Shown here one piece after another: positions 1-64,000 of a DNA stretch of 64,000 nucleotides; within the stretch, counting starts at the first letter, position 1, and every line of letters begins with the position of its first letter. A program made the translations under genes and the position numbers. Source of the stretch: a virus; IMG/VR virus record IMGVR_UViG_3300027387_000003, positions 16,589 through 80,588 of that record; one strand, 5' to 3'. Below the pieces are notes generated by a model. The model was not told where the DNA came from. It saw only the letters and a program-made list of their open reading frames with translations, and did no database searches.

Positions 1-831
1 TTTACTGGTGGTATGACAAAGCTTCTTAATGTGGCACCTGGTGTTACTCGCCCACTGATTGCTATTCGTTTGGCACCATCGGTAGACAACGCTATTGCTC
101 GTAACTTTGGTATTCGAGAGCTTGCTAACCGCATGCAGCTTCAGCTTAACTCTATCGGTGTTTCTACAAACGGACAGTTCCGTATTGATGGAGTTCTTAA
201 CCCTGCACAGATTCTTTACAACTCCTACACACCAGCTAACCTTACAACTACCCGTTCATCCGTAACTGGTACTTCTGGTCAGATTACTATCACTATTGCT
301 GATACAACTGGTACTACAGGTATCATCCCAGGTATGTTGGTATCAGGAACTGGTATTGGCGCTGGAGCTCAGATTTCCTCTGTAACAGCTAACATCATCA
401 GCCTATCTGTTCCTAACAGTGGAACAGTATCTGGAACCATTACCTTCACCCCACGTTCGGGCTTTATCGGACTTCCTGATGACTGGAGCCGTGACCTTGT
501 TGGTTCTGGTTCTTTGGCTCAGGTTATCTACTTTGATAACTCAGGTCCTGGAGCGGGTAACGTTCAGGCAGCCTCTGGACGTGTCCTTGGTGGAGACTCT
601 GTAGCCTCATTCTTTACTGAAAACGGCGGTGGTGGTACTAACTACAACGTCTCTAACTACGACCTTCGTACCGTCCGCGACCTTGGTAACTCAATTATCT
701 CTGGCGATGGAAACGTCTCAAGCCCTTCATACCCTAACGGCCCAGACGTTTTGGTCCTAACAGCGACCAATATCGGAGCTGCAACCGCCAACATTTCAGC
801 TCGTATCTCATGGATTGAGGCACAGGCATAA
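1..831 (+). CDS. virion structural/tail fibre-associated protein (5' truncated by window)
   Basis: Frame is open from base 1; Ser/Thr/Gly-rich; carries a GIIPGMLVSGTGI...ISLS repeat also found in the 1223-aa fibre. Confidence 0.6.
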   Translation, partial: FTGGMTKLLNVAPGVTRPLIAIRLAPSVDNAIARNFGIRELANRMQLQLNSIGVSTNGQFRIDGVLNPAQILYNSYTPANLTTTRSSVTGTSGQITITIADTTGTTGIIPGMLVSGTGIGAGAQISSVTANIISLSVPNSGTVSGTITFTPRSGFIGLPDDWSRDLVGSGSLAQVIYFDNSGPGAGNVQAASGRVLGGDSVASFFTENGGGGTNYNVSNYDLRTVRDLGNSIISGDGNVSSPSYPNGPDVLVLTATNIGAATANISARISWIEAQA

Positions 832-906
832 TGTTAAAGGTTTACAGTGCCCCTTTTTTAAAAAACGCTATACTTTTAATAACCTCGGAAGGTAGGTAAA
901 TATAGA

Positions 907-1245
907 ATGCCTGATTATACATCCTTAGCTACGCAGATTGATTCCGTTAAATCGGAAATCACAACCAGCCTTGCAGCTAGTACCTATACAGCACAAGAGC
1001 TAATCTACGTCGCAAAGACACTTGAAACTTTAGGCACCCTTCTGGGCGTCAATGACATTGTTGCTGCAACCGCTGACCGCGTAACAGCAATCACTACTGC
1101 TGGTACAACACAGGTTACTGCTGTTAATACCGCAGGCACAACACAGGTTTCTGCAGTCAACACTGCGGGAAATAACAAGGTAGCGGCTATTCAAGCAGAA
1201 GCAGCTAATCTAACCAATCTAGCGTATATAGGAGTACTAGCGTAA
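907..1245 (+). CDS. small virion protein with 11-aa repeats (TAGTTQV)
   Basis: ORF with tandem AxxTAGTTQV repeats, within fibre cluster. Confidence 0.6.
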   Translation: MPDYTSLATQIDSVKSEITTSLAASTYTAQELIYVAKTLETLGTLLGVNDIVAATADRVTAITTAGTTQVTAVNTAGTTQVSAVNTAGNNKVAAIQAEAANLTNLAYIGVLA

Positions 1246-1550
1246 TGCCAACAACAGTAACACGATTTAGAGCGGGTACAGCTGGTACTTCAGATGCAAG
1301 TGCCTATACAATCCCAGCTTCTAACACAGCAATCATCACTAACATCATTCTTTCAAACAAGACCGCTGCTACCCGTACGGTAACAGTCCTTACTGGAGGA
1401 GTTTCATTTTGCACAGGTCTACAGGTTCCAGCAAACGGTACTGTAAACTTTGATGCTCGCACCGTATTAAACGCAGCGGAGACGATTACAGTAACAGCAG
1501 ACCAGGCGTCAGCTGTTGACTTCTTAATCTCTGGCGTATTGATTTCTTAA
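1245..1550 (+). CDS. small beta-rich virion protein
   Basis: Start overlaps upstream stop; all-beta pattern common in phage fibre clusters. Confidence 0.55.
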   Translation: MPTTVTRFRAGTAGTSDASAYTIPASNTAIITNIILSNKTAATRTVTVLTGGVSFCTGLQVPANGTVNFDARTVLNAAETITVTADQASAVDFLISGVLIS

Positions 1551-1575
1551 TTAAGAAAAGGACAGGTAACTATCA

Positions 1576-4500
1576 ATGGCAATTTCCTCAAGTAAAGACT
1601 TTATCGTCTTCCCGAATGACAATTCGGGTCGCTTGTTCATCAATGAGGCCACTTTTACAGCCAGTGGTACCTGGACTGCGCCTGCGGGCGTAACAAGCGC
1701 ACAAATTATTCTCGTAGGAGCAGGCGGCGGAGGCGGCGGCGGTTCACAAGATATCGCTGGTGGCGGTGGCGCTGGTGGACAGGTAATCGTAAAGAACCTT
1801 TCTGTCACACCTCTTACAACTTACAACGTAACAATCGGTGCAGGTGGACAGGGTGGTCAGGGTGCTATTAACGGCGCTGCTGATACAACTAACACACTTC
1901 CTGGTGGTAACGGTTCTGCTACCGTATTCGGTAACATTACAATCGCTAACCTCTTAGTTAACTCTGATTTTGATTACAACATTAACTCATGGGATGCAGC
2001 AACCTACTACCGTTCAGCAACAGGTATCTCAGGTCAGTCTGCTATTACTGTATATCCAAACGCATCTGGTCTAGCGACTGGTCAGTTTGTGACAGGTACT
2101 AACCTTGGTACTAACGCTCAGATTGTTTCTATCTCAGGAAACACCGTTACTCTTTCTGTAGCTAACACAGGTACTGTGGCAACAGTTGTAGGTATTGGAC
2201 AGGGCTCAACAGTAGTTCGTCCATCTAACGTATACTTCTACAACATATCTTCTGCGGGTTCAGACATTACAACTAACCCACAGACAGGTAACACTGCTGG
2301 TAGCCCATACTTTACAAATCTTTCTAACAACATCATGCAGCCAGAAGTAGCGCAGCTTGAAGAAGCAGCTATCCTTACTAACAACTATATTCGTCAGTAT
2401 GGTACTGCGTTGTCTTCATTCTCAATCACAAACGCTGGTGTTCCTACAAAGCTTCCAGAAATGGTTGGTGGATACAGCAAGGTAATTAGCACTGTACTTA
2501 ACTCAACAACAGTTACAGTAGACTCTACTCTTAATATTTATCCAAACATGTACATTGTTGGTAACATGTTTGCTTCAGGTACAGTTGTTCTTAGCGTTGA
2601 TAGCTTAACGTCAATTACAGTATCTGCTGCAGCAACTTCAAACCAGACTAATCAGACAGTAACAATTTCTTACTCTGGTGCGTTTGGTATCAACGGCCTT
2701 ATCGCTGGTACAAGCTCATCAACATCTGCTGGTGCACCTACATGGATTCAGTTCTCAACAATGAACTCAACCACAACATCTAACGGTACCCAGACATCTA
2801 CAAGCTTCCAGGGTGTTCCTTACATCCCAGGTCAGACATATACAATGACTGCTTATATTTCAACTAACGTAAATATCAGCACATCAACCCCAATCCTCTT
2901 CCAGATTCGTTCTGCAGGAGCTTCATGGAATGCTATCTCAAGCACTTCATACCTTGGCGGTTCTAACTCTGGTACAACTAACTCAATCGATGCTGGTCAG
3001 GCTAACGGATTCTTCGTACGCCAGACAATCCCTGCTACATTGACTAACTACGGTGGAGCTTTCACAGCTAGCGGTACAGGTTCAAACGGCGCAACAGTAA
3101 TTACTGTTGATAACGCTACAGGTATCTTGATTGGTATGGCTGTAACAGGCTCTGGTATTCAGTCAAACACTGTTGTATCTAACCTTGTTGGAACAAGCGT
3201 AACCTTGTCTCTAGCTACTAACGCACCTCTATCAGGTACAAGCCTTACATTCGGTAACCCATCTGGTGTTCAGATGCTTGGTTCTAACGTAACTGTTGGT
3301 CAGAACGGATGGCGCCGTCTTTCAGCAACATTCTCAACACCAGCTATTGCTTCAGCTCTTGCTAACGGTACATACCAGTGGGGTTCAACACCACAGTTTA
3401 TTCACCCTGTAATCGTCTTCCAGCAGCCATCAGTTAACTTCTGGATTGACAACCTACAGCTTGAAGCTGGTAACACAGCTACTACATGGCGTATGCCAGT
3501 CTACCGTGAGGCTCAGTCAATGCTCATGCAGACTAACTCAACAAACGGTGCAAACCTTGAAACTTCACACCGCTTTGTTCGCGTTACTCCTGGAGTACAG
3601 TACTCAGGTTCTGCGTTCGTAGTTGCTACAGGTACAGCTAACCAGTACCGCCCAACTCGTGCGTACATTGAGTACTTCGATGCTGATTACAACTCAATCC
3701 TTCGTACAGAAGGTAACAACGTCTTTATTCCAATCTCTGGTGTAGCAACAGCTACACAGCAGATGCCATCAGTTACTTACCCAGTACGTGTAGCAGTTAA
3801 CGGCGTTGCCGCACCTACAGCAGCACGTTTTGCTAAGTTTGGTATCTTGAACTTCCAGGGTGCACAATCTGCAACTGGTACTGTTTCTGAATACCACATC
3901 CTTGCTCCACAGCTAGAGCCAGCAGCGGTTGCAACTACATACAAGAAGGTTGATAACGTCAACTTCTTCTACGCAGGACAGGCTGGTCTAACCCCAATTG
4001 TTAACTCACTTGGAACTCTATCTGCAGAAGGCGGTGGAGGTGGTGGTACTTGGAACACTAACTCTCGTCACTGGCAGTATGGTCTTCAGGGCGGTAACAA
4101 CGGTGGACACGCAGCTCAGGGTTCTTCAACATTCACAACACTTGCAGGTGGCGGTGCGGGCGCAGGCTCAGTGGGTCAACCAGCAATTATGTACGGAACA
4201 CCTGTATCAAGCTCTAACTCAGTTGACCAGTACCGTACAACAGCTGGTTCTTCACAGCAGATTTGGCCTATGCGTGGTCACCAAGGTGGCTTTGCTGTAT
4301 GGCACACAACTACAACTGGTACAGGACACGTTATGGGTCGCGCAGGCGATGGTGGTACTGGTGTTCTACTTAATGGTCTTAACTCAGGCTCACCTCTAGG
4401 TCTACCACTTGGTGGTGGCGGTGGTGGTGCGGGATGGAACGCGTCTAACTCTCAGACACAGGCAACACCTGGTATGGGACAGAACGGTGGCGGTAAGGGT

Positions 4501-5247
4501 GCTCCAACATGGATTTCAACCCAAGCTTCTACTACACAGGATTACTACGCACGTGGTCTTGATGCTATCCAGAACACTGGAGCAGGTGGCGGTGGTGGTG
4601 GTTCTAACTGGACTAACACTCCACAGACACTTCTTACACACAACTCTGCACAGGTAGCGGTTAACTACGAAGCAATTACATCTGAATTCTTTAAGTGGAA
4701 TCCAGTTTACAACGCAGTAACCAACATCTCAGCACAGGCTGGCTTCTACGGTTCAAACGTTCTACGTACAGTTATTCAGGATACAGGTAATGCCAAGGTT
4801 ACAACTTCATGGCAGTCATTCCCAATCCTTCCACGTATTGCGCTAGTATTCCCTGGTGTGGCTGCACGTCTAACAACTGCTCCTGGCGGTGTTACATCTG
4901 CACAGTTCACTGGTCTACCAAAGCGTGTACGTCCAACAGTTCGCTGGAAGAACCAGAGCAACGTCATCCTACGCGAAGACCGCCCTCCATTTGACATCGT
5001 GTTCTCAGGTACTAACACAATTACCTTCCTTGGACCAACAGGTGCTACATCTGGTTACTGGCAGACACTTGCAGCTCCTGCAGAAGCATCATTCTTTGAT
5101 GTGACATGGGAGTACCTATACATGGATGCTGGAGACGTCGTTGACGTTGACCTTAACGGTTGCCAGTACTTCGGATACCAGAGCTTTGGTGGAAACGGCG
5201 CAGATGGCTTTGCTATGATTCGCTGGTTCGACAAGGCAGTACTCTAA
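1576..5247 (+). CDS. large tail fibre / receptor-binding protein with Gly-rich and CBM-like domains
   Basis: FTASGTWTAPAGV..LVGAGGGGG Gly-rich domain, NLLVNSDFD...WIDNLQLEAG carbohydrate-binding-like signature, internal repeats. Confidence 0.8.
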   Translation: MAISSSKDFIVFPNDNSGRLFINEATFTASGTWTAPAGVTSAQIILVGAGGGGGGGSQDIAGGGGAGGQVIVKNLSVTPLTTYNVTIGAGGQGGQGAINGAADTTNTLPGGNGSATVFGNITIANLLVNSDFDYNINSWDAATYYRSATGISGQSAITVYPNASGLATGQFVTGTNLGTNAQIVSISGNTVTLSVANTGTVATVVGIGQGSTVVRPSNVYFYNISSAGSDITTNPQTGNTAGSPYFTNLSNNIMQPEVAQLEEAAILTNNYIRQYGTALSSFSITNAGVPTKLPEMVGGYSKVISTVLNSTTVTVDSTLNIYPNMYIVGNMFASGTVVLSVDSLTSITVSAAATSNQTNQTVTISYSGAFGINGLIAGTSSSTSAGAPTWIQFSTMNSTTTSNGTQTSTSFQGVPYIPGQTYTMTAYISTNVNISTSTPILFQIRSAGASWNAISSTSYLGGSNSGTTNSIDAGQANGFFVRQTIPATLTNYGGAFTASGTGSNGATVITVDNATGILIGMAVTGSGIQSNTVVSNLVGTSVTLSLATNAPLSGTSLTFGNPSGVQMLGSNVTVGQNGWRRLSATFSTPAIASALANGTYQWGSTPQFIHPVIVFQQPSVNFWIDNLQLEAGNTATTWRMPVYREAQSMLMQTNSTNGANLETSHRFVRVTPGVQYSGSAFVVATGTANQYRPTRAYIEYFDADYNSILRTEGNNVFIPISGVATATQQMPSVTYPVRVAVNGVAAPTAARFAKFGILNFQGAQSATGTVSEYHILAPQLEPAAVATTYKKVDNVNFFYAGQAGLTPIVNSLGTLSAEGGGGGGTWNTNSRHWQYGLQGGNNGGHAAQGSSTFTTLAGGGAGAGSVGQPAIMYGTPVSSSNSVDQYRTTAGSSQQIWPMRGHQGGFAVWHTTTTGTGHVMGRAGDGGTGVLLNGLNSGSPLGLPLGGGGGGAGWNASNSQTQATPGMGQNGGGKGAPTWISTQASTTQDYYARGLDAIQNTGAGGGGGGSNWTNTPQTLLTHNSAQVAVNYEAITSEFFKWNPVYNAVTNISAQAGFYGSNVLRTVIQDTGNAKVTTSWQSFPILPRIALVFPGVAARLTTAPGGVTSAQFTGLPKRVRPTVRWKNQSNVILREDRPPFDIVFSGTNTITFLGPTGATSGYWQTLAAPAEASFFDVTWEYLYMDAGDVVDVDLNGCQYFGYQSFGGNGADGFAMIRWFDKAVL

Positions 5248-5258
5248 GGAGATAGATA

Positions 5259-5558
5259 ATGGCAAAATACGCATTCGTTGATAACGACATCATTACTCAG
5301 GTAATGGTTGCAAACTCAGAGGCTGACCTAGGAGCACTAGGTCAGTTATTTGAGGTAGTTAATATCGATGGTCTGAACCCAGAACCATCACGTGATTGGA
5401 CCCGCGCTAACGGCGTATGGTTCCCACCTTCAACTCCAGAAGCAGCTAAGGCTCTTTGGAATGGCGCTGGGTTTGATGACCCAGATGCACCAAAAGCAGT
5501 AGAAGCTCCAGAAGAAGAAGAAGAAGAAGACAAACCTGCTAAGAAAGCGAGCAAGTAA
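5259..5558 (+). CDS. putative tail fibre assembly/chaperone protein
   Basis: Small ORF right after the fibre, AAGGAG RBS. Confidence 0.55.
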   Translation: MAKYAFVDNDIITQVMVANSEADLGALGQLFEVVNIDGLNPEPSRDWTRANGVWFPPSTPEAAKALWNGAGFDDPDAPKAVEAPEEEEEEDKPAKKASK

Positions 5559-5941
5559 TGGCAATTTCCTCACAGCCAACGGTGTTGGCACAGTCTAACG
5601 ATGCCTACATCAATGTGGGGGTTACAGGCCGTCTTCAAAATCTTGTAGGACAGACAGGCGCTGTATCTATCAATCCAACAAACGGTTCATTTATCCGTAT
5701 TGCTAACCCAGTAGGTGCTGTAACAGTAACCTTCACTGGTGTGCCATCAGGATATGGAACACGTTGGCAAGTAGAAGTTGCAAACCGTGGCGCTAACGCT
5801 GTGGCTTTCAATGGTGTTACTTGGGATGGCGGCTCAGCCCCTACTATTGCATCAGGTACAAACAAGTCAGTTCTTGTATTCTACTCACCAGATGGTGGAA
5901 CAACCATCTACGGTCGTCTAGAGTTTGCAACACTAGCTTAA
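5558..5941 (+). CDS. tail fibre tip-like domain protein
   Basis: VTWDGGSAPT...FYSPDGGTTIYG motif typical of phage fibre C-terminal domains. Confidence 0.6.
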   Translation: MAISSQPTVLAQSNDAYINVGVTGRLQNLVGQTGAVSINPTNGSFIRIANPVGAVTVTFTGVPSGYGTRWQVEVANRGANAVAFNGVTWDGGSAPTIASGTNKSVLVFYSPDGGTTIYGRLEFATLA

Positions 5942-5956
5942 TAATTAAGATTAGTT

Positions 5957-5995
5957 CCCCACCGTCCTACGGGACTGGTGGGGCTTTTCTTTTTT
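5957..5995 (+). terminator. rho-independent terminator
   Basis: CCCCACCGTCC-TACG-GGACTGGTGGGG followed by T tract. Confidence 0.8.
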
Positions 5996-6012
5996 AGGAG
6001 TATAATAAGCGT

Positions 6013-7068
6013 ATGAAAATAGCCGTATACACTATCGCCCTCAATGAAGAGCAGTTTGTAGAACGCTGGTATGAGTCTTGCAAAGACGCTGACTACCTAA
6101 TGATTGCTGATACTGGTTCTATAGATGGCACAGTTGAAAAAGCACGTGCCTTAGGAATCAACGTACATGTAATAAGCGTACGACCATGGCGGTTTGATGA
6201 TGCTAGAAATGCGGCTCTTGCCCTACTCCCAGATGATATTGATATATGCATCTCTTTGGATATGGATGAGCTCTTAGCCCCAAACTGGCGTAAGGAGATA
6301 GAGAAAGCTCCTAAGGGAACTACCCGTATTCGATACAACTACACATGGAACTTTAACCCAGATGGCTCTCCTGGATTAGTATTTGGTGGTGACAAGATTC
6401 ACGCTCGTCACGGTTACCGTTGGGTACATCCTGTACACGAGTGTCTATACACAGACCGCTTAGAAGAAAAAGAGTATTGGTCTCAACTAGGGCTGTGGCA
6501 CAAGGCGGATGACAGTAAATCTCGCAGTCAGTACCTTCCACTACTCAAACTATCGATAGAAGAAGACCCACACAACGACCGTAACGCCTACTACTACGCT
6601 CGTGAACTGTTCTTCCATGGTCGCTTAGAAGAAGCTAAAGCTCAGTTTGAACGACACCTATCTCTACCTAAAGCTGTATGGAAAGCAGAACGTGCAGCAT
6701 CTATGCGTTATATAGCTAAGTGCTCTATTGATGAGGACGAGAAGCTTAAGTGGTGGAAGCTAGCTATGCAGGAAGAGCCTGGCAAACGTGAAGCCTATGT
6801 TGAGCTAGCCCAGTTCCATTACGATAAAGGCCGCATGTCAGAGTGCTACACGCTCTGTAAGAAGGCAATCAATATTAAAGAACGTCAATTAGATTATTTA
6901 AATGAAGCATTTGCCTGGGGCCATATTCCATATGACCTAGCTGCAGTATGTGCGTATTGGCTAGGTGAAAGAGAAAAGGCTTTGGAGTTTGGACAAAAGG
7001 CAGTGGAGCTTAGCCCTACAGATGAACGATTACTTAGTAACCTAGAGTTCTACAAACAGGGAGTCTAA
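6013..7068 (+). CDS. glycosyltransferase family 2 with TPR repeats
   Basis: IADTGSIDGT, FDDARN, SLDMDE (DxD), VHE motifs; C-terminal TPRs; leaderless TATAAT-N6-ATG. Confidence 0.85.
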   Translation: MKIAVYTIALNEEQFVERWYESCKDADYLMIADTGSIDGTVEKARALGINVHVISVRPWRFDDARNAALALLPDDIDICISLDMDELLAPNWRKEIEKAPKGTTRIRYNYTWNFNPDGSPGLVFGGDKIHARHGYRWVHPVHECLYTDRLEEKEYWSQLGLWHKADDSKSRSQYLPLLKLSIEEDPHNDRNAYYYARELFFHGRLEEAKAQFERHLSLPKAVWKAERAASMRYIAKCSIDEDEKLKWWKLAMQEEPGKREAYVELAQFHYDKGRMSECYTLCKKAINIKERQLDYLNEAFAWGHIPYDLAAVCAYWLGEREKALEFGQKAVELSPTDERLLSNLEFYKQGV

Positions 7069-7589
7069 TGAGAGCTCATAAGCCAGGCGGTAGATTTGAC
7101 GCAGACTTTGAGACTACCGCCATCCTTAAAGGCGTTGACACAGACCTAAAACATCCAGTAGGAACAAATGCTGACTGGTGGGTTTTTGATTCGGTCAATA
7201 CAGAACTAGACCCCATCTATGACGTTGGTCAGGATATTACATCCTCTGTAGGTGGCAAGGTTTGGACTGGCCCATACTCAGTCCCAGTAGTAAGAGCCGT
7301 CATCAAGCAAGGTGAGGCTAGGACTTCAGCAGTGGGTTTCTATAACTCAGACACTTTGCACCTAACTTTCAACATTGAAGACGTACAGAAGTTTGCACCT
7401 AACATTATTATCCGCCCAGATATCAACAACCGTGACCGTGTGGTCTGGCGTGGTCAGGTATACCGCCCATATGCTATCCAAGAGCGCGGAATTGTTGCTG
7501 ACAGATTTACCATCCTCAGCGTAGAATGTATTCAGCTGATGCCTGAAGAGATGGTCAACGACCCTCAATTTGCTCAGTACGCTAACTAA
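7068..7589 (+). CDS. putative head-closure/neck protein
   Basis: DRVVWRGQVY beta-barrel pattern, position before tail genes. Confidence 0.5.
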   Translation: MRAHKPGGRFDADFETTAILKGVDTDLKHPVGTNADWWVFDSVNTELDPIYDVGQDITSSVGGKVWTGPYSVPVVRAVIKQGEARTSAVGFYNSDTLHLTFNIEDVQKFAPNIIIRPDINNRDRVVWRGQVYRPYAIQERGIVADRFTILSVECIQLMPEEMVNDPQFAQYAN

Positions 7590-7598
7590 GGAGTCTAC

Positions 7599-7892
7599 AT
7601 GGCTGTTATTCATGATGTGTTCACCGTAGGAACAAGTCCTACGCTTATCTGTGAAATCCCAAAGAAGTGCCCTCCCACTGCTGTTTTAATCTTTAATGAT
7701 GACAACAACCCTATTTATATTGGGGATATAGATATAGCTACCTCTGGCAGTAGTCTTGGATTAAAGGTACCTAAGTCAACCGCTACTACACAGGTGTGGC
7801 TAAACGCTGGTGATAAGTTATACGCTATTTCTTCTGCAGGAACATCTGCAAATGCTATAGCTGTTCTATGGTCAAAGGTGATTGCGGATTAA
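7599..7892 (+). CDS. hypothetical virion protein
   Basis: AAGGAG RBS, beta-rich ORF. Confidence 0.6.
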   Translation: MAVIHDVFTVGTSPTLICEIPKKCPPTAVLIFNDDNNPIYIGDIDIATSGSSLGLKVPKSTATTQVWLNAGDKLYAISSAGTSANAIAVLWSKVIAD

Positions 7893-7893
7893 T

Positions 7894-8034
7894 ATGGCTA
7901 AAGATACTAACCCTTGCTGGGATGGATACGTCCAAGTAGGTATGAAAAACAAAGGTGGCAAGAAAGTTCCGAACTGCGTTCCTGCAGGTTCTGGCAAAAA
8001 GAAGGTCTCCAAACCAAAGAAAGCGAGCAAGTAA
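7894..8034 (+). CDS. small basic protein with CWDGY...KKVPNCVP motif
   Basis: 46-aa ORF read by hand: MAKDTNPCWDGYVQVGMKNKGGKKVPNCVPAGSGKKKVSKPKKASK. Confidence 0.7.
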   Translation: MAKDTNPCWDGYVQVGMKNKGGKKVPNCVPAGSGKKKVSKPKKASK

Positions 8035-8035
8035 T

Positions 8036-8200
8036 ATGTGTGCTACATGTGGATGTATGGGAAAGAAGAAGGCTGCTAAGAAGGTCGCTAAGAAGGCGGC
8101 TCCAAAGGGCATGTCTCCAAAGCAGAAGAAACTTGATGTTGATAAAGACGGCAAGCTAGAAGGCTCTGACTTTGCTGCCCTACGAAAGAAGAAGAAGTAA
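8036..8200 (+). CDS. small Lys-rich protein, MCATCGC start, EF-hand-like DVDKDGKLEGSD
   Basis: ATG 1 nt after the previous stop; 54 aa. Confidence 0.7.
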   Translation: MCATCGCMGKKKAAKKVAKKAAPKGMSPKQKKLDVDKDGKLEGSDFAALRKKKK

Positions 8201-8340
8201 TGTGTGCTACCTGCGGCTGCGGTAAGCCAAAAGATAAGCACGGAATGAAGTCCCTAAAGGACGCTAACAAGAAGTTTGCTAAGAAGGCTGCGCCTGCAAA
8301 GGCTAAGAAGTCTTCTATGGTACGAAAGAAAGGCATGTAA
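8200..8340 (+). CDS. small Lys-rich protein, MCATCGC start
   Basis: 46 aa, TAATG-coupled on both sides. Confidence 0.7.
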   Translation: MCATCGCGKPKDKHGMKSLKDANKKFAKKAAPAKAKKSSMVRKKGM

Positions 8341-8624
8341 TGGCTACACCATCATTTATGAAGGGCAAGTACACTAAGTCTAAGGACGAGAAGATGGACT
8401 CCCGCTTGCTTAAGAAAGCTGGTCTTACCGATAAGGAAGAGAAAGCTAAGTTTGAAAAGGCTGACAAGGCTCACGGCAAGAAGAAGAAGCCAGCCACAAT
8501 TGCTGAAGACCGTAAGAAAGACGATGCAATTATTAAGAAGATTAAGTCCAAGGAAAAAGCCCATGAAGCCAAGGAAGGCAAGAAGGGCGAAAAGGCTGAG
8601 GACAAACGAGAGAAAAAGAAGTAA
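8340..8624 (+). CDS. Lys/Glu-rich small protein
   Basis: TAATG-coupled ORF, followed by terminator. Confidence 0.7.
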   Translation: MATPSFMKGKYTKSKDEKMDSRLLKKAGLTDKEEKAKFEKADKAHGKKKKPATIAEDRKKDDAIIKKIKSKEKAHEAKEGKKGEKAEDKREKKK

Positions 8625-8630
8625 TCGCTT

Positions 8631-8651
8631 AGGGGCCGAAAGGCCCCTTTG
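8631..8651 (+). terminator. rho-independent terminator
   Basis: AGGGGCC-GAAA-GGCCCCT TTG. Confidence 0.7.
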
Positions 8652-8731
8652 TGCTTTATCCTAGTACTGAGTCCATGCGGGACTCAAAGCTTCACCCTTG
8701 CGATGTACCTTGCTAACTCTATGGAGATGTC

Positions 8732-8890
8732 ATGCCCGAGAATAAGAAAATAGACAAAGCGTCTGATATCGAATTCCGCGAGCAGATAACAGAAAACATC
8801 CCTGGAGAAATTGCCAGTCGTATAGTGTGGACTGGAGCTTTAGCATCGTATCTTGTAGGGAAGAAGCTTCGTGCAAAAAGACATAAATAG
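8732..8890 (+). CDS. hypothetical protein (52 aa)
   Basis: GGAG RBS, MPENKKIDK... read by hand. Confidence 0.5.
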   Translation: MPENKKIDKASDIEFREQITENIPGEIASRIVWTGALASYLVGKKLRAKRHK

Positions 8891-9206
8891 TTCTGAAGAG
8901 CTCGCTACTCTTTACGCTGAGTCTGCTGCCAAAGAGCTTACTTTGGAGCTTCGAGACCTGGCAGTAGCTGCAGGATGGCCTGCTGATGTGGCTCGTTCCC
9001 TTTCCGTTGTTTTAAGTAACGGCAGTTTAAATATAGATTATCCAGAAAACATGGATAAAAGAATCCAAGATTTAGAGTACGGCAATTCTCAAACCCCTCC
9101 TAAGAGCGTGTTAAGAAAGTTCATGTATCGCACAGAGGGTGTTGCTTCAGCCATTTTAGGTGGAGAAGTGTTAGACCAAATCGTCATGGAAGCTGAGGTG
9201 TTCTAA
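8871..9206 (+). CDS. putative neck/tail completion protein
   Basis: LEYG...PP...LR motif, position upstream of tail terminator. Confidence 0.5.
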   Translation: MQKDINSSEELATLYAESAAKELTLELRDLAVAAGWPADVARSLSVVLSNGSLNIDYPENMDKRIQDLEYGNSQTPPKSVLRKFMYRTEGVASAILGGEVLDQIVMEAEVF

Positions 9207-9838
9207 TGGGTAACCCGTTTATTGTTGCTGAAGACCTGGCTTTAAAAAGCCATGTTCAAGGCATGCTTGTAGGGGACGAAAAAAACGCCGAACGCCCAGT
9301 AAAGGTGTGGTTTGGATACCCTGATGTTGAAGTACGTGCACAAGAATTCCCGTTTGTAACAATTGACCTTATTGATGTAATCCCTGCAAATGACCGCCAA
9401 AACTCTGGCTACCTATACGACACTGATAATAGGGGAACAGTGGCTCCAGAAGCTGGGTTTACCTATGTATATGAGATACCAGTTGCTTACGACCTTGTGT
9501 ATCAAGTAACAACATACGCTCGTAATCCTCGCCATGATAGAGCTTTGCTTTATCAGATGTTTAATAAGTTTCCATCTAAATACGGAAAGATAGCTGTGCC
9601 AAATGAACTTGGCACAGAAATTGGCTATCGTTCTATGTTCGTAGATGGATTTGTAAAACGTGATGCAGTAGACGGTGAAACAGGTAATCGCCGTACTCTT
9701 CGTAACGTTTACACAGTACGAGTGGTTAGTGAAATGACCCCATCAGTAGCTGCTAAAAAGCTATCTACTGTTGAGGAAATTATTATTAACCTTCCTCAAA
9801 ACAATTCGTATATCCCTTCCGTCTACGAAATCTTGTAA
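9206..9838 (+). CDS. putative tail terminator / sheath stabiliser
   Basis: FPFVTIDL...PVAYDLVYQV pattern, directly before sheath. Confidence 0.6.
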   Translation: MGNPFIVAEDLALKSHVQGMLVGDEKNAERPVKVWFGYPDVEVRAQEFPFVTIDLIDVIPANDRQNSGYLYDTDNRGTVAPEAGFTYVYEIPVAYDLVYQVTTYARNPRHDRALLYQMFNKFPSKYGKIAVPNELGTEIGYRSMFVDGFVKRDAVDGETGNRRTLRNVYTVRVVSEMTPSVAAKKLSTVEEIIINLPQNNSYIPSVYEIL

Positions 9839-9876
9839 CACATGTTCATTCTGTCTAACTTAAAGGAGATTATCTA

Positions 9877-11379
9877 ATGGCATTTCAACGCCCAGGGGTA
9901 TACGTCGAAGAGACACTAAACCCTATTCAACCAGTTGTTGGAGCTAACTCAGACTCTGTTGCTGCCTTTATTGGTGCAGCTGATAGAGGTCCAGTTGGTG
10001 TTCCAACTCTAGTAACATCTTGGAGCCAGTATGTTGCAGCATTTGGTTCTTGGAACTCAGTAGCAAGCAACGACTTGCCACTTGGTGTCTATATGTATTT
10101 CTCAAACGGTGGAAACCAAGCGTACATTGTACGTGCAGCAAACGCTGCAGTTTTAGCAACACGTTCATTAAATGACCGTGCTGTAAGCCCGTCAGCAACA
10201 TTAACAATTGCAGCTAACAGCCCAGGTGCATGGGGAAATAACCTAAACGTTAGTATTGTTAACTCTATTACTACAGGTTATTTTGATTTAATTGTGTACG
10301 CTGGTGGAACAACAGACTCTAACGTTGTTGAGCGTTTTACAGACCTTAGCATGACACTTTCTGATAACCGTTACGCAATTACATCTGTAAACGCTTCCTC
10401 ACAGTATGTAAGACTAACTGACCTTAACTCAGGTAACACAGGAGCTACACGTAACCCAGCAGTAGTAACCAACCAAGCACTAGCATCAGGTTCAAATGGA
10501 AATGCAATTGCTGGGTCTGACTACTCAACTGCAGCAGCTACCTTAGATACCGTTCTACAATCTTTGGTACTTAACGCTCCAGGAGTAACTGCAGCAGCTA
10601 CTGTAAATATTTTGATTAACTATGCGGCTAGCCGTGAAGATGTGTTTGTAGTAATCGATGGTCAAGATACCACCCCAGCTACACAGCTAGCGCTTGCTGC
10701 TACCTATACACCTTCTTCACTTGCAGCTGTTTACTACCCAGCATTAGTAATTGCAGACCCAACAGTCACTATTGGCTCAGCAGCTGGTTTAACAAAAACT
10801 GTTGGTGCTGGAGCTGCTGTAGCTGGATTAATTGCTGCAACTGATTCAGTACGTGGAGTTTTCAAAGCTCCTGCTGGTTTGCAGGCTCGTCTTGCTGGCG
10901 TTGTTTCTGCTCGTCAGCTTACAAATGCAAACCTTGACGCTCTTAACTCAGCTGCTGCTCCAGTAAATGCAATTAAGTTTGTACCTGGTAACGGCTATGT
11001 AGTTATGGGCGCACGTACTCTTAAGGCTGGTTACGTGGATAAGTACGTACCAGTACGTCGCACACTTATCTACCTACGTAAGTCTCTTACAGACCTAACA
11101 CAATTTGCAATCTTTGAGCCAAATGACGAAGCTCTATGGCGTCGAATTGATGCAACTCTTGAAGGGTTCTTAACAGCATTTTGGGCAGAAGGCGGCCTTC
11201 GTGGCGCAACTCCTGACTCAGCGTTCTTCATTAAAATCGATGGGGAAAACAATCCTCAGTATTTGATTGACAATGGAGAAGTGCATATTGAAGTTGGTGT
11301 TGCTTTGCAGCGTCCAGCGGAATTCATTGTAATTAAAATTGGTCAGTTTGACGGTGGAACCACCGTTACTGTGGCGTAA
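9877..11379 (+). CDS. tail sheath protein
   Basis: RPGVYVEE, GVFKAPAG, GARTL, YVPVRR, FEPND, RPAEFI motifs. Confidence 0.95.
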   Translation: MAFQRPGVYVEETLNPIQPVVGANSDSVAAFIGAADRGPVGVPTLVTSWSQYVAAFGSWNSVASNDLPLGVYMYFSNGGNQAYIVRAANAAVLATRSLNDRAVSPSATLTIAANSPGAWGNNLNVSIVNSITTGYFDLIVYAGGTTDSNVVERFTDLSMTLSDNRYAITSVNASSQYVRLTDLNSGNTGATRNPAVVTNQALASGSNGNAIAGSDYSTAAATLDTVLQSLVLNAPGVTAAATVNILINYAASREDVFVVIDGQDTTPATQLALAATYTPSSLAAVYYPALVIADPTVTIGSAAGLTKTVGAGAAVAGLIAATDSVRGVFKAPAGLQARLAGVVSARQLTNANLDALNSAAAPVNAIKFVPGNGYVVMGARTLKAGYVDKYVPVRRTLIYLRKSLTDLTQFAIFEPNDEALWRRIDATLEGFLTAFWAEGGLRGATPDSAFFIKIDGENNPQYLIDNGEVHIEVGVALQRPAEFIVIKIGQFDGGTTVTVA

Positions 11380-11393
11380 AGGAGACCCAATAA

Positions 11394-12101
11394 ATGCCAA
11401 ATCAAGCTAGTATCATAAATCGCTTCTCTACATTAGCGTCTGACCCACTTCGTTCGTTTAGGTTTTACGCGGACTTTGTGCCACATAAGGGACAAGATGT
11501 ATTTGATAAGCGAATCCTTAATCAAAACAGTGCAAAGCTTCCTACCACAGGTAAGTCTGAAGGTTGGATTGGTGGCTTCAGCCAGATTTCTGGTCTAAGC
11601 ATTAATACCCAATCTATCCAGTATCGTGAAGGCGGCTACAACACCACTGTTCATCAGATTCCTGGTATGACCACATTCACACCTATCACTTTCCAGCGTG
11701 GAGTTATCTACGGTAACGACCAAGCTCAAACATGGATGCGCGGTCTTTTTGGCGCAGTGTCAGGAGAAGGTCTTCGTACCGCTACTAACGCAAAGAGCTT
11801 CCGTGTAGATATTAATATCTATGTAATGGACCACCTAAGCGGTCCAGGTGCAAGCGATAAGAACGTTGAAAAGATGGTCTTTAAAGTTCACAACGCTTGG
11901 ATTTCTACACTTAACTACACAGACCTAAATGCTGCTGACGGAGCGATTCTTTTTGAATCTATGTCAGTTGTACACGAAGGTTTGTCAGTTTCATATACAC
12001 AAGGTGGAATTGGAACAACGGGTTCAAGTACAGGTTCTAGCGGTAGCAGCGGCGGTAGCAGCGGTGGCGGCAGTGGTCGTCCTTCTTACCGACCAGTATA
12101 A
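11394..12101 (+). CDS. tail tube protein (T4 gp19-like)
   Basis: DPLRSFRF, GFSQISGL, YREGG, ITFQRG, LVHEG-like motif. Confidence 0.9.
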   Translation: MPNQASIINRFSTLASDPLRSFRFYADFVPHKGQDVFDKRILNQNSAKLPTTGKSEGWIGGFSQISGLSINTQSIQYREGGYNTTVHQIPGMTTFTPITFQRGVIYGNDQAQTWMRGLFGAVSGEGLRTATNAKSFRVDINIYVMDHLSGPGASDKNVEKMVFKVHNAWISTLNYTDLNAADGAILFESMSVVHEGLSVSYTQGGIGTTGSSTGSSGSSGGSSGGGSGRPSYRPV

Positions 12102-12132
12102 TAAAAGCATTAAAAACTAAAAGGAGAATAAT

Positions 12133-12927
12133 ATGGCAGAAATCATTACAGATGCACAGCTAATCGAACAATTTGCAGCTCAGGCAATGGAGGAGCCCGC
12201 GGCGGTCATTAAGACGCGGGCACCTTCAGAGTCAGAAGTAAAACTTCCAGGAGGTCATATTGACCAAAATGGGGAGCTTCACATGACAGCAGAGGTTAGA
12301 GAACTTACTGGAGCGGATGAAGAGGCAGTGGCTAAAGCTGGTTCTTCAGGCAAAGCTCTTAATGTTCTTTTAGCAAGAGGTTTAGTAAAGATTGGACCTA
12401 ACAAAGCTACTAACGATGACTTAGACACATTGCTGTCTGGAGACAGAGATGCAATCCTTCTAGGTGTTCGACGAGTAACTTTTGGTCAAACTACTGAACT
12501 AATGGTTCGTTGTAGCCACTGTTCAGATGAGCACACTACAACCCTAGATTTATCATCTGATGTTCCAACTACTTATTTAAAAGATGCAGTAGAAGATAGA
12601 ACATGGGATATGGAAACAAAGTCTGGGGTAGTTACCGTAGCTCTACCTAACGGTATTACACAAAAGCGATTGATGGAGAACTATGACAAGACTCCAGCTG
12701 AGCTTAATACCTTACTACTATCTGGATGCATTGTTTCACTAGACGGATACCCATCAGTAGGTTCAGGAACAGCTTTGTCTTTAGGCATGGCTGACAGAAA
12801 CAGAATTGTAGATGAAATCCTTAAGCGCAACCCAGGCCCTCGCCTTGGGGAGGTGACCAAGGCTTGTAAGGCATGTGGAGAAGAAATCTTCCTACCACTG
12901 TCCTTGTTAGATTTGTTTCGTCTATAG
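12133..12927 (+). CDS. baseplate hub/tail assembly chaperone (T4 gp26-like)
   Basis: RELTGADEE, GDRDAILLGVRRVTFG, two CxxC pairs. Confidence 0.8.
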   Translation: MAEIITDAQLIEQFAAQAMEEPAAVIKTRAPSESEVKLPGGHIDQNGELHMTAEVRELTGADEEAVAKAGSSGKALNVLLARGLVKIGPNKATNDDLDTLLSGDRDAILLGVRRVTFGQTTELMVRCSHCSDEHTTTLDLSSDVPTTYLKDAVEDRTWDMETKSGVVTVALPNGITQKRLMENYDKTPAELNTLLLSGCIVSLDGYPSVGSGTALSLGMADRNRIVDEILKRNPGPRLGEVTKACKACGEEIFLPLSLLDLFRL

Positions 12928-13072
12928 CGAAGCTGATTACGAAGAACTGTTAGACCAGTTTGAAGTTCTCACAAGAACTTTTACGGGTTGGACACTTTCA
13001 GACATACGTGCACTATCAGTTAGAGAAAGAGCTAACTGGATGGAGCGCTCTAAGAGAACGGTTAGGAGGTAA
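12911..13072 (+). CDS. second tail chaperone module (gp51/gpE'-like), no start codon, probably made by +1 frameshift
   Basis: Open frame encodes YEELLDQFEVLTRTFTGWTLSDIRALSVRERANW; fills the gap between chaperone and tape measure. Confidence 0.65.
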   Translation: MCFVYSEADYEELLDQFEVLTRTFTGWTLSDIRALSVRERANWMERSKRTVRR

Positions 13073-13077
13073 GGCAG

Positions 13078-15312
13078 TTGCTTAATTTACCAAGCGGTAA
13101 AGCTGGCTCGGTTATCTCTGATATTGCATCAGGTATATCCCAGTTAAGACAACAGATGCAGGGTCTTAAACAAGACACTAGCGGATGGGTAAACACCTTA
13201 GGCGGAGCCACCTCTAAATTCGGTTCAACTGCTGGGGGAGCTACTAACCAAGTAGCGCCATACCCAAAATTTAGCGTTGACGCTGACGGTGTTGTTAATT
13301 ACCAGGGAACAACAAGCGGTAATACAGGCCTAGTTTTTCAGCAGAATGCTTTACAACCTTACGTTAATCCAACCTATGCAGCGCCACCACCAACTGGAAG
13401 AACACCTTCGGGTGGCGGGGGTGATTATCGAGCTGCCATGGCTGCGGGAGCACTTGGTGGTATGCAGGCAATGCCTGGTACAAAAGAGTCTGTTGATTAT
13501 CAGCTTGCTCTTAGTCGTATGGTTTTTTACCAGCAAGCTCCTAACGCAACTGCTGGTAGTGGAAGTATCTTTAGTCGCCTTGGTATAGGTAAGGGTGACC
13601 CAGGAAGAGCTGGCGCACGTATTGCTGCAGAGCAACTGATGGCTGGTGGAACTGCAACTAATAAATTTGATGCGGTTAATGCTTACGCTACAGCAGCTCA
13701 GTACGGTTTGTCTGGACCTAACATGCAACAGATGATGATGGGCAATGCTGCTATGTCTAACCTTACTCCTGGTATTGGACTTGAAGGTTCCACACGTGCC
13801 TACGGAGCTATGCAGCAAGCGCGTAACGTTAACATGCTTCGCGGTATTGGTATCAAGATTCGTGGTGAAGATGGTTCTATGAAACCTATGCCACAAATCA
13901 TTGATGAGATTTGGCGCAAGCTTAACCGTGAAAAAATTGGTGGAGCTGCCCTTAGCGTAGAAGATGTTCGTATCTCTTTACAGCCTGGTAATGCTCTTGC
14001 TTCTATGCTTGACCAGTACTTTGGCAATGACCCACTACTTCGTAAGCAAGTAGAGGATGGTCTTATCTTTAAAGCTCGTACTGGTGGCGGAGCCATCAAG
14101 AGCGGTGCGGAAGGTAAACGAGCAGCTGAACAAGCTGGTGCTACTACTGCCGCTGTATCATCTTTGTCTAATAGAACTGCAGAAGCATCTAAAACGCTTG
14201 GTCAAACAGCTGATGCTAACGCTGCTGGGTTTACTCAAGCTAACAATGTTATTAAAACTATAACTGGAATTGTAAATCTTTTTGATAGAATTACTGGAGT
14301 ACTAAAGCTAAGCGGGCTCTTTAAAGGATTTGCAGACACTATTGCAAGTGCTGGAAACTTTGCATTTGCTGGCCCAGCTGGAGTTGTCAGTGCTCTTGGA
14401 GGATTGTTTAAAGCCGAGGGTGGACCCGTAGCAGGAAAGTCTCCGTACATTGTAGGTGAGCGTGGACCTGAGCTCTTTGTTCCTAAGACTGACGGAAAGA
14501 TTGTTCCTAACCACGAGCTAGCAAACTACCCGTTCCGTGCTGGTGGCGGTGGCGTAAAAGCTGGGGGATATGGACTAGGGGATAAATCTAGCCCAGAAGA
14601 TTGGGCTAAAGCAATGCTAAGAGCTTTGGGTGCCCCAGAAAAACAAGACTCTATTGATGCTCTAAAGACCTGGGCTAGATTTGAGGGTGGACACTTTTCA
14701 AACAACGGAAACCACGGAGCTAGATTTAATCCATTAAATACAAGTTTGAAACTCCCAGGCTCTGGCCCTATGAGCGAGAAGAATAAACTTGTTCAAAGAT
14801 ATCAAAACTGGGACCAAGGTATTGACGCTGCTGTAAAAACTCTTACAGGAAACAGGGCAGATGAACGTGGTTACTCTGCAATTGTTGAAGCACTTCGCAA
14901 GGGTGCCGATAAAGATGCAATCCTTGCTGCAGTAAATAAATCTGCTTGGGTACATGGAGAAGGAAAAAATAGTAACTACAAGTTTGCAGGCTCTAGCTCT
15001 AAGTATGATGTTGACTTTAAACCTGGTAGTAGCTCAACAGTGTTTAATAACGGAAACAGCGAAAGCAGCGGAAGAGTAACTTTGCGCTCTTTGATGGAAA
15101 GAGAAAAAGAAAGTACAAAAACTTTGCTAGCTGATTTAACAAAAAATATGGGAGAGTTCAATAAGAGCTCAAGCGCGTCTACTGGTCACACCTATAACTA
15201 TGGGGGAGTTCAAATTAAGATTGATGGAAGTACTAACCCTAACGATACTGCTGCAGCTCTGAAGGCAGCTTTATCAAGTCAAGATACTATTTCAAAGGCG
15301 GCTAAATTCTAA
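13078..15312 (+). CDS. tape measure protein with probable C-terminal muralytic domain
   Basis: Ala/Gly-rich helical, AEGGPV..YIVGERGPELFVP motif, WARFEGG..FNPLNT lysozyme-like segment; GGAGGT RBS. Confidence 0.8.
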   Translation: MLNLPSGKAGSVISDIASGISQLRQQMQGLKQDTSGWVNTLGGATSKFGSTAGGATNQVAPYPKFSVDADGVVNYQGTTSGNTGLVFQQNALQPYVNPTYAAPPPTGRTPSGGGGDYRAAMAAGALGGMQAMPGTKESVDYQLALSRMVFYQQAPNATAGSGSIFSRLGIGKGDPGRAGARIAAEQLMAGGTATNKFDAVNAYATAAQYGLSGPNMQQMMMGNAAMSNLTPGIGLEGSTRAYGAMQQARNVNMLRGIGIKIRGEDGSMKPMPQIIDEIWRKLNREKIGGAALSVEDVRISLQPGNALASMLDQYFGNDPLLRKQVEDGLIFKARTGGGAIKSGAEGKRAAEQAGATTAAVSSLSNRTAEASKTLGQTADANAAGFTQANNVIKTITGIVNLFDRITGVLKLSGLFKGFADTIASAGNFAFAGPAGVVSALGGLFKAEGGPVAGKSPYIVGERGPELFVPKTDGKIVPNHELANYPFRAGGGGVKAGGYGLGDKSSPEDWAKAMLRALGAPEKQDSIDALKTWARFEGGHFSNNGNHGARFNPLNTSLKLPGSGPMSEKNKLVQRYQNWDQGIDAAVKTLTGNRADERGYSAIVEALRKGADKDAILAAVNKSAWVHGEGKNSNYKFAGSSSKYDVDFKPGSSSTVFNNGNSESSGRVTLRSLMEREKESTKTLLADLTKNMGEFNKSSSASTGHTYNYGGVQIKIDGSTNPNDTAAALKAALSSQDTISKAAKF

Positions 15313-16481
15313 TGGCTGGACTATTTAAAAGACCGACTCCAAATAAAAAAACTTCTGCTGTAGCACCAAAGCCACCTAATGTTGGTGCAAGCGTTGGTAG
15401 AGGCTACCAACGCTTTGGTCAAAACCCTGGTATTAACACTAACCCGTCCCCAGCTGGGCCTGCGCAACCTAGAGGAAACACAACCATAAAAGACCCTGTA
15501 ACTAAAATAAAACAGGACCCACCAAAAAACAAAAATACAAGAGGCTCAACTATAACTGCGAGAAATCGCAAGTCTCGTCCTGACCTAGATACTAATTGGA
15601 ACTTACCGCCTTGCGCTGCAAGCCTTCCAGTAAGAGCTGTAGAGGTAGTTGGTTACGAAACCGTTTTTAGTCAAGACTTAGCTAGCATGCATAGATACCG
15701 CAGAGGAGCTATTTGGTTTTACGACACTGGTGCAGGCGTATCTAGTGTGGACAGTTCTGGTAACGTGCAGAATGCTGGCGACGCTGTTGAGGAGAAATAC
15801 TCCGAAGATAAAGTCGCTAAACTTGGCTCAAAAGATAAAGACAAGATTCCTGAAAATGCATACGGTAAATATGGTTTTCAATTCTTATGGAATCCAGACC
15901 AGATTCAAGTATCTGTTGCTCGAAACATGGATGTAACTCCATCTAATGCTGACCGTTTACGCGGTGTGGCTGGAGCGTTTCCTGGACAAGAGTCTTTATC
16001 TTTTACTATTATTTTAGATAGAGTTAATGATTTTGCGTTGTTTAATCGTGCTGCTAATGGTGGAGCTGAAAAAGGCTCTAGAGTTGCTTACCCAACTTAC
16101 AGCAAAGAACTATTAAAACAGTATAAATACGGATTAGATGTTGAAGGTTCAGCAACAGAGTCTAAGGTTAAAAAGCTTTATGACCTACATACATATGGAA
16201 CTATGGCTGATTTAGAATACCTATTTAAATGTATTAATGGAACAGGTACAAACGCGGGTTCGTGGAAAACTCTTTTAGGTAAAGAGACCGCGGATATTGG
16301 ATTCTTGTCTCCAACTTTATTAGCTTTTAGATTTGGAGAAAACGCAAAGACAGCGCTTTCTTATGTTGGTTGGATTACAAACCTGTCTATTAGCCATACG
16401 ATGTTTACAGAAGAAATGATTCCTATCCGTACCTCAGTTAGCTTTAGTGTTGACTGTTTTGCTGGTTCTACAATTATCTAG
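15312..16481 (+). CDS. baseplate tube initiator (CIS tube-like)
   Basis: FQFLWNP...ITNLSISHTMF..MIPIR motif. Confidence 0.7.
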   Translation: MAGLFKRPTPNKKTSAVAPKPPNVGASVGRGYQRFGQNPGINTNPSPAGPAQPRGNTTIKDPVTKIKQDPPKNKNTRGSTITARNRKSRPDLDTNWNLPPCAASLPVRAVEVVGYETVFSQDLASMHRYRRGAIWFYDTGAGVSSVDSSGNVQNAGDAVEEKYSEDKVAKLGSKDKDKIPENAYGKYGFQFLWNPDQIQVSVARNMDVTPSNADRLRGVAGAFPGQESLSFTIILDRVNDFALFNRAANGGAEKGSRVAYPTYSKELLKQYKYGLDVEGSATESKVKKLYDLHTYGTMADLEYLFKCINGTGTNAGSWKTLLGKETADIGFLSPTLLAFRFGENAKTALSYVGWITNLSISHTMFTEEMIPIRTSVSFSVDCFAGSTII

Positions 16482-16489
16482 GAGGCGTT

Positions 16490-16771
16490 GTGACTATTTA
16501 TTCAGGTTCTAGGTACGAGTACTCTCTTATTGATTTCTTTTCAACAAAAGAAAACGGGGATGAGAACCCAACTGTTTTTTACACAATGACTGACTTAGGC
16601 GTAGTTACATACGCTTCACATTATTATTTGGACGGTGAAAGGTTAGATACCCTAGCTTATAAGTACTACAAAACTCCATCGTTTTGGTGGGTAATTGCTG
16701 AGTTTAATCCAGAGATAAAAGACTTTACAAACATTCCAACTGGAACAATACTTAGGATTCCTAGTGTTTAG
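16490..16771 (+). CDS. LysM/tail X-like baseplate protein
   Basis: GERLDTLAYKYY..WWVIAEFNP..GTILRIP. Confidence 0.85.
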   Translation: MTIYSGSRYEYSLIDFFSTKENGDENPTVFYTMTDLGVVTYASHYYLDGERLDTLAYKYYKTPSFWWVIAEFNPEIKDFTNIPTGTILRIPSV

Positions 16772-18095
16772 TTATATCTCAGTTAACTTTGAAGACTCTG
16801 TAGATTTTCCTAAAAGAGTATACAGCGCTACTTTGTATCAAAAAAACTATGAGCATGAAATGATGAGCATCATGTTTAGAGATTGGGATGTTGACTACGA
16901 CGTTGTAAAACCAGGGTCACCCGTATCTGTTAGCATTAAGGGAGCAACCTCTAGAAGAAATTTTTACGGGTACATTCATCACATTGAACCTAATAGAACT
17001 CCTGGAACTGCATTTACAGAAGTTGTTTTAATTGGTGGTTCTTTTCCTTTAAAGCAAGCTTCTCAAAAAGTTTATAGGGACCACACAGCTGACCAGGTGG
17101 TTAGAGACCTTGCTTCAAAGCACGGGCTTACTTATTACGGGGTGCCTCACCCACGTGTTTTTGAACAAATTTCACACACTGGAAGTACCGATTGGCAGAT
17201 GTTGGTACGACTAGCTAAACAAATTGGTTACACAATTAGAACCCAAAACACAGAGATTTACTTTGAACCTATGATGGAAGACTTTAAAAACTATAGAAGT
17301 GAAGCTTCTACACTTGTAATGAGAGACGAAAGCAGCACTGATGGGTCTAACCTGTACAGCTTCAAACCCATTATTAGTGAGTCAATATCATTTGATGGGG
17401 ACGACATGAAGGCTGCTCATGCAGTGCAGGGAGTGGACAGACTAGCAAAGTCTCCAATATCTATTACTAAACAAAAGCGACCTGCTAAAACAAAAGCTAT
17501 AACTCAATTTGAAATGTTTGACCGTTTTAATACAGCAATTGTTGCTCCTAATGCTGAGATAGCTGCGTATGAAGCCGAAGCGGCAGACCTACGTGCCTCT
17601 TTTCCATATAGAGCTTCTGCTATTGCTCTTGGAGAACCAGACCTACGACCTAACATGCCTGTATACCTAGAAGGCATTGGCTCTACTTACAGCGGTTACT
17701 GGGTAATCCTTAGTACTCAGCATAAGTTCATTGAAACAGAAACTAACGTATTTTCTTATGTAACTGAGTTATCTCTAGGTACAGACTCTTTAGGTAAAGC
17801 TGTAAGTTTTGGCGGGTCTTTGGTATCAGTGCCACCATCAACTAAGATAAGAAAAATTGACCCTGGAATTAAACAAACTAAAGTGGTTCCAAAGTCTAAA
17901 ATAATAAAAAATAACGTTGTATCAAATAAACGTAATACGGTAAGCTTTGGTAAGATAGGAAACAGAGCAAAACCAGTGGCTGGTGTTAGAGCCCCTTCTT
18001 TATGGAAAACAACAGCACCTGTTAAAAAGGTGACGTTTGTAGAGAAAAGAAGACCTCAAACGATTACTACAAGATTGCAAAAGAAAGCTAATTAA
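16764..18095 (+). CDS. baseplate hub protein (gpD/gp27-like)
   Basis: TDWQMLVRLAKQIG, GEPDLRP..YSGYW motifs. Confidence 0.8.
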   Translation: MFSYISVNFEDSVDFPKRVYSATLYQKNYEHEMMSIMFRDWDVDYDVVKPGSPVSVSIKGATSRRNFYGYIHHIEPNRTPGTAFTEVVLIGGSFPLKQASQKVYRDHTADQVVRDLASKHGLTYYGVPHPRVFEQISHTGSTDWQMLVRLAKQIGYTIRTQNTEIYFEPMMEDFKNYRSEASTLVMRDESSTDGSNLYSFKPIISESISFDGDDMKAAHAVQGVDRLAKSPISITKQKRPAKTKAITQFEMFDRFNTAIVAPNAEIAAYEAEAADLRASFPYRASAIALGEPDLRPNMPVYLEGIGSTYSGYWVILSTQHKFIETETNVFSYVTELSLGTDSLGKAVSFGGSLVSVPPSTKIRKIDPGIKQTKVVPKSKIIKNNVVSNKRNTVSFGKIGNRAKPVAGVRAPSLWKTTAPVKKVTFVEKRRPQTITTRLQKKAN

Positions 18096-18628
18096 TGGAT
18101 GAGTTAAAGTTCTACGGTATCTATCAAGGTATCTGCGCTGACGTTGACGACCCAGAAAACGATAGCCGTATCAAGCTTCAAGTTCCCCAGGTTATGGGGC
18201 AGGAGATTACTGAGTGGGCTAGACCATGCCTTCCAGTAATTGCTAACTCTAACCACCCTGACCATAAAAAGCACTTGGCGGCTGAGGTAGCTGCCCTGCT
18301 TAATGCTCATGGAGACCACTCAGTTTCGGTATCAGGTACTACAGGTGGAGCAACGGTAAGCACCTTTGGTTCCCACACTCATACCTTCAGCGCTACCCAG
18401 ACTTTAACTCATACTAATAACCACACAGGTAACAGCCTTAGCCTTGACCATGAGCACGAAACTGCCGAGGATAAAGACGAAAAATGGAATGATGACCAAG
18501 AGACAAACCAGACTCCTGAGCATACACCCCATAGACTTGTACCTAGAGTTGGTCAAAAAGTATGGGTTATGTTTATAGGCGGAGACCCTAATTATCCAGT
18601 ATGGATGGGAGTTGAGTTAGATGGCTGA
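18095..18628 (+). CDS. baseplate spike (gp5/gpV OB-fold) with His-rich insertion
   Basis: GIY.G...DP...RIK..VP..WARPC and VP.VG..VWV.F.GGDP..PVW.G halves. Confidence 0.8.
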   Translation: MDELKFYGIYQGICADVDDPENDSRIKLQVPQVMGQEITEWARPCLPVIANSNHPDHKKHLAAEVAALLNAHGDHSVSVSGTTGGATVSTFGSHTHTFSATQTLTHTNNHTGNSLSLDHEHETAEDKDEKWNDDQETNQTPEHTPHRLVPRVGQKVWVMFIGGDPNYPVWMGVELDG

Positions 18629-19031
18629 ACAACGCGCTATATCCCTGCCCTTCTCCTTTAATAGTGCTGGAGAAATTTCTTACACAACAGACTTGAAAAA
18701 GATTATTCAAGACAGAGTAGTTTTAGCTGTAATGACTAGCTTTGATGAAAGAGTAATGAGACCGACCTACGGTTCTTATGTTCATAGAGCGGCTTTTGAA
18801 AATGAAAATGACGCAATTGCTAATGTGGAAAATGCCGTTTCAGGATGTTTTACTACATGGTTTCCATACCTTACATTAATTAGCGTTAACCCAACTGTTA
18901 CAGATAATGGGTTAGAGTTTGAAGTATTTTATAATATGGGTGGCGACAGCATTATCCAAGATTTAAACATAAAAACAGACTTGCTTACAAGAGCAGGGGA
19001 AATTATAAGGGAGATACCAACAAATGGCTGA
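18621..19031 (+). CDS. baseplate wedge / sheath initiator (gp25/GPW)
   Basis: ISLPF, ERVMRPTYG. Confidence 0.9.
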   Translation: MAEQRAISLPFSFNSAGEISYTTDLKKIIQDRVVLAVMTSFDERVMRPTYGSYVHRAAFENENDAIANVENAVSGCFTTWFPYLTLISVNPTVTDNGLEFEVFYNMGGDSIIQDLNIKTDLLTRAGEIIREIPTNG

Positions 19032-20736
19032 TAACTTTGTGCCTCAAGTAGACTATACATCTAGAGATTACGAAGCTGTAAGAGCAGACTTAATCAACCT
19101 TATCCCTAACTTTGCGCCTCAGTGGACTAACCGCGACCCTTCAGACTTTGGTATGACACTGATTGAACTGTTTTCATATGTTGCTGATGAGCTAAACTTT
19201 TATATTGACCGTTCACTTAATGAGTCATTTTTGTCTACCGCTAGCCAGAAAAGCAGCGTACTTAATATTGCAAAAATTCTTGGGTATGTTCCTACAGGAG
19301 CAACTCCAGCAACTGTACTTCTTACATTTCAGAACTCTACTGCGGACCCAATTACAGTACCAGCAAAGACTCAGGTAGCTACTAGCGTAGTAAACAACGG
19401 ACAAAGAACTCAGGTTATATTTGAAACAGATGTGGCTGTAACTGTGCCAGCAAAAGTTGGGGCATTAAACGGTTCAGCAACTGTAGCTGCAACTCAAGGT
19501 GAGACAGTTACTAATGAAGTTATTGGAGTATCTAACGGTACCCCTAACCAAATATTTGAATTAGCTCAAAGCCCAGTTATTAACGGAAGCGTATCCTTAA
19601 CTATTGCGGGAGTTAACTACTCTCAAGTTCCCTACCTAATTGATTACCAAGAATTTGACCCAGTATTTATTGCAGAAGCTGATGCTGATAACGTTACATA
19701 TGTAACGTTTGGAGATGGAATCAGCGGTCGTATTCCAGCTAATGGTGCTCAAATTACTGCTACCTACCGTGTAGGCGGAGGAATTCAAGGAAACGTATCA
19801 GCTAACACTATTAAGTTCATTCTTACAAACCAGGTAACTGGGTTGACTGTTGTGAACCAAAACGTGGGTGAGATTTCTGGAGCAGCATCTGGTGGAGCGG
19901 ACCCAGAAACAACTGACTCTATCAGAGTAAACGCTCCGCAAAGTATCAGAGCTTTAAGCCGTGCTGTATCGTTGGCTGATTATTCATCTCTTGCTGTTCA
20001 AGTACAGGGAGTGGCTAAAGCAATTTCTATTGCTGAAGTTTATAGCAGCATTACTATTTACTTAGCTCCTTATGGAGACTCTGGACTTCAGTCTGATGGT
20101 TTGACCGCATCAACTGTCTTTAACAACTTAGTTGAGAAAGTTTATACCTTTTTCTCAGATAAGACTCCTCCAGGCACAACGTTGACATTCCAACCACCTA
20201 AGTACGTACCTGCTCAACTTAAACTTGACTGTGTTATCTTACCGCAATATGTTAAAGCTAAAGTTACAGCAGACATTCAGTCTGCTATTCAAGAGTTGTT
20301 TGCTTTTGACAACGTGGCATTTAACGACCGTATTAATCTACAAGATGTTCTAAGCTCTGCTAATGCAGTGGCTGGTGTATCAAGAGCCTCTGTGATTAAG
20401 ATGGTACGAGGAGATGAAGAACAAACGTTCTCTATTAATAACAAGATACTTACAAGTAACGTAGCCACACTAACTACGTCCGCTACTCACAACCTATCTG
20501 TAGGTCAGACCGTACTTATCACTAACGTTGATGATACGTTTAATGGCACATACGTTATTACGGCTACAGCCCCAACAACATTTAGCTACGTATGTATTGC
20601 TACTAACGTACTTACTACTGCTGTAACTGGACTAGCAAAGGTAACAGTTCTTACCGTTCGAGATATTATCTGCTCAACTAATGAGCTTCCTCAACTAGGT
20701 ACCTTTGACCTAACGGTAACTGGAGGCATCGAATAG
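19024..20736 (+). CDS. baseplate J-like protein
   Basis: DYTSRDY, FGDGISGRIP, GGADPE, RAVSLADY. Confidence 0.92.
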   Translation: MADNFVPQVDYTSRDYEAVRADLINLIPNFAPQWTNRDPSDFGMTLIELFSYVADELNFYIDRSLNESFLSTASQKSSVLNIAKILGYVPTGATPATVLLTFQNSTADPITVPAKTQVATSVVNNGQRTQVIFETDVAVTVPAKVGALNGSATVAATQGETVTNEVIGVSNGTPNQIFELAQSPVINGSVSLTIAGVNYSQVPYLIDYQEFDPVFIAEADADNVTYVTFGDGISGRIPANGAQITATYRVGGGIQGNVSANTIKFILTNQVTGLTVVNQNVGEISGAASGGADPETTDSIRVNAPQSIRALSRAVSLADYSSLAVQVQGVAKAISIAEVYSSITIYLAPYGDSGLQSDGLTASTVFNNLVEKVYTFFSDKTPPGTTLTFQPPKYVPAQLKLDCVILPQYVKAKVTADIQSAIQELFAFDNVAFNDRINLQDVLSSANAVAGVSRASVIKMVRGDEEQTFSINNKILTSNVATLTTSATHNLSVGQTVLITNVDDTFNGTYVITATAPTTFSYVCIATNVLTTAVTGLAKVTVLTVRDIICSTNELPQLGTFDLTVTGGIE

Positions 20737-20737
20737 G

Positions 20738-23287
20738 ATGTCACGTTACGGTCTTGATTACTACAGCTCCCCTAGTTTCCCCCTAAGTTACTATGGTAGC
20801 GATAACCCATTAACTTTTGATGCTTCTCCAGTAACGGCTATCTCTTCTGGATACCTGCAGATAACAATTAATTGGGCAAAACCAGTCGGAGACTGGGACA
20901 CCCTAAAGCTGATGAGAAGCCCGTACGGATTTCCAGTAAACATAACAGATGGTATAAACGTATTTACTACTGAAAAATCAGATAACGATGTTTCATATGT
21001 TGATACTGTAAATTTACAAAAACCAAAGTTTTACTACTATTCTATTTTTGTTAACGAAACTGTACAGGACACTTGGGTTCTAGCGGGTAAAGTTATTGGG
21101 TTTGCTGTACCTAACTATGGTGGCGGAAACCGACTATATGATTTAATGCCTGAAATTACAAAGATAACCACTCCCTATGTAGCGTCTTCAAATTACGACA
21201 ACAGTGATTTAAGAGAGTTTTTATCTTTGTTTGGTTATCAATTTGACTACATTAAGGGCACGGTTGAAACTCTATTTGAAAGATTTAACTTTGAACAGAT
21301 GTCTAACACTGTTATTCCTTTGTTGTTAAATCAGTTTGGTATTAACTTTGAACCTGAGATTGGGTTTCAAAACTCAAGAGTATTAGTACGTGACTCTGTG
21401 CAGCTATCAAAAGAAAAAGGTTCCTCACAAGGTGTTAGACAATACGTAAAAGCATTTACTGGATGGGCATGCCCTTCTCCAATTGAAGGGTCTATCAACC
21501 CTGTAGTGGAGGGTATTACATCAAGTCACAACTTAATGCTGGACTACAACGACTCCTCGTTTGAAGAGGGTATTGGACGTTGGGCATCTACAGACAACAG
21601 CGGTACCTTACGCCAGATTAAGTCTTACACGGTTAACTCTTTCTTTGTAAACTCCAATACCGTTCACTTAAATATTGGAGCTAATGGATATGCTGTTGGA
21701 GATTCTGTAACATTAAGTGGTTTTAAAATTCCTAAGTTTAATTCTGCTACCCCTGTTGCTATTACAGGCTCAGACCCAACAGGTATTGACGTAAATATTG
21801 TGGCTCCTAATATTGCATTGGTGTCAGCATTTAACCCAGACACTCAAAGCTACCCAACTGTTACCCCATACCCAGCAGCTCGTAATGAACCTACTGCTCC
21901 AGCCTTATACCCAAACAAGCAAAAAGGCTATCTATCATTAAGTAACGCTGGTTCAACTGCAGCAGTAGTGACCGCTAGTTGTGGAACATCTAACCCTATT
22001 GTTTACGGCATTCCAATAACATCTGGAGACCAATACACCTTTAGCGCGTACTCAGCCGCTAGCGTAACCTCTAGAACTTTTACTGTGGGTATTAGTTGGT
22101 ACGACCGTCTTGGTACCTTTATGTCTACAACTACTGGTAACTCTGTATCTAACGTTGCGGGTTCATTCTCTGCAAGAGGGGTAGTGTCTGCTTCAGCTCC
22201 ATGTAACATTACCTTTAACCCATATAACACTACAGCTGGAACCTTATATACAGACGGAACATATGCAAACGTGCCGTTAACCTACGTATCTGGAAAACAA
22301 CCTACGATTCTTCCAAGAGTTAACGTAACTATATTTGGTGGAGCTGTTATTTCTATTGCCGTTATTAACGGTGGTAAAGGTGCGGATACAACAACAGTCT
22401 TTACTTTAAATAAGACAGACATTGGTAGCGCTAATGGTTCTGGGTTCCTTGTTACTACAAAACTTGTTCAAGAGTCTTACTACGCGGTTCCTGTTATTAC
22501 GGTTTCTAACGTAGCTAACGCGGCATCTAATGAGCGCCACTATTTTGACAACTGCCAATTTGAACAAGCTAGCAGTGTTACTGACTTTGATGAGGCTCGT
22601 CAATCACACATCACTCTTAAAGCTAACCGAATCAATGAGTTGGTTAACCCTGTTCTTTTTAACGTAAGTAGCAACTTTGCACCTTGGTCTATTGTAAACG
22701 GTACTATTACACGACCAGCGGATATTACAACACTAACATCAACTGCCTCTGGTGTTGTGACTCTTCGCTCTTTTACTAACAACACTCAGTATATGAAGAT
22801 TTTTTATCCTACTTCTGCCTACACATTTAGCTTGTATGTTAAGGGTGGGACTCAAACTAGCGGTAGTGGTTCTATAAACATCTTATGGTACGACTCATCA
22901 AAGACTTTACTGTCTACTAACACTCAGGCTATTACATTTACTAGCGCTGACTACTCGCGTCCAAGCGTCTCTGCCCTGGCCCCAGCTACGGCAGCCTATG
23001 CAACCGTTAGTTTAACTTGGACAGCAGACGCGTCTTCTAGAACTGTTTTGGTTAAGGAAGCTCTTTTTGAGAACTCTGGTTTAGTACTAGATTATTTTGA
23101 CGGAACTAATGGACGTATTATCCCTGGCTCTGACCTGTTCTGGGAAGGTAATGTCCCTAACCAGGCTCGTAGCCACTACTACAAAAACTGCAGAGCTATC
23201 CAATCTCGTTTAGTTAAAGGTGCTTTGGACGACTGGGTTACCAGCGGCTCTACCTACGCCATATACCTAGCACAGCCAAATACGTAG
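20738..23287 (+). CDS. baseplate wedge/tail protein (P2 I-like plus CBM-like domains)
   Basis: LREFLSLFG...KEKGS...FTGW, NLMLDYNDSSFE. Confidence 0.75.
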   Translation: MSRYGLDYYSSPSFPLSYYGSDNPLTFDASPVTAISSGYLQITINWAKPVGDWDTLKLMRSPYGFPVNITDGINVFTTEKSDNDVSYVDTVNLQKPKFYYYSIFVNETVQDTWVLAGKVIGFAVPNYGGGNRLYDLMPEITKITTPYVASSNYDNSDLREFLSLFGYQFDYIKGTVETLFERFNFEQMSNTVIPLLLNQFGINFEPEIGFQNSRVLVRDSVQLSKEKGSSQGVRQYVKAFTGWACPSPIEGSINPVVEGITSSHNLMLDYNDSSFEEGIGRWASTDNSGTLRQIKSYTVNSFFVNSNTVHLNIGANGYAVGDSVTLSGFKIPKFNSATPVAITGSDPTGIDVNIVAPNIALVSAFNPDTQSYPTVTPYPAARNEPTAPALYPNKQKGYLSLSNAGSTAAVVTASCGTSNPIVYGIPITSGDQYTFSAYSAASVTSRTFTVGISWYDRLGTFMSTTTGNSVSNVAGSFSARGVVSASAPCNITFNPYNTTAGTLYTDGTYANVPLTYVSGKQPTILPRVNVTIFGGAVISIAVINGGKGADTTTVFTLNKTDIGSANGSGFLVTTKLVQESYYAVPVITVSNVANAASNERHYFDNCQFEQASSVTDFDEARQSHITLKANRINELVNPVLFNVSSNFAPWSIVNGTITRPADITTLTSTASGVVTLRSFTNNTQYMKIFYPTSAYTFSLYVKGGTQTSGSGSINILWYDSSKTLLSTNTQAITFTSADYSRPSVSALAPATAAYATVSLTWTADASSRTVLVKEALFENSGLVLDYFDGTNGRIIPGSDLFWEGNVPNQARSHYYKNCRAIQSRLVKGALDDWVTSGSTYAIYLAQPNT

Positions 23288-23299
23288 TAGGATAGGCTC

Positions 23300-23581
23300 A
23301 TGCTTGAGCTACTTCTTATCGGATGCTTTACAGGGTTCTTCCTAGCTGCCATACGTTCTTTGCTAGATGTCCTTAGTATCTTCATAGGTATTCAAATATT
23401 AAATGCTGGGTTCTCTATCTTATTCTCAGCAGTAGCTGTGTATTTAGTTGAAGTTTCAACTACTAAGAGCTACATCCTCTACACCATAGCGGGGGCATTC
23501 CTGGGGGCATCTTTACTAGCCCTTGTAGAAAGGGTCGCCACCTACAAGCCTGCCGTCATCAATAGCGCTCGCGAAGAATAG
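23300..23581 (+). CDS. small membrane protein (3 TM; holin-like)
   Basis: Hydrophobic segments; leaderless TAGGAT-N6-ATG. Confidence 0.5.
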   Translation: MLELLLIGCFTGFFLAAIRSLLDVLSIFIGIQILNAGFSILFSAVAVYLVEVSTTKSYILYTIAGAFLGASLLALVERVATYKPAVINSAREE

Positions 23582-23613
23582 GTGTAGTATGTGGGCCACC
23601 TAAGGAGGTCCAC

Positions 23614-24294
23614 ATGGACAAGTACTATGTACTGGTAGCAGGAAACGGTGCGACAAGTCGCGCAAACATTGAGGCATTAATGGAAGACCATTACTATGCC
23701 AATGGTGAAGACGGCATTGTTGTTATGCCAATCTTTGGTAACCCAACACCGTCACAAGTTTTTGTTGCACAGTATGCAAAAGAAAAAAACAAAGAGGTTG
23801 TTTACGTAGCTTCAGAAGGAGCTAACCTAACTAACCTACCCGCTGGCTCTATGATTAATGACCCAGACCCAATAAACAAAGCTGTTGAAATCATTATTGG
23901 AGAGAAGACAACTGCTTTTCTTCTCTGGTCTGATGAAGATAATACTTCTTTAGACGTTCTAGTTGCATGTAAGAAAGCTGATATTAAGTGCTTTGACCTT
24001 ACTGACGGCCTAGTCCCAATCAACCCATCTGCTGATATTAAAAAAGCGGAGGTGATTGACTTCCCAGAAAAAGAGCGCGTAACTAAAAGTGCAAAGGAGG
24101 ACGAAGACGATGGCGCGGAGGAGGAAGAAAGCGGTGAAGAAGAAGAAGATGACGAAGAGTACGAAGACGAAGACGAAGAAGACGACGAAGGTCTTGAAAA
24201 TCTCTACGCGGGGGTCGAAGAAATAGCCCGCATCTTTGCCCGTGCCTTCAAGGAGGAATTTAGCCGTAATGACACAGACACACCTAAGCCCTAA
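23614..24294 (+). CDS. hypothetical protein with long acidic tail
   Basis: AAGGAGG RBS; alpha/beta N-terminus, E/D tract. Confidence 0.7.
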   Translation: MDKYYVLVAGNGATSRANIEALMEDHYYANGEDGIVVMPIFGNPTPSQVFVAQYAKEKNKEVVYVASEGANLTNLPAGSMINDPDPINKAVEIIIGEKTTAFLLWSDEDNTSLDVLVACKKADIKCFDLTDGLVPINPSADIKKAEVIDFPEKERVTKSAKEDEDDGAEEEESGEEEEDDEEYEDEDEEDDEGLENLYAGVEEIARIFARAFKEEFSRNDTDTPKP

Positions 24295-25177
24295 GGCTTT
24301 GGGGCTGCTCCTACACGTGTACGCACAGGGGGCTTCAGGAGGCTCCAAAGGCCTCTCAGAGGCTCTTGGGGTGGGTAAGGACTATGTTTCCTCAGGCTTG
24401 ATAGAGCTGCGCTCTAACGACCTGATAGCCCTGATTAAAGGGAAAACGGACAAAGGGAACTTTTGGTCCACTGTGGAGATTACCCAGAAGGGTGTTGACA
24501 TCCTCAAGAAACACATGAAGGATGGGAAGAACCGTGGCGGAAAACCCGCAACGGCACCGTTGCGGAAAACCCGTCCCTCTATATCACAGAATAGCTATCT
24601 AGCTAATTATCCTAATAGCATAGAAGCATATTCAGTTAACCAAGGGGACGCACTAAGTGCGTCCCATAAAGAACAAGAAGAATTTATCGAAGGAGTCGAC
24701 ATGTGGCTAGACCCAGATGACTTAGCAGCAGAGATAGAAAAGGACCGTAAGCGCAAGGCTGAGGAACGCACAGAGGCTAAACAGAAGAAGCACACTGACC
24801 GTCAGAAGATTAGGGCTTCACGTCCCGTTGAGAAGTGGACCCCTACGGATGTAGTTAATTACTTTGCGGAAGTGGTTAAGACTGTGTGGCACATTAGTGA
24901 GGTCACCACCAACCAACGTCCCGCGTTTATTAGTGCCATGAAAAATTTCCGTGCAGACTTTGATACTACTGGCGATATTGAAAAAGAAATTCTTGACCGT
25001 TGGATTGACAGTCAGAAGCACGATACAGATAAGCGAAGCCCAGACGCTCTCTTCTTTGGATTTATAAAGTATGCTCCCACCATGTTGGAAGAGGCAAAAC
25101 GTGCACTGGCGCCAGAAGACCTATCACGTGTAGAGTCTGTTAAAGCAAAGCGTCGTGCACAGTTAGGAGTTGAGTGA
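24269..25177 (+). CDS. putative replication initiator (N-terminal wHTH)
   Basis: LSPKALGLL..HTH pattern, directly upstream of DnaC-like loader, internal iteron-like repeats. Confidence 0.6.
   Translation: MTQTHLSPKALGLLLHVYAQGASGGSKGLSEALGVGKDYVSSGLIELRSNDLIALIKGKTDKGNFWSTVEITQKGVDILKKHMKDGKNRGGKPATAPLRKTRPSISQNSYLANYPNSIEAYSVNQGDALSASHKEQEEFIEGVDMWLDPDDLAAEIEKDRKRKAEERTEAKQKKHTDRQKIRASRPVEKWTPTDVVNYFAEVVKTVWHISEVTTNQRPAFISAMKNFRADFDTTGDIEKEILDRWIDSQKHDTDKRSPDALFFGFIKYAPTMLEEAKRALAPEDLSRVESVKAKRRAQLGVE
24524..24640. repeat. candidate replication origin: iteron-like repeats plus AT-rich tract
   Basis: GCGGAAAACCCG at 24537 and 24562, inverted repeat CCGCAACGG/CCGTTGCGG, AT-rich run after. 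Confidence 0.5.
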
Positions 25178-25863
25178 TGTACAAACTTGAAGACCAGAAG
25201 GTTCGTCGTCGTTCATGGATTAAGGCTGCTGGCATACCAAAGGCTCGTCTAGGTTGGACAGTAGATGATTGCAAAGACACTGACAAAGATGACATTGCAG
25301 ATATTAAAAGCTGGCTTAAAGTTTTTGACAAAGGTGAGAACGTCCGTGCTTCTTCTAGTAAGTATTGCGGTAAGGGATTGTTGTTAGCTGGAAAGCCTGG
25401 TCGTGGAAAGTCAACAGTGGCTGCATCTATTATCCAGACCATCATGCTTAACTCCCCTATTGATGCTTTTGATGTTGAGGAAGGTGGGGTTTTAATACGT
25501 CCCTGCTACTTTATGACCTTTAATGACGTCTTGGCCCTACAAGGTCGCATGATGGATAGCCCGACAGACTGGGAGGAGGTCCTCTACTATGGTGTCTTAG
25601 GCGAGGCGCATGACTCCTACAACATCCGAGTCCTAGTGATAGATGATGTAGGCAAGGAACACGCTAGCCTAAGCGGGTGGCAGAAGAACGTGTTGCACCA
25701 CGTACTACGTACACGGTTCAACCAAGGACTGCCAACCATAGTGACCACCAACGTCATGCTTGACGATTGGAGTAGTCTTTACGGAGACGCTACCGAAAGC
25801 TTTGCCAAGGAAGCATTCCTATATTATGAAATGGTTACTAACAAAGGAGACCTACGAGAATGA
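25174..25863 (+). CDS. dnaC: DnaC/IstB-like helicase loader
   Basis: GKPGRGKS Walker A, LVIDDVGKE, PTIVTTN. Confidence 0.85.
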   Translation: MMYKLEDQKVRRRSWIKAAGIPKARLGWTVDDCKDTDKDDIADIKSWLKVFDKGENVRASSSKYCGKGLLLAGKPGRGKSTVAASIIQTIMLNSPIDAFDVEEGGVLIRPCYFMTFNDVLALQGRMMDSPTDWEEVLYYGVLGEAHDSYNIRVLVIDDVGKEHASLSGWQKNVLHHVLRTRFNQGLPTIVTTNVMLDDWSSLYGDATESFAKEAFLYYEMVTNKGDLRE

Positions 25864-26168
25864 GCAAGGTAATGGATACTAAACTTGTACAAGTATTTCT
25901 AAGTCAATCCCAGACCCCTGGTCCAGGAATCTTTGAAGTGTCTGTTGATGACGACAACAAGTTCTATTGCACATGCCAAGGATACAAAGGTCGCAGCACA
26001 TGCAAGCATGTTAAGTTTGTACAAGCCCGTGTTAAATCTAACGGTGGAGACAACTACCCTTTAGAGTTCTCTAGTCGAGCTACTAAAGATGACGTGTTTA
26101 AAGCTAAGCAATCTAAAGAAGACTTCCGTGACTTTGTAATTCGCTTCGGTAAGATAGAAGTCTTTTAA
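25860..26168 (+). CDS. SWIM zinc-finger protein
   Basis: CTC...CKH motif. Confidence 0.75.
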   Translation: MSKVMDTKLVQVFLSQSQTPGPGIFEVSVDDDNKFYCTCQGYKGRSTCKHVKFVQARVKSNGGDNYPLEFSSRATKDDVFKAKQSKEDFRDFVIRFGKIEVF

Positions 26169-26576
26169 ATGAAGCACGGGGATATCAGTAACGAACTCCC
26201 CAAAAGGTTGTTAGTTACAACAGACCTGATTATGGATGTAGAAGTTTCCGTTAAGCGGAAGCTTTTAATAATCCCATCAGTAAAAATAAATAAAAAGTTT
26301 AGACGCGATATTTTAAGCTATCTATATTTATATACATCCCGTGCAGGGGTGACGCTTGAACTTGTGTCTTACAACTTAGACGAAGAAAATTTATCTGAAG
26401 CTATGGACCTACTTGACAAGATGGGTACCAATCCCTTTAGATACTTTACGGCATACGAATCGGTTAATCATTTGGTCAACGAACTTCCCTATAGACCTGA
26501 AGTTGTTGGCGTTGTTGATGTAGACTCGCGCCTCTTACAATACGGTCGATGGGGAAGGACATTTAAGGAACTATGA
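26169..26576 (+). CDS. hypothetical protein (degenerate HAD-like fold)
   Basis: Coupled ORF in replication operon. Confidence 0.6.
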   Translation: MKHGDISNELPKRLLVTTDLIMDVEVSVKRKLLIIPSVKINKKFRRDILSYLYLYTSRAGVTLELVSYNLDEENLSEAMDLLDKMGTNPFRYFTAYESVNHLVNELPYRPEVVGVVDVDSRLLQYGRWGRTFKEL

Positions 26577-27799
26577 ACAATGAAGCAAAGCTACTAAGTA
26601 AAGTACTTGCAGACCGCAACCTAGCCCCACTATTTGATAGAGGCGTTAACGACAGTTGGTTTGTTGACCCTGATGTAAAGCGTGTATGGATATTTACACG
26701 ACAGCATTTCTTTAACTATGCAGAGTGCCCAAGCTTAGATGTTATCTCGGGTAACTTCCCCGCCTATAAGTTGTTGGAAGTAAATGACAGCGTTGATTAT
26801 TTAATTGACACTGTAATCTCAGACCGACGTAAGGCTGCAACCATTAATATGATGGATGAAACCATCAATATTTTGGAAAAAGAAAAAGACCATGAAAAGG
26901 CTTTACTTGTTATTCAAGGTAACCTAGCCAAGCTAGAAGAAGACGGTCTTAGTAAGACTAGCGACTTAGACCTTACTGATAACGCACTAGAGCGTTTCAA
27001 TGAGTACGAGTTTAGAAAGAACAATCCAGGCATGCTTGGAGTTCCTACTGGTTTCCCTACTATGGACCAAGCAACTAACGGCTTACAAGATGGTCAGCTA
27101 ATTGTTATTGTTGCTCCACCTAAGACTGGTAAGTCAACTCTTGCTTTGCAGGTTGCACAGAACATTCACATGCAGGATAAGTGCGTGATGTTCCAGTCAT
27201 TTGAAATGAGTAACCACGAACAGCAGACTCGTTACGATGCTATGCGTTCACGCGTATCACACACACGTTTATTAACTGGTACTTTATCTGCAGAAGACGA
27301 AGCAAGATACAAGCAGAAGCTTAAATCATTAGAAAGCATGCGCAAGAAGTTCTGGTTAGTGGACTCTGCTAACGGCTCTACCGTCTCTGGTATTGCTAAC
27401 AAGATTCAAGTTCTACATCCAGACATCGTGTTCATTGACGGTACCTACCTTATGATTGACGAGCAGAGCGGTGAGCAGAACACCCCACAGGCAATCACTA
27501 ACATCACCCGTTCGCTAAAGCGTATGGCTCAGCGTTATAAAGTTCCAGTAGTTATTTCTACTCAGGTACTTAACTGGAAGATGAAGAAGGGTCAGGTAAC
27601 TGCCGACTCTATTGGTTACTCATCTTCTTTCCACCAAGACGCTGACGTTATCTTTGGTCTACAGAGAGAAGACGAGAATGTAGATGACACTCGTGTACTT
27701 AAGATTCTTGACAGCCGTAACTCTGGTCGCGTAGACGTTTCACTTCTATGGGACTGGGGCACAGGTACATTCCGCGAAATTGATGCAAGTGATATCTAA
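26573..27799 (+). CDS. dnaB: replicative DNA helicase (DnaB-like)
   Basis: GVPTGF, APPKTGKS, SFEMS, FIDG, QDAD motifs. Confidence 0.92.
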   Translation: MNNEAKLLSKVLADRNLAPLFDRGVNDSWFVDPDVKRVWIFTRQHFFNYAECPSLDVISGNFPAYKLLEVNDSVDYLIDTVISDRRKAATINMMDETINILEKEKDHEKALLVIQGNLAKLEEDGLSKTSDLDLTDNALERFNEYEFRKNNPGMLGVPTGFPTMDQATNGLQDGQLIVIVAPPKTGKSTLALQVAQNIHMQDKCVMFQSFEMSNHEQQTRYDAMRSRVSHTRLLTGTLSAEDEARYKQKLKSLESMRKKFWLVDSANGSTVSGIANKIQVLHPDIVFIDGTYLMIDEQSGEQNTPQAITNITRSLKRMAQRYKVPVVISTQVLNWKMKKGQVTADSIGYSSSFHQDADVIFGLQREDENVDDTRVLKILDSRNSGRVDVSLLWDWGTGTFREIDASDI

Positions 27800-28713
27800 T
27801 GACTATAGAGGAAATGAAAGACACTCTTGTTAGTTTAGGTCTTAGTGTCAACGACACTCGTGGCGATGAGATTCAGATTAACTGCCCTGCTCATAAAGAG
27901 CGTACAGGCAAAGAAGATAGAAACCCATCGCTATGGATAAATGCCGATAGTGGTGCGTTCATATGTTTTTCTTGTCAGTGGAAGGGAAACATCTACACAC
28001 TTATAGAGCAGGTTGGTGGTGTAGCTGGTGGTGGCAATTTAGATTTAGCAGCAAGAGTTGAGTCATCTTTGCGTTCTCGTTTTCAACGCCTTACAAACCC
28101 CAAAGACCAAAAGCAAGAAGAGCCAGTTATCATCCACGAGTCTATGCTTAGTGCGTTTAAAGGAGTGCCTGGAGCTACATGTTTAAGTAGAGGCTTGTTA
28201 CCAGACCTTGTTTGGAAGTATGGCGTACGTTGGAACTCTACTGACAAGTCTTGGATTATTCCTATTAGAGACCCACTAACTAATAAGCTTATGGGATGGC
28301 AGGAGAAAGGCCATGAACGTCGCATTTTTAAAAACACTACACGTGTAAAGAAAGGCGACGCCTTGTTCGGTTACGACCTCTACGAGGGCGGAGACATGAT
28401 TGTTGTTGAATCACCTTTAGATGTTATCCGTTTAGCTTCTGTGGGTTTTCCAGGGGGCGTAGCGGTATATGGATGCATAGTCTCTGACATGCAGTTTAAT
28501 TTAATTCGCGGTGGTCAGCGTGTAATTTTTGCAATGGACAATGATAAGGCTGGTAATGAGGCTACTCGCGACCTGCTTAAGCGGGCAAAAGAGTATGGCC
28601 TTGAGTGCTGGTTATTTAACTATTCGCAAACAGATATGAAAGACGTTGGCGGAATGTCTCAAGCTGAGATAGTCTGGGGACTTGAAAACGCCACCCATAT
28701 GTTAAGGAGTTAA
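27799..28713 (+). CDS. DNA primase (Zn finger + TOPRIM)
   Basis: CPAH..CFSC, VVESPLD, DND..G. Confidence 0.9.
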   Translation: MTIEEMKDTLVSLGLSVNDTRGDEIQINCPAHKERTGKEDRNPSLWINADSGAFICFSCQWKGNIYTLIEQVGGVAGGGNLDLAARVESSLRSRFQRLTNPKDQKQEEPVIIHESMLSAFKGVPGATCLSRGLLPDLVWKYGVRWNSTDKSWIIPIRDPLTNKLMGWQEKGHERRIFKNTTRVKKGDALFGYDLYEGGDMIVVESPLDVIRLASVGFPGGVAVYGCIVSDMQFNLIRGGQRVIFAMDNDKAGNEATRDLLKRAKEYGLECWLFNYSQTDMKDVGGMSQAEIVWGLENATHMLRS

Positions 28714-28714
28714 A

Positions 28715-29251
28715 ATGATTATTGGTCTATGTGGATATGCACAGTCAGGTAAAGATTCAGTTGCTGAGATACTGGTTAATAATTATGGGTACACCCGTGT
28801 TGCTTTTGCTGACCCTATCCGAGAACTTCTGTATGAGATGAACCCTACAGTTAAAGATGGTGGCTACAGACTTCAAGGAGTTGTAGATGGTTATGGTTGG
28901 GATGTAGCAAAGACTGCTTTCCCTGAAGTCAGAGCCCTTCTACAGAACCTAGGCGTAGGCGCTCGCAAAGTATTTGGTGAGCATTTCTGGGTACATCAAG
29001 CTTTGCGTCAAGTTCATTGGGAAGGCAACTTTGTTATTACTGATGTCAGATACCCTAACGAAGCTAAAGAAATTAGAGAGTACGATGACGCACAGATTTG
29101 GCGTATAAAGCGCACAGGTATAGAACCAGTAAACACTCATGCATCAGAGACTGCTATGGATGGTGAAAAGGTTGACCAGATATTCCTCAACAATGGTACG
29201 CTTGAAGACTTAGCGGTATTAATTGGAACAAGAATGAGAGCTTACGTATGA
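28715..29251 (+). CDS. deoxynucleoside monophosphate kinase
   Basis: GYAQSGKD, FADPI, ITDVRYPNE, HASE. Confidence 0.9.
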   Translation: MIIGLCGYAQSGKDSVAEILVNNYGYTRVAFADPIRELLYEMNPTVKDGGYRLQGVVDGYGWDVAKTAFPEVRALLQNLGVGARKVFGEHFWVHQALRQVHWEGNFVITDVRYPNEAKEIREYDDAQIWRIKRTGIEPVNTHASETAMDGEKVDQIFLNNGTLEDLAVLIGTRMRAYV

Positions 29252-29478
29252 TTGATTATCAGTATTGGTCTTGGTTACTAGCCGCTATTGGCGTAACTGG
29301 TATTTTCTTTGTAGGTAGAAAAACTATTTGGGGATGGCTAATCCTCTGTCTTAATGAGTGTCTTTGGATTGTCTACGCTTTAACAACAGACCAGTATGGG
29401 TTCATTGTTGCCGCTGTTGCCTACGGAATTGTTTACATCAAGTCCTATCTCCACTGGCGTAAAGATGAGCTACGATAA
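29248..29478 (+). CDS. short PnuC-like membrane protein
   Basis: GRKTIWGW...LW...YG..Y..W pattern, 3 TM. Confidence 0.6.
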   Translation: MIDYQYWSWLLAAIGVTGIFFVGRKTIWGWLILCLNECLWIVYALTTDQYGFIVAAVAYGIVYIKSYLHWRKDELR

Positions 29479-29755
29479 AAACTGCGCGGGCCATTGTTGG
29501 ACCTGGGCGCGTAAAGATTTAGACTGGGTTACAGAAGAGGGTAAGCACTTTAAAGGTATGTATGTGGTCTGGCGTTGTGGTCACTGCATGAAGATGGGCC
29601 AGATTTTATTTGAGTACGATGCGGTAGAGCACGAGAAGCGAATACAAGGTTCTCAGCAAGGGTTTGCTAGAGTTCACGGTAGAGGTAAGTGCCCTGCTCA
29701 GAAGTATGGTGCAAAGCCAGCACCTAAGAAGAAGGAGTATAGCTATGACTTTTAA
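29465..29755 (+). CDS. hypothetical Cys/His protein
   Basis: Overlapping coupled ORF, CxxC. Confidence 0.55.
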   Translation: MSYDKNCAGHCWTWARKDLDWVTEEGKHFKGMYVVWRCGHCMKMGQILFEYDAVEHEKRIQGSQQGFARVHGRGKCPAQKYGAKPAPKKKEYSYDF

Positions 29756-31337
29756 GGGGACTTTACTTCCTTATCAGCCAGAGGCTGTAGACCGCATGGT
29801 TGAACGTCACAAGGTGCTAGTGGCCTATGACCTAGGCCTTGGTAAAACTGTTATTACTATTGCAGCCATAGAACGTTTGATGGATGAGAACAAAGTTACA
29901 GAGCCAGGTCTTATAATCTGCTTATCCTCATTAAAATACCAGTGGGCTAATCAGATTGAGAAATTTACCGATGGAACTTCTAAAGCTTTGGTCATTGATG
30001 GAACGCCAAAGAAGCGGGCAGCCCAATACGCAGAAGCTATGGACTGGAGGAATTCAGGGGTTGATTACATCATTCTTAACTACGAGCAAGTTGTTAACGA
30101 CTGGGATACCATCAAGGACCTACCACGAGGATTCGTTGTCCTTGACGAAGCCACAGCTATTAAGTCTTTCAAGTCCAAACGTTCCCGAGCAGTAAAGAAG
30201 CTAATCAATGCTAAATATAGATATGCACTCACTGGTACTCCGATTGAAAATGGTAAGCCTGAAGAGTTGTACAGCATTATGCAATTTGTTGACGCCAGCG
30301 TACTTGGTCGGTTTGACATCTTTGACGCTGCTTTTATTGTAAGAAACTCTTGGGGAGCACCTCAGTATTACCGCAACCTTTCTACCCTACACACAAGGAT
30401 GAAGGAAGTCTGCGTACGTAAGGCGCAGAAAGACCCAGATGTGTCGCCTTATCTACCTGACACCATCCATAAAGACCCTATAAAAATTGTCTTTGATAGA
30501 GCATGCTCAAAGTTATACACACGCATCTCACAAGATTTGTTAGCGGACCTTGATGAAGCTCAAGACTTGTTTGGTTCTAACTTCAACGTAATGGCGCACT
30601 ACGGCATGGAGTCCACACGTGGTGGGCCACAGGATGAGATGCGTGGAAAAATTATGTCTAAGATTGGAGCATTAAAAATGCTCTGCTCACACCCAGAGTT
30701 ATTAAAGAGTAGCGCTGCAAAGTTTAAACTAATGTCAGGAGAGGGTTCTGCTTATGTCACTGAACTGGTTGATGGGGGTCTTCTTGATAGTGTTGGTAAC
30801 TCGCCTAAGCTTGACTATCTTACTCAGTATGTTAAGGACTTCTTGGACCAGAATCAGGAAAACAAAGTAGTCATATTTGCTACCTACGTAGACATGCTTG
30901 ACAAGATTGCCGAGGCTCTAGGGCCAGAGCAGTGCCGACTATACTCAGGGAAACTAGATGCTAAAACTAAAGAAGATAACAAAGTTGCTTTTAATAGCGA
31001 CCCTACTGTTCGTGTTCTTATTTCTTCCGATGCTGGCGGTTATGGTGTAGACCTACCTGCAGCTAACATGCTGATTAACTATGACCTACCGTGGTCATCA
31101 GGTACCGCCACACAGCGTAACGGACGTATTAAGAGAGCCTCATCAACTTGGCCCTCTATCGTAATTCAAGATATAGTTATCGCAGGGTCCATTGAAGAAC
31201 GTCAATGGGAAGCCCTACAACAAAAGAGTTCTATTGCTAACGCTATTATTGATGGCGAAGGAGTAGATGATGATGAAACTAAGGTGTCAATGTCTGTAGG
31301 AAGCCTAAAGTCCTTCCTTCAGTCATCTAACGTCTAG
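29745..31337 (+). CDS. SNF2-family helicase
   Basis: DLGLGKT, LDEA, LTGTPIEN, QRNGRIKR; AAGGAG RBS before ATG 29745. Confidence 0.92.
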   Translation: MTFKGTLLPYQPEAVDRMVERHKVLVAYDLGLGKTVITIAAIERLMDENKVTEPGLIICLSSLKYQWANQIEKFTDGTSKALVIDGTPKKRAAQYAEAMDWRNSGVDYIILNYEQVVNDWDTIKDLPRGFVVLDEATAIKSFKSKRSRAVKKLINAKYRYALTGTPIENGKPEELYSIMQFVDASVLGRFDIFDAAFIVRNSWGAPQYYRNLSTLHTRMKEVCVRKAQKDPDVSPYLPDTIHKDPIKIVFDRACSKLYTRISQDLLADLDEAQDLFGSNFNVMAHYGMESTRGGPQDEMRGKIMSKIGALKMLCSHPELLKSSAAKFKLMSGEGSAYVTELVDGGLLDSVGNSPKLDYLTQYVKDFLDQNQENKVVIFATYVDMLDKIAEALGPEQCRLYSGKLDAKTKEDNKVAFNSDPTVRVLISSDAGGYGVDLPAANMLINYDLPWSSGTATQRNGRIKRASSTWPSIVIQDIVIAGSIEERQWEALQQKSSIANAIIDGEGVDDDETKVSMSVGSLKSFLQSSNV

Positions 31338-31410
31338 TGCCCCATAGCTCAGTTGGCAGAGCATCGCACTGTTAATGCGAGTGTCCCTGGTTCGAGTCCA
31401 GGTGGGGCAG
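31338..31410 (+). tRNA. tRNA-Asn(GTT)
   Basis: Acceptor TGCCCCA/TGGGGCA, anticodon loop CTGTTAA, GGTTCGAGTCC. Confidence 0.92.
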
Positions 31411-31414
31411 CAAT

Positions 31415-31490
31415 GCGGTTGTAGCTCAGTTGGTAGAGCGGCACCTTGCCAAGGTGCAGGTCGCGAGTTCGAGCCTCGTCAACCGCTCCA
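31415..31490 (+). tRNA. tRNA-Gly(GCC)
   Basis: Acceptor GCGGTTG/CAACCGC, loop TTGCCAA, encoded CCA. Confidence 0.95.
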
Positions 31491-31491
31491 T

Positions 31492-31544
31492 TCCCCATTC
31501 GTCTAATGGCAGGATTAGAACCTACTTTAGCGGTACGAGTCCTT
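31492..31544 (+). pseudogene. 5' remnant of disrupted tRNA (Gln-like)
   Basis: TCCCCAT acceptor strand + D-arm GTCTAATGGCAGGA; its partner GTGGGGA lies at 32083-32089. Confidence 0.7.
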
Positions 31545-31566
31545 AATATAGGTATACCCTTAAGGC

Positions 31567-32046
31567 ATGAAACCTTGTTCCAGATGTGGCAAAGATAAAC
31601 CACTAGAAAGCTATAACAAAAAACGAGTCAACAAAGACGGTTCTATTGGTTATCAGCCTTATTGTAAAGAGTGTCAAAAGTCCTGGTACTCCAAGTACTA
31701 CCACACTGACCCTGCTGAAAAAGCTAGGCTATATAACAGAAATAAGACTAATCGCCTAGCTCTTAGGGATTTGGTTAATAAAGCTAAAGACAAACCTTGC
31801 GCTGATTGTGGGGTTCAATATCCTTATTATGTTATGCAGTTTGACCATTTGGACCGCAGTCAAAAAAGTTTCACCATCTCAACCGCCTCTAGAAATGGAA
31901 CTACCTTAGCTCGTATGGTTGAAGAGATATCTAAATGTGATGTAGTATGCGCTAATTGCCACATGGAAAGAACATTCGGGCATTTAAACCCAATGGCAGA
32001 TGGTGTAACTGGCAACACGCCTGGCTCTGGACCAGGAGACTTCTAG
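31567..32046 (+). CDS. HNH homing endonuclease
   Basis: N-terminal C4 Zn finger, CADC..FDH..CDVVCANCH; C-terminus runs into tRNA-Gln. Confidence 0.85.
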   Translation: MKPCSRCGKDKPLESYNKKRVNKDGSIGYQPYCKECQKSWYSKYYHTDPAEKARLYNRNKTNRLALRDLVNKAKDKPCADCGVQYPYYVMQFDHLDRSQKSFTISTASRNGTTLARMVEEISKCDVVCANCHMERTFGHLNPMADGVTGNTPGSGPGDF

Positions 32047-32067
32047 GTTCGACCCCTAGTCTGCCAG
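31994..32067 (+). tRNA. tRNA-Gln(CTG)
   Basis: Acceptor TGGCAGA/TCTGCCA, CCTGG-CTCTGGA-CCAGG, CTAGG-TTCGACC-CCTAG. Confidence 0.9.
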
Positions 32068-32070
32068 CTT

Positions 32071-32090
32071 TTCGAGTCCTTGGTGGGGAG
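32071..32090 (+). pseudogene. 3' remnant of disrupted tRNA
   Basis: TTCGAGTCCTTG T-loop + GTGGGGAG acceptor complementary to 31492-31498. Confidence 0.7.
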
Positions 32091-32095
32091 CGTTT

Positions 32096-32127
32096 ACACC
32101 CAACACCTATTGTTGGGTGTGTACACT
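32096..32127 (+). promoter_or_regulatory. 10-bp inverted repeat next to a TACACT -10 box (possible operator)
   Basis: ACACCCAACA-CCTAT-TGTTGGGTGT, then TACACT-N6-ATG. Confidence 0.55.
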
Positions 32128-32133
32128 TATACA

Positions 32134-32280
32134 ATGCCTAACGCACCTAAGACTCCGACGCGTACCATCCGCGTATCAGACCAGCTATGGACTGCTGTCC
32201 AGAAGAAAGCTGCAGCTGAAAAGATTACGGTTACCAGCATTATCATTGATGCTTTAGAAACCTATATTAAAGAAGACTAA
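32134..32280 (+). CDS. ribbon-helix-helix (Arc/CopG-like) DNA-binding protein
   Basis: TPTRTIRVSDQLW..A...T...I..AL..Y. Confidence 0.8.
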   Translation: MPNAPKTPTRTIRVSDQLWTAVQKKAAAEKITVTSIIIDALETYIKED

Positions 32281-32284
32281 TCAA

Positions 32285-32428
32285 ATGGGAAAACACCACG
32301 ATAAGATTGCTAAGGCTTTAGAACAACGCCAGGCAGCTACTCCTAACGGAGCTGGCTACAAGAAGCCAGGCTCTATGAATAAAAAGAAAACAGGTTTTAG
32401 AGGACATCGCGCTAAGGGTGCTAAATAA
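32285..32428 (+). CDS. small basic protein (47 aa)
   Basis: MGKHHDKIAKALEQRQ...GYKKPGS read by hand. Confidence 0.55.
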   Translation: MGKHHDKIAKALEQRQAATPNGAGYKKPGSMNKKKTGFRGHRAKGAK

Positions 32429-32429
32429 C

Positions 32430-32458
32430 TTGACAGCCTTCTAGGCATCCATTAAGTT
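32430..32458 (+). promoter_or_regulatory. sigma70-type promoter
   Basis: TTGACA-17-TAAGTT. Confidence 0.65.
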
Positions 32459-32489
32459 CTGTCCTAACAACCTAAACGTTAGGAAACTT

Positions 32490-32882
32490 ATGAATCAAGA
32501 TGCCGTAGTAGAAGATGTAAAACAGTTTACAGTTCTCAAAGACCAGATTACACAACTGACAGAACGTCAGACAATTATTAAAAAGCGCCTCACTGAAACT
32601 ATTGATGAGTTTGGTGTAGAAGACGAAAAAGGTCACATTGTTCTTAACTACAATGAAGACCAGCAGATAATGAAGCAACGTCGTGTATCTAAAAACCTAG
32701 ACCTTGCTGCTGCAGAAATTATTCTTAACAAAAAAGGTATTAAAGATACCTGTATTAAAATGATTCCCACCCTTGATGAATCAGCAATCATGGCTGCGTT
32801 TTATAACGGTCACTTGTCAGAAGAAGACATTGATACTATGTTCCCATCTAAGGTAAGTTACGCGTTCATCGTAGGGAAGTAA
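32490..32882 (+). CDS. hypothetical protein (coiled-coil N-terminus)
   Basis: ORF in replication operon. Confidence 0.7.
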   Translation: MNQDAVVEDVKQFTVLKDQITQLTERQTIIKKRLTETIDEFGVEDEKGHIVLNYNEDQQIMKQRRVSKNLDLAAAEIILNKKGIKDTCIKMIPTLDESAIMAAFYNGHLSEEDIDTMFPSKVSYAFIVGK

Positions 32883-33338
32883 ATGACCGATAAGATTGAC
32901 AACTTCTTATCTGATTTGGATGAGTACTATCCAAACAGTAAGCGCAAGCGTCGCGTAAAAGAAGAGAAGGTAAATAAAAAAGATTCTGATTGGACAATCA
33001 ATCCAATTAAGAAGACGTTACCTAATGGTAGGGACATGGAGTTCTACACCATTGGTGCGTTAGCGGTAGCGTTAGGTCGCCCACTTGTTACTATCCGTTA
33101 CTGGATGAAAGAGGGTTATCTACCTGCTCCCTCTTATCGCTTAGGTGATAAGAAAGATGCCACGGGAAAGGAAATCAAAGGCCGTAGGTTATACTCACGG
33201 TCCCAGATTGACGCAGCAGTTACGTTGTTTGGAAAGGCTGGCGCCCTAGATAAAACTAGGATAAAGTGGCCCAACCAGCAATTGACTGATGCAATTGCAG
33301 AGGCGTGGAGTAACATCCGCGCAGAAGAAACTAAATAA
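32883..33338 (+). CDS. MerR-like HTH DNA-binding protein
   Basis: YTIGALAVALGRPLVTIRYW..EG..P....R.YS. Confidence 0.75.
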   Translation: MTDKIDNFLSDLDEYYPNSKRKRRVKEEKVNKKDSDWTINPIKKTLPNGRDMEFYTIGALAVALGRPLVTIRYWMKEGYLPAPSYRLGDKKDATGKEIKGRRLYSRSQIDAAVTLFGKAGALDKTRIKWPNQQLTDAIAEAWSNIRAEETK

Positions 33339-33362
33339 AAACCACTAAAACAAAGGAAACAA

Positions 33363-34028
33363 ATGGCTATCAATAGAACAGATGAATACATGCCTGCTAC
33401 TGATGACTTTACAATCGACGCAGTTGTCGAGGGTCGTCCAGAGCAAGCAACATCTTCAGCAGTACAATCAGGTTGGGATGCAGCAGATAAGCTCTCAACT
33501 TCTTCAGGTGACTTTCCAACAGAGTTTAAGTTCACTGATGGTGAGTTCACAGTAATTAAGTTCATCGACCAAAACGGTCCTTTTGCAATTTACAAGCAAC
33601 ACTTCCTACAGCAAAAAACTGTTGGTAAGCGTTCATACGTTTCTCTTGGGGCTAACGACCCATTGTGCACAAAGCTTGGCAGCAAGCCTGAAGACAAGCG
33701 AGCATTTACAATTGCCGTTATTACACCCTCAGGTGTACAACGTCAGATGCTAATTGCAAGCCCACGTTTGTATAAGACACTTCACTCTGCAGAGTTTTCA
33801 CCACAAGGTCCATTGACCAAGAACTACTGGGCAATCAGCCGTACAGGCAAGATGCAACAGACTGTTTACAACCTTAACTCAATCAAGCCACGCGACCTCC
33901 TAGAAGACTGGGGCATTGATGAGAAGATGGCAGAAGATGGCGTAGCAGCTATCAAGCCTTTCGAGCGCTCTGTAATTAAGGAGCACACTTGGGAAGAGCT
34001 TGAAGAAATTGCCAACTCCCTTCTCTAA
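33363..34028 (+). CDS. single-stranded DNA-binding protein (gp32-like)
   Basis: VIKFID..PF..Y.QH, ISRTG...TVY, acidic C-terminus, upstream of DNA pol. Confidence 0.65.
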   Translation: MAINRTDEYMPATDDFTIDAVVEGRPEQATSSAVQSGWDAADKLSTSSGDFPTEFKFTDGEFTVIKFIDQNGPFAIYKQHFLQQKTVGKRSYVSLGANDPLCTKLGSKPEDKRAFTIAVITPSGVQRQMLIASPRLYKTLHSAEFSPQGPLTKNYWAISRTGKMQQTVYNLNSIKPRDLLEDWGIDEKMAEDGVAAIKPFERSVIKEHTWEELEEIANSLL

Positions 34029-34039
34029 TTTCTAGTAGT

Positions 34040-34080
34040 AGGCTGGGGGCAACACGTGCTAAGACCCCCAGCCTTCTTCT
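34040..34080 (+). terminator. hairpin/terminator between SSB and polA
   Basis: AGGCTGGGGG...CCCCCAGCCT TCTTCT. Confidence 0.55.
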
Positions 34081-34093
34081 ATTTAAGGAACCT

Positions 34094-36067
34094 ATGAACA
34101 TTATTACGACTAAAGAACAGTTAGATGAGATGGTGGCTTACTATCTTAAGCAGGACGCGTATGCGTATGACTGCGAAACAGTAGGCCCACGCCGTGGAGT
34201 CACAGTAGTTAATGAAGTGCTGTGGTTAAGCTTTGCTACACATGGTCGTGGAGATGTAATCCCAATGGGACATCCCAATGGTGAGTTTATTGAAACTATA
34301 CGTCCGCTTACAGGACAAGGGCAAAAGCGCAAAGACAAAGGTTTAGAAGTACGAGAAGCGGATTACTCGGCTGACGATAAGAAAGCCACGCAGGTCTTTG
34401 GTCCAGCCCCACAACAGCTATACCCAACAGAGGTATTTAAAGCTTTAGAGCCGTTGTTTTTTAACGAAGAGATTTTAACTATAGGTCACAACTTAGTCTT
34501 TGACCTTACATCTGTAGCAAAGTACTTAGGTGGTCGTATTCCATCAGGTCCTTATTTTGACACCATGGTTGGCTCGTTTATCTACGACAACCGCAATAAG
34601 AACAAGTGTGGTTTAGATGATTGCTTAGAGCGTGAGCTTGGGTACAAGATGACTAAGGGTGTTGGAGCACAGGTAGAGATACATGCTTTTGATATTGTTG
34701 CTAAGTACGCGTATCTAGATGCTAAGTACACCTTTGCTCTATGGAAGGTAGTAAAAGAAAAGATTAATGCTGCAGATGTAGACAACATCATGAAGCTAGA
34801 GATGGACGTGCTAGAAGTCCTTTGCCATATGAAGTTGGCAGGAGCACCTATTGATGAGAACGCGCTAGGTGATTTACATCAGCAGTTAGAAAAAGACATT
34901 GAGGCAACAAGAGAGACCATCTACTCAGTAGCTGGTCGTGTGTTTAATCTTAACTCTAATCCAGAGAAGCAAGAGTTGCTGTACACATCTAAGGACATGG
35001 GCGGTCGCGGATTAAAGCCTAAGGTTCTTACAGGCAAAGGTATTAAGAAGGACATGGAAGGTAGAGAGTTAGAAGTATCTGACTACTCTGTATCAGCAGA
35101 GGCGCTTGAGCCATACCGTGAGAAGGACCCATTAGTAAAAGCATTGCTGGAGTACGCAGACCTTAACAAGTTGTTAAGCACCTACGTAATCCCATATCTA
35201 GGAGGCGAAGTTGTCAGAACCACAGGTGGAAAATCTAAGATTGAAGTCAAAGACAGTCTCCTCGTCAAAGGTCGTTTACACTGCGACTTCATCCAACATG
35301 GCGCAGAGACTGGTCGTTTCTCTAGCCGTAACCCAAACTTACAGAACGTACCAAATCCAGCCACAGCTCACGGAAAAGCTATTCGAAACCTCTTCTACGC
35401 TCCAGAAGGCTACAAGTTAGTAGTTGCTGACTACTCACAGATTGAGCCACGAATCATTGCGTCGATGTCTCAGGACCCTATTATGTTAAAAAACTATAGA
35501 GAAGGTAGTGATATCTATACAACCGTTGGTGATGTAATGGGTGTTAATCGTCAGGGTGGTAAGACTTTGGTGCTTGCTATGGCGTATGGTGTAGGTCCAG
35601 ACAAGATTGCTCGTTCTATTGGGTGTTCTATTACAGAGGCTAAGAACCTGCTCAGTGACTTTGCTGTTAAGTTTGCCAACATTAATCGGTACAGGGTTAA
35701 AGTTATTGGCGCTACTAAGGTCAAGAACTACGTCACCACTATCATGGGTCGTAAGCGCTACATCCCTGAGATTAACTCTAAGAACTTTGGGGAGAGGGGT
35801 AGCGCTGAGCGCCAGGCGTTTAATACACGCATCCAAGGCTCTGCTGCTGACATCATGAAGCTTGCTATGATTAGGGCACACCAGATGATTCCAAAAGAAT
35901 CACACATCCTATTGACAGTCCACGATGAATTGGTCACCATTACACCTGACCATCTAGTTGATGAAACAAAGGAAGCAATTAGAGAAGCGATGGAAGGAAT
36001 CAATATGCTAGACGTACCGTTGATTGCAGACGTTAAGGTCGTACAACGGTGGGGAGAAGCCAAGTGA
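34094..36067 (+). CDS. polA: DNA polymerase family A (3'-5' exo + pol; no 5'-3' exo)
   Basis: DCET, GHNLVFD, TGRFSSRNPNLQN, DYSQIE, QGSAAD, VHDE. Confidence 0.96.
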   Translation: MNIITTKEQLDEMVAYYLKQDAYAYDCETVGPRRGVTVVNEVLWLSFATHGRGDVIPMGHPNGEFIETIRPLTGQGQKRKDKGLEVREADYSADDKKATQVFGPAPQQLYPTEVFKALEPLFFNEEILTIGHNLVFDLTSVAKYLGGRIPSGPYFDTMVGSFIYDNRNKNKCGLDDCLERELGYKMTKGVGAQVEIHAFDIVAKYAYLDAKYTFALWKVVKEKINAADVDNIMKLEMDVLEVLCHMKLAGAPIDENALGDLHQQLEKDIEATRETIYSVAGRVFNLNSNPEKQELLYTSKDMGGRGLKPKVLTGKGIKKDMEGRELEVSDYSVSAEALEPYREKDPLVKALLEYADLNKLLSTYVIPYLGGEVVRTTGGKSKIEVKDSLLVKGRLHCDFIQHGAETGRFSSRNPNLQNVPNPATAHGKAIRNLFYAPEGYKLVVADYSQIEPRIIASMSQDPIMLKNYREGSDIYTTVGDVMGVNRQGGKTLVLAMAYGVGPDKIARSIGCSITEAKNLLSDFAVKFANINRYRVKVIGATKVKNYVTTIMGRKRYIPEINSKNFGERGSAERQAFNTRIQGSAADIMKLAMIRAHQMIPKESHILLTVHDELVTITPDHLVDETKEAIREAMEGINMLDVPLIADVKVVQRWGEAK

Positions 36068-36537
36068 GTTTCTTTGACCGCTTTAAAAAAAGAGAAGAAG
36101 ACTTTCAGATATTTACTAGGGACATTCCTCTTAGCACCATCCTTCGTTGGTATATCTATGACACAGAGTTAGGAGAACCTAACGAGGTTGTAGAAATCAT
36201 GGGCCTTAATAGGGCTAGTGAAGAAGGTGACGAGAAAGAGCGTGAAGACTCTGATGAGCGTATGGATAACATCGCCTACTTACTTCCTTATTTAAATGCC
36301 ATGGCTGACATTGCAGCAGACGTTATTACTGGTGTACAGGTAGATGAGATTACTAAAGACAACCCTAACAATGCCGACGAAATTGAGCGTGAATTAGACA
36401 CTATGCGGGTGCTGTATAAAGTTGTCAGCTTATCCGCTATCATGGGAGCCTTCGCTTCGGCTATGGAAATAGGTTTAATTGAGCCAGGCGATATACAGAA
36501 GACCGAGTGGGAGAATCGAGTACTAGATGAGCAGTAA
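36064..36537 (+). CDS. hypothetical protein
   Basis: GTGA-coupled to polA. Confidence 0.65.
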   Translation: MSFFDRFKKREEDFQIFTRDIPLSTILRWYIYDTELGEPNEVVEIMGLNRASEEGDEKEREDSDERMDNIAYLLPYLNAMADIAADVITGVQVDEITKDNPNNADEIERELDTMRVLYKVVSLSAIMGAFASAMEIGLIEPGDIQKTEWENRVLDEQ

Positions 36538-36886
36538 TTGGTGGGCAAATAAGTTAGGCACACAAGCACCACAGCAAGCAGCCCCAACACCACAGTATGT
36601 AGCTCCACAGCCTGCTACATACATTCAGCCTTCACAGCCACAGTATCCGCCTACACAGCAAGCAACACCGCAAGCAGAGCGTTGCCCAGGGTGTGGCAGT
36701 GGTAACTATGGTGGCGCAACACCTGAATCACGTAAGCGATGCTACGATTGCGGATATCCAATTACTCAAAGTGGTTCGGGTATGGGTAAAGGTGTTGTAG
36801 GTAATCAAGGTGGAGGACCTACTCAAGCAGCAAAGCAAGTTTCATCTGGTGGATTTAACCCAACTACAATCATTGGACACATTTAA
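36527..36886 (+). CDS. Pro/Gln-rich Zn-ribbon protein
   Basis: CPGCGSGNY...RCYDCGYP. Confidence 0.7.
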   Translation: MSSNWWANKLGTQAPQQAAPTPQYVAPQPATYIQPSQPQYPPTQQATPQAERCPGCGSGNYGGATPESRKRCYDCGYPITQSGSGMGKGVVGNQGGGPTQAAKQVSSGGFNPTTIIGHI

Positions 36887-37947
36887 TGAATGCCGAACTA
36901 ACTAAACTAATAACAAAGATTAATAAGAAGTACGGCTCTGACACCATCGTTATCGGTTCAGAGATTACCGAAGGCATTGGTCGTTTGACTACTGGCTCAG
37001 TGTCATTAGATGTAGCCCTAGGTGGTGGGTGGCCTACCAATCAGTGGCATGAGATTATCGGTGAAGCGAGCAACGGCAAGACCGCTATTGCATTGAAGAC
37101 TATTGCTGCTAATCAAAAGAAGGACCCTAACTTTACTGCGGTATGGATTGCAGCAGAGCAGTGGGTTCCAGAGTATGCAGAGCTTTGCGGTGTAGATGTA
37201 TCCCGTCTATATGTAGTTTCTACTAACATCATGGAGGAAGCTTATGAAACAGTCATCGAGATTACTGGGTCTAAAGCGGTCGATTGTATTGTTATTGATT
37301 CGCTACCTGCCTTGGTCCCTTCAGCAGAAGACGATAAGGAGATGGAGGAATCTACTGTAGGACGCTCAGCGCTTCTTACTAACAAGTTCTTCCGCAAGGT
37401 AGGTAAGGCATCTAAGCGCTCCCTCATTGAGGCTGAGCGCCCGTTCATTGGCATCCTAATCAACCAGTGGCGTTCAAAGATTGGTGTTATGTATGGCGAC
37501 CCTCGCACTACCCCAGGTGGCCTAGGCAAGGACTACGCTTTCTTTACTCGCATGGAAGTACGTCGTGATGAGTGGATTGAGGTTGGTACTGGGCAGGATA
37601 AGCGCCGTGTAGGACAGAGTATTAAGGCTAGAGTTATCAAGAACAAGTCAGCCCCACCATCACAGGTTGCTGTCTTTGATTTCTACTTTGCAGACGGTGG
37701 AGAAATCCCTGCTGGAGAGATTGACTTTGGTAAAGAGATTATGGCTATGGGTATCCTTAACAAGGTTATTACCAGAGCAGGTGCTTACTACCGCTACGAC
37801 TTCCAAGGCGAGACTCGACAGTGGATGGGACAGGATGCTATGCTTGCCTCCATACGGGAAGAGTTAGACCTTAAAGAAACTTTAGAACGCGACGTGCTGG
37901 ACTCTATTAAAGCAGGGTCTAAGTTTGTAGCATCCGATGAGGACTAA
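36886..37947 (+). CDS. recA: RecA/UvsX recombinase
   Basis: TGSVSLDVALGGG, GEASNGKT, VIDSL, INQ.R..IGVMYGDP.TTPGG. Confidence 0.95.
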   Translation: MNAELTKLITKINKKYGSDTIVIGSEITEGIGRLTTGSVSLDVALGGGWPTNQWHEIIGEASNGKTAIALKTIAANQKKDPNFTAVWIAAEQWVPEYAELCGVDVSRLYVVSTNIMEEAYETVIEITGSKAVDCIVIDSLPALVPSAEDDKEMEESTVGRSALLTNKFFRKVGKASKRSLIEAERPFIGILINQWRSKIGVMYGDPRTTPGGLGKDYAFFTRMEVRRDEWIEVGTGQDKRRVGQSIKARVIKNKSAPPSQVAVFDFYFADGGEIPAGEIDFGKEIMAMGILNKVITRAGAYYRYDFQGETRQWMGQDAMLASIREELDLKETLERDVLDSIKAGSKFVASDED

Positions 37948-38278
37948 AGGACAGAAAGAGTCTAAGAAGCACGAGGACCGACTTGCAAAGGCAATTGGTG
38001 GACAGCGTTCAGCTGGAAGCGGTGCCTTTTGGAGTCGTAAAGGCGATGTTCGGTCTGACGATTTGCTCGTAGAGCATAAGTGGACTGGCAAAACCTCCGT
38101 AACCATTAAGGCTGCGGTTCTAAAAAAGATTGTCAACGAAGCAATCGTTGAGAGTCGGATGCCTGTCCTCGGCTTTCACCTTGATGGTGAGAACTACGTA
38201 ATGTTAACCGAAGACGATTTCCTGGAGCTGCGCCACTACCTCCAGGAGTGTAATTGTACGAAGACATCGGGCACGTAG
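37937..38278 (+). CDS. Hjc-like PD-(D/E)xK Holliday junction resolvase
   Basis: E...A, SGA, KGDV, VEHK. Confidence 0.75.
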   Translation: MRTKGQKESKKHEDRLAKAIGGQRSAGSGAFWSRKGDVRSDDLLVEHKWTGKTSVTIKAAVLKKIVNEAIVESRMPVLGFHLDGENYVMLTEDDFLELRHYLQECNCTKTSGT

Positions 38279-38571
38279 AAGGATGGCGTCATAACGCTAA
38301 GTGCCGTGGCATGGATACCGAGCTTTGGTTTCCACCAAGAGACAAAGCAAAATATAAAAAGATAGCAACCATTTCTAAAGCTACGTGCTATGGAAAAGAT
38401 GGGTTGCCAGAGTGCCCTGTTCGTAAGCAGTGTCTTTTGTACGCAGATAGCATGGATGAGCAGCATGGTATCTGGGGTGGAATGTCACACCGTGAACGCA
38501 ACGCATTAAAGCGCAAAGCAAATAAAGAAGGAAAAACATTTAAAGAATGGGTATCAGAGGAGAAGTTGTGA
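38254..38571 (+). CDS. whiB: WhiB-family transcription factor
   Basis: AKC..D..WFP, C..CPVR..C..YA, GIWGG.S..ER. Confidence 0.92.
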   Translation: MYEDIGHVEGWRHNAKCRGMDTELWFPPRDKAKYKKIATISKATCYGKDGLPECPVRKQCLLYADSMDEQHGIWGGMSHRERNALKRKANKEGKTFKEWVSEEKL

Positions 38572-38583
38572 TAGGTTGTTGCA

Positions 38584-39441
38584 ATGAAAGCAAACAAGCC
38601 CCAGCAAATTACTGGCTCCCTGAAAGCATTCGTCGACGTGGCTAAAAAGAACAGCAGAGTAATAGGTTCTGTAGAGCGTCATCTAATCTCTAAGCCCCGT
38701 GATATGAGCCGTAGAACAGACGTTCTACACCCCTCCGATATGGTCAGTGATGAGTGGTGCTACCGTGCTTCTTACTTCCATTTAAAGGGTCATGCACCAA
38801 TAAGCAACCGTGTTATGAGGTTACAGACACACTCCGTGTTTGCTGAAGGGCATGCTATCCATGCTAAGTGGCAGAAGTGGTTTCAGGAAATGGGAACCCT
38901 ATATGGCAAGTGGTATTGCATTGAGTGTGAAGAAGAATTCTGGGGCGGGTCTGATTGTCATGATGGTCCGTTGGAGTATCGTGAAGTTCCATTGTTTTAT
39001 GAGCCACTACGCATTTCAGGACACTCAGATGGTTGGCTAGTTAATCTAGGTAATCCACTTATGTTAGAGATTAAGTCTATTGGTGCTGGCACTATTCGCT
39101 GGGAAGCACCACAGTTAATGGCTCAGCATGGCGGAGACATGACTAAGGTATGGCCTGATATTAAAGCGCCATTTGAAAAGCACGTTAATCAAGTACAGAT
39201 TTATATGAAGTTGGCAGAGCTAATTGGGTATCCAGATGTACCACAGGAAGCTGTGCTTATTTATGAAAACAAAGCAGACCAATCAGCTAAAGAATTTGTA
39301 GTACCTAAGTCTGATTTTGCTATTGCGCCACTGTTCGAGGCTGCTGCTATGATTGTAGAAGCAGTTAAAAATGACACGCCACCAACATGTAATATTGATG
39401 CCTGGGGACAGTGTTCAAGATGCGGAGGATACAATGACTGA
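38584..39441 (+). CDS. Cas4-like / RecB-family exonuclease
   Basis: C.R...G..IH, GHSDG, EIKS, QVQIY, C-terminal Cys cluster. Confidence 0.8.
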   Translation: MKANKPQQITGSLKAFVDVAKKNSRVIGSVERHLISKPRDMSRRTDVLHPSDMVSDEWCYRASYFHLKGHAPISNRVMRLQTHSVFAEGHAIHAKWQKWFQEMGTLYGKWYCIECEEEFWGGSDCHDGPLEYREVPLFYEPLRISGHSDGWLVNLGNPLMLEIKSIGAGTIRWEAPQLMAQHGGDMTKVWPDIKAPFEKHVNQVQIYMKLAELIGYPDVPQEAVLIYENKADQSAKEFVVPKSDFAIAPLFEAAAMIVEAVKNDTPPTCNIDAWGQCSRCGGYND

Positions 39442-39928
39442 TTTAGTAGCAACAGGTATTAGCGAAGAAGTGCTAAAGGTATTGGAAAACCAAGGTCTTC
39501 CTATCAAGCGCTCTATGAAGCTGGAGCTTCCTGATTTTCCAGAAGACATCACAGCTATTGATGAACAGCAGCTAATGATTATGGCTAGCAAGTACATGGA
39601 GAACCTAAACTTCATTCGTACACAGGTAGCCTGCGCTACCCTCGCAGAGGCTGAAGCTGACAGTGCATATGACATGACTGTAGCCAAAGGTTTACTAGGT
39701 AAGACAACGGGCAAGAGCACAGAGAAGTCTGTGATGCTCAAGGCAGCCGTTGTAACAGAGCCTGAGGTAGTTGAACTAGCCAAGGCTAAGGACTTTGCCT
39801 ACGCCTATCGTAAGCTGTTAGAGACCCACCTAGAGAACTTAGAGCGCTACTACTCCCTCACTAGCCGTGAGTTGACACGTCGTACCTCAAACGCTCGCAG
39901 TGGTTCGTTTAACAGATATGTCCCTTAA
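39434..39928 (+). CDS. hypothetical helical protein (possible recombination mediator)
   Basis: Coiled-coil, SRELTRR end, between nuclease and resolvase. Confidence 0.55.
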   Translation: MTDLVATGISEEVLKVLENQGLPIKRSMKLELPDFPEDITAIDEQQLMIMASKYMENLNFIRTQVACATLAEAEADSAYDMTVAKGLLGKTTGKSTEKSVMLKAAVVTEPEVVELAKAKDFAYAYRKLLETHLENLERYYSLTSRELTRRTSNARSGSFNRYVP

Positions 39929-40463
39929 AAAAACTGAAGGAGGCCTCGACCTCACTGACAGTAGCCCAGTTTATTTAGGTATAGACCAATCCTTTACAGG
40001 GTTTGCTATGTGTGCGTATAAAGACGATAAGTACTACGCAGAGGTTTATAAATCCAATAATAAAGGTATGCCACGTATGTTAGATATACGTGCTTTTATA
40101 CGTGACTGGTTATCTAGGGTAGAGATTATCGATGTAGCCATGGAAGGCTACGCGATGGGGGCTAAAGGCAAGGTATTCCATCTAGGTGAGCTTGGTGGCC
40201 TAGTTAAGATGGAGTTGGCAGATATTGACAAGTACCCATTGATAATTCCACCAACTACGCTAAAGAAATATGTAACAGGTGCAGGCACGGGACAGAAGAA
40301 CCAGATGATTTTGCATACCTACAAAAAGTGGGGGCCAACATTTACTGACGATAACGCCTGTGATGCATATGGACTTGCAAGGCTATGCTCAGGGGATGGT
40401 ACGCTTGCATATGAAAAGGCTATTTACCAACAGGTACAAAGTCCAGACTATAGGGAGATTTAA
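39918..40463 (+). CDS. RuvC-like resolvase
   Basis: GIDQS..G, MEGY, KK..TG.G...K, DNACDA. Confidence 0.85.
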   Translation: MSLKKTEGGLDLTDSSPVYLGIDQSFTGFAMCAYKDDKYYAEVYKSNNKGMPRMLDIRAFIRDWLSRVEIIDVAMEGYAMGAKGKVFHLGELGGLVKMELADIDKYPLIIPPTTLKKYVTGAGTGQKNQMILHTYKKWGPTFTDDNACDAYGLARLCSGDGTLAYEKAIYQQVQSPDYREI

Positions 40464-40634
40464 ATGCCTATGTACGATTTTTCATGTATGAAGTGTGACC
40501 GCACTGTAGAGATGCACTTTGCATTTGACTCTGTGCAACGCCCTACATGTGAAGGGTGCGGAGAATTTATGGTAAAAAACTACACACCACCTGCTGTTCA
40601 ATTTAAAGGCGGAGGCTGGGGAGGTCAAGGATGA
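40464..40634 (+). CDS. FmdB-family Zn ribbon protein
   Basis: MPMYDFSCMKC...CEGC...VQFKGGGW read by hand. Confidence 0.85.
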   Translation: MPMYDFSCMKCDRTVEMHFAFDSVQRPTCEGCGEFMVKNYTPPAVQFKGGGWGGQG

Positions 40635-40861
40635 GTAAGACACAGGAAAAACGCGCTCGCCGTGCTGCAGAACGCGACGCTTTTATTAAAGAGCGTCGCC
40701 AAGTACAACTAGCAGTATTTGAATCTAACTTCAATGTAGGGCTTGAGTTCTTTGAGGCCAATAAAGATAAGATGAGCCCAGAAGAGATTGCACAGGTAGA
40801 AGAAGAGATTGAGAAGAATCGTAAGCTCATTGAAGAGTGGAAGGAGAAGTGGGATGCGTGA
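40631..40861 (+). CDS. hypothetical protein
   Basis: ATGA-coupled. Confidence 0.65.
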   Translation: MSKTQEKRARRAAERDAFIKERRQVQLAVFESNFNVGLEFFEANKDKMSPEEIAQVEEEIEKNRKLIEEWKEKWDA

Positions 40862-41021
40862 ATACCCAGGAATGAAAGATATGGGACTTGAGTTACCAAT
40901 CCTAGTAGCTGATGATGACTTTATTGAGCACCTTCACGAAGTAGGTTTTGAAGGAACTATTGATATTAATGACCTAATCTTTGAGTGGATTGATTGGGAA
41001 TCCGATAATGTCGAAGCATAA
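40854..41021 (+). CDS. small acidic hypothetical protein
   Basis: Overlapping ORF, GGAG upstream. Confidence 0.55.
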   Translation: MREYPGMKDMGLELPILVADDDFIEHLHEVGFEGTIDINDLIFEWIDWESDNVEA

Positions 41022-41232
41022 AGATAAAGAACTACGAGAAGACGGCTGGATGACCGTTGATGAATTTATGGCTCAATTAACCCCAGGACTTACAGAGTAC
41101 CTGCGGGAAAACTGGGGTCTTAGAGATAACGAGGCTTTGCACCACCCTACAGACCTGTTTACCAATGCTTCTGTATATATGGATATTGCATACCGTATAT
41201 CTAACGACTTTATTAATTGCAAACATGGCTAG
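41008..41232 (+). CDS. hypothetical protein
   Basis: Overlapping ORF chain. Confidence 0.6.
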   Translation: MSKHKDKELREDGWMTVDEFMAQLTPGLTEYLRENWGLRDNEALHHPTDLFTNASVYMDIAYRISNDFINCKHG

Positions 41233-41446
41233 GAATATTAGAGAGCTAAAGCCCGATTTTACAGGGACTATGGCCTATGAGCACGTGGTTTGCCATGAGT
41301 GCCCTAACTGTGACTCCAGCCTATGGAACATCAAGGCTAGCTTCCAGGACTACGAAATATCCCAATACCTGTTGGATATGGAATGCTCAATTTGTGGCAG
41401 TTATGCCAAGGCACCCACACCTTTAGACAGACCTAATTTAATATAG
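41225..41446 (+). CDS. Zn-ribbon protein
   Basis: CPNC...CSICG..APTPLD. Confidence 0.7.
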   Translation: MARNIRELKPDFTGTMAYEHVVCHECPNCDSSLWNIKASFQDYEISQYLLDMECSICGSYAKAPTPLDRPNLI

Positions 41447-41496
41447 CCTTCATAATTGTACCTACGGGGCTCCACTATACGTAAACCGAGGTACAC

Positions 41497-41781
41497 ATGA
41501 CCGAGCAACAACCACAAGAAGAACACATCCTGCGTGTAAGCGCGGGCAGTAATCCCCAGGCCGTGGCATCTGCCATCGCCCATAGCATCTACGAAACTCG
41601 CACTTGTAAAATCCGTGCAGTTGGAGCAGGTGCTATCAATCAAGCAGTAAAGGCTATCGCTATCGCACGTGGCTACACAGCCCCACGCGGTTTAGACCTA
41701 ACTTGCATCCCAGGTTTTACCAGTATTGAAAGCCATGACGGGCAGATTTCTGCCATTATTTTTGATGTCAAGGCGACTTAA
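41497..41781 (+). CDS. spoVS: SpoVS-family protein
   Basis: LRVSAGSNP.AVA.AIA, IRAVGAGAINQAVKAIAIARG, CIPGF. Confidence 0.9.
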   Translation: MTEQQPQEEHILRVSAGSNPQAVASAIAHSIYETRTCKIRAVGAGAINQAVKAIAIARGYTAPRGLDLTCIPGFTSIESHDGQISAIIFDVKAT

Positions 41782-41842
41782 GACTGTATTTCCCCATTTA
41801 ATAGCCTACTCTGTTAGGTAATCCTAGGCCAAAGGAAAACAA

Positions 41843-42175
41843 ATGACAAAAGATTCAACAAAGAACTCAGCACCGATTGCTCCGACATCTGCGGAACCAT
41901 CAAACGCTGCAGGTTCAAAGCCACAAGTTGCTAAGCCTGTAAAGGGAACACTTGTGAAGAAGACTGGTAATGCTAAGGGTGGAACAGACCCATACACACA
42001 GGCAAAGCCGTCACGTACTAAGATTACTGCTACAGGTGGAGCACGATACGGTATCCGTGTTAAGTTCCAAAAGTCCACAGCTCCAGAAGCTAGCTCTACA
42101 CAGAGCAATGGACGTATCCTTTCTTCAGCGGTAAAACGCTCAGCGCCTAACTTCAAAGATGGAATGGCTGGGTAG
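41843..42175 (+). CDS. basic low-complexity hypothetical protein
   Basis: AAGGA RBS, terminator after. Confidence 0.65.
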   Translation: MTKDSTKNSAPIAPTSAEPSNAAGSKPQVAKPVKGTLVKKTGNAKGGTDPYTQAKPSRTKITATGGARYGIRVKFQKSTAPEASSTQSNGRILSSAVKRSAPNFKDGMAG

Positions 42176-42191
42176 TTACAACTAAATAGCG

Positions 42192-42219
42192 CAAAGGCCC
42201 CTGTAACTAGGGGCCTTTG
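42192..42219 (+). terminator. hairpin terminator
   Basis: CAAAGGCCCCT-GTAACT-AGGGGCCTTTG. Confidence 0.65.
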
Positions 42220-42296
42220 GCATTTCATTTGCAAGTAAATGTACCTTTTCTTGCATATAAAAGAATTAAGGGAATATATTCTAAATTAGATTGTTG

Positions 42297-42360
42297 TATA
42301 CTATTGCTGACCGCTCACTAGGAGGGTCACAAAAAGTTATATCGTCTAAGGAGATATATT
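42297..42360 (+). promoter_or_regulatory. hsp20 promoter and two-hairpin 5' UTR (ROSE-like thermometer candidate)
   Basis: TATACT -10; TGACC..GGTCA hairpin; TATATC-G-TC-TAAG-GA-GATATA hairpin covering the SD. Confidence 0.45.
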
Positions 42361-42864
42361 ATGGCTTCAGGCTACCCAATGGGTGGATATCCAAAGCATG
42401 AATGGAATCTACCAAAGCAAGTACCACACACTACCGCGCTAACAATTACAGACCCATTTAAGGCGCTACACAATATGCTAGACCCGTGGACATTCGGGTT
42501 TGAGCGTCACCTAGAGTTCATGCAGAACCTAGATGACGTCCGTATTAAGTCCAACTATCCCCCATACAACATCAAGACTCTACCCGATGATAAAGCTGAG
42601 ATTGAGCTTGCTATTGCTGGGTTTAAGAAGGATGATGTCACTATTACCTACAAGGAAAACATCATCACAGTCGAAGGCAACCGTGGCGAGGATACTGCAG
42701 AATACTCATATAAGGGTATTGCAGCACGTAATTTCGTACAGAAGTTTGCTGTTGCGGACGACGTAATTGTGGGAGAGGCAAAGCTTGCCGATGGGTTTTT
42801 GACCATTGAGCTGCAGCGCATCCTTCCAGAAGGCAAGAAAGAAAAGACAATCAAGATTAAATAA
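42361..42864 (+). CDS. small heat shock protein Hsp20 (IbpA-like)
   Basis: YPPYNI, ELAIAGF, YKGIAARNF, A.L.DG.L.I.L. Confidence 0.95.
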   Translation: MASGYPMGGYPKHEWNLPKQVPHTTALTITDPFKALHNMLDPWTFGFERHLEFMQNLDDVRIKSNYPPYNIKTLPDDKAEIELAIAGFKKDDVTITYKENIITVEGNRGEDTAEYSYKGIAARNFVQKFAVADDVIVGEAKLADGFLTIELQRILPEGKKEKTIKIK

Positions 42865-42880
42865 GGCTGTCAACCAAGGA

Positions 42881-42908
42881 CCCCCACCTAAATTAGGTGG
42901 GGGTTTTT
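42881..42908 (+). terminator. rho-independent terminator
   Basis: CCCCCACCTA-AAT-TAGGTGGGGG TTTTT. Confidence 0.8.
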
Positions 42909-42976
42909 CATTGTGCATACCCAAATACTGTGTTAGGCTGGTATTGTTTGAATCACGATGACGACAAGGAGAGCTC

Positions 42977-43207
42977 GTGCTAGACGTATTAAATAAGCAC
43001 TTAACAACAAAACCCGTTATATGCGTTGTAAGTCAGTGGATAAGCGAGTTACCTCAAGAAGAACAAGATGCATTTATTGAACTGCGTAATAACAATAAAG
43101 TAGTAGTTGCATCATTATATAAAGATTTAAACAAAGAAACTGAATTGCCATTTAAATTAACTGCCTTCCGCTCACACTTAAGAGGTTATTGCACATGTCG
43201 AAATTAA
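42977..43207 (+). CDS. small protein with C-terminal H..G.C.C motif
   Basis: AAGGAG RBS, coupled to phosphoesterase. Confidence 0.65.
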   Translation: MLDVLNKHLTTKPVICVVSQWISELPQEEQDAFIELRNNNKVVVASLYKDLNKETELPFKLTAFRSHLRGYCTCRN

Positions 43208-44397
43208 ATGCTATTACTAAAGCACTAATTAATGCCGAACTAAACGGCGCAGAAGAAGAAGTAAAGAGAGCCAATACGCCACCAGAATTTAGGGCGCGTA
43301 TGGACATTGGTACAGATGGTGGATTTTTTGTATCCACACCACGTACAGCAGGAGAGCTCCCAGATGCGGTTGAGCTGTTTAAAGATTTTGATTTAGACCC
43401 ATCAGTATGGACTGTAGTAAGTATTCGTAAGAGTCGTTGGCAACGTTATGACGGAGAGTGGCTAGAGGCTGCACGAGTTAACGTAAAGCCAGCAGACCAG
43501 TTTGTTAACGGTAAAGATTTAGATTACGACGCATTAGTTGCAGAAATTAGCAAGTGGAAGCCAGGAAAAACAGACGCAACAACTGGCCCCTTGTATGCCA
43601 TATATGCAATTGGTGATACGCAGTACGGTAAGGACGCAGGCGGTGGAACAGAGGCAACTGTTGCACGAGTCATGCTTGGTATTGAAGAGTCTGTAGCACG
43701 TCATAAAGAGCTGTTAAAGCTCGGTCGTAAGATTGGCACAGTTGTACTACCACAACTTGGCGACTGCATTGAAGGCACTACTTCACAACACGGCAAGGTG
43801 ATTGGTCGTAGTGACCTTGGAGTCACACAACAGGTGCGCCTTGGACGTCGCATACTTATGGCTTGGGTAAAGGCGTTTGCACCATTGTGTGAAGAGCTAA
43901 TCGTTCCAGTTGTTCCTGGAAACCACGATGAGCCACATCGCATCATGATGATTGACCCAACTGACTCATGGCAGATTGAGGTTGTAGCTGCTGTGCAAGA
44001 TGCGTGTGCAGAGAACCCAGCGTTGTCACATGTTAAATTTATGTACCCTAAGTCAGACCACGCTACATTAGCGATAGATTTAGGTGGAACTATTATTGGT
44101 TTGGCACACGGTCACCAAGCTAAAGACATGGGTAAGTGGATTGCAGGACAGGCAACTGGTCGTACACCAGTAGGTTCAGCTGATGTTTTGTTAACTGGTC
44201 ACTTCCACCACTTCCGCGCTGACCAAGTTGGCCCACGTTTATGGATTCAAGTGCCTGCCATGGATGGCGGAAGTGCTTGGTTCCGTGATAAGAGCGGGCT
44301 AGAATCACCAACAGGTATTGTTTCTTTAGTAGTAGGCGAAGGTTATGACCCACGCCGTGATTTAGCAGTACTTGCGGGAGAAAACCGCTTACCATAG
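43195..44397 (+). CDS. metallophosphoesterase (Mre11/calcineurin-like)
   Basis: DTQYG, GDCIE, GNHD, HGH, GHFH. Confidence 0.88.
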   Translation: MSKLNAITKALINAELNGAEEEVKRANTPPEFRARMDIGTDGGFFVSTPRTAGELPDAVELFKDFDLDPSVWTVVSIRKSRWQRYDGEWLEAARVNVKPADQFVNGKDLDYDALVAEISKWKPGKTDATTGPLYAIYAIGDTQYGKDAGGGTEATVARVMLGIEESVARHKELLKLGRKIGTVVLPQLGDCIEGTTSQHGKVIGRSDLGVTQQVRLGRRILMAWVKAFAPLCEELIVPVVPGNHDEPHRIMMIDPTDSWQIEVVAAVQDACAENPALSHVKFMYPKSDHATLAIDLGGTIIGLAHGHQAKDMGKWIAGQATGRTPVGSADVLLTGHFHHFRADQVGPRLWIQVPAMDGGSAWFRDKSGLESPTGIVSLVVGEGYDPRRDLAVLAGENRLP

Positions 44398-44401
44398 TGG
44401 T

Positions 44402-44941
44402 ATGGCAAATCCTAATCAAAACACCCAGAACCTAGGTGCCAATGGCATGTCAGGAACCTACACCAATTACGGTGGAGGTGGAACTCCTGTTGCACGTGGT
44501 GAACTTGACCATTTGCGTATGGGTGTTGGTCGTCAACCTTCTGCAGAATATCCAGATGGTTATTTAGGAACTATCCGCACACGTCGTGATGACCGCGGTC
44601 GTCCTAACGGTCAATCAGAAAATGTATTAGATAGCCTCAAGGTACGTATTGGTCAACGCTCATATCAGCGTGGCGTTCACAAAGGTGAACGTATTGATAT
44701 GCAAAGTTATTATTACCCAGAAGGTTTAGAACCATACGCAGGTATTAGTCGTCAGATGAAAGCTGCACTAGATGGCAATGTGTATCGTTCAACACGCCAT
44801 GCACCAGTTGCTAAGTTAGTTCCTGCTCCTCACCTTCCTAATGACGGTAAAGCAGGCCCAACAGTTAAGAGCGATTCGCCTATGCAAATCAATCAGGCTC
44901 GTCAAGACCAGATGGCTCGTATGAAACCAGCGTGGAAGTAA
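44402..44941 (+). CDS. hypothetical protein
   Basis: Leaderless TACCAT-N6-ATG; PSAEYPDGYLG, YQRGVHKG. Confidence 0.7.
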   Translation: MANPNQNTQNLGANGMSGTYTNYGGGGTPVARGELDHLRMGVGRQPSAEYPDGYLGTIRTRRDDRGRPNGQSENVLDSLKVRIGQRSYQRGVHKGERIDMQSYYYPEGLEPYAGISRQMKAALDGNVYRSTRHAPVAKLVPAPHLPNDGKAGPTVKSDSPMQINQARQDQMARMKPAWK

Positions 44942-44942
44942 C

Positions 44943-45323
44943 ATGCCAGGTAAATATGCAGACGGTCGCTATGGTCATAAGCCCTGGGATAAAGACCGCC
45001 CTGGAATTAACACTCCAGAGGAAGCGGCATTTCCTCCACAGGAATACCTAGGACCATTCCAATCTAATCAAGACCGCCTACTTAATCAGTCTTTGGCAAC
45101 ATGGACTATGAGCGGTGCAGAACTACAAGCTTTGGTACGCCCTAATCTACCTCAGATTAACCTATTTCCAGATAGATATGGTTATACAGACCAAGAATTA
45201 ACTATTGAAGATGTCATTGGATTACCTGGTGCACGTAGTGCTCAGCGTGTAGAATCAGACTTCTCACAAGCTCCTGCTGGTAATCAGAGCACTAGCCGCA
45301 ACACGTTAGGAAACACAATCTAA
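44943..45323 (+). CDS. hypothetical protein
   Basis: Operon-coupled ORF. Confidence 0.65.
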   Translation: MPGKYADGRYGHKPWDKDRPGINTPEEAAFPPQEYLGPFQSNQDRLLNQSLATWTMSGAELQALVRPNLPQINLFPDRYGYTDQELTIEDVIGLPGARSAQRVESDFSQAPAGNQSTSRNTLGNTI

Positions 45324-45568
45324 TGAACCATAATGGAAATCAGTTTGCTGGTATTGCAGATATAAAGTCAGCATATGCTGATGGAAAAATTACTATGGAA
45401 GAAGCACATGACCTTAATCCAGCTATGGCTAAAGAAAAGAATTCACAAGGGTATGAAACCCATAAATTAAGACCTGAAGGCACTATGTCTGGCGGCATGC
45501 AGAGAAGCGAAGAAACCGCTCGTAAAGCGCATAAAAAAGCAGGACTTAAATCAGAAGGTAATTGGTAA
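45323..45568 (+). CDS. hypothetical protein
   Basis: TAATG-coupled. Confidence 0.65.
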   Translation: MNHNGNQFAGIADIKSAYADGKITMEEAHDLNPAMAKEKNSQGYETHKLRPEGTMSGGMQRSEETARKAHKKAGLKSEGNW

Positions 45569-45804
45569 TGAGTAAAGACCCAGGGCTATTTACAGACAGC
45601 ACAGGCGAAGGCATGGCTGGGGCTACAGACGTGGCTTTAAGTACTCAACAACAGCTTAAAAACACCATTTATAACGGTTCTAAGACTTGTAAAGGCTGTG
45701 GTTCTACTATGAACCCAGTACAATCGCTAAAGGACCAAAGCAATTGCCCCACATGCAATCGCCGTCGGGCCCAAAAACTATTGAAAGGACGGATGTCCCA
45801 ATGA
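45568..45804 (+). CDS. Zn-ribbon protein
   Basis: CKGC...CPTC. Confidence 0.65.
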   Translation: MSKDPGLFTDSTGEGMAGATDVALSTQQQLKNTIYNGSKTCKGCGSTMNPVQSLKDQSNCPTCNRRRAQKLLKGRMSQ

Positions 45805-46010
45805 CAGTTAACATCTCACGTTCACAGAACGCTGAACTCAATGAAGGTGCAACAGACGGCAAGTACCGTAAGCGTCGTCCAAACACAACTGTAGCCCCAG
45901 CAATGGGTGATGAACTTACACAAAAGAACCGCGCTGGCCTACACCCATACATGAACTATGGCTTCATTAACTCAGAAGAGCCAAGCAAAGTAAACCCAGC
46001 AGGTAACTAA
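45801..46010 (+). CDS. hypothetical protein
   Basis: ATGA-coupled. Confidence 0.6.
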   Translation: MTVNISRSQNAELNEGATDGKYRKRRPNTTVAPAMGDELTQKNRAGLHPYMNYGFINSEEPSKVNPAGN

Positions 46011-46417
46011 TGGCTGCGAAACGCAGAGAGGGTGACGCTAACCGCGTATACCAAACACCTAAAAGTAATGTGAATGTGCTCAGAAACCTTTCACACAACG
46101 GTACTATGACTTCCCCAAGTTTTAAAGGAAGTCAGTTTTCTTTGACACCTTCTTTAGGTAGCGGTCAAGCTAGCTTAAACAAATGGTTAAATGATGGTAA
46201 GCCTGAAGTTACTGCCAATATGGGACGTTCAGTAAAGAAGGCAACTGGAGATACTACATCTGAGGCTCGTCAGAAGGCGTACAACGCTGCTTCAACAGAG
46301 CATACAGATGACCTTAAAAGTGGAAAGTATGCACAACAGGAGATGAATTCCACATTTGTAGGGATGAATAAACAGCCTGCAATTAAGATTAATACAGACC
46401 CAGCAAAAGGCAAGTAA
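46010..46417 (+). CDS. hypothetical protein
   Basis: TAATG-coupled. Confidence 0.65.
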   Translation: MAAKRREGDANRVYQTPKSNVNVLRNLSHNGTMTSPSFKGSQFSLTPSLGSGQASLNKWLNDGKPEVTANMGRSVKKATGDTTSEARQKAYNAASTEHTDDLKSGKYAQQEMNSTFVGMNKQPAIKINTDPAKGK

Positions 46418-47100
46418 TGGGATTAAAAGATATTGGCAAGATTACCGCTAATGCGGAAAAGCGCGAGAACTTGCGTGAGTCTGTATTATCCTTGCCACAG
46501 CCACAGACTGTAGGCGGTCGTCAATTTAGCGACGAAACAAAGAAATTGTCAAGAACTATTAAACCTCGCACAAGCACACCTGATGATGTCTCAGGGCATA
46601 AAGGTCTTAAGCTTGATATGAAAAACCCTTTTCATAAAGATTTACTTAACCATCTTTATGATAACGGTGATATTGGCGATTTAACTTTTCATCAAGGCGG
46701 AGCAGTATCCCTGCCTAGAGCCGTTGCTTACAATGAAAAAAACTCTAAAAAGTTTGAAGTAGCAGCAGAAACTGGTGGTGGAGAAAAGTCCTACAGCGGA
46801 TTGACTCCAAAGCCGTCAACTGCGGTGGCTCCTGCGCCACGTAAATCAGAAAAAGATTCAACAAAGCCTGGGGTACGCCCAGCAGCCCCACGCCCTACCA
46901 AACCTGTAAGCCCTATCAAAGCGGTTGCAAATAACATTGGGTCAGACCCTAAGTCAGAGATTGCATCCCTATTTGTTGGTGGTAACGCCCGCATTACTCC
47001 AGAATCCATTGAGATGGAGAAGAAAAAGAAGGCGGACGCAGAGGCAGCGGATAAAGCCGAAAGAGCCAGATTACGTAAAGAACGGCTAGCAGAAGACTAA
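46417..47100 (+). CDS. hypothetical Pro/Lys-rich protein
   Basis: TAATG-coupled. Confidence 0.65.
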   Translation: MGLKDIGKITANAEKRENLRESVLSLPQPQTVGGRQFSDETKKLSRTIKPRTSTPDDVSGHKGLKLDMKNPFHKDLLNHLYDNGDIGDLTFHQGGAVSLPRAVAYNEKNSKKFEVAAETGGGEKSYSGLTPKPSTAVAPAPRKSEKDSTKPGVRPAAPRPTKPVSPIKAVANNIGSDPKSEIASLFVGGNARITPESIEMEKKKKADAEAADKAERARLRKERLAED

Positions 47101-47122
47101 TCTAGTGTGGTAGGCTACCGTC

Positions 47123-47680
47123 ATGGGTAACATCATTGACGAACTAGAGCCAGATAGAATGAACCTGCTTGTATGTAAGCAGTGTAAGACTATCCAAGAA
47201 ATTCCATACACCAAGACTGGTAAGGCATTGGGTGAGGGTCGATATGACCAATCCGATAATCCTTTTATTGAGCAGTTTATTGGAACCTGTCAACAAGCAG
47301 GTCACTTTGGTGTTTTAACAGACTGCCTTACTGTTGCATGGATGGGTAACGCTCCACTTAAAGAACAGATTTTAAATCAGATTAAAGAGCAGATTTTAGG
47401 TGGCGGGTCTAAAGGACTAGACATCTTGGGAACTAACTTTTACAACGTCAAAGACACCTACTCAGCGGATGCTATGAGTTGCTACTCAATCCACAACCGC
47501 CCTACAGGTCAGTGCCCAGACTACAAATCAGACCGCAAGGAACTGAAACCAGATACTAATAAAGAACGTAAAGAAGCAGGTCTAGCAGCCACTAATACAA
47601 AGATTCACCTATGTGACTTCTGCCCTGTTAAGATGTACAACCAAAAGCGAGCATACCAATCGAGAGGGCTATACAACTAA
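47123..47680 (+). CDS. Cys-rich Zn-binding hypothetical protein
   Basis: CKQC, C...HNRP...C, LCDFCP; leaderless start. Confidence 0.7.
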   Translation: MGNIIDELEPDRMNLLVCKQCKTIQEIPYTKTGKALGEGRYDQSDNPFIEQFIGTCQQAGHFGVLTDCLTVAWMGNAPLKEQILNQIKEQILGGGSKGLDILGTNFYNVKDTYSADAMSCYSIHNRPTGQCPDYKSDRKELKPDTNKERKEAGLAATNTKIHLCDFCPVKMYNQKRAYQSRGLYN

Positions 47681-47985
47681 TGTCAAACCACGAAGAGATT
47701 ATCGACGCAGAAGATATCAACATCGAACTTACTCCAGAGCAGGTATTGGGTAACCCAGAAGAGGGTACAACAGCCTTTCTAGTCATCAAGCGCCCTAACA
47801 ACGCTGGGTGGTATGCCACCGCTAACCTTAACCTTCGACCTAATATTGAGCGCCCAGCCGAGATGGAAGACATCAAGCATGGGTGTAGAGACATTACCGA
47901 TAGCATGAATAACACCGATATTGCCCACCAAGTGCTTCTTATGGTCAAAGACGTGCTTGCTTCCCAGGATAACCAGCCTAAGTAA
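47680..47985 (+). CDS. hypothetical protein
   Basis: TAATG-coupled. Confidence 0.65.
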   Translation: MSNHEEIIDAEDINIELTPEQVLGNPEEGTTAFLVIKRPNNAGWYATANLNLRPNIERPAEMEDIKHGCRDITDSMNNTDIAHQVLLMVKDVLASQDNQPK

Positions 47986-48047
47986 CCCTTACAGTTGGCT
48001 GTAACTCAGGCTATACTGTAACTACATACTAGGGATAGGCGGCAATC

Positions 48048-48272
48048 ATGGCGTTCATCGAGATGACATGTAATTGTGTAGCAAGTTTTCAAGCGGACGT
48101 TTCTGATGCCGCTAACGAGTCGCTCATTATCATGTGGGCCCAACAATTCGTTAGTGCGCATCAACAATGTGGGTATATGAACCCTGTTCGCATGGATGCA
48201 CCAGAGAAGCATCGTAAATTTGAGTTTGAAACCGACGTTATGTACAAGGAAAAGAAGGAAAAAGAACTATAA
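48048..48272 (+). CDS. small Zn-binding protein
   Basis: CNC...H..C. Confidence 0.6.
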   Translation: MAFIEMTCNCVASFQADVSDAANESLIIMWAQQFVSAHQQCGYMNPVRMDAPEKHRKFEFETDVMYKEKKEKEL

Positions 48273-48279
48273 TACGTAG

Positions 48280-49209
48280 ATGAACTTCTACGATGCCCTT
48301 GTTGCGCAAGCGCGACCTATATCCGTAGAGCCATCTGAAACTTCCTACTTCACAAAGCCAGGGGCGGGATTAGACCCTAGATTATTCCGCGATGGCAAGT
48401 TGATTCCATCGGTACGTTCTATGGTGTTTCGCATCCTTCTTGAGCACCTTAAAAACCATTTTAATAGCCCAGAGGCCTATATCCACATTTGGTTAGCGGG
48501 CTCTGCTGTGTCCTATCAGTGGTCTGCAGCTCGTAAACCAGCTGACTTAGACTGCCTGATTGGCGTAAATTATTTACAGTTTCGTCAATCTAATTCAGAA
48601 TACAAAGCGTTAAGTGATAAACAAATATCACAGCTATTCAATGAGACTTTCCAAGAGCTACACCCAACAACTAACAACTTCTTAGATTCCTTTGAGCTTA
48701 CGTTCTATGTTAATGTTCAGTCAGACATTCGCAATATCAAACCGTACGCTGCTTACTCTTTAACAAACGATGATTGGACCGTACAGCCAGAACTTAAGGG
48801 TGCGCCATCCAACAAGCAGTGGGATAGAAAAGTAGATTCCGACAAATCAATGGCGTTAGAAATACTTTCACGATACTCACGTGCGTTAAGTGATATTGGA
48901 GCAGCCAGTACAGATACGGCACGTCGTAATGCTGAAGCCGCATTAAAACTAGCGGTAGAACAAGGTTCGTCTTTATTTGAAGATATACATCAAGGTAGAA
49001 AATACGCATTTAGCCCTAGTGGACAAGGCTATGCAGATGCTCATAACTACCGTTGGCAAGCAGGCAAGGCATCTGGTACTGTGCAGGCACTAAAGCAATT
49101 GAAAGAGATTGCTACTATGACTAAACAGCAATTTGAAGAACAAACCTATGGACAACAACTGCCAACTGCCGATACGCTAATTAGACGTGCATTAAGTAAT
49201 AAACGTTAA
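48280..49209 (+). CDS. Pol-beta superfamily nucleotidyltransferase
   Basis: LAGSAVSYQW...ADLDCLI (GS..DxD) motif. Confidence 0.75.
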   Translation: MNFYDALVAQARPISVEPSETSYFTKPGAGLDPRLFRDGKLIPSVRSMVFRILLEHLKNHFNSPEAYIHIWLAGSAVSYQWSAARKPADLDCLIGVNYLQFRQSNSEYKALSDKQISQLFNETFQELHPTTNNFLDSFELTFYVNVQSDIRNIKPYAAYSLTNDDWTVQPELKGAPSNKQWDRKVDSDKSMALEILSRYSRALSDIGAASTDTARRNAEAALKLAVEQGSSLFEDIHQGRKYAFSPSGQGYADAHNYRWQAGKASGTVQALKQLKEIATMTKQQFEEQTYGQQLPTADTLIRRALSNKR

Positions 49210-49230
49210 TACTAATAAGGAGCACTAATC

Positions 49231-49692
49231 GTGGCAATTTTATTATTTATGGAAGGTGTTTTGCGCAACGACAAAGCATTTCCTATTGCTGATGGCATGG
49301 CTCTGTACAGGATATTAAAAGAAAAAAACAGAGTGCTAGTCATGTGTGAAGATAAAGAAAAAAGCGACCACTGGCTACGTCAGCATCGTATTAATAATAT
49401 GGATGATTTGGTTGATATTGCAGATGTGCCTGCCCCTGGAGAATTTCCTAAACTACGTCAGGTAGAGTGGGTAAAGTCCCAAGGCCCAGTGGAGTATGTG
49501 ATAACATCCGACCCAGAATTAACTTGCAAACTATTAGAAAAGGGTATTACAACATTAGTGTTTCTTAACCCTACGTATGCAAAAGAAGAGTTTAGACCAG
49601 ATAGTCGAAAAGGCGTTCGCTCATGGTCTGATATAACCACAGAACTAGAGCGCCAACAGGACCAATATCAGGAGGATGAACGATTATCATGA
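49231..49692 (+). CDS. degenerate HAD-fold protein
   Basis: LLFMEGVLR in place of DxDGVL; WL..H. Confidence 0.6.
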   Translation: MAILLFMEGVLRNDKAFPIADGMALYRILKEKNRVLVMCEDKEKSDHWLRQHRINNMDDLVDIADVPAPGEFPKLRQVEWVKSQGPVEYVITSDPELTCKLLEKGITTLVFLNPTYAKEEFRPDSRKGVRSWSDITTELERQQDQYQEDERLS

Positions 49693-50162
49693 GACTAACA
49701 TTTGAACCGCTACATGACGACCCAAAGACTATCTACATCGTGGCTAGTTGGAACCAGGCTTACTGGGGTAGCCAATACCCAGACATCTTTGATAGTGATG
49801 ACTTTCAATCTGAATTTGAGTCACATTCTAAAAATAAAGAGGGGCTTCCACGCACCTACGTTGCAAAATTAAATAACGAATTAGCTGGGGTTGTAACTAT
49901 AGAGTCTGACCCTGCTATAGATAGTTGGTCTTTTGGACCTTGGGTAAGCAACCTGTACGTAGCTGAAGACTTCAGGGGCCAGGGCATCGGCAACTATTTA
50001 ATGGAAATGGCTTTAGTTAAATTAAAAGAACTTAACTACGAGAAAGCCTATATTTGGACAGATGCATCCAATGAAGAGTATTACACCCGCCGCTTATGGA
50101 CAGCTGTTGCTGGCAGTGAATTGGGCGAACGACGCATTTTGGTATTTGAAAAGACCTTGTAA
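49689..50162 (+). CDS. GNAT acetyltransferase
   Basis: LYVAEDFRGQGIG acetyl-CoA motif, YY.R..W. Confidence 0.9.
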   Translation: MRLTFEPLHDDPKTIYIVASWNQAYWGSQYPDIFDSDDFQSEFESHSKNKEGLPRTYVAKLNNELAGVVTIESDPAIDSWSFGPWVSNLYVAEDFRGQGIGNYLMEMALVKLKELNYEKAYIWTDASNEEYYTRRLWTAVAGSELGERRILVFEKTL

Positions 50163-51616
50163 TGCGGATTGTATATTTGGGATGTGAGATTCCAAGTAAC
50201 CGCACCCTGCTAGAGTCGACCACAGCTAACCATGTGGGCCTGAGCTTCTACGGCCTTGTAAAGCGCGGATTACCTAAAACCAAAGAGTATCTATTAGAAA
50301 ACTACTTTTCTAAGGATTCCTATATTTATGTGTACCCAGGGTTACCTAAAAACCTGAACATGACCAGGGTTGAGCTCGAGGAGTTTGCTGCTGCCTACGA
50401 GCACATGATTGCCTTGAACATTGACCGCATTTCTATATTTGCTGAGATTAATAACTCATTTGTTTCCCCGTCATTCGTGGAGGAGCAGCGCCGCACAGCT
50501 TGGTCCCAGGTTCCGCCAGGTAAGTTCTTACCAGTTTGGAACCCAGAATCTAAGTTAGAAACCCTACAAGCCATGGGAGATAAGTACCTAGATATAGGCA
50601 TACCAGGCGATGTAATCGACGTAGAGACCCGTCTAGCTTCAGTCACAAGACTTATGGCTAAGCGCAATGGAAACCGCTTCCATGCGCTAGGCTGTGCCAA
50701 GCCAGACAACCTACGCTCTGTGCCTTTTGAGACCGCTAGCACCCTCTCATGGCTCTCGCCAATGATGCACGGGGAAACGATTGTCTGGGACGGTACTAGG
50801 CTTATGCGCTACCCCAAGCGTATGAAAGAACAGGCTCGCTCACGATACAACCACGTATATGAGAAGGCTGGCATAGATGCAGATAAAATTGCTGAAGATG
50901 ACCCACAGGAAGTGTGTCGCCTTGCAGTATGGTCATACGAACAGTTTGAGGTTAGGATAAATAAAGTGGGCGATTCTTATCATGATAATAACGATGAAAC
51001 TAACATGTCAGATAACGCGGAACTGACCCCAACCAATGCTGATAATAAGGGTATCCAGATGCGGAAACTTAATCCGCGAAATCCAGAAGAAATGGGCAAT
51101 TTACCAGTCTTCGGATACGAGATAAAGACCGAAGTTGATGCTGATGGAGTCATATCAGATACCACCCATATCTCATCCCAAGCAACCACAATTCGTGCAT
51201 GCGATACATGCTTTATTGCCTCTAACTGCCCTGCTTACAAGCCTCAAAGTGTGTGCGCTTTTAAGTTACCAATCGAGGTAAAGACTAAAGACCAACTTAA
51301 GAGTCTTATTAACTCAATCATCGAAATGCAGGGACAACGCGTTGCTTTTATGCGTTTTGCTGAAGAAATGAACGGTGGATACGCTGACCCTAACGTTTCT
51401 CAGGAGATAGACCGCCTATTCAAACTTATAAAAACCACCAAAGAATTGGACGACTCACGTGAGTTTATTCGCATGACCGTAGAGCGCCAAGGGTCTTCAG
51501 GTGTGCTATCTTCCATCTTCGGAGACAAGGCTCAGGCACTAAAAGAACTGCCAGACGGCGGGCTAAATGAGTCTGAAACAACCAAGATAATCAAGGATTT
51601 AACTGAAGATAAGTAA
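50162..51616 (+). CDS. TGT/queuine tRNA-ribosyltransferase-like TIM barrel with C-terminal Cys cluster
   Basis: FLPVW, RFHALG, ASTLSW (cf. DSSSW), CDTC.....CP.......C. Confidence 0.5.
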   Translation: MRIVYLGCEIPSNRTLLESTTANHVGLSFYGLVKRGLPKTKEYLLENYFSKDSYIYVYPGLPKNLNMTRVELEEFAAAYEHMIALNIDRISIFAEINNSFVSPSFVEEQRRTAWSQVPPGKFLPVWNPESKLETLQAMGDKYLDIGIPGDVIDVETRLASVTRLMAKRNGNRFHALGCAKPDNLRSVPFETASTLSWLSPMMHGETIVWDGTRLMRYPKRMKEQARSRYNHVYEKAGIDADKIAEDDPQEVCRLAVWSYEQFEVRINKVGDSYHDNNDETNMSDNAELTPTNADNKGIQMRKLNPRNPEEMGNLPVFGYEIKTEVDADGVISDTTHISSQATTIRACDTCFIASNCPAYKPQSVCAFKLPIEVKTKDQLKSLINSIIEMQGQRVAFMRFAEEMNGGYADPNVSQEIDRLFKLIKTTKELDDSREFIRMTVERQGSSGVLSSIFGDKAQALKELPDGGLNESETTKIIKDLTEDK

Positions 51617-51722
51617 GTTTTATTATCATGATAATAACAACTAAATAAGCACGGAATCACACAGTCTGAAATCGGCTGTAACTCATGGCTACACTATACG
51701 ACCCCCTATGAATGGAGAACAC

Positions 51723-53756
51723 ATGGCACTATCTTTCCGACTAGCCGAAGACTTTCTAAAGGAGTACCGTGCTAAACAAGTGCCTTGGGGATACAAGGAT
51801 GCTGGCGGTAACTCCGTCGGTGAGATTACCTTCCTTCGCACCTACTCCCGTCTAAAGGCTGACGGAACTAAGGAGACATGGACTGATGTTTGCCAGCGAG
51901 TAATCGAAGGCATGTACTCAATCCAAAAAGACCACTGCAAGTCCCAGCGTCTTCCTTGGAATGACTCACGAGCTCAGGCTTCGGCTAAGGAAGCCTTCGA
52001 CCGCCTGTTTAACTTAAAGTGGACTCCCCCAGGTCGTGGACTTTGGGTAATGGGAACTCCCTTAGTGAATGAACAAAAGAACTCTGCTGCTTTGCAGAAC
52101 TGCTCTTTTGTATCCACCGCTTCTATGACCAAGTTAGACCCTGCTAAGCCTTTTACTTTCTTGATGGAAGCATCGATGCTAGGCGTTGGTGTGGGCTTTG
52201 ATGATAAGGGTGCGGACAAAGACTTCCCTATTTACGAGCCTTCTAAAGATGAAGCCAACCACCAGATGTGGGAAATCCCAGATACCCGCGAGGGATGGGT
52301 GGACTCTGTTGGCATGCTTATCAACTCCTACTTAAAACCAGACCAGCCTAGATGGGTATTTGATTACACACTTATCCGTCCTGAAGGAGAACCAATCAAG
52401 ACCTTCGGCGGCACTGCAGCTGGGCCAGGGCCTCTCGTTAAGTTACACGACTATATTGCTAACCTATTTGAAGGTCGGGCTAATCAAAAGTTAACCCGCA
52501 AAGATATTGCAGATATAGGCAACCTGATAGGCGTTTGCGTTGTCTCTGGCAATGTCCGCCGCTCAGCCGAACTTCTCATGGGTCGTTTGGATGACAAGGA
52601 CTTCTTAAACTTAAAGAACCCTGCTGTATATCCTGAACGCAACTCTTATGACCCCGCCTCTCCTGGCTGGGCATGGATGTCTAACAACTCTGTCGAGGTA
52701 AAGGTCGGAGATGACTTCTCTGGAATTATCGAAGGTATCGCTCTCAATGGTGAGCCTGGGGTTATCTGGATGGATGTTACCCGTCAGTATGGTCGTCTTA
52801 TTGACCCAATCAATAATAAAGACCATCGAGCCTCTGGATATAACCCATGCGCTGAACAGTCCCTTGAATCTTTTGAGTGCTGTACTTTGGTGGAGACTTA
52901 CCTCAACCGCCACGACTCTATAGATGACTACAAGCGCACATTAAAGTTTGCGTACTTATATGCAAAGACTGTCACGTTGCTTCCTACTCACTGGGAAGAA
53001 ACAAATGCAATCATGCAACGCAATCGTCGTATCGGAACTTCTATGTCTGGTGTGGCTAACTTTGCAGACCGCAAGGGCTTGCCAACTCTCCGTGAGTGGA
53101 TGGACTCTGGCTACAAAGTCATCCAAGACTACGACCGCACATACTCAGAGTGGCTAGGTATCCGTGAATCTATTAAGACTACTACTGTGAAGCCAAGCGG
53201 AACTGTATCTATCCTTGCTGGAGAATCTCCTGGAGTGCATTGGACGCCAGGTGGAGAATACTTTAACCGTGCAATCCGCTTTTCTAATGATGACCCTATG
53301 CTACCTCTCTTTAGAGCGTCGGGTTATAAAGTAGAAAAGGCTTCGGAATCTCCAAAAACAACTTCTGTAGTCTTCTTCCCCATCCATAGCTCCGCGCTAC
53401 GCAGTGAGAAAGATGTTTCTATATATGAAAAGACCTCTCTCGCGGCTATGGCTCAGCGCCATTGGTCAGACAACAGTGTAAGCGTTACAGTATCGTTTGA
53501 CGCGGACAAAGAAAAGGATGCCGTGGGAACAGTGCTACATATGTTTGACGGGCAACTCAAAACCGTTTCCTTCCTACCTATGGGGAACGCGACTTACCCG
53601 CAAATGCCATACACACAGATAACTAAAGAAGAATACGACAAATCTACTATGAAGTTACTGCCTATTGACTTTACTGATGTCTATGCGGGAATGGCAGCGG
53701 ACGCAATCGGCGAGAAATACTGCTCAACAGACTACTGCGAAGTACCTAAACAATAA
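51723..53756 (+). CDS. nrdJ: class II (B12-dependent) ribonucleoside-triphosphate reductase
   Basis: PPGRGLW, NCSF, GNVRRSA, NPCAEQ, TTVKPSGT, C-terminal CxxxxC. Confidence 0.93.
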   Translation: MALSFRLAEDFLKEYRAKQVPWGYKDAGGNSVGEITFLRTYSRLKADGTKETWTDVCQRVIEGMYSIQKDHCKSQRLPWNDSRAQASAKEAFDRLFNLKWTPPGRGLWVMGTPLVNEQKNSAALQNCSFVSTASMTKLDPAKPFTFLMEASMLGVGVGFDDKGADKDFPIYEPSKDEANHQMWEIPDTREGWVDSVGMLINSYLKPDQPRWVFDYTLIRPEGEPIKTFGGTAAGPGPLVKLHDYIANLFEGRANQKLTRKDIADIGNLIGVCVVSGNVRRSAELLMGRLDDKDFLNLKNPAVYPERNSYDPASPGWAWMSNNSVEVKVGDDFSGIIEGIALNGEPGVIWMDVTRQYGRLIDPINNKDHRASGYNPCAEQSLESFECCTLVETYLNRHDSIDDYKRTLKFAYLYAKTVTLLPTHWEETNAIMQRNRRIGTSMSGVANFADRKGLPTLREWMDSGYKVIQDYDRTYSEWLGIRESIKTTTVKPSGTVSILAGESPGVHWTPGGEYFNRAIRFSNDDPMLPLFRASGYKVEKASESPKTTSVVFFPIHSSALRSEKDVSIYEKTSLAAMAQRHWSDNSVSVTVSFDADKEKDAVGTVLHMFDGQLKTVSFLPMGNATYPQMPYTQITKEEYDKSTMKLLPIDFTDVYAGMAADAIGEKYCSTDYCEVPKQ

Positions 53757-53770
53757 ACTAATATAAAAGT

Positions 53771-53810
53771 AGAGAGCCCCTAGTTACCCGAAAACTAGGG
53801 GCTCTCTTTA
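53771..53810. terminator. bidirectional terminator at strand switch
   Basis: 15-bp stem AGAGAGCCCCTAGTT/AACTAGGGGCTCTCT between convergent gene blocks. Confidence 0.8.
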
Positions 53811-53906
53811 TTGGGAGAGGCGCAGGTCTATCTATCCGAAGGGGTGGGTCATGGATAGCCTTAAAAGTGTTAGTAGAGGAACACTCTCTTTGACGCCTAT
53901 ATTAAG

Positions 53907-54068
53907 TTATTTACATTTATTACAGTAATTAGGAACTCTCAGATTATTAGGGTGTGTGCGGTAAGTGCTACCACAGTGAAAGCATAGAACTTGCACAGTA
54001 GAACTATCTCCGAACTTACTCTCTTTAATATAAAACGGGTTACGAACTCTTATATCTTTAATCATCAT
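53907..54068 (-). CDS. small Zn-finger protein (53 aa)
   Basis: CFHC...CNKC, read by hand. Confidence 0.55.
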   Translation of the reverse strand: MMIKDIRVRNPFYIKESKFGDSSTVQVLCFHCGSTYRTHPNNLRVPNYCNKCK

Positions 54069-54177
54069 CTTCTAACTCATCATCATCTACCCACTCATCG
54101 GGGTCTATTGTAGGACTTGGGTTACCCCAATCAGGTTCAGGAACGATAGGGTCAAACGAATAACCAAACTTAGACAT
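54058..54177 (-). CDS. small acidic peptide (39 aa)
   Basis: MSKFGYSFDP...DDD, read by hand. Confidence 0.45.
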   Translation of the reverse strand: MSKFGYSFDPIVPEPDWGNPSPTIDPDEWVDDDELEDDD

Positions 54178-54184
54178 TTAACTA

Positions 54185-54472
54185 TTAAATCTCTCTCTTG
54201 AACAATACTTTGCCCTCAAACGACATAGGCTTGCCCTTTGCGTCAAGGTCAGTACCAGCAATCATCTTTACAGACTTCTTAGTGGTCATCTTAATAACCA
54301 TTTCCTTAATCCAACGCTTACCTGCGCTCGCGTTAGACCATGCGGTTGATACGATTACATTACCTTCGTCAATGCCCTCATCATAAGTGGTAACACGGGC
54401 TAACCATGCGCCACCCTTCTCAGGGTTCTTCTTTAGCGTAGCGTCAAATACTACATTTACTTTCTTAGCCAT
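54185..54472 (-). CDS. hypothetical protein
   Basis: AAGGAG RBS; TAGACA-17-TACCCT promoter upstream. Confidence 0.7.
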   Translation of the reverse strand: MAKKVNVVFDATLKKNPEKGGAWLARVTTYDEGIDEGNVIVSTAWSNASAGKRWIKEMVIKMTTKKSVKMIAGTDLDAKGKPMSFEGKVLFKREI

Positions 54473-54554
54473 TTAATTTCTCCTTAGGGTAGGCGTGAAA
54501 AGGGTACTGCTATACAACTAACTTGTCTAGTGGGCGTTGTGCGCCCAGCACAAA

Positions 54555-54665
54555 CTAACTAACGCCGTCCATTTCCGATACGGACTTCTTCTCTATCTTT
54601 AATCCTTCGTCTTTACCGCAACTGCAATTACCGCAACCGCACTTACTCTCTTTATCGTCAGACAT
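54555..54665 (-). CDS. Cys-rich mini-protein (CGCGNCSC)
   Basis: 36 aa read by hand, preceded by (GA)10. Confidence 0.45.
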   Translation of the reverse strand: MSDDKESKCGCGNCSCGKDEGLKIEKKSVSEMDGVS

Positions 54666-54685
54666 CTCTCTCTCTCTCTCTCTCT
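54665..54685. repeat. (TC)10 microsatellite
   Basis: TCTCTCTCTCTCTCTCTCTCT. Confidence 0.9.
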
Positions 54686-54687
54686 TA

Positions 54688-54831
54688 TTAAATAGACGCA
54701 GGGCTACCCTGCGGTACGATACACATTACGCAAAAGGCTAACCCAACCGCTACGGCTTGCTCAATATCCATGCCTTCGGGTGCAATTAACTCTCCGTTAT
54801 CATACTCAATAAAACAACGGGCGCATCTCAT
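54688..54831 (-). CDS. small Zn-finger protein (47 aa)
   Basis: CARC...CVMC, ATGA-coupled. Confidence 0.5.
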   Translation of the reverse strand: MRCARCFIEYDNGELIAPEGMDIEQAVAVGLAFCVMCIVPQGSPASI

Positions 54832-55274
54832 TTCTCAATACCAAAGTCCTCTAGGTTCTCATCTGTAATAGTAGTGGTGGGTTCTAATTTATATTCCGTA
54901 CCATAGCCCTTGTAGATTACTGTGCCGTCATTATCGGTAATTGTAACCACTTCTCTTGCCGTTGTAATAAAATCTTGTAGGTAGTGACTATCAACAATAG
55001 TTTCTACTGTGGCTTCACTCTCTCCCTTATATTTAATTCCTTCGGGTAGTGTAATAAGACTATCCCACTCCTCTTTATTGGCGTGTTCGATAGCCTCAAT
55101 ACATGTTTCTACCATAGCAAGGGGTACGGGTGGGTTAAGATTATTCTGTAAGTGGTACGCGACCAACTTCCAATAGTCGCTGACTTCCTCTAACTCGTCG
55201 TCAAGGTTCTCTATAATCTCGCCTTCATATACTTCGTGACCTTCATGGTCGTATCCGATAAACTCATCAGACAT
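54828..55274 (-). CDS. acidic hypothetical protein
   Basis: HL..N..PPVP..MV..C.EAI pattern; GGGAG RBS. Confidence 0.7.
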   Translation of the reverse strand: MSDEFIGYDHEGHEVYEGEIIENLDDELEEVSDYWKLVAYHLQNNLNPPVPLAMVETCIEAIEHANKEEWDSLITLPEGIKYKGESEATVETIVDSHYLQDFITTAREVVTITDNDGTVIYKGYGTEYKLEPTTTITDENLEDFGIEK

Positions 55275-55416
55275 GGTAAGACACTCCCGTTCGTAGGTTT
55301 CTTTGATACATAACTTCTGTAATTGTATCCCTAGTAAGACAATTAGCACAACCGCATGCTAACGGGTGTCCTTCAATAAGCCTATCTAACTCATCTAATA
55401 ACTCTGTTACGCTCAT
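55267..55416 (-). CDS. small hypothetical protein (49 aa)
   Basis: AAGGAG RBS, ATGA-coupled. Confidence 0.5.
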   Translation of the reverse strand: MSVTELLDELDRLIEGHPLACGCANCLTRDTITEVMYQRNLRTGVSYHV

Positions 55417-55568
55417 GCTATCTCCTTTACAATAAGGTTAGCCTTGTGGATAAGGTCGCCGTATTCCTGACGCACCCACTCATCTGCTAACGCTAGGGCT
55501 TCCGCGCTTGTATCTGTATCCCATGCGGTTGATATATCCGCTACAACTCTTACTTCGTACTTAGGCAT
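55413..55568 (-). CDS. small hypothetical protein (51 aa)
   Basis: MPKYEVRV..., overlapping ORF chain. Confidence 0.55.
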   Translation of the reverse strand: MPKYEVRVVADISTAWDTDTSAEALALADEWVRQEYGDLIHKANLIVKEIA

Positions 55569-55728
55569 ATTCCTCTACCTCTCGCTCAATAACGCCTTCT
55601 ACAATAAGGCTATCTAATAGGTCTGCTACATCTCCTAGCCGACCCTTTAACTTAGGGTCGGTTACTGCGTATCGTGCTTCCTCTACGGCATTTACCATTG
55701 AGTATAGGTTTTCCTTTGTGTATTCCAT
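55561..55728 (-). CDS. small hypothetical protein (55 aa)
   Basis: TAATG-coupled. Confidence 0.55.
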   Translation of the reverse strand: MEYTKENLYSMVNAVEEARYAVTDPKLKGRLGDVADLLDSLIVEGVIEREVEEYA

Positions 55729-56000
55729 TATGCTTTCTCGCTTTCTGTTTCTAATAGGCTTAGGTAGCCCACGATAGGTGGCTCTATATTTAACTCTGTC
55801 ATTAGTTCATAGATACTGTCATTAGCCTCATCTATCACCATGCGCTCGTCATGGTAATCAAGGTTCTCTATGCGTGGGTCGTCTGCGTTACGAAGGTACG
55901 CGGTATCTAGTGCTACATCTAGTGCGGTATCTAATAGGCTTATTGCCTTCTCATCACCATTTATATATTTATTAAATAGGGCTAGGTATTGTGGGTTCAT
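55728..56000 (-). CDS. hypothetical protein
   Basis: ORF chain. Confidence 0.65.
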   Translation of the reverse strand: MNPQYLALFNKYINGDEKAISLLDTALDVALDTAYLRNADDPRIENLDYHDERMVIDEANDSIYELMTELNIEPPIVGYLSLLETESEKA

Positions 56001-56155
56001 TTGCTTCTGTCCTCTAGGTAGAATAAATAATCTAACGCGGTATCACACGCATTAACGCCGTACTCGTCTTTTTCGATTTCCTCATGCGCCTTTAATCGGG
56101 TTAATACTTCTTTCAGTAGTTCTTTGTAATCTATATTTGGGTCTTGGTATTCCAT
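55997..56155 (-). CDS. small hypothetical protein (52 aa)
   Basis: GAAGGG RBS, ATGA-coupled. Confidence 0.55.
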   Translation of the reverse strand: MEYQDPNIDYKELLKEVLTRLKAHEEIEKDEYGVNACDTALDYLFYLEDRSK

Positions 56156-56235
56156 ATTTGTTGCCCTTCTGTTTGTGTTGTAGCGGATACCTGCACCTTA
56201 ACTGCAAGTATCCGCCCGAACGCCTGTTCGTATTG

Positions 56236-58113
56236 TTAGTGCCTCTTACCCATGACCAACTTAACTAGGTCTTTAGCAATATCTACTAGGTCGCGTGGCT
56301 CTGATACTACACGCATTACCTGTGCTTCATGTCGTACTTCCTTCATGTACGCCTTGTAGCGGTCGTAGTCGTTAGCCTTTATCCACTCAAAGTCACCGAG
56401 GAAGGCTACGCTAGTCATAACTCCCTCTTTAGATAAGTCTTTAATAATCCTATCGTTCTGCTCTGTCATATCCCATGAGCCGTCGGTAACGATAAATAGT
56501 ATCTTGATACCTTTACGGCTAGTGCGAAGTATGCGTTGCGCTTCTAATAGGGCTTTGTAAGGGTTAGTACCACCGCTACTATTTACGAAGCGGTATTCCG
56601 TAGGCTTAGCCTTCTCATCTGCGCTATAAACTAGGCGAGAGTCGTGGTTAAACTTATAGACGGATACGCGCCCGTTAATGCGTTCGATACCGCGCTTGAT
56701 AGTCCATGCGCTCTCCATAGTTCTCTGTATCTGCCACGCCATGCTACCGCTAGTATCTACTAGGACTACCGCTTCTATGTCGTTGTTGCTATTGCCTTCA
56801 CTCCACCTATCGAATAGGCGGTTAATGTCGTTAATATCTGACTTCATAGCGCGACCTATATTTAAGCGACCGCTTTCTACTTCTAACTCCCATTGTGGGT
56901 CGTTATCTATGCGTAGGCGTTCCATAGCCACAGCGAAGTTACGAGCGTTAGCCTGTAACTGTGGCTTCACAACGCTATTAGTGTATGAGCCCTGCTTAAT
57001 AGCACTATGAGAGTTAGAGTTATCACGGATAGCCTTACGGACTTCCTGTGTATCTCGCTTAACTTCCTCACGCTTTAGTAGTTCGTTGAGGTCATTGTTA
57101 ATCTTATCTTTGAGGGCTTTATCATCTGCGCTCTGCTCATCTGATAAGCCTGTTGTATCGTTGGAGTTAGTGTTATCGGCAGGTTCATCTAACTTCTCAT
57201 TACCTGCGTTACTACCTGCTTCCTGACTACTAGCCTTATCTTGTAGTTTCTGTTGCTCTTTGTTACCTTCCATGCGACCTTTATCCATAGGCTTGCGGTC
57301 GCCATGACCACCGCCGTCCTGTGGGATAGGGCTATCACCCGTTGGTTGGTCGTCCTTACCGACTATCTGTGCAAACTGTCGGAGAATATCCAACGCTCTT
57401 GCGTAGTCGCGTGGGAATACGAGGGTGCGGTACTCATGGATAATCACGGATAGCAACTGCGCGGTATTAACGCCATGCTTCTTAATAAACCTATCTGCGA
57501 GTTCCTGTCGCAACTCTATATCTAAATACTTACGACCTGTAAATAGTGGGAAGTAATCTGCAAACTCGTTGCTATCTCCCTTCAAGATATATTCTAGGCA
57601 TGAGGCTTCTAGGAAGGGTGCGGTCGCAGGGTACTTAGCGATTAGTAGGCGTTCGATACGGCTATCTTCTAGGATATTGAAGGCTCTGCCTAAGCCTTCC
57701 TGTCTGATAGTCGTACCAAACTCACTACCACCACGCGGAGTCCATAGGACATGCGCGACCTCATGGTAGTTAAACCCATGAAGGCTCACGATACTCTCGT
57801 CGGTTACATCTTCTAGTAGGTGTGCGTTGAACACGATATTCTTGCCGTCGTTATAGGCGGTAGTATCCATTTCAGGGTTATCTTCAACCCGTACTTCTAC
57901 GGGGTCGCCTGTAATAATCCTATCTGCCTTGCTATACACGATACCGACGGATTGTAACTTTTCGATATGCTTTGCTACGGCTTCCTGTCGTTCTTCAATA
58001 GCGTCGTAGTCGGTAACCCAATTACCTTCTTCATCACGGGAGTTATATTCTCCCCCGTAACGAAGTTCGTTAATAAGGTTATCTAATATGTCGTTCTGAT
58101 TAGCCTTAGGCAT
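56236..58113 (-). CDS. CobT-like metallopeptidase-vWA domain protein
   Basis: HEVAH, NILEDSRIE, MIDAS DTSGS, GGT, TDG. Confidence 0.88.
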   Translation of the reverse strand: MPKANQNDILDNLINELRYGGEYNSRDEEGNWVTDYDAIEERQEAVAKHIEKLQSVGIVYSKADRIITGDPVEVRVEDNPEMDTTAYNDGKNIVFNAHLLEDVTDESIVSLHGFNYHEVAHVLWTPRGGSEFGTTIRQEGLGRAFNILEDSRIERLLIAKYPATAPFLEASCLEYILKGDSNEFADYFPLFTGRKYLDIELRQELADRFIKKHGVNTAQLLSVIIHEYRTLVFPRDYARALDILRQFAQIVGKDDQPTGDSPIPQDGGGHGDRKPMDKGRMEGNKEQQKLQDKASSQEAGSNAGNEKLDEPADNTNSNDTTGLSDEQSADDKALKDKINNDLNELLKREEVKRDTQEVRKAIRDNSNSHSAIKQGSYTNSVVKPQLQANARNFAVAMERLRIDNDPQWELEVESGRLNIGRAMKSDINDINRLFDRWSEGNSNNDIEAVVLVDTSGSMAWQIQRTMESAWTIKRGIERINGRVSVYKFNHDSRLVYSADEKAKPTEYRFVNSSGGTNPYKALLEAQRILRTSRKGIKILFIVTDGSWDMTEQNDRIIKDLSKEGVMTSVAFLGDFEWIKANDYDRYKAYMKEVRHEAQVMRVVSEPRDLVDIAKDLVKLVMGKRH

Positions 58114-59644
58114 TTTGATTTCCTTCTGATAGGACTTCTACTAGCGCGTTGAACGATTGAAGTTCCTGCTCTAGTGCCTGTGTAGCGGTAATGTCAGGGT
58201 CGCTAGCCACTATGCCTACTTCGTAGGAAGCGACCTGTGCGCCTACTTCTGTATTAGCAATAGCCTGTTCTAAGTTAGAGTTACCAAACACACTAGCCTT
58301 ATTAGTAACTTCTAGTCCTAGTTCCTCTGCGATATTGTCGCGGTGGGTGTTGATTACTAGGCGTACCGCCGAGCGTTCCTCATCACCCTCAAAAGAATTG
58401 ACATAGGTGTAGGTAGCAAAGTCCATGCCAAACTGCTTTGCATGCTTAACGAACGCGACCAACGCTCTAGTGGATACGGGAGTCAATAGCGTACCCTTAT
58501 TAAACTCATCACGGAGTTGGTTAGCCATATCTACTAGGGCTTTGTTACCGAGTAACTTCTGCTCAATAGGCTTATCGTATGGGAAGGATAGGCGAATTGC
58601 GAAGCGGTCGGCGAGTGCCTGATTAAGTGGGCGAGTGCCACGATAGTCAGGGTTCATGTCGGCGATAATAATTAAGTCCTTATGGGCGCGGATAACCTCT
58701 CCACCATTTTCCATTAACTGTATCTCACGGCGGTAATCTAATAGGCTAAAGATAAAGGTGAGGAAGCGTTCAGGTGCGAAGTTAATCTCGTTAAATAGGA
58801 GTACGCCACCATTACGGACGATTTCTGTAACTGCGCCGTCCTGCCAACGGAAGTGACCTTCGGGTGTTGGTATCCAACGACCGATTAGGTGTGAGGCTTC
58901 TAGCCCGATATGGCATGCGACATTGAAGTAGCGCATGTTTCTAGCGGAAGCATAAGCCTGAACGCTCATAGTCTTACCTGACCCTGCGTGACCCTCAATA
59001 AGGATATTCATGTCATTGACTAGGGCGTAGTCATATACCTCAAAGTCGGTAAGGTTATTAACGACCTTGCGGTTGATATATTCCTTAGCCCACTTCTTGT
59101 CGGGTACGGATACCATAGCGGTAACGAGGCTATTAGATAGGTCGGCATTGTTAATAGTCTTAGTAGGCACGACGGATACTTCCATAACCTTAGTAGCGAC
59201 CTCTGCTTCCACCGCTTTCGCGATAGGCTTAATAGATACACCCGTGGTTCTGCGCTTGTCGGTAATGAAGTCGGCTAGGGATTGGTCGCCTGACTCTAGG
59301 CGTGTAATAAGACTATCTACTGCCTCATTGTGTGCCATAGGCGCGGTTGCTTCGGGTGCGCTTTCTAGGGCATATAGGGCTTTGATACCGACATTGGTAA
59401 TCTGACCCAACTTCATCATCTCAATATCCCTATCTGATAGGACTACGGCGCAAGGCTCGTTGGTGATAGGGGCGGTTGGGATAGTGCTATCTGTAAGGGG
59501 TTGCCATGATTGACCACGCCCCTTCTGACCATTGGATACGCGGTGGTATCCGATAACTTCTGTATCTGTACCGATAAGGAGAGTCTGCGATTGTGCAGGT
59601 GTTCCTTCTAGTTCGGTGTCAGACACTACGAGTAGTGCGAGCAT
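58106..59644 (-). CDS. MoxR/CobS-family AAA+ ATPase
   Basis: GHAGSGKT, W.DG, LLFNEIN, MNPDYRGTRPLNQALADRF, STR. Confidence 0.9.
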   Translation of the reverse strand: MLALLVVSDTELEGTPAQSQTLLIGTDTEVIGYHRVSNGQKGRGQSWQPLTDSTIPTAPITNEPCAVVLSDRDIEMMKLGQITNVGIKALYALESAPEATAPMAHNEAVDSLITRLESGDQSLADFITDKRRTTGVSIKPIAKAVEAEVATKVMEVSVVPTKTINNADLSNSLVTAMVSVPDKKWAKEYINRKVVNNLTDFEVYDYALVNDMNILIEGHAGSGKTMSVQAYASARNMRYFNVACHIGLEASHLIGRWIPTPEGHFRWQDGAVTEIVRNGGVLLFNEINFAPERFLTFIFSLLDYRREIQLMENGGEVIRAHKDLIIIADMNPDYRGTRPLNQALADRFAIRLSFPYDKPIEQKLLGNKALVDMANQLRDEFNKGTLLTPVSTRALVAFVKHAKQFGMDFATYTYVNSFEGDEERSAVRLVINTHRDNIAEELGLEVTNKASVFGNSNLEQAIANTEVGAQVASYEVGIVASDPDITATQALEQELQSFNALVEVLSEGNQNA

Positions 59645-59669
59645 ATTGTGACCCTTCGGTGCGGTTATA

Positions 59670-59761
59670 GAGATACCCTCTTGTACCTCATGGATAGATA
59701 CTAGGGGATAGGCTCTCTATATTAAAGACGGCTCTCAAATCTGTTCATCTAGTTATCCACA
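59670..59761 (-). promoter_or_regulatory. early promoter module: DnaA box + TGTTCA motif + -10 TAGTAT + 5' hairpin
   Basis: TTATCCACA 59753-59761; -10 at 59698-59703. Confidence 0.65.
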
Positions 59762-59964
59762 GCCTCTCTCGCCTCTCTACCTGAACAACCTATGAACAAC
59801 CTCTACCGCCACCACCGCCACCTATCATCATAATAAGCCTAGTCCATAGCCGTACATCTGGTGTTATCCCTGCACACTCCCTTCGGCTCGGTGGCAGTAG
59901 CCTAACGGCTAAATAAGCCTATTAAATGCGCCCTCTTTCTCTCTTATCATTGGCTCTCTTTGCT

Positions 59965-60199
59965 TGTCAAACTCTCGTTCATACAGTTATCCACAGGCGG
60001 CAAATGTTTGTGTTGAGCAATAGCCTACGGCTTATTGCTCAACAGAGGAATCCAGCCTTTTTATATTAAAAAGGCTGGCAAAAAGGGTGGGAAAGCATAA
60101 ATGTATAATTGAATACATTTATGCGATGGGTGGGCCAACACAAACATTCCAGGCTGGCGGCAGGAAAAAGCCCCTCTGCTAGTCTTAGCAGAGGGGCTT
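59965..60199 (-). repeat. intergenic module: terminator, branched hairpin, DnaA box, TTGACA
   Basis: Terminator 60165-60199; outer IR 60003-60015/60136-60148; three inner palindromes; box 59987-59995. Confidence 0.8.
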
Positions 60200-60234
60200 G
60201 GTGGTATTCCCGAAGGGGACGGAGATACTACTTC

Positions 60235-60750
60235 CTAGCAGATTTTAAAACCACCACTATCTGCTAGAAACTGTGCAAACTCTTCTACATTAGTCCTACT
60301 AAAGGGATAGTGTGTCTCCCAACTATCTGTTTCTCCCTTGCCATGACACCCATTACAGTATCCAATAGCCCTACCTAACGCGCTCGCCTCGGCATCTGTT
60401 AAGACTTGTACATCCATGCCGTGCTCCACGCCCACATTGTCGGTACGAATCCCTGTTGCCTCGCAGTATTTGCACGGCTCTTTAGGTAGGCTTGCTAGAT
60501 ACTCGTTACGCTTCTGCTCATAGGTATCTACAACGCCTTCTGATAGGCTTATTGTGAGGATATTAGCGAGCGCCTTAGCGCCTTCCTCATCTAGACCGTC
60601 ACCGTCGTTGGTATGACCTTGGACTCCTTGTGTCAGTTCAGGGGCAATCTCCTCGCAGAAATCCCACAAAGGTCGCCACCACCATACATTGTTGCGGAAA
60701 TACTCACCCTTCTCACTAATAGGGTTATTTCCATAGACATCCATACCCAT
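60235..60750 (-). CDS. hypothetical protein with DnaJ-type CxxCxGxG zinc motifs
   Basis: YFRNNVWWWRPLW, CKYCEATG, CNGCHGKG. Confidence 0.75.
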   Translation of the reverse strand: MGMDVYGNNPISEKGEYFRNNVWWWRPLWDFCEEIAPELTQGVQGHTNDGDGLDEEGAKALANILTISLSEGVVDTYEQKRNEYLASLPKEPCKYCEATGIRTDNVGVEHGMDVQVLTDAEASALGRAIGYCNGCHGKGETDSWETHYPFSRTNVEEFAQFLADSGGFKIC

Positions 60751-61154
60751 TATGCTAATCCCATCCGTTTCTTAATCTCGTTGGCTACTTCTAAATCTAT
60801 CGGTGTAATAGTCTTATCTTCGTAGTCACCACCATAGTTGTAGGTAATGTTCTCATCTACGCTAATAATGTAGGTAGCGTGTAGGCAATCCATACTCCAG
60901 TTAGTAAGGTTGAACTCCCGTTCCTCAGGTGATAAATCCATGAACGAGGTTATGTTCTCCCCATCAGGGTCGTTCTCCTCGTCGTACTTACCATCCTCAT
61001 CCCATGAGTGGTACTTCGCATGAGACTCAGCCATAAAGTCTGCCTCATCTGCGGAGTTAGCGTTGCCGTGGGTATCGCAACTGTCGCAATACCATACCCA
61101 CCCACCGATAGTGCTTTTGCAGGTTGCAGGTGTGATTAAGTCTTTAATCTGCAT
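60750..61154 (-). CDS. hypothetical protein
   Basis: TAATG-coupled, CDSC..H. Confidence 0.7.
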   Translation of the reverse strand: MQIKDLITPATCKSTIGGWVWYCDSCDTHGNANSADEADFMAESHAKYHSWDEDGKYDEENDPDGENITSFMDLSPEEREFNLTNWSMDCLHATYIISVDENITYNYGGDYEDKTITPIDLEVANEIKKRMGLA

Positions 61155-61375
61155 TACGCCACCTCAATCATCATATAAGACCAATTCTCATTGGCTTTCT
61201 GCATTACAGGCTTAATGCTATCTAATAGGGTTTCCTTACCTGCTTGTGCCATAGCCCCATCTACGATACCGCTAGTCACATACTTCAGGTATTCGTGTTC
61301 CTCTACGCACACATTGAAGGTGACTGTGAAGGGTACTTCTACCATCTTCTTGCCGTTAATAACCTTAGTTGTCAT
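61154..61375 (-). CDS. hypothetical protein
   Basis: Coupled ORF. Confidence 0.65.
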   Translation of the reverse strand: MTTKVINGKKMVEVPFTVTFNVCVEEHEYLKYVTSGIVDGAMAQAGKETLLDSIKPVMQKANENWSYMMIEVA

Positions 61376-61886
61376 TTGATAACCCTTCCTCGATATAACG
61401 CTTCAAGTCTTTCGTGGTCATGTCTAATAGTGCTATTGGGTCGAACTGCTGTGCCTTGCTCTGCATACCTTCATTACTGCGAAGGATAAGTGTGAGGTCA
61501 TCAGGGATTTCTATATCCATTACATCTATCATCTTGGCGAAAGTGCCCATTAGGAACGCCATTGGCATAAACGCACCCTTAGCCCACGCCACATGGATTG
61601 CTAGGGTTACTGAGGATATATCGTCCTCGCTTGGTTGTTGGTCAGCCTCATGCTTTTCTTGGCAAGCACCAAAGCCTGTATTGGCGAGCGCGTTAATAAG
61701 ATTACCAACGAACTCATCTTCCTCACGCATAGCCTGTGCCATGACGGCGGTTTTAAGGTTGCCGTCTGATAGACCATAAGACCCGCGTGGGAACTTAGGG
61801 TCGTAGTTCTCATCTTCCTGACTGCCTAATAACTCTATCGTAGTCATTAGTTCTGTGAAACGCTCTCTGCGCTCTGTGTTATTCAT
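61365..61886 (-). CDS. hypothetical protein
   Basis: AAAGGAG RBS. Confidence 0.7.
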   Translation of the reverse strand: MNNTERRERFTELMTTIELLGSQEDENYDPKFPRGSYGLSDGNLKTAVMAQAMREEDEFVGNLINALANTGFGACQEKHEADQQPSEDDISSVTLAIHVAWAKGAFMPMAFLMGTFAKMIDVMDIEIPDDLTLILRSNEGMQSKAQQFDPIALLDMTTKDLKRYIEEGLSNDN

Positions 61887-61914
61887 AGTATCTCCTTTAC
61901 TAGGTAACGGCGTA

Positions 61915-62113
61915 ATACTAATACCCCACCTCTCATCTGCATAGGGGGCTGTTCATCTACTTATCCACAGGGTTGTTTGTGCTGGGACTATTAGATGGCG
62001 CTTTGATAGATAAATCTATCAAAGCATATAAAGCTTCAATAGCCATCTAATAGTCCCAGCACAAACTATTTGCGCATGCAAAAGCCCCTGACCAGTCCAA
62101 ATGGTCAGGGGCT
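61915..62113 (-). repeat. intergenic module: terminator, 25-bp perfect hairpin, DnaA box, promoter
   Basis: Terminator 62083-62113; IR 61975-61999/62042-62066; box 61961-61969; -10 TAGTAT 61915-61920. Confidence 0.85.
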
Positions 62114-62132
62114 CTATTAGCAGGGTTATCTA

Positions 62133-62615
62133 CTAATCCTCGTAGATAGTTACATCAACATGTTCCTGAAGGAAGTCGTCCAACTCCCATGTTGAGTCAC
62201 GGTAATCACCGTTGTCACCTAGTGATGAGATACTTACCTTTAAGATAACCTCATCAAATGAGATGTCATCTAGGACTTTTTGCTTAGCGTCGTCCTCATC
62301 ATCAGCCTCGATATCAACGATTTCCATGACCGTTGAGCCGAACAGAGTAACCTCTGCGCGAAATCGTGTCCGAAGGTCGGACTCCTCTGCGGTATCCCAA
62401 CCACACGCAATCGCAATCTTATTAAACAGTTCGACGGCATCTTCTTCCGTCATTGAGCCGTCCGATACCTCGGACTTGAATATGGCTAGTACATCAGCCC
62501 TATTAGAGGCACGGAGTGTATTCCAGCCCCATTCCTTGCCCGTCTGACGGGCTTCCTCTACGCGGGTCGCGATGTCGCTCTCCTCGTAGTAGGTTATATC
62601 ATTGAGTGTGAACAT
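62133..62615 (-). CDS. acidic hypothetical protein
   Basis: ORF between two modules; IEADDEDDA motif. Confidence 0.7.
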   Translation of the reverse strand: MFTLNDITYYEESDIATRVEEARQTGKEWGWNTLRASNRADVLAIFKSEVSDGSMTEEDAVELFNKIAIACGWDTAEESDLRTRFRAEVTLFGSTVMEIVDIEADDEDDAKQKVLDDISFDEVILKVSISSLGDNGDYRDSTWELDDFLQEHVDVTIYED

Positions 62616-62634
62616 AACCGTTCTTTCTCTTAAT

Positions 62635-62842
62635 ATGAACACCCCTTGTGCTCATGGCTTTATATTAGACTATCTAACAGACAGGTCTCAAACTCTTGTT
62701 TACCTGGTTATCCACAGGTTACCCGCCAGTAATGTTTGTGCTGGGGCTTATGTGTGTATTTAAAGAATGTTACCGATATACACACACGCCCATAAGCCCC
62801 AGCACAAACAAATCAGCCCCCAAGCTTTGCGCTTGGGGGCTG
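62635..62842 (-). repeat. intergenic module: terminator, 20-bp hairpin, DnaA box, TTGAGA-18-TAATAT promoter, 5' hairpin
   Basis: Terminator 62814-62842; IR 62733-62752/62791-62810; box 62708-62716. Confidence 0.85.
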
Positions 62843-62855
62843 TCTTGTAATCTTA

Positions 62856-63863
62856 TTAGACGCTCGCGAACTCGCGAACTGCCTTCAAGATTCGTGCCTT
62901 CTCGGCATTGACCGTAGGGTCGAAACCAGCAGCAGCACCGATAAGTGCCTCACCATTGGCTGTGCGTGATGAGCGGAAGTAATCTAGGCGCTCAGTGAGA
63001 GCGTTAAGTGCTCCCCAATAGTTACCCTTGATATTGGTCTGGGTAGGAGACTGGAAATAAATATCATCCAGTAGGTCGCGCTTGGCTTGCCACTTGGTGA
63101 GTGACTGAGGCGCAGACTGTGCGTCAGGCTTAGGATAAACGGCATTTACCAATTTATCCCATGCTTGAGAGTCCATCGAGGACTGAAAGAGACCTTGCGC
63201 GATAGTCTCAAAAGAGTCCATGTGCGCGAAAGTGAGACCCAATACACGACGAGCCTCGGCTGTGCGCTCGCCAGTCTTGAGAGTGTGGCGCAACTTGAAA
63301 GATTGCTTGCAACCCTTGAGCGCCATATTGAGAGTGTTTTGGCAAACAACTCTAACGGGAGTAATTGAGGCGGTAACGCTGGCGCTACCGTCATGTGAGG
63401 ATGAGACTAGGAGATAAGTCGTAGTCTTATCATTGGCACCCGCTGGGTCCAATACGAACTCGCGAGGTACGACGAGGGAGCCGAAGACAACCTTGCCATC
63501 CTTGATTGAGCCAGCAGATTCCCAAGACGCGCCACCGTCTAGGATATTATCCCCGAACTGGAACAGGTCCTCATTCTGGAATACGCGGTAACGCTTACCC
63601 ACGATTGAGAGGACATCCTTGCCCCCGTCGAATGGGTTGGTGCGTGTGACCATGAATAGGTCGGTTGATGAGCGGTAATCCGCTGGATATTGAACAGGCT
63701 CGAGGTCTACACCCCAGCCAGCCAATTTGGCACTTTCTAGCATGTCGGCGGTTGTGACATGCTCGTCAATGCCGAAAGTACGGTTGGCGAGACCATGCCA
63801 CGCGGGAGCACCGCGTAATGCAAAAGCCACCTCACCGTTTTGAACCTCGAGCGCATGAGCCAC
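62856..63863 (-). CDS. DUF932 / phage-plasmid LGT family protein
   Basis: PAWHGL, Y..FQN, SHDGS, TPVRVVCQNTL, RHT, WGALNA.TE..D; GTG start after GAAGGGG. Confidence 0.85.
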   Translation of the reverse strand: MAHALEVQNGEVAFALRGAPAWHGLANRTFGIDEHVTTADMLESAKLAGWGVDLEPVQYPADYRSSTDLFMVTRTNPFDGGKDVLSIVGKRYRVFQNEDLFQFGDNILDGGASWESAGSIKDGKVVFGSLVVPREFVLDPAGANDKTTTYLLVSSSHDGSASVTASITPVRVVCQNTLNMALKGCKQSFKLRHTLKTGERTAEARRVLGLTFAHMDSFETIAQGLFQSSMDSQAWDKLVNAVYPKPDAQSAPQSLTKWQAKRDLLDDIYFQSPTQTNIKGNYWGALNALTERLDYFRSSRTANGEALIGAAAGFDPTVNAEKARILKAVREFASV

Positions 63864-63884
63864 GAGAATCCCCCTTCGGTAAAT

Positions 63885-64000
63885 ATGCAACGCCTTGTTG
63901 CATGCGCTTATCTTAGGCTTATCTCTCGCTCTCATGCAATAGGGCTATCTCTACTTGTTCATCTAGTTATCCACAGGGCGCCCTGGTTGTTTGTGTTGGG
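63885..64000 (-). promoter_or_regulatory. intergenic module (truncated by window end): hairpin arm, DnaA box, TTGCAT-18-TAAGAT promoter, 5' hairpin
   Basis: TGTTTGTGTTGGG 63988-64000; box 63967-63975; -10 63910-63915. Confidence 0.75.

Follow-up and report, generated by a model that had tools for sequence, protein, structure and literature searches.

A repeated intergenic module pairs a DnaA-box sequence with predicted promoters in a clade of actinophages

The repeated module of the minus-strand arm

The window analysed here, 64,000 nt of IMG/VR virus record IMGVR_UViG_3300027387_000003 (positions 16,589 to 80,588), closes at the contig end with an arm of minus-strand genes. The phage encodes WhiB, which points to an actinobacterial host and agrees with a preliminary description of the sequence as actinophage DNA. 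Features of the arm are given below in the direction of transcription; repeat copies derive from a motif and repeat search, and promoters are predicted from consensus only.

63987–64000, no strand: left arm (TTGTTTGTGTTGGG) of a long hairpin in the module preceding the DUF932 gene, cut by the window end, which is the contig end
63956–63976, minus: repeat copy 1, minus-strand reading CTGTGGATAACTAGATGAACA; DnaA box 63967–63975
63910–63939, minus: predicted promoter, TTGCAT, 18-nt spacer, TAAGAT; box centre about -68
62856–63866, minus: DUF932 gene (Pfam PF06067, 4e-46)
62815–62841, minus: intrinsic terminator of the DUF932 gene; its T-tract continues into the hairpin base
62733–62810, no strand: long hairpin, base TGTTTGTGCTGGGG / CCCCAGCACAAACA, dG -43.7 kcal/mol (inverted-repeat search and folding)
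62697–62717, minus: repeat copy 2; DnaA box 62708–62716
62662–62691, minus: predicted promoter, TTGAGA, 18-nt spacer, TAATAT; box centre about -57
62133–62642, minus: single-gene cassette, 169 aa (family F14), absent from relatives L008 and L009
62083–62113, minus: intrinsic terminator of the 169-aa gene
61975–62066, no strand: long hairpin enclosing a second one, arms perfect over 25 bp, dG -59.6
61950–61970, minus: repeat copy 3; DnaA box 61961–61969
61915–61943, minus: predicted promoter, TATGCA, 17-nt spacer, TAGTAT; box centre about -57
60235–61886, minus: four-gene unit (173, 73, 134 and 171 aa) without internal module
60169–60198, minus: intrinsic terminator of the four-gene unit
60005–60146, no strand: 140-nt branched structure, constant base of 10–11 bp enclosing three inner hairpins, dG -58.2
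59976–59996, minus: repeat copy 4; DnaA box 59987–59995
59942–59970, minus: predicted promoter before the non-coding unit, TTGACA, 17-nt spacer, ATAAGA (weak -10); box centre about -56
59762–59941, minus: non-coding unit between two modules, presumed transcribed; no ORF of at least 40 aa, blocks conserved in seven relatives
59742–59762, minus: repeat copy 5, without preceding hairpin; DnaA box 59753–59761
59698–59726, minus: predicted promoter, TTTAAT, 17-nt spacer, TAGTAT; box centre about -66
58106–59644, minus: CobS-like AAA_5 ATPase, with the next among the first genes of a long operon behind the last box
56236–58113, minus: CobT-like VWA protein

Boxes were scored as the 9-mer TTATCCACA or its relaxed form TTWTNCACA. 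A motif count across the window found perfect plus-strand copies of TTATCCACA at 59753, 59987, 61961, 62708 and 63967, precisely where they had first been described, together with a sixth at 55445–55453 in the opposite orientation. Chance predicts 0.59 copies, and none of 100 shuffled sequences contained six. The genes lie on the minus strand, so that each box, when followed with transcription, reads CTGTGGATAA. The claim that each box sits in a longer consensus is borne out: the 21-mer TGTTCATCTAGTTATCCACAG occurs five times with zero to three mismatches, against an expectation of 0.01, and all five copies are intergenic and co-oriented. Read with transcription, the 22-mer of each unit is CTGTGGATAACTAGRTNAACAR. 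Across the entire 80.6-kb record, five of five TTATCCACAG sites fall within the last 4.3 kb, where the boxes lie singly between genes, one per promoter.

The proposed order of elements holds: gene, intrinsic terminator, long hairpin with constant base, 22-mer, -35/-10 pair of actinobacterial type, gene. At 59753 it is the non-coding unit of about 200 nt, not a hairpin, that precedes the box; this unit is possibly a small RNA. The DUF932 gene probably starts at GTG 63866, after GAAGGGGG, and its relatives align from residue 1; an ATG at 63935 is the less likely start. Stems of 25, 20 and 13 bp had been reported, with a fourth cut by the window end. The first and the last stand. The second has arms of 19 perfect base pairs (62733–62810; or 25 bp at 92%), and the third is the 10–11-bp closing stem of the branched structure. 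Relatives L006 and L007 carry complete hairpins at the position equivalent to the cut one. The hairpin ends are unlike the RYYYAAC / GTTRRRY of integron attC sites and no integrase was seen. An Rfam scan of the module, which might have matched it to a described family, returned none at the gathering threshold and only sub-threshold matches to generic hairpins (miRNA precursors).

Conservation of the module and variation in gene content among relatives

The module recurs in five related IMG/VR phages, whose DUF932 proteins are 69–93% identical to that of the window. These genomes contain 9, 10, 11, 9 and 5 boxes, which with the window's five gives 49, and all 49 are perfect; in all six phages the boxes are co-oriented with the genes. 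In G004, a complete genome of 98 kb, nine of nine forward boxes lie inside 6.3 kb of a minus-strand arm. The conserved stretch spans 12 to 22 nt and is thus longer than the 9-mer: a core gcCTGTGGATAACT is kept while the remaining intergenic sequence diverges. The originally proposed consensus survives in part, in that CTGTGGATAACT is common to the lineages while the second half of the repeat is lineage specific.

More degenerate boxes were also found. The more distant L019 carries a tandem array, TGTGGATAA / TGTGGATAA / TAAGATAAC / TGTGGAAAA / TGTGGAAAC, at 11–12-nt spacing, a pattern of degeneracy and spacing that DnaA sites typically show. Arrays with 2–3-bp gaps and degenerate variants comprise this one, pairs in L011 and tandem 22-mers in L008; the variants of L019 and L011 include TTTTCCACA. 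The box is absent at equivalent positions from the complete genome G005 and from the L012–L018 lineage, and is therefore replaceable or dispensable. Quite different motifs occupy the equivalent promoter positions in G005, L019 and the Streptomyces phage Jay2Jay (GGCCCGGACA in the last). The box was not found in the nearest isolated Streptomyces phages, comparison of the region with isolated phages at the nucleotide level gave no match, and an IMG/VR pattern scan with the window-type 20-mer yielded, outside the clade, mostly single matches at chance level.

It had been suggested that different genes would sit between the modules in relatives, and this is what we see. Gene content varies at module borders, as whole units: family F29 is confined to L006 and L007, F13 is found on one or the other side of the DUF932 gene, and F14 is missing from L008 and L009. 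Promoter-early stem-loop (PeSL) cassettes of T4-type phages are likewise places where genes are gained, lost and rearranged (Arbiol et al. 2010, PMC2839356). Both systems consist of small repeated cassettes in which a strong host-type early promoter (predicted here) and a stem-loop terminator flank single non-essential, small genes, and in both the differences between relatives map to the cassettes. They differ in host phylum and share no sequence relation; homology is not expected given that phage and host groups differ. Peculiar to the present module are a perfect DnaA box ahead of the -35 and, distinct from the terminator, a long perfect hairpin whose base is constant.

These observations raise the question of whether the box has any binding role of its own, for a promoter–terminator cassette homogenised by recombination might matter only as a joint. 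Differences at module borders, homogenisation of the copies within a genome by lineage and the similar behaviour of PeSL cassettes all fit such an account. Nevertheless, the same 12-mer is perfect in five lineages despite changed second halves, spacers and hairpin interiors, and a joint alone leaves the phased spacing to the -10 (below) unexplained; we regard this account as improbable.

Phasing to predicted promoters and candidate binding proteins

A sigma-A promoter was defined as -35 and -10 hexamers with a 16–19-nt spacer upstream of each gene. On consensus alone, TTGnnn / TAnnnT pairs sit at phased positions. A strict scan against the E. coli consensus passes only one of them, and a generic sigma-70 scan showed no enrichment of matches in the module region. 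Box centres are helically phased to the predicted -10, near -56, -66 or -76. The distance from box to -10 is 39–40 nt in eight of ten independent modules of the window's lineage and 49–51 nt in the other two, 59–60 nt in L008 and 61–62 nt in L011; hairpin and box lie anywhere from 2 to 22 nt apart. Because the box holds its phase relative to the -10 rather than to the hairpin, a transcriptional role is favoured over titration alone: among the functions initially put forward, coupling to transcription gains and titration by itself loses ground. For stepwise injection or single-stranded DNA priming we found no evidence.

A DnaA site might nonetheless serve titration (stopping host initiation), anchoring of a presumed first-entering genome end, a role suggested for the T5 injection-stop region, or dispersed replication starts. 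Some ten perfect boxes per genome, multiplied by phage replication, would suit titration; L019 has one tight array not linked to a promoter; and the DUF932 homologue of Jay2Jay matches twice in its record, once near the left end, presumably in a terminal repeat. Neither titration nor anchoring, however, requires fixed orientation or helical phasing to a -10, and instead of clustering, the boxes are distributed over 4–7 kb with one at each promoter. The G004 sequence closes on a 55-bp overlap. We consider these roles unlikely as the main explanation. A replication origin was rejected, the boxes being dispersed, one per promoter.

Which protein reads the repeat is the second issue. Among DnaA boxes, TTATCCACA has the highest affinity (PMC4285127), and it is well established that DnaA can both activate and repress transcription (PMC13438810). 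For Streptomyces and Mycobacterium a different high-affinity box has been reported, TTGTCCACA, with G at position 3; this variant was not found in the modules. The oriC of Bifidobacterium longum does contain TTATCCACA boxes. An attempt to place the host through the phage ribonucleotide reductase yielded no more than Micrococcales matches (61–63% identity) and probably mis-binned MAG contigs.

The 22-mer could instead be an operator or activator site of another protein, with its identity to a DnaA box due to coincidence or mimicry; candidates would be a phage-encoded or virion-delivered early regulator (shutting off early promoters, for example) or another host transcription factor. The length of the conserved stretch, the uniformity of the second half within each lineage (as when sites co-evolve with a trans-acting factor), the different motifs of G005, L019 and Jay2Jay and the G of the actinobacterial consensus all lend weight to this reading. 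Against it, the stretch that persists as second halves vary coincides exactly with the DnaA box; by our own estimate, a random conserved 10-mer would hold the perfect 9-mer with a probability of about 1e-5; and the variants of L019 and L011 lie in DnaA-like arrays. Nor does any candidate gene co-occur with the boxes: among genes present in all box-bearing genomes and absent from box-less G005 there was only one small ORF without family match, and a comparison of G004 with G005 gave no co-occurring gene with a known DNA-binding fold. No DnaA domain IV was found encoded in five genomes, nor was Lsr2 found. A non-DnaA reader appears rather unlikely. Single-subunit RNA polymerase, sigma-54, ECF sigma factors, CRP and LexA were rejected by eye as readers, with spacings or key bases that misfit and good -35/-10 pairs downstream of the motif; the TGAACA half was rejected as a -35, with no consistent -10 element 17 nt downstream.

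We tentatively prefer, at somewhat less than even likelihood, the explanation that the repeat is a site for host DnaA and, within PeSL-like cassettes that shuffle, the upstream element of early promoters; on this reading early phage genes would probably be tied to host DnaA. DnaA binding, the direction of its effect and early timing are what we infer beyond the observed anatomy, conservation, phasing and cassette differences. The repeat would be a composite element. Host DnaA would dock at its invariant CTGTGGATAACT, a perfect box plus flanks, which precedes the -35 on the same helical face by one, two or three turns; once bound, DnaA would modulate transcription from the promoter by sigma-A RNA polymerase of the host, stimulation being the most probable effect. 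Early expression would thereby be coupled to the host pool of active initiator, and DnaA would incidentally be sequestered by the ten or so high-affinity boxes of each genome. The second half of the repeat, specific to each lineage and adjoining the -35, may be a second site for another factor; its uniformity within lineages points to one that co-evolves. Each promoter would lie in a self-contained cassette of terminator, long hairpin, box, promoter and gene, with the repeated borders as recombination joints.

Relation to known systems and significance

Hijacking of RNA polymerase and sigma factors is familiar in phages. Stoperators of cluster A mycobacteriophages (the L5 gp71 sites) bind the repressor of a temperate phage and block elongation. 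They too are asymmetric, present in many copies in short intergenic gaps of an actinophage and oriented with transcription; here, by contrast, the site lies upstream of the -35, its sequence is that of a putative host-protein site, and neither repressor nor integrase was seen. Promoter-proximal DnaA boxes occur at E. coli dnaA and nrdAB and at P. aeruginosa gidA p1 (PMC13438810). Such promoters likewise place a consensus box beside a housekeeping-sigma promoter, and the upstream position fits activation; they are single cellular promoters, whereas here some ten predicted phage early promoters share the same perfect putative box, at phased distances. The injection-stop (iss) region of T5-like phages holds eight DnaA boxes in pairs 3 bp apart within one large untranslated region (Davison 2020, bioRxiv 10.1101/866236). 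Like the present region, it combines perfect and variant boxes with numerous palindromes, lies in what is presumed to be the first-entering, pre-early portion of the genome of a lytic phage, and has a proposed role for DnaA. The iss boxes are paired, clustered in one terminal-repeat untranslated region and away from promoters; those of the window are single, one per promoter, over 4.3 kb. In the literature searched we found no published description of the module, nor of an early regulon wired to the replication initiator.

A broader proposal, which we hold to be doubtful, is that host DnaA is the master input to early expression in a clade of lytic actinophages. Early cassettes would fire only with active DnaA, so that the phage senses replication readiness of its host; rising box number would later drain DnaA from oriC and shut down host initiation; and box–hairpin joints would allow early genes and regulator sites to be exchanged between phages. 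The modules may find use as compact, portable, insulated promoters for actinobacteria. PeSL-style cassette shuffling would extend to actinophages and, if DnaA binds, cis elements alone would provide a simple means both of sensing the growth state of the host and of interfering with its replication.

Boxes and modules of the minus-strand arm

The window holds six copies of the perfect 9-mer TTATCCACA, the DnaA-box consensus, where chance predicts 0.59, and five copies of a 21-mer, with up to three mismatches, where 0.01 is expected. Five of the boxes are those of the preliminary description, recovered at the same positions; they are perfect, co-oriented and intergenic, and their excess over chance holds. 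The sixth, which is reversed, is kept in two relatives (L006 and L007). A motif like ATAAGGCTATCTAATAGG is also found in 6-7 copies in the minus-strand arm (55375-62681), mostly within genes (repeat families D1 and D3).

Features of the window
59753, 59987, 61961, 62708, 63967: five co-oriented TTATCCACA boxes, all intergenic
55445-55453, reversed: sixth TTATCCACA box, in the gap upstream of a 173-aa gene (54828-55349)
62815-62841, 62083-62113, 60169-60198, minus: GC-rich terminator hairpins
61975-62066: long hairpin, 25-bp perfect arms
62733-62810: long hairpin, 19 bp
60005-60146: long hairpin, 10-11-bp closing stem enclosing three inner hairpins
59762-59941, minus: non-coding unit of ~200 nt that has its own box and predicted promoter, lacks any ORF of at least 40 aa and ends at the next module
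63885-63905, 62632-62656: examples of hairpins at the transcript 5' end, downstream of the predicted -10
38254-38571, plus: gene for a transcription factor of the WhiB family (Pfam 2.8e-17)

In the direction of transcription each module runs from gene stop through GC-rich terminator hairpin, long hairpin, spacer (2-22 nt), 22-mer (CTGTGGATAACTAGRTNAACAR), -35, -10 and ribosome-binding site (GGAG-type) to the next gene. This is the order first proposed (gene, terminator, hairpin, DnaA box, sigma70-like promoter, gene), the promoters being predicted. The predicted -35 (TTGnnn) lies 3-5 nt beyond the 22-mer in most modules, and the predicted -10 is TAnnnT, often TAGnnT as in actinobacteria. About two thirds of modules, in the window and also in L007, have a short hairpin at the predicted transcript 5' end (6-8 bp, 6-11 nt past the predicted -10, often with an AAGG(G) loop, e.g. 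GTGAGC-AAGGG-GCTCAC), which may be a 5' stabiliser.

The T-tract of the terminator (TTTGTTTGTG) doubles as the left arm of the adjoining long hairpin, whose base is constant (GTTTGTG(Y)TGGG / CCCA(R)CACAAAC) and whose interior is variable and often nested. Of the stem lengths originally given (13, 25 and 20 bp), that of 25 bp stands; the others measure 10-11 and 19 bp. Across ten loci, 40 long hairpins span 70-143 nt; their perfectly paired stretches measure 10-30 bp, and dG runs from -23 to -64 kcal/mol. None fits an Rfam family, a match that the preliminary description had seen as removing novelty. Located past the terminator, these hairpins should rarely be transcribed; they may act as back-up terminator or insulator, RNase III site on read-through RNA, DNA cruciform or recombination joint.

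The box at 59753 is preceded by the non-coding unit in place of a hairpin. Seven relatives conserve blocks of this unit, GGCTACTGCCACC and TAATAGGCTTAT among them, and the unit may be a small RNA. For the DUF932 gene, the mechanical ORF start (ATG 63935) and the predicted -35 overlap; translation probably begins at GTG 63866, preceded by GAAGGGGG, which gives a predicted protein of 336 aa, matching relatives.

The phage and its host

The IMG/VR virus record is linear, 80,588 bp long and ~84% complete; the window covers its bases 16589-80588 and so ends where the contig ends. Plus-strand genes reach ~53,756, the last encoding a class II ribonucleotide reductase, and the minus-strand arm occupies 53,907-63,935; the modules sit in this arm and are therefore described in its direction. 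The phage encodes a tail sheath, baseplate, PolA-type DNA polymerase, helicase, exonuclease, DpdA/TGT-like enzyme, and CobS-like and CobT-like proteins.

A WhiB-family protein is encoded in the window and in all five relatives tested, and among 14 control genomes only in Corynebacterium. This identifies the host as an actinobacterium, as had been surmised. Among isolates, Streptomyces phages come closest: PolA shares 41% identity with that of Alone3 and BRock, and the DUF932 protein 50% with that of Jay2Jay and phages closely related to it. The reductase has its closest matches in Micrococcales (61-63% identity), and many lake MAG contigs also match it and look like mis-binned phage DNA. Reductases 60-75% identical to it lie on contigs (L034-L045) binned as Flavobacterium, Luteolibacter, Cyclobacteriaceae and other MAGs; these too are probably mis-binned. 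A Bifidobacterium MAG (G009, contig C1, 85 kb) has five CTGTGGATAAC sites.

Conservation, replacement and exchange in relatives

An exact-pattern scan of IMG/VR together with a DUF932 protein search yielded 15 related loci. Of these, five whose DUF932 proteins share 69-93% identity with that of the window hold 9, 10, 11, 9 and 5 perfect boxes; adding the five in the window brings the total to 49, all co-oriented with genes. In one complete relative (G004, 98 kb) all nine forward boxes fall inside 6.3 kb of the minus-strand arm. Box-aligned copies have the core gcCTGTGGATAACT in common, and the ten bases that follow are uniform within a lineage and different between lineages. Aligned across orthologues, the region upstream of one gene retains the hairpin base and CCTGTGGATAA, all else having diverged.

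Bases following the shared core
Window lineage: AGRTNAACAR
L008: GTGAACAA plus an extra GATGAACAA; some 22-mers tandemly duplicated
L010: TTYCTGAGAG
L011: ten variable bases, then AATCGTTATA

Of 10 independent window-lineage modules, 8 have 39-40 nt between box end and predicted -10, a count that includes three in which the heuristic promoter call was overridden by eye; in the remaining two the distance is 49-51 nt. It is 59-60 nt in L008 and 61-62 or 67 nt in L011. The box centre thus falls near -56, -66 and -76, in steps of about one helical turn. This spacing is phased and that from hairpin to box is not fixed, which assigns the box to the predicted promoter rather than to hairpin or terminator. 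That DnaA is used at the boxes for a purpose other than transcription is, beside this phasing, unlikely; DnaA boxes also occur in the injection-stop (iss) region of T5-like phages.

The preliminary description had looked to whether boxes are lost while their flanks persist. They are kept in the five relatives, and the array is missing from G005 and L012-L018. In G005 (complete, 97 kb; locus L009) hairpins and promoters are retained, the box positions hold CCTGTGAGTTT, TCGGGCGTGTCG abuts the -35 at equivalent promoters, and perfect boxes are reduced to one inverted pair (TTATCCACAgccTGTGGATAA, 11068-11088) just after the DUF932 gene. L012 keeps one such pair (2748-2779), likewise just after DUF932, and L013-L018 have no perfect boxes; in L012-L018 the hairpin base is altered to GTTTGGGTTGG / CCAACCCAAAC, both arms having changed together. 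L019 has a single array in which five box variants follow one another in tandem every 11-12 nt, and at nine promoters (2471-8010) carries ATGTCAGACCCC between -35 and extended -10, a third type of lineage-specific, putatively early, promoter signature. In the first ~11 kb of the Jay2Jay record (L005, bases 1-11000), taken to be a terminal repeat, intergenic gaps repeat a terminator, GGCCCGGACA and a TTGnnn/TAGACT promoter, and the analogous gaps contain no box. The cassette architecture is therefore old.

Different genes do sit between the modules of relatives, as the preliminary description had suggested checking, and they differ as complete promoter-to-terminator units. Family F29 is confined to L006 and L007, F13 precedes DUF932 in those two and follows it in four other phages, and F14 is absent from L008 and L009. 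In L006, a unit missing from the window has the constant hairpin base at either border. The same unit-wise behaviour is described for the promoter-early stem-loop (PeSL) cassettes of T4-type phages (PMC2839356), and in this the two systems are alike. That the repeat is a joint of such units with no binding role is nevertheless improbable.

Candidate binders of the box

The G...G flanks of the 9-mer agree with boxes R1 and R4 at the oriC of E. coli. The L019 array and L011 pairs favour DnaA as binder, their variants (TTTTCCACA) and 2-3-bp gaps being typical of real DnaA sites. So do the absence of DnaA domain IV from any phage gene in five genomes and the finding that no gene tracks box presence, except one small ORF without a family match. 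Among the DnaA boxes of E. coli and B. subtilis, the invariant 9-mer has the highest affinity (PMC4285127), and DnaA, again in its favour, is known both to activate and to repress transcription (PMC13438810).

Against DnaA stands the box preferred in Streptomyces and Mycobacterium, with G at position 3, a preference of those genera that may not be the host's; TTATCCACA boxes are present in the oriC of Bifidobacterium longum. Conservation reaches past nine bases, the box is replaceable, and the uniformity of the second half within lineages implies that this half is the site of a putative second factor co-evolving with its sites. All three tell against DnaA, and binding of the box or 22-mer by another protein is a minor possibility, though rather less remote than a bare joint. 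We tentatively prefer DnaA: the host protein would bind the box, which would serve early promoters as an upstream element at phased distances, and these promoters would sit inside PeSL-like cassettes.

Literature searches found no published description of a box-promoter-hairpin element; as precedents, the DnaA boxes in the iss region of T5, the PeSLs and cellular promoters regulated by DnaA come closest. The reported observation is confirmed in the window and extended to the 49 boxes counted with relatives. From these comparisons the upstream promoter element is exchangeable, and its DnaA-box version the mark of one clade.
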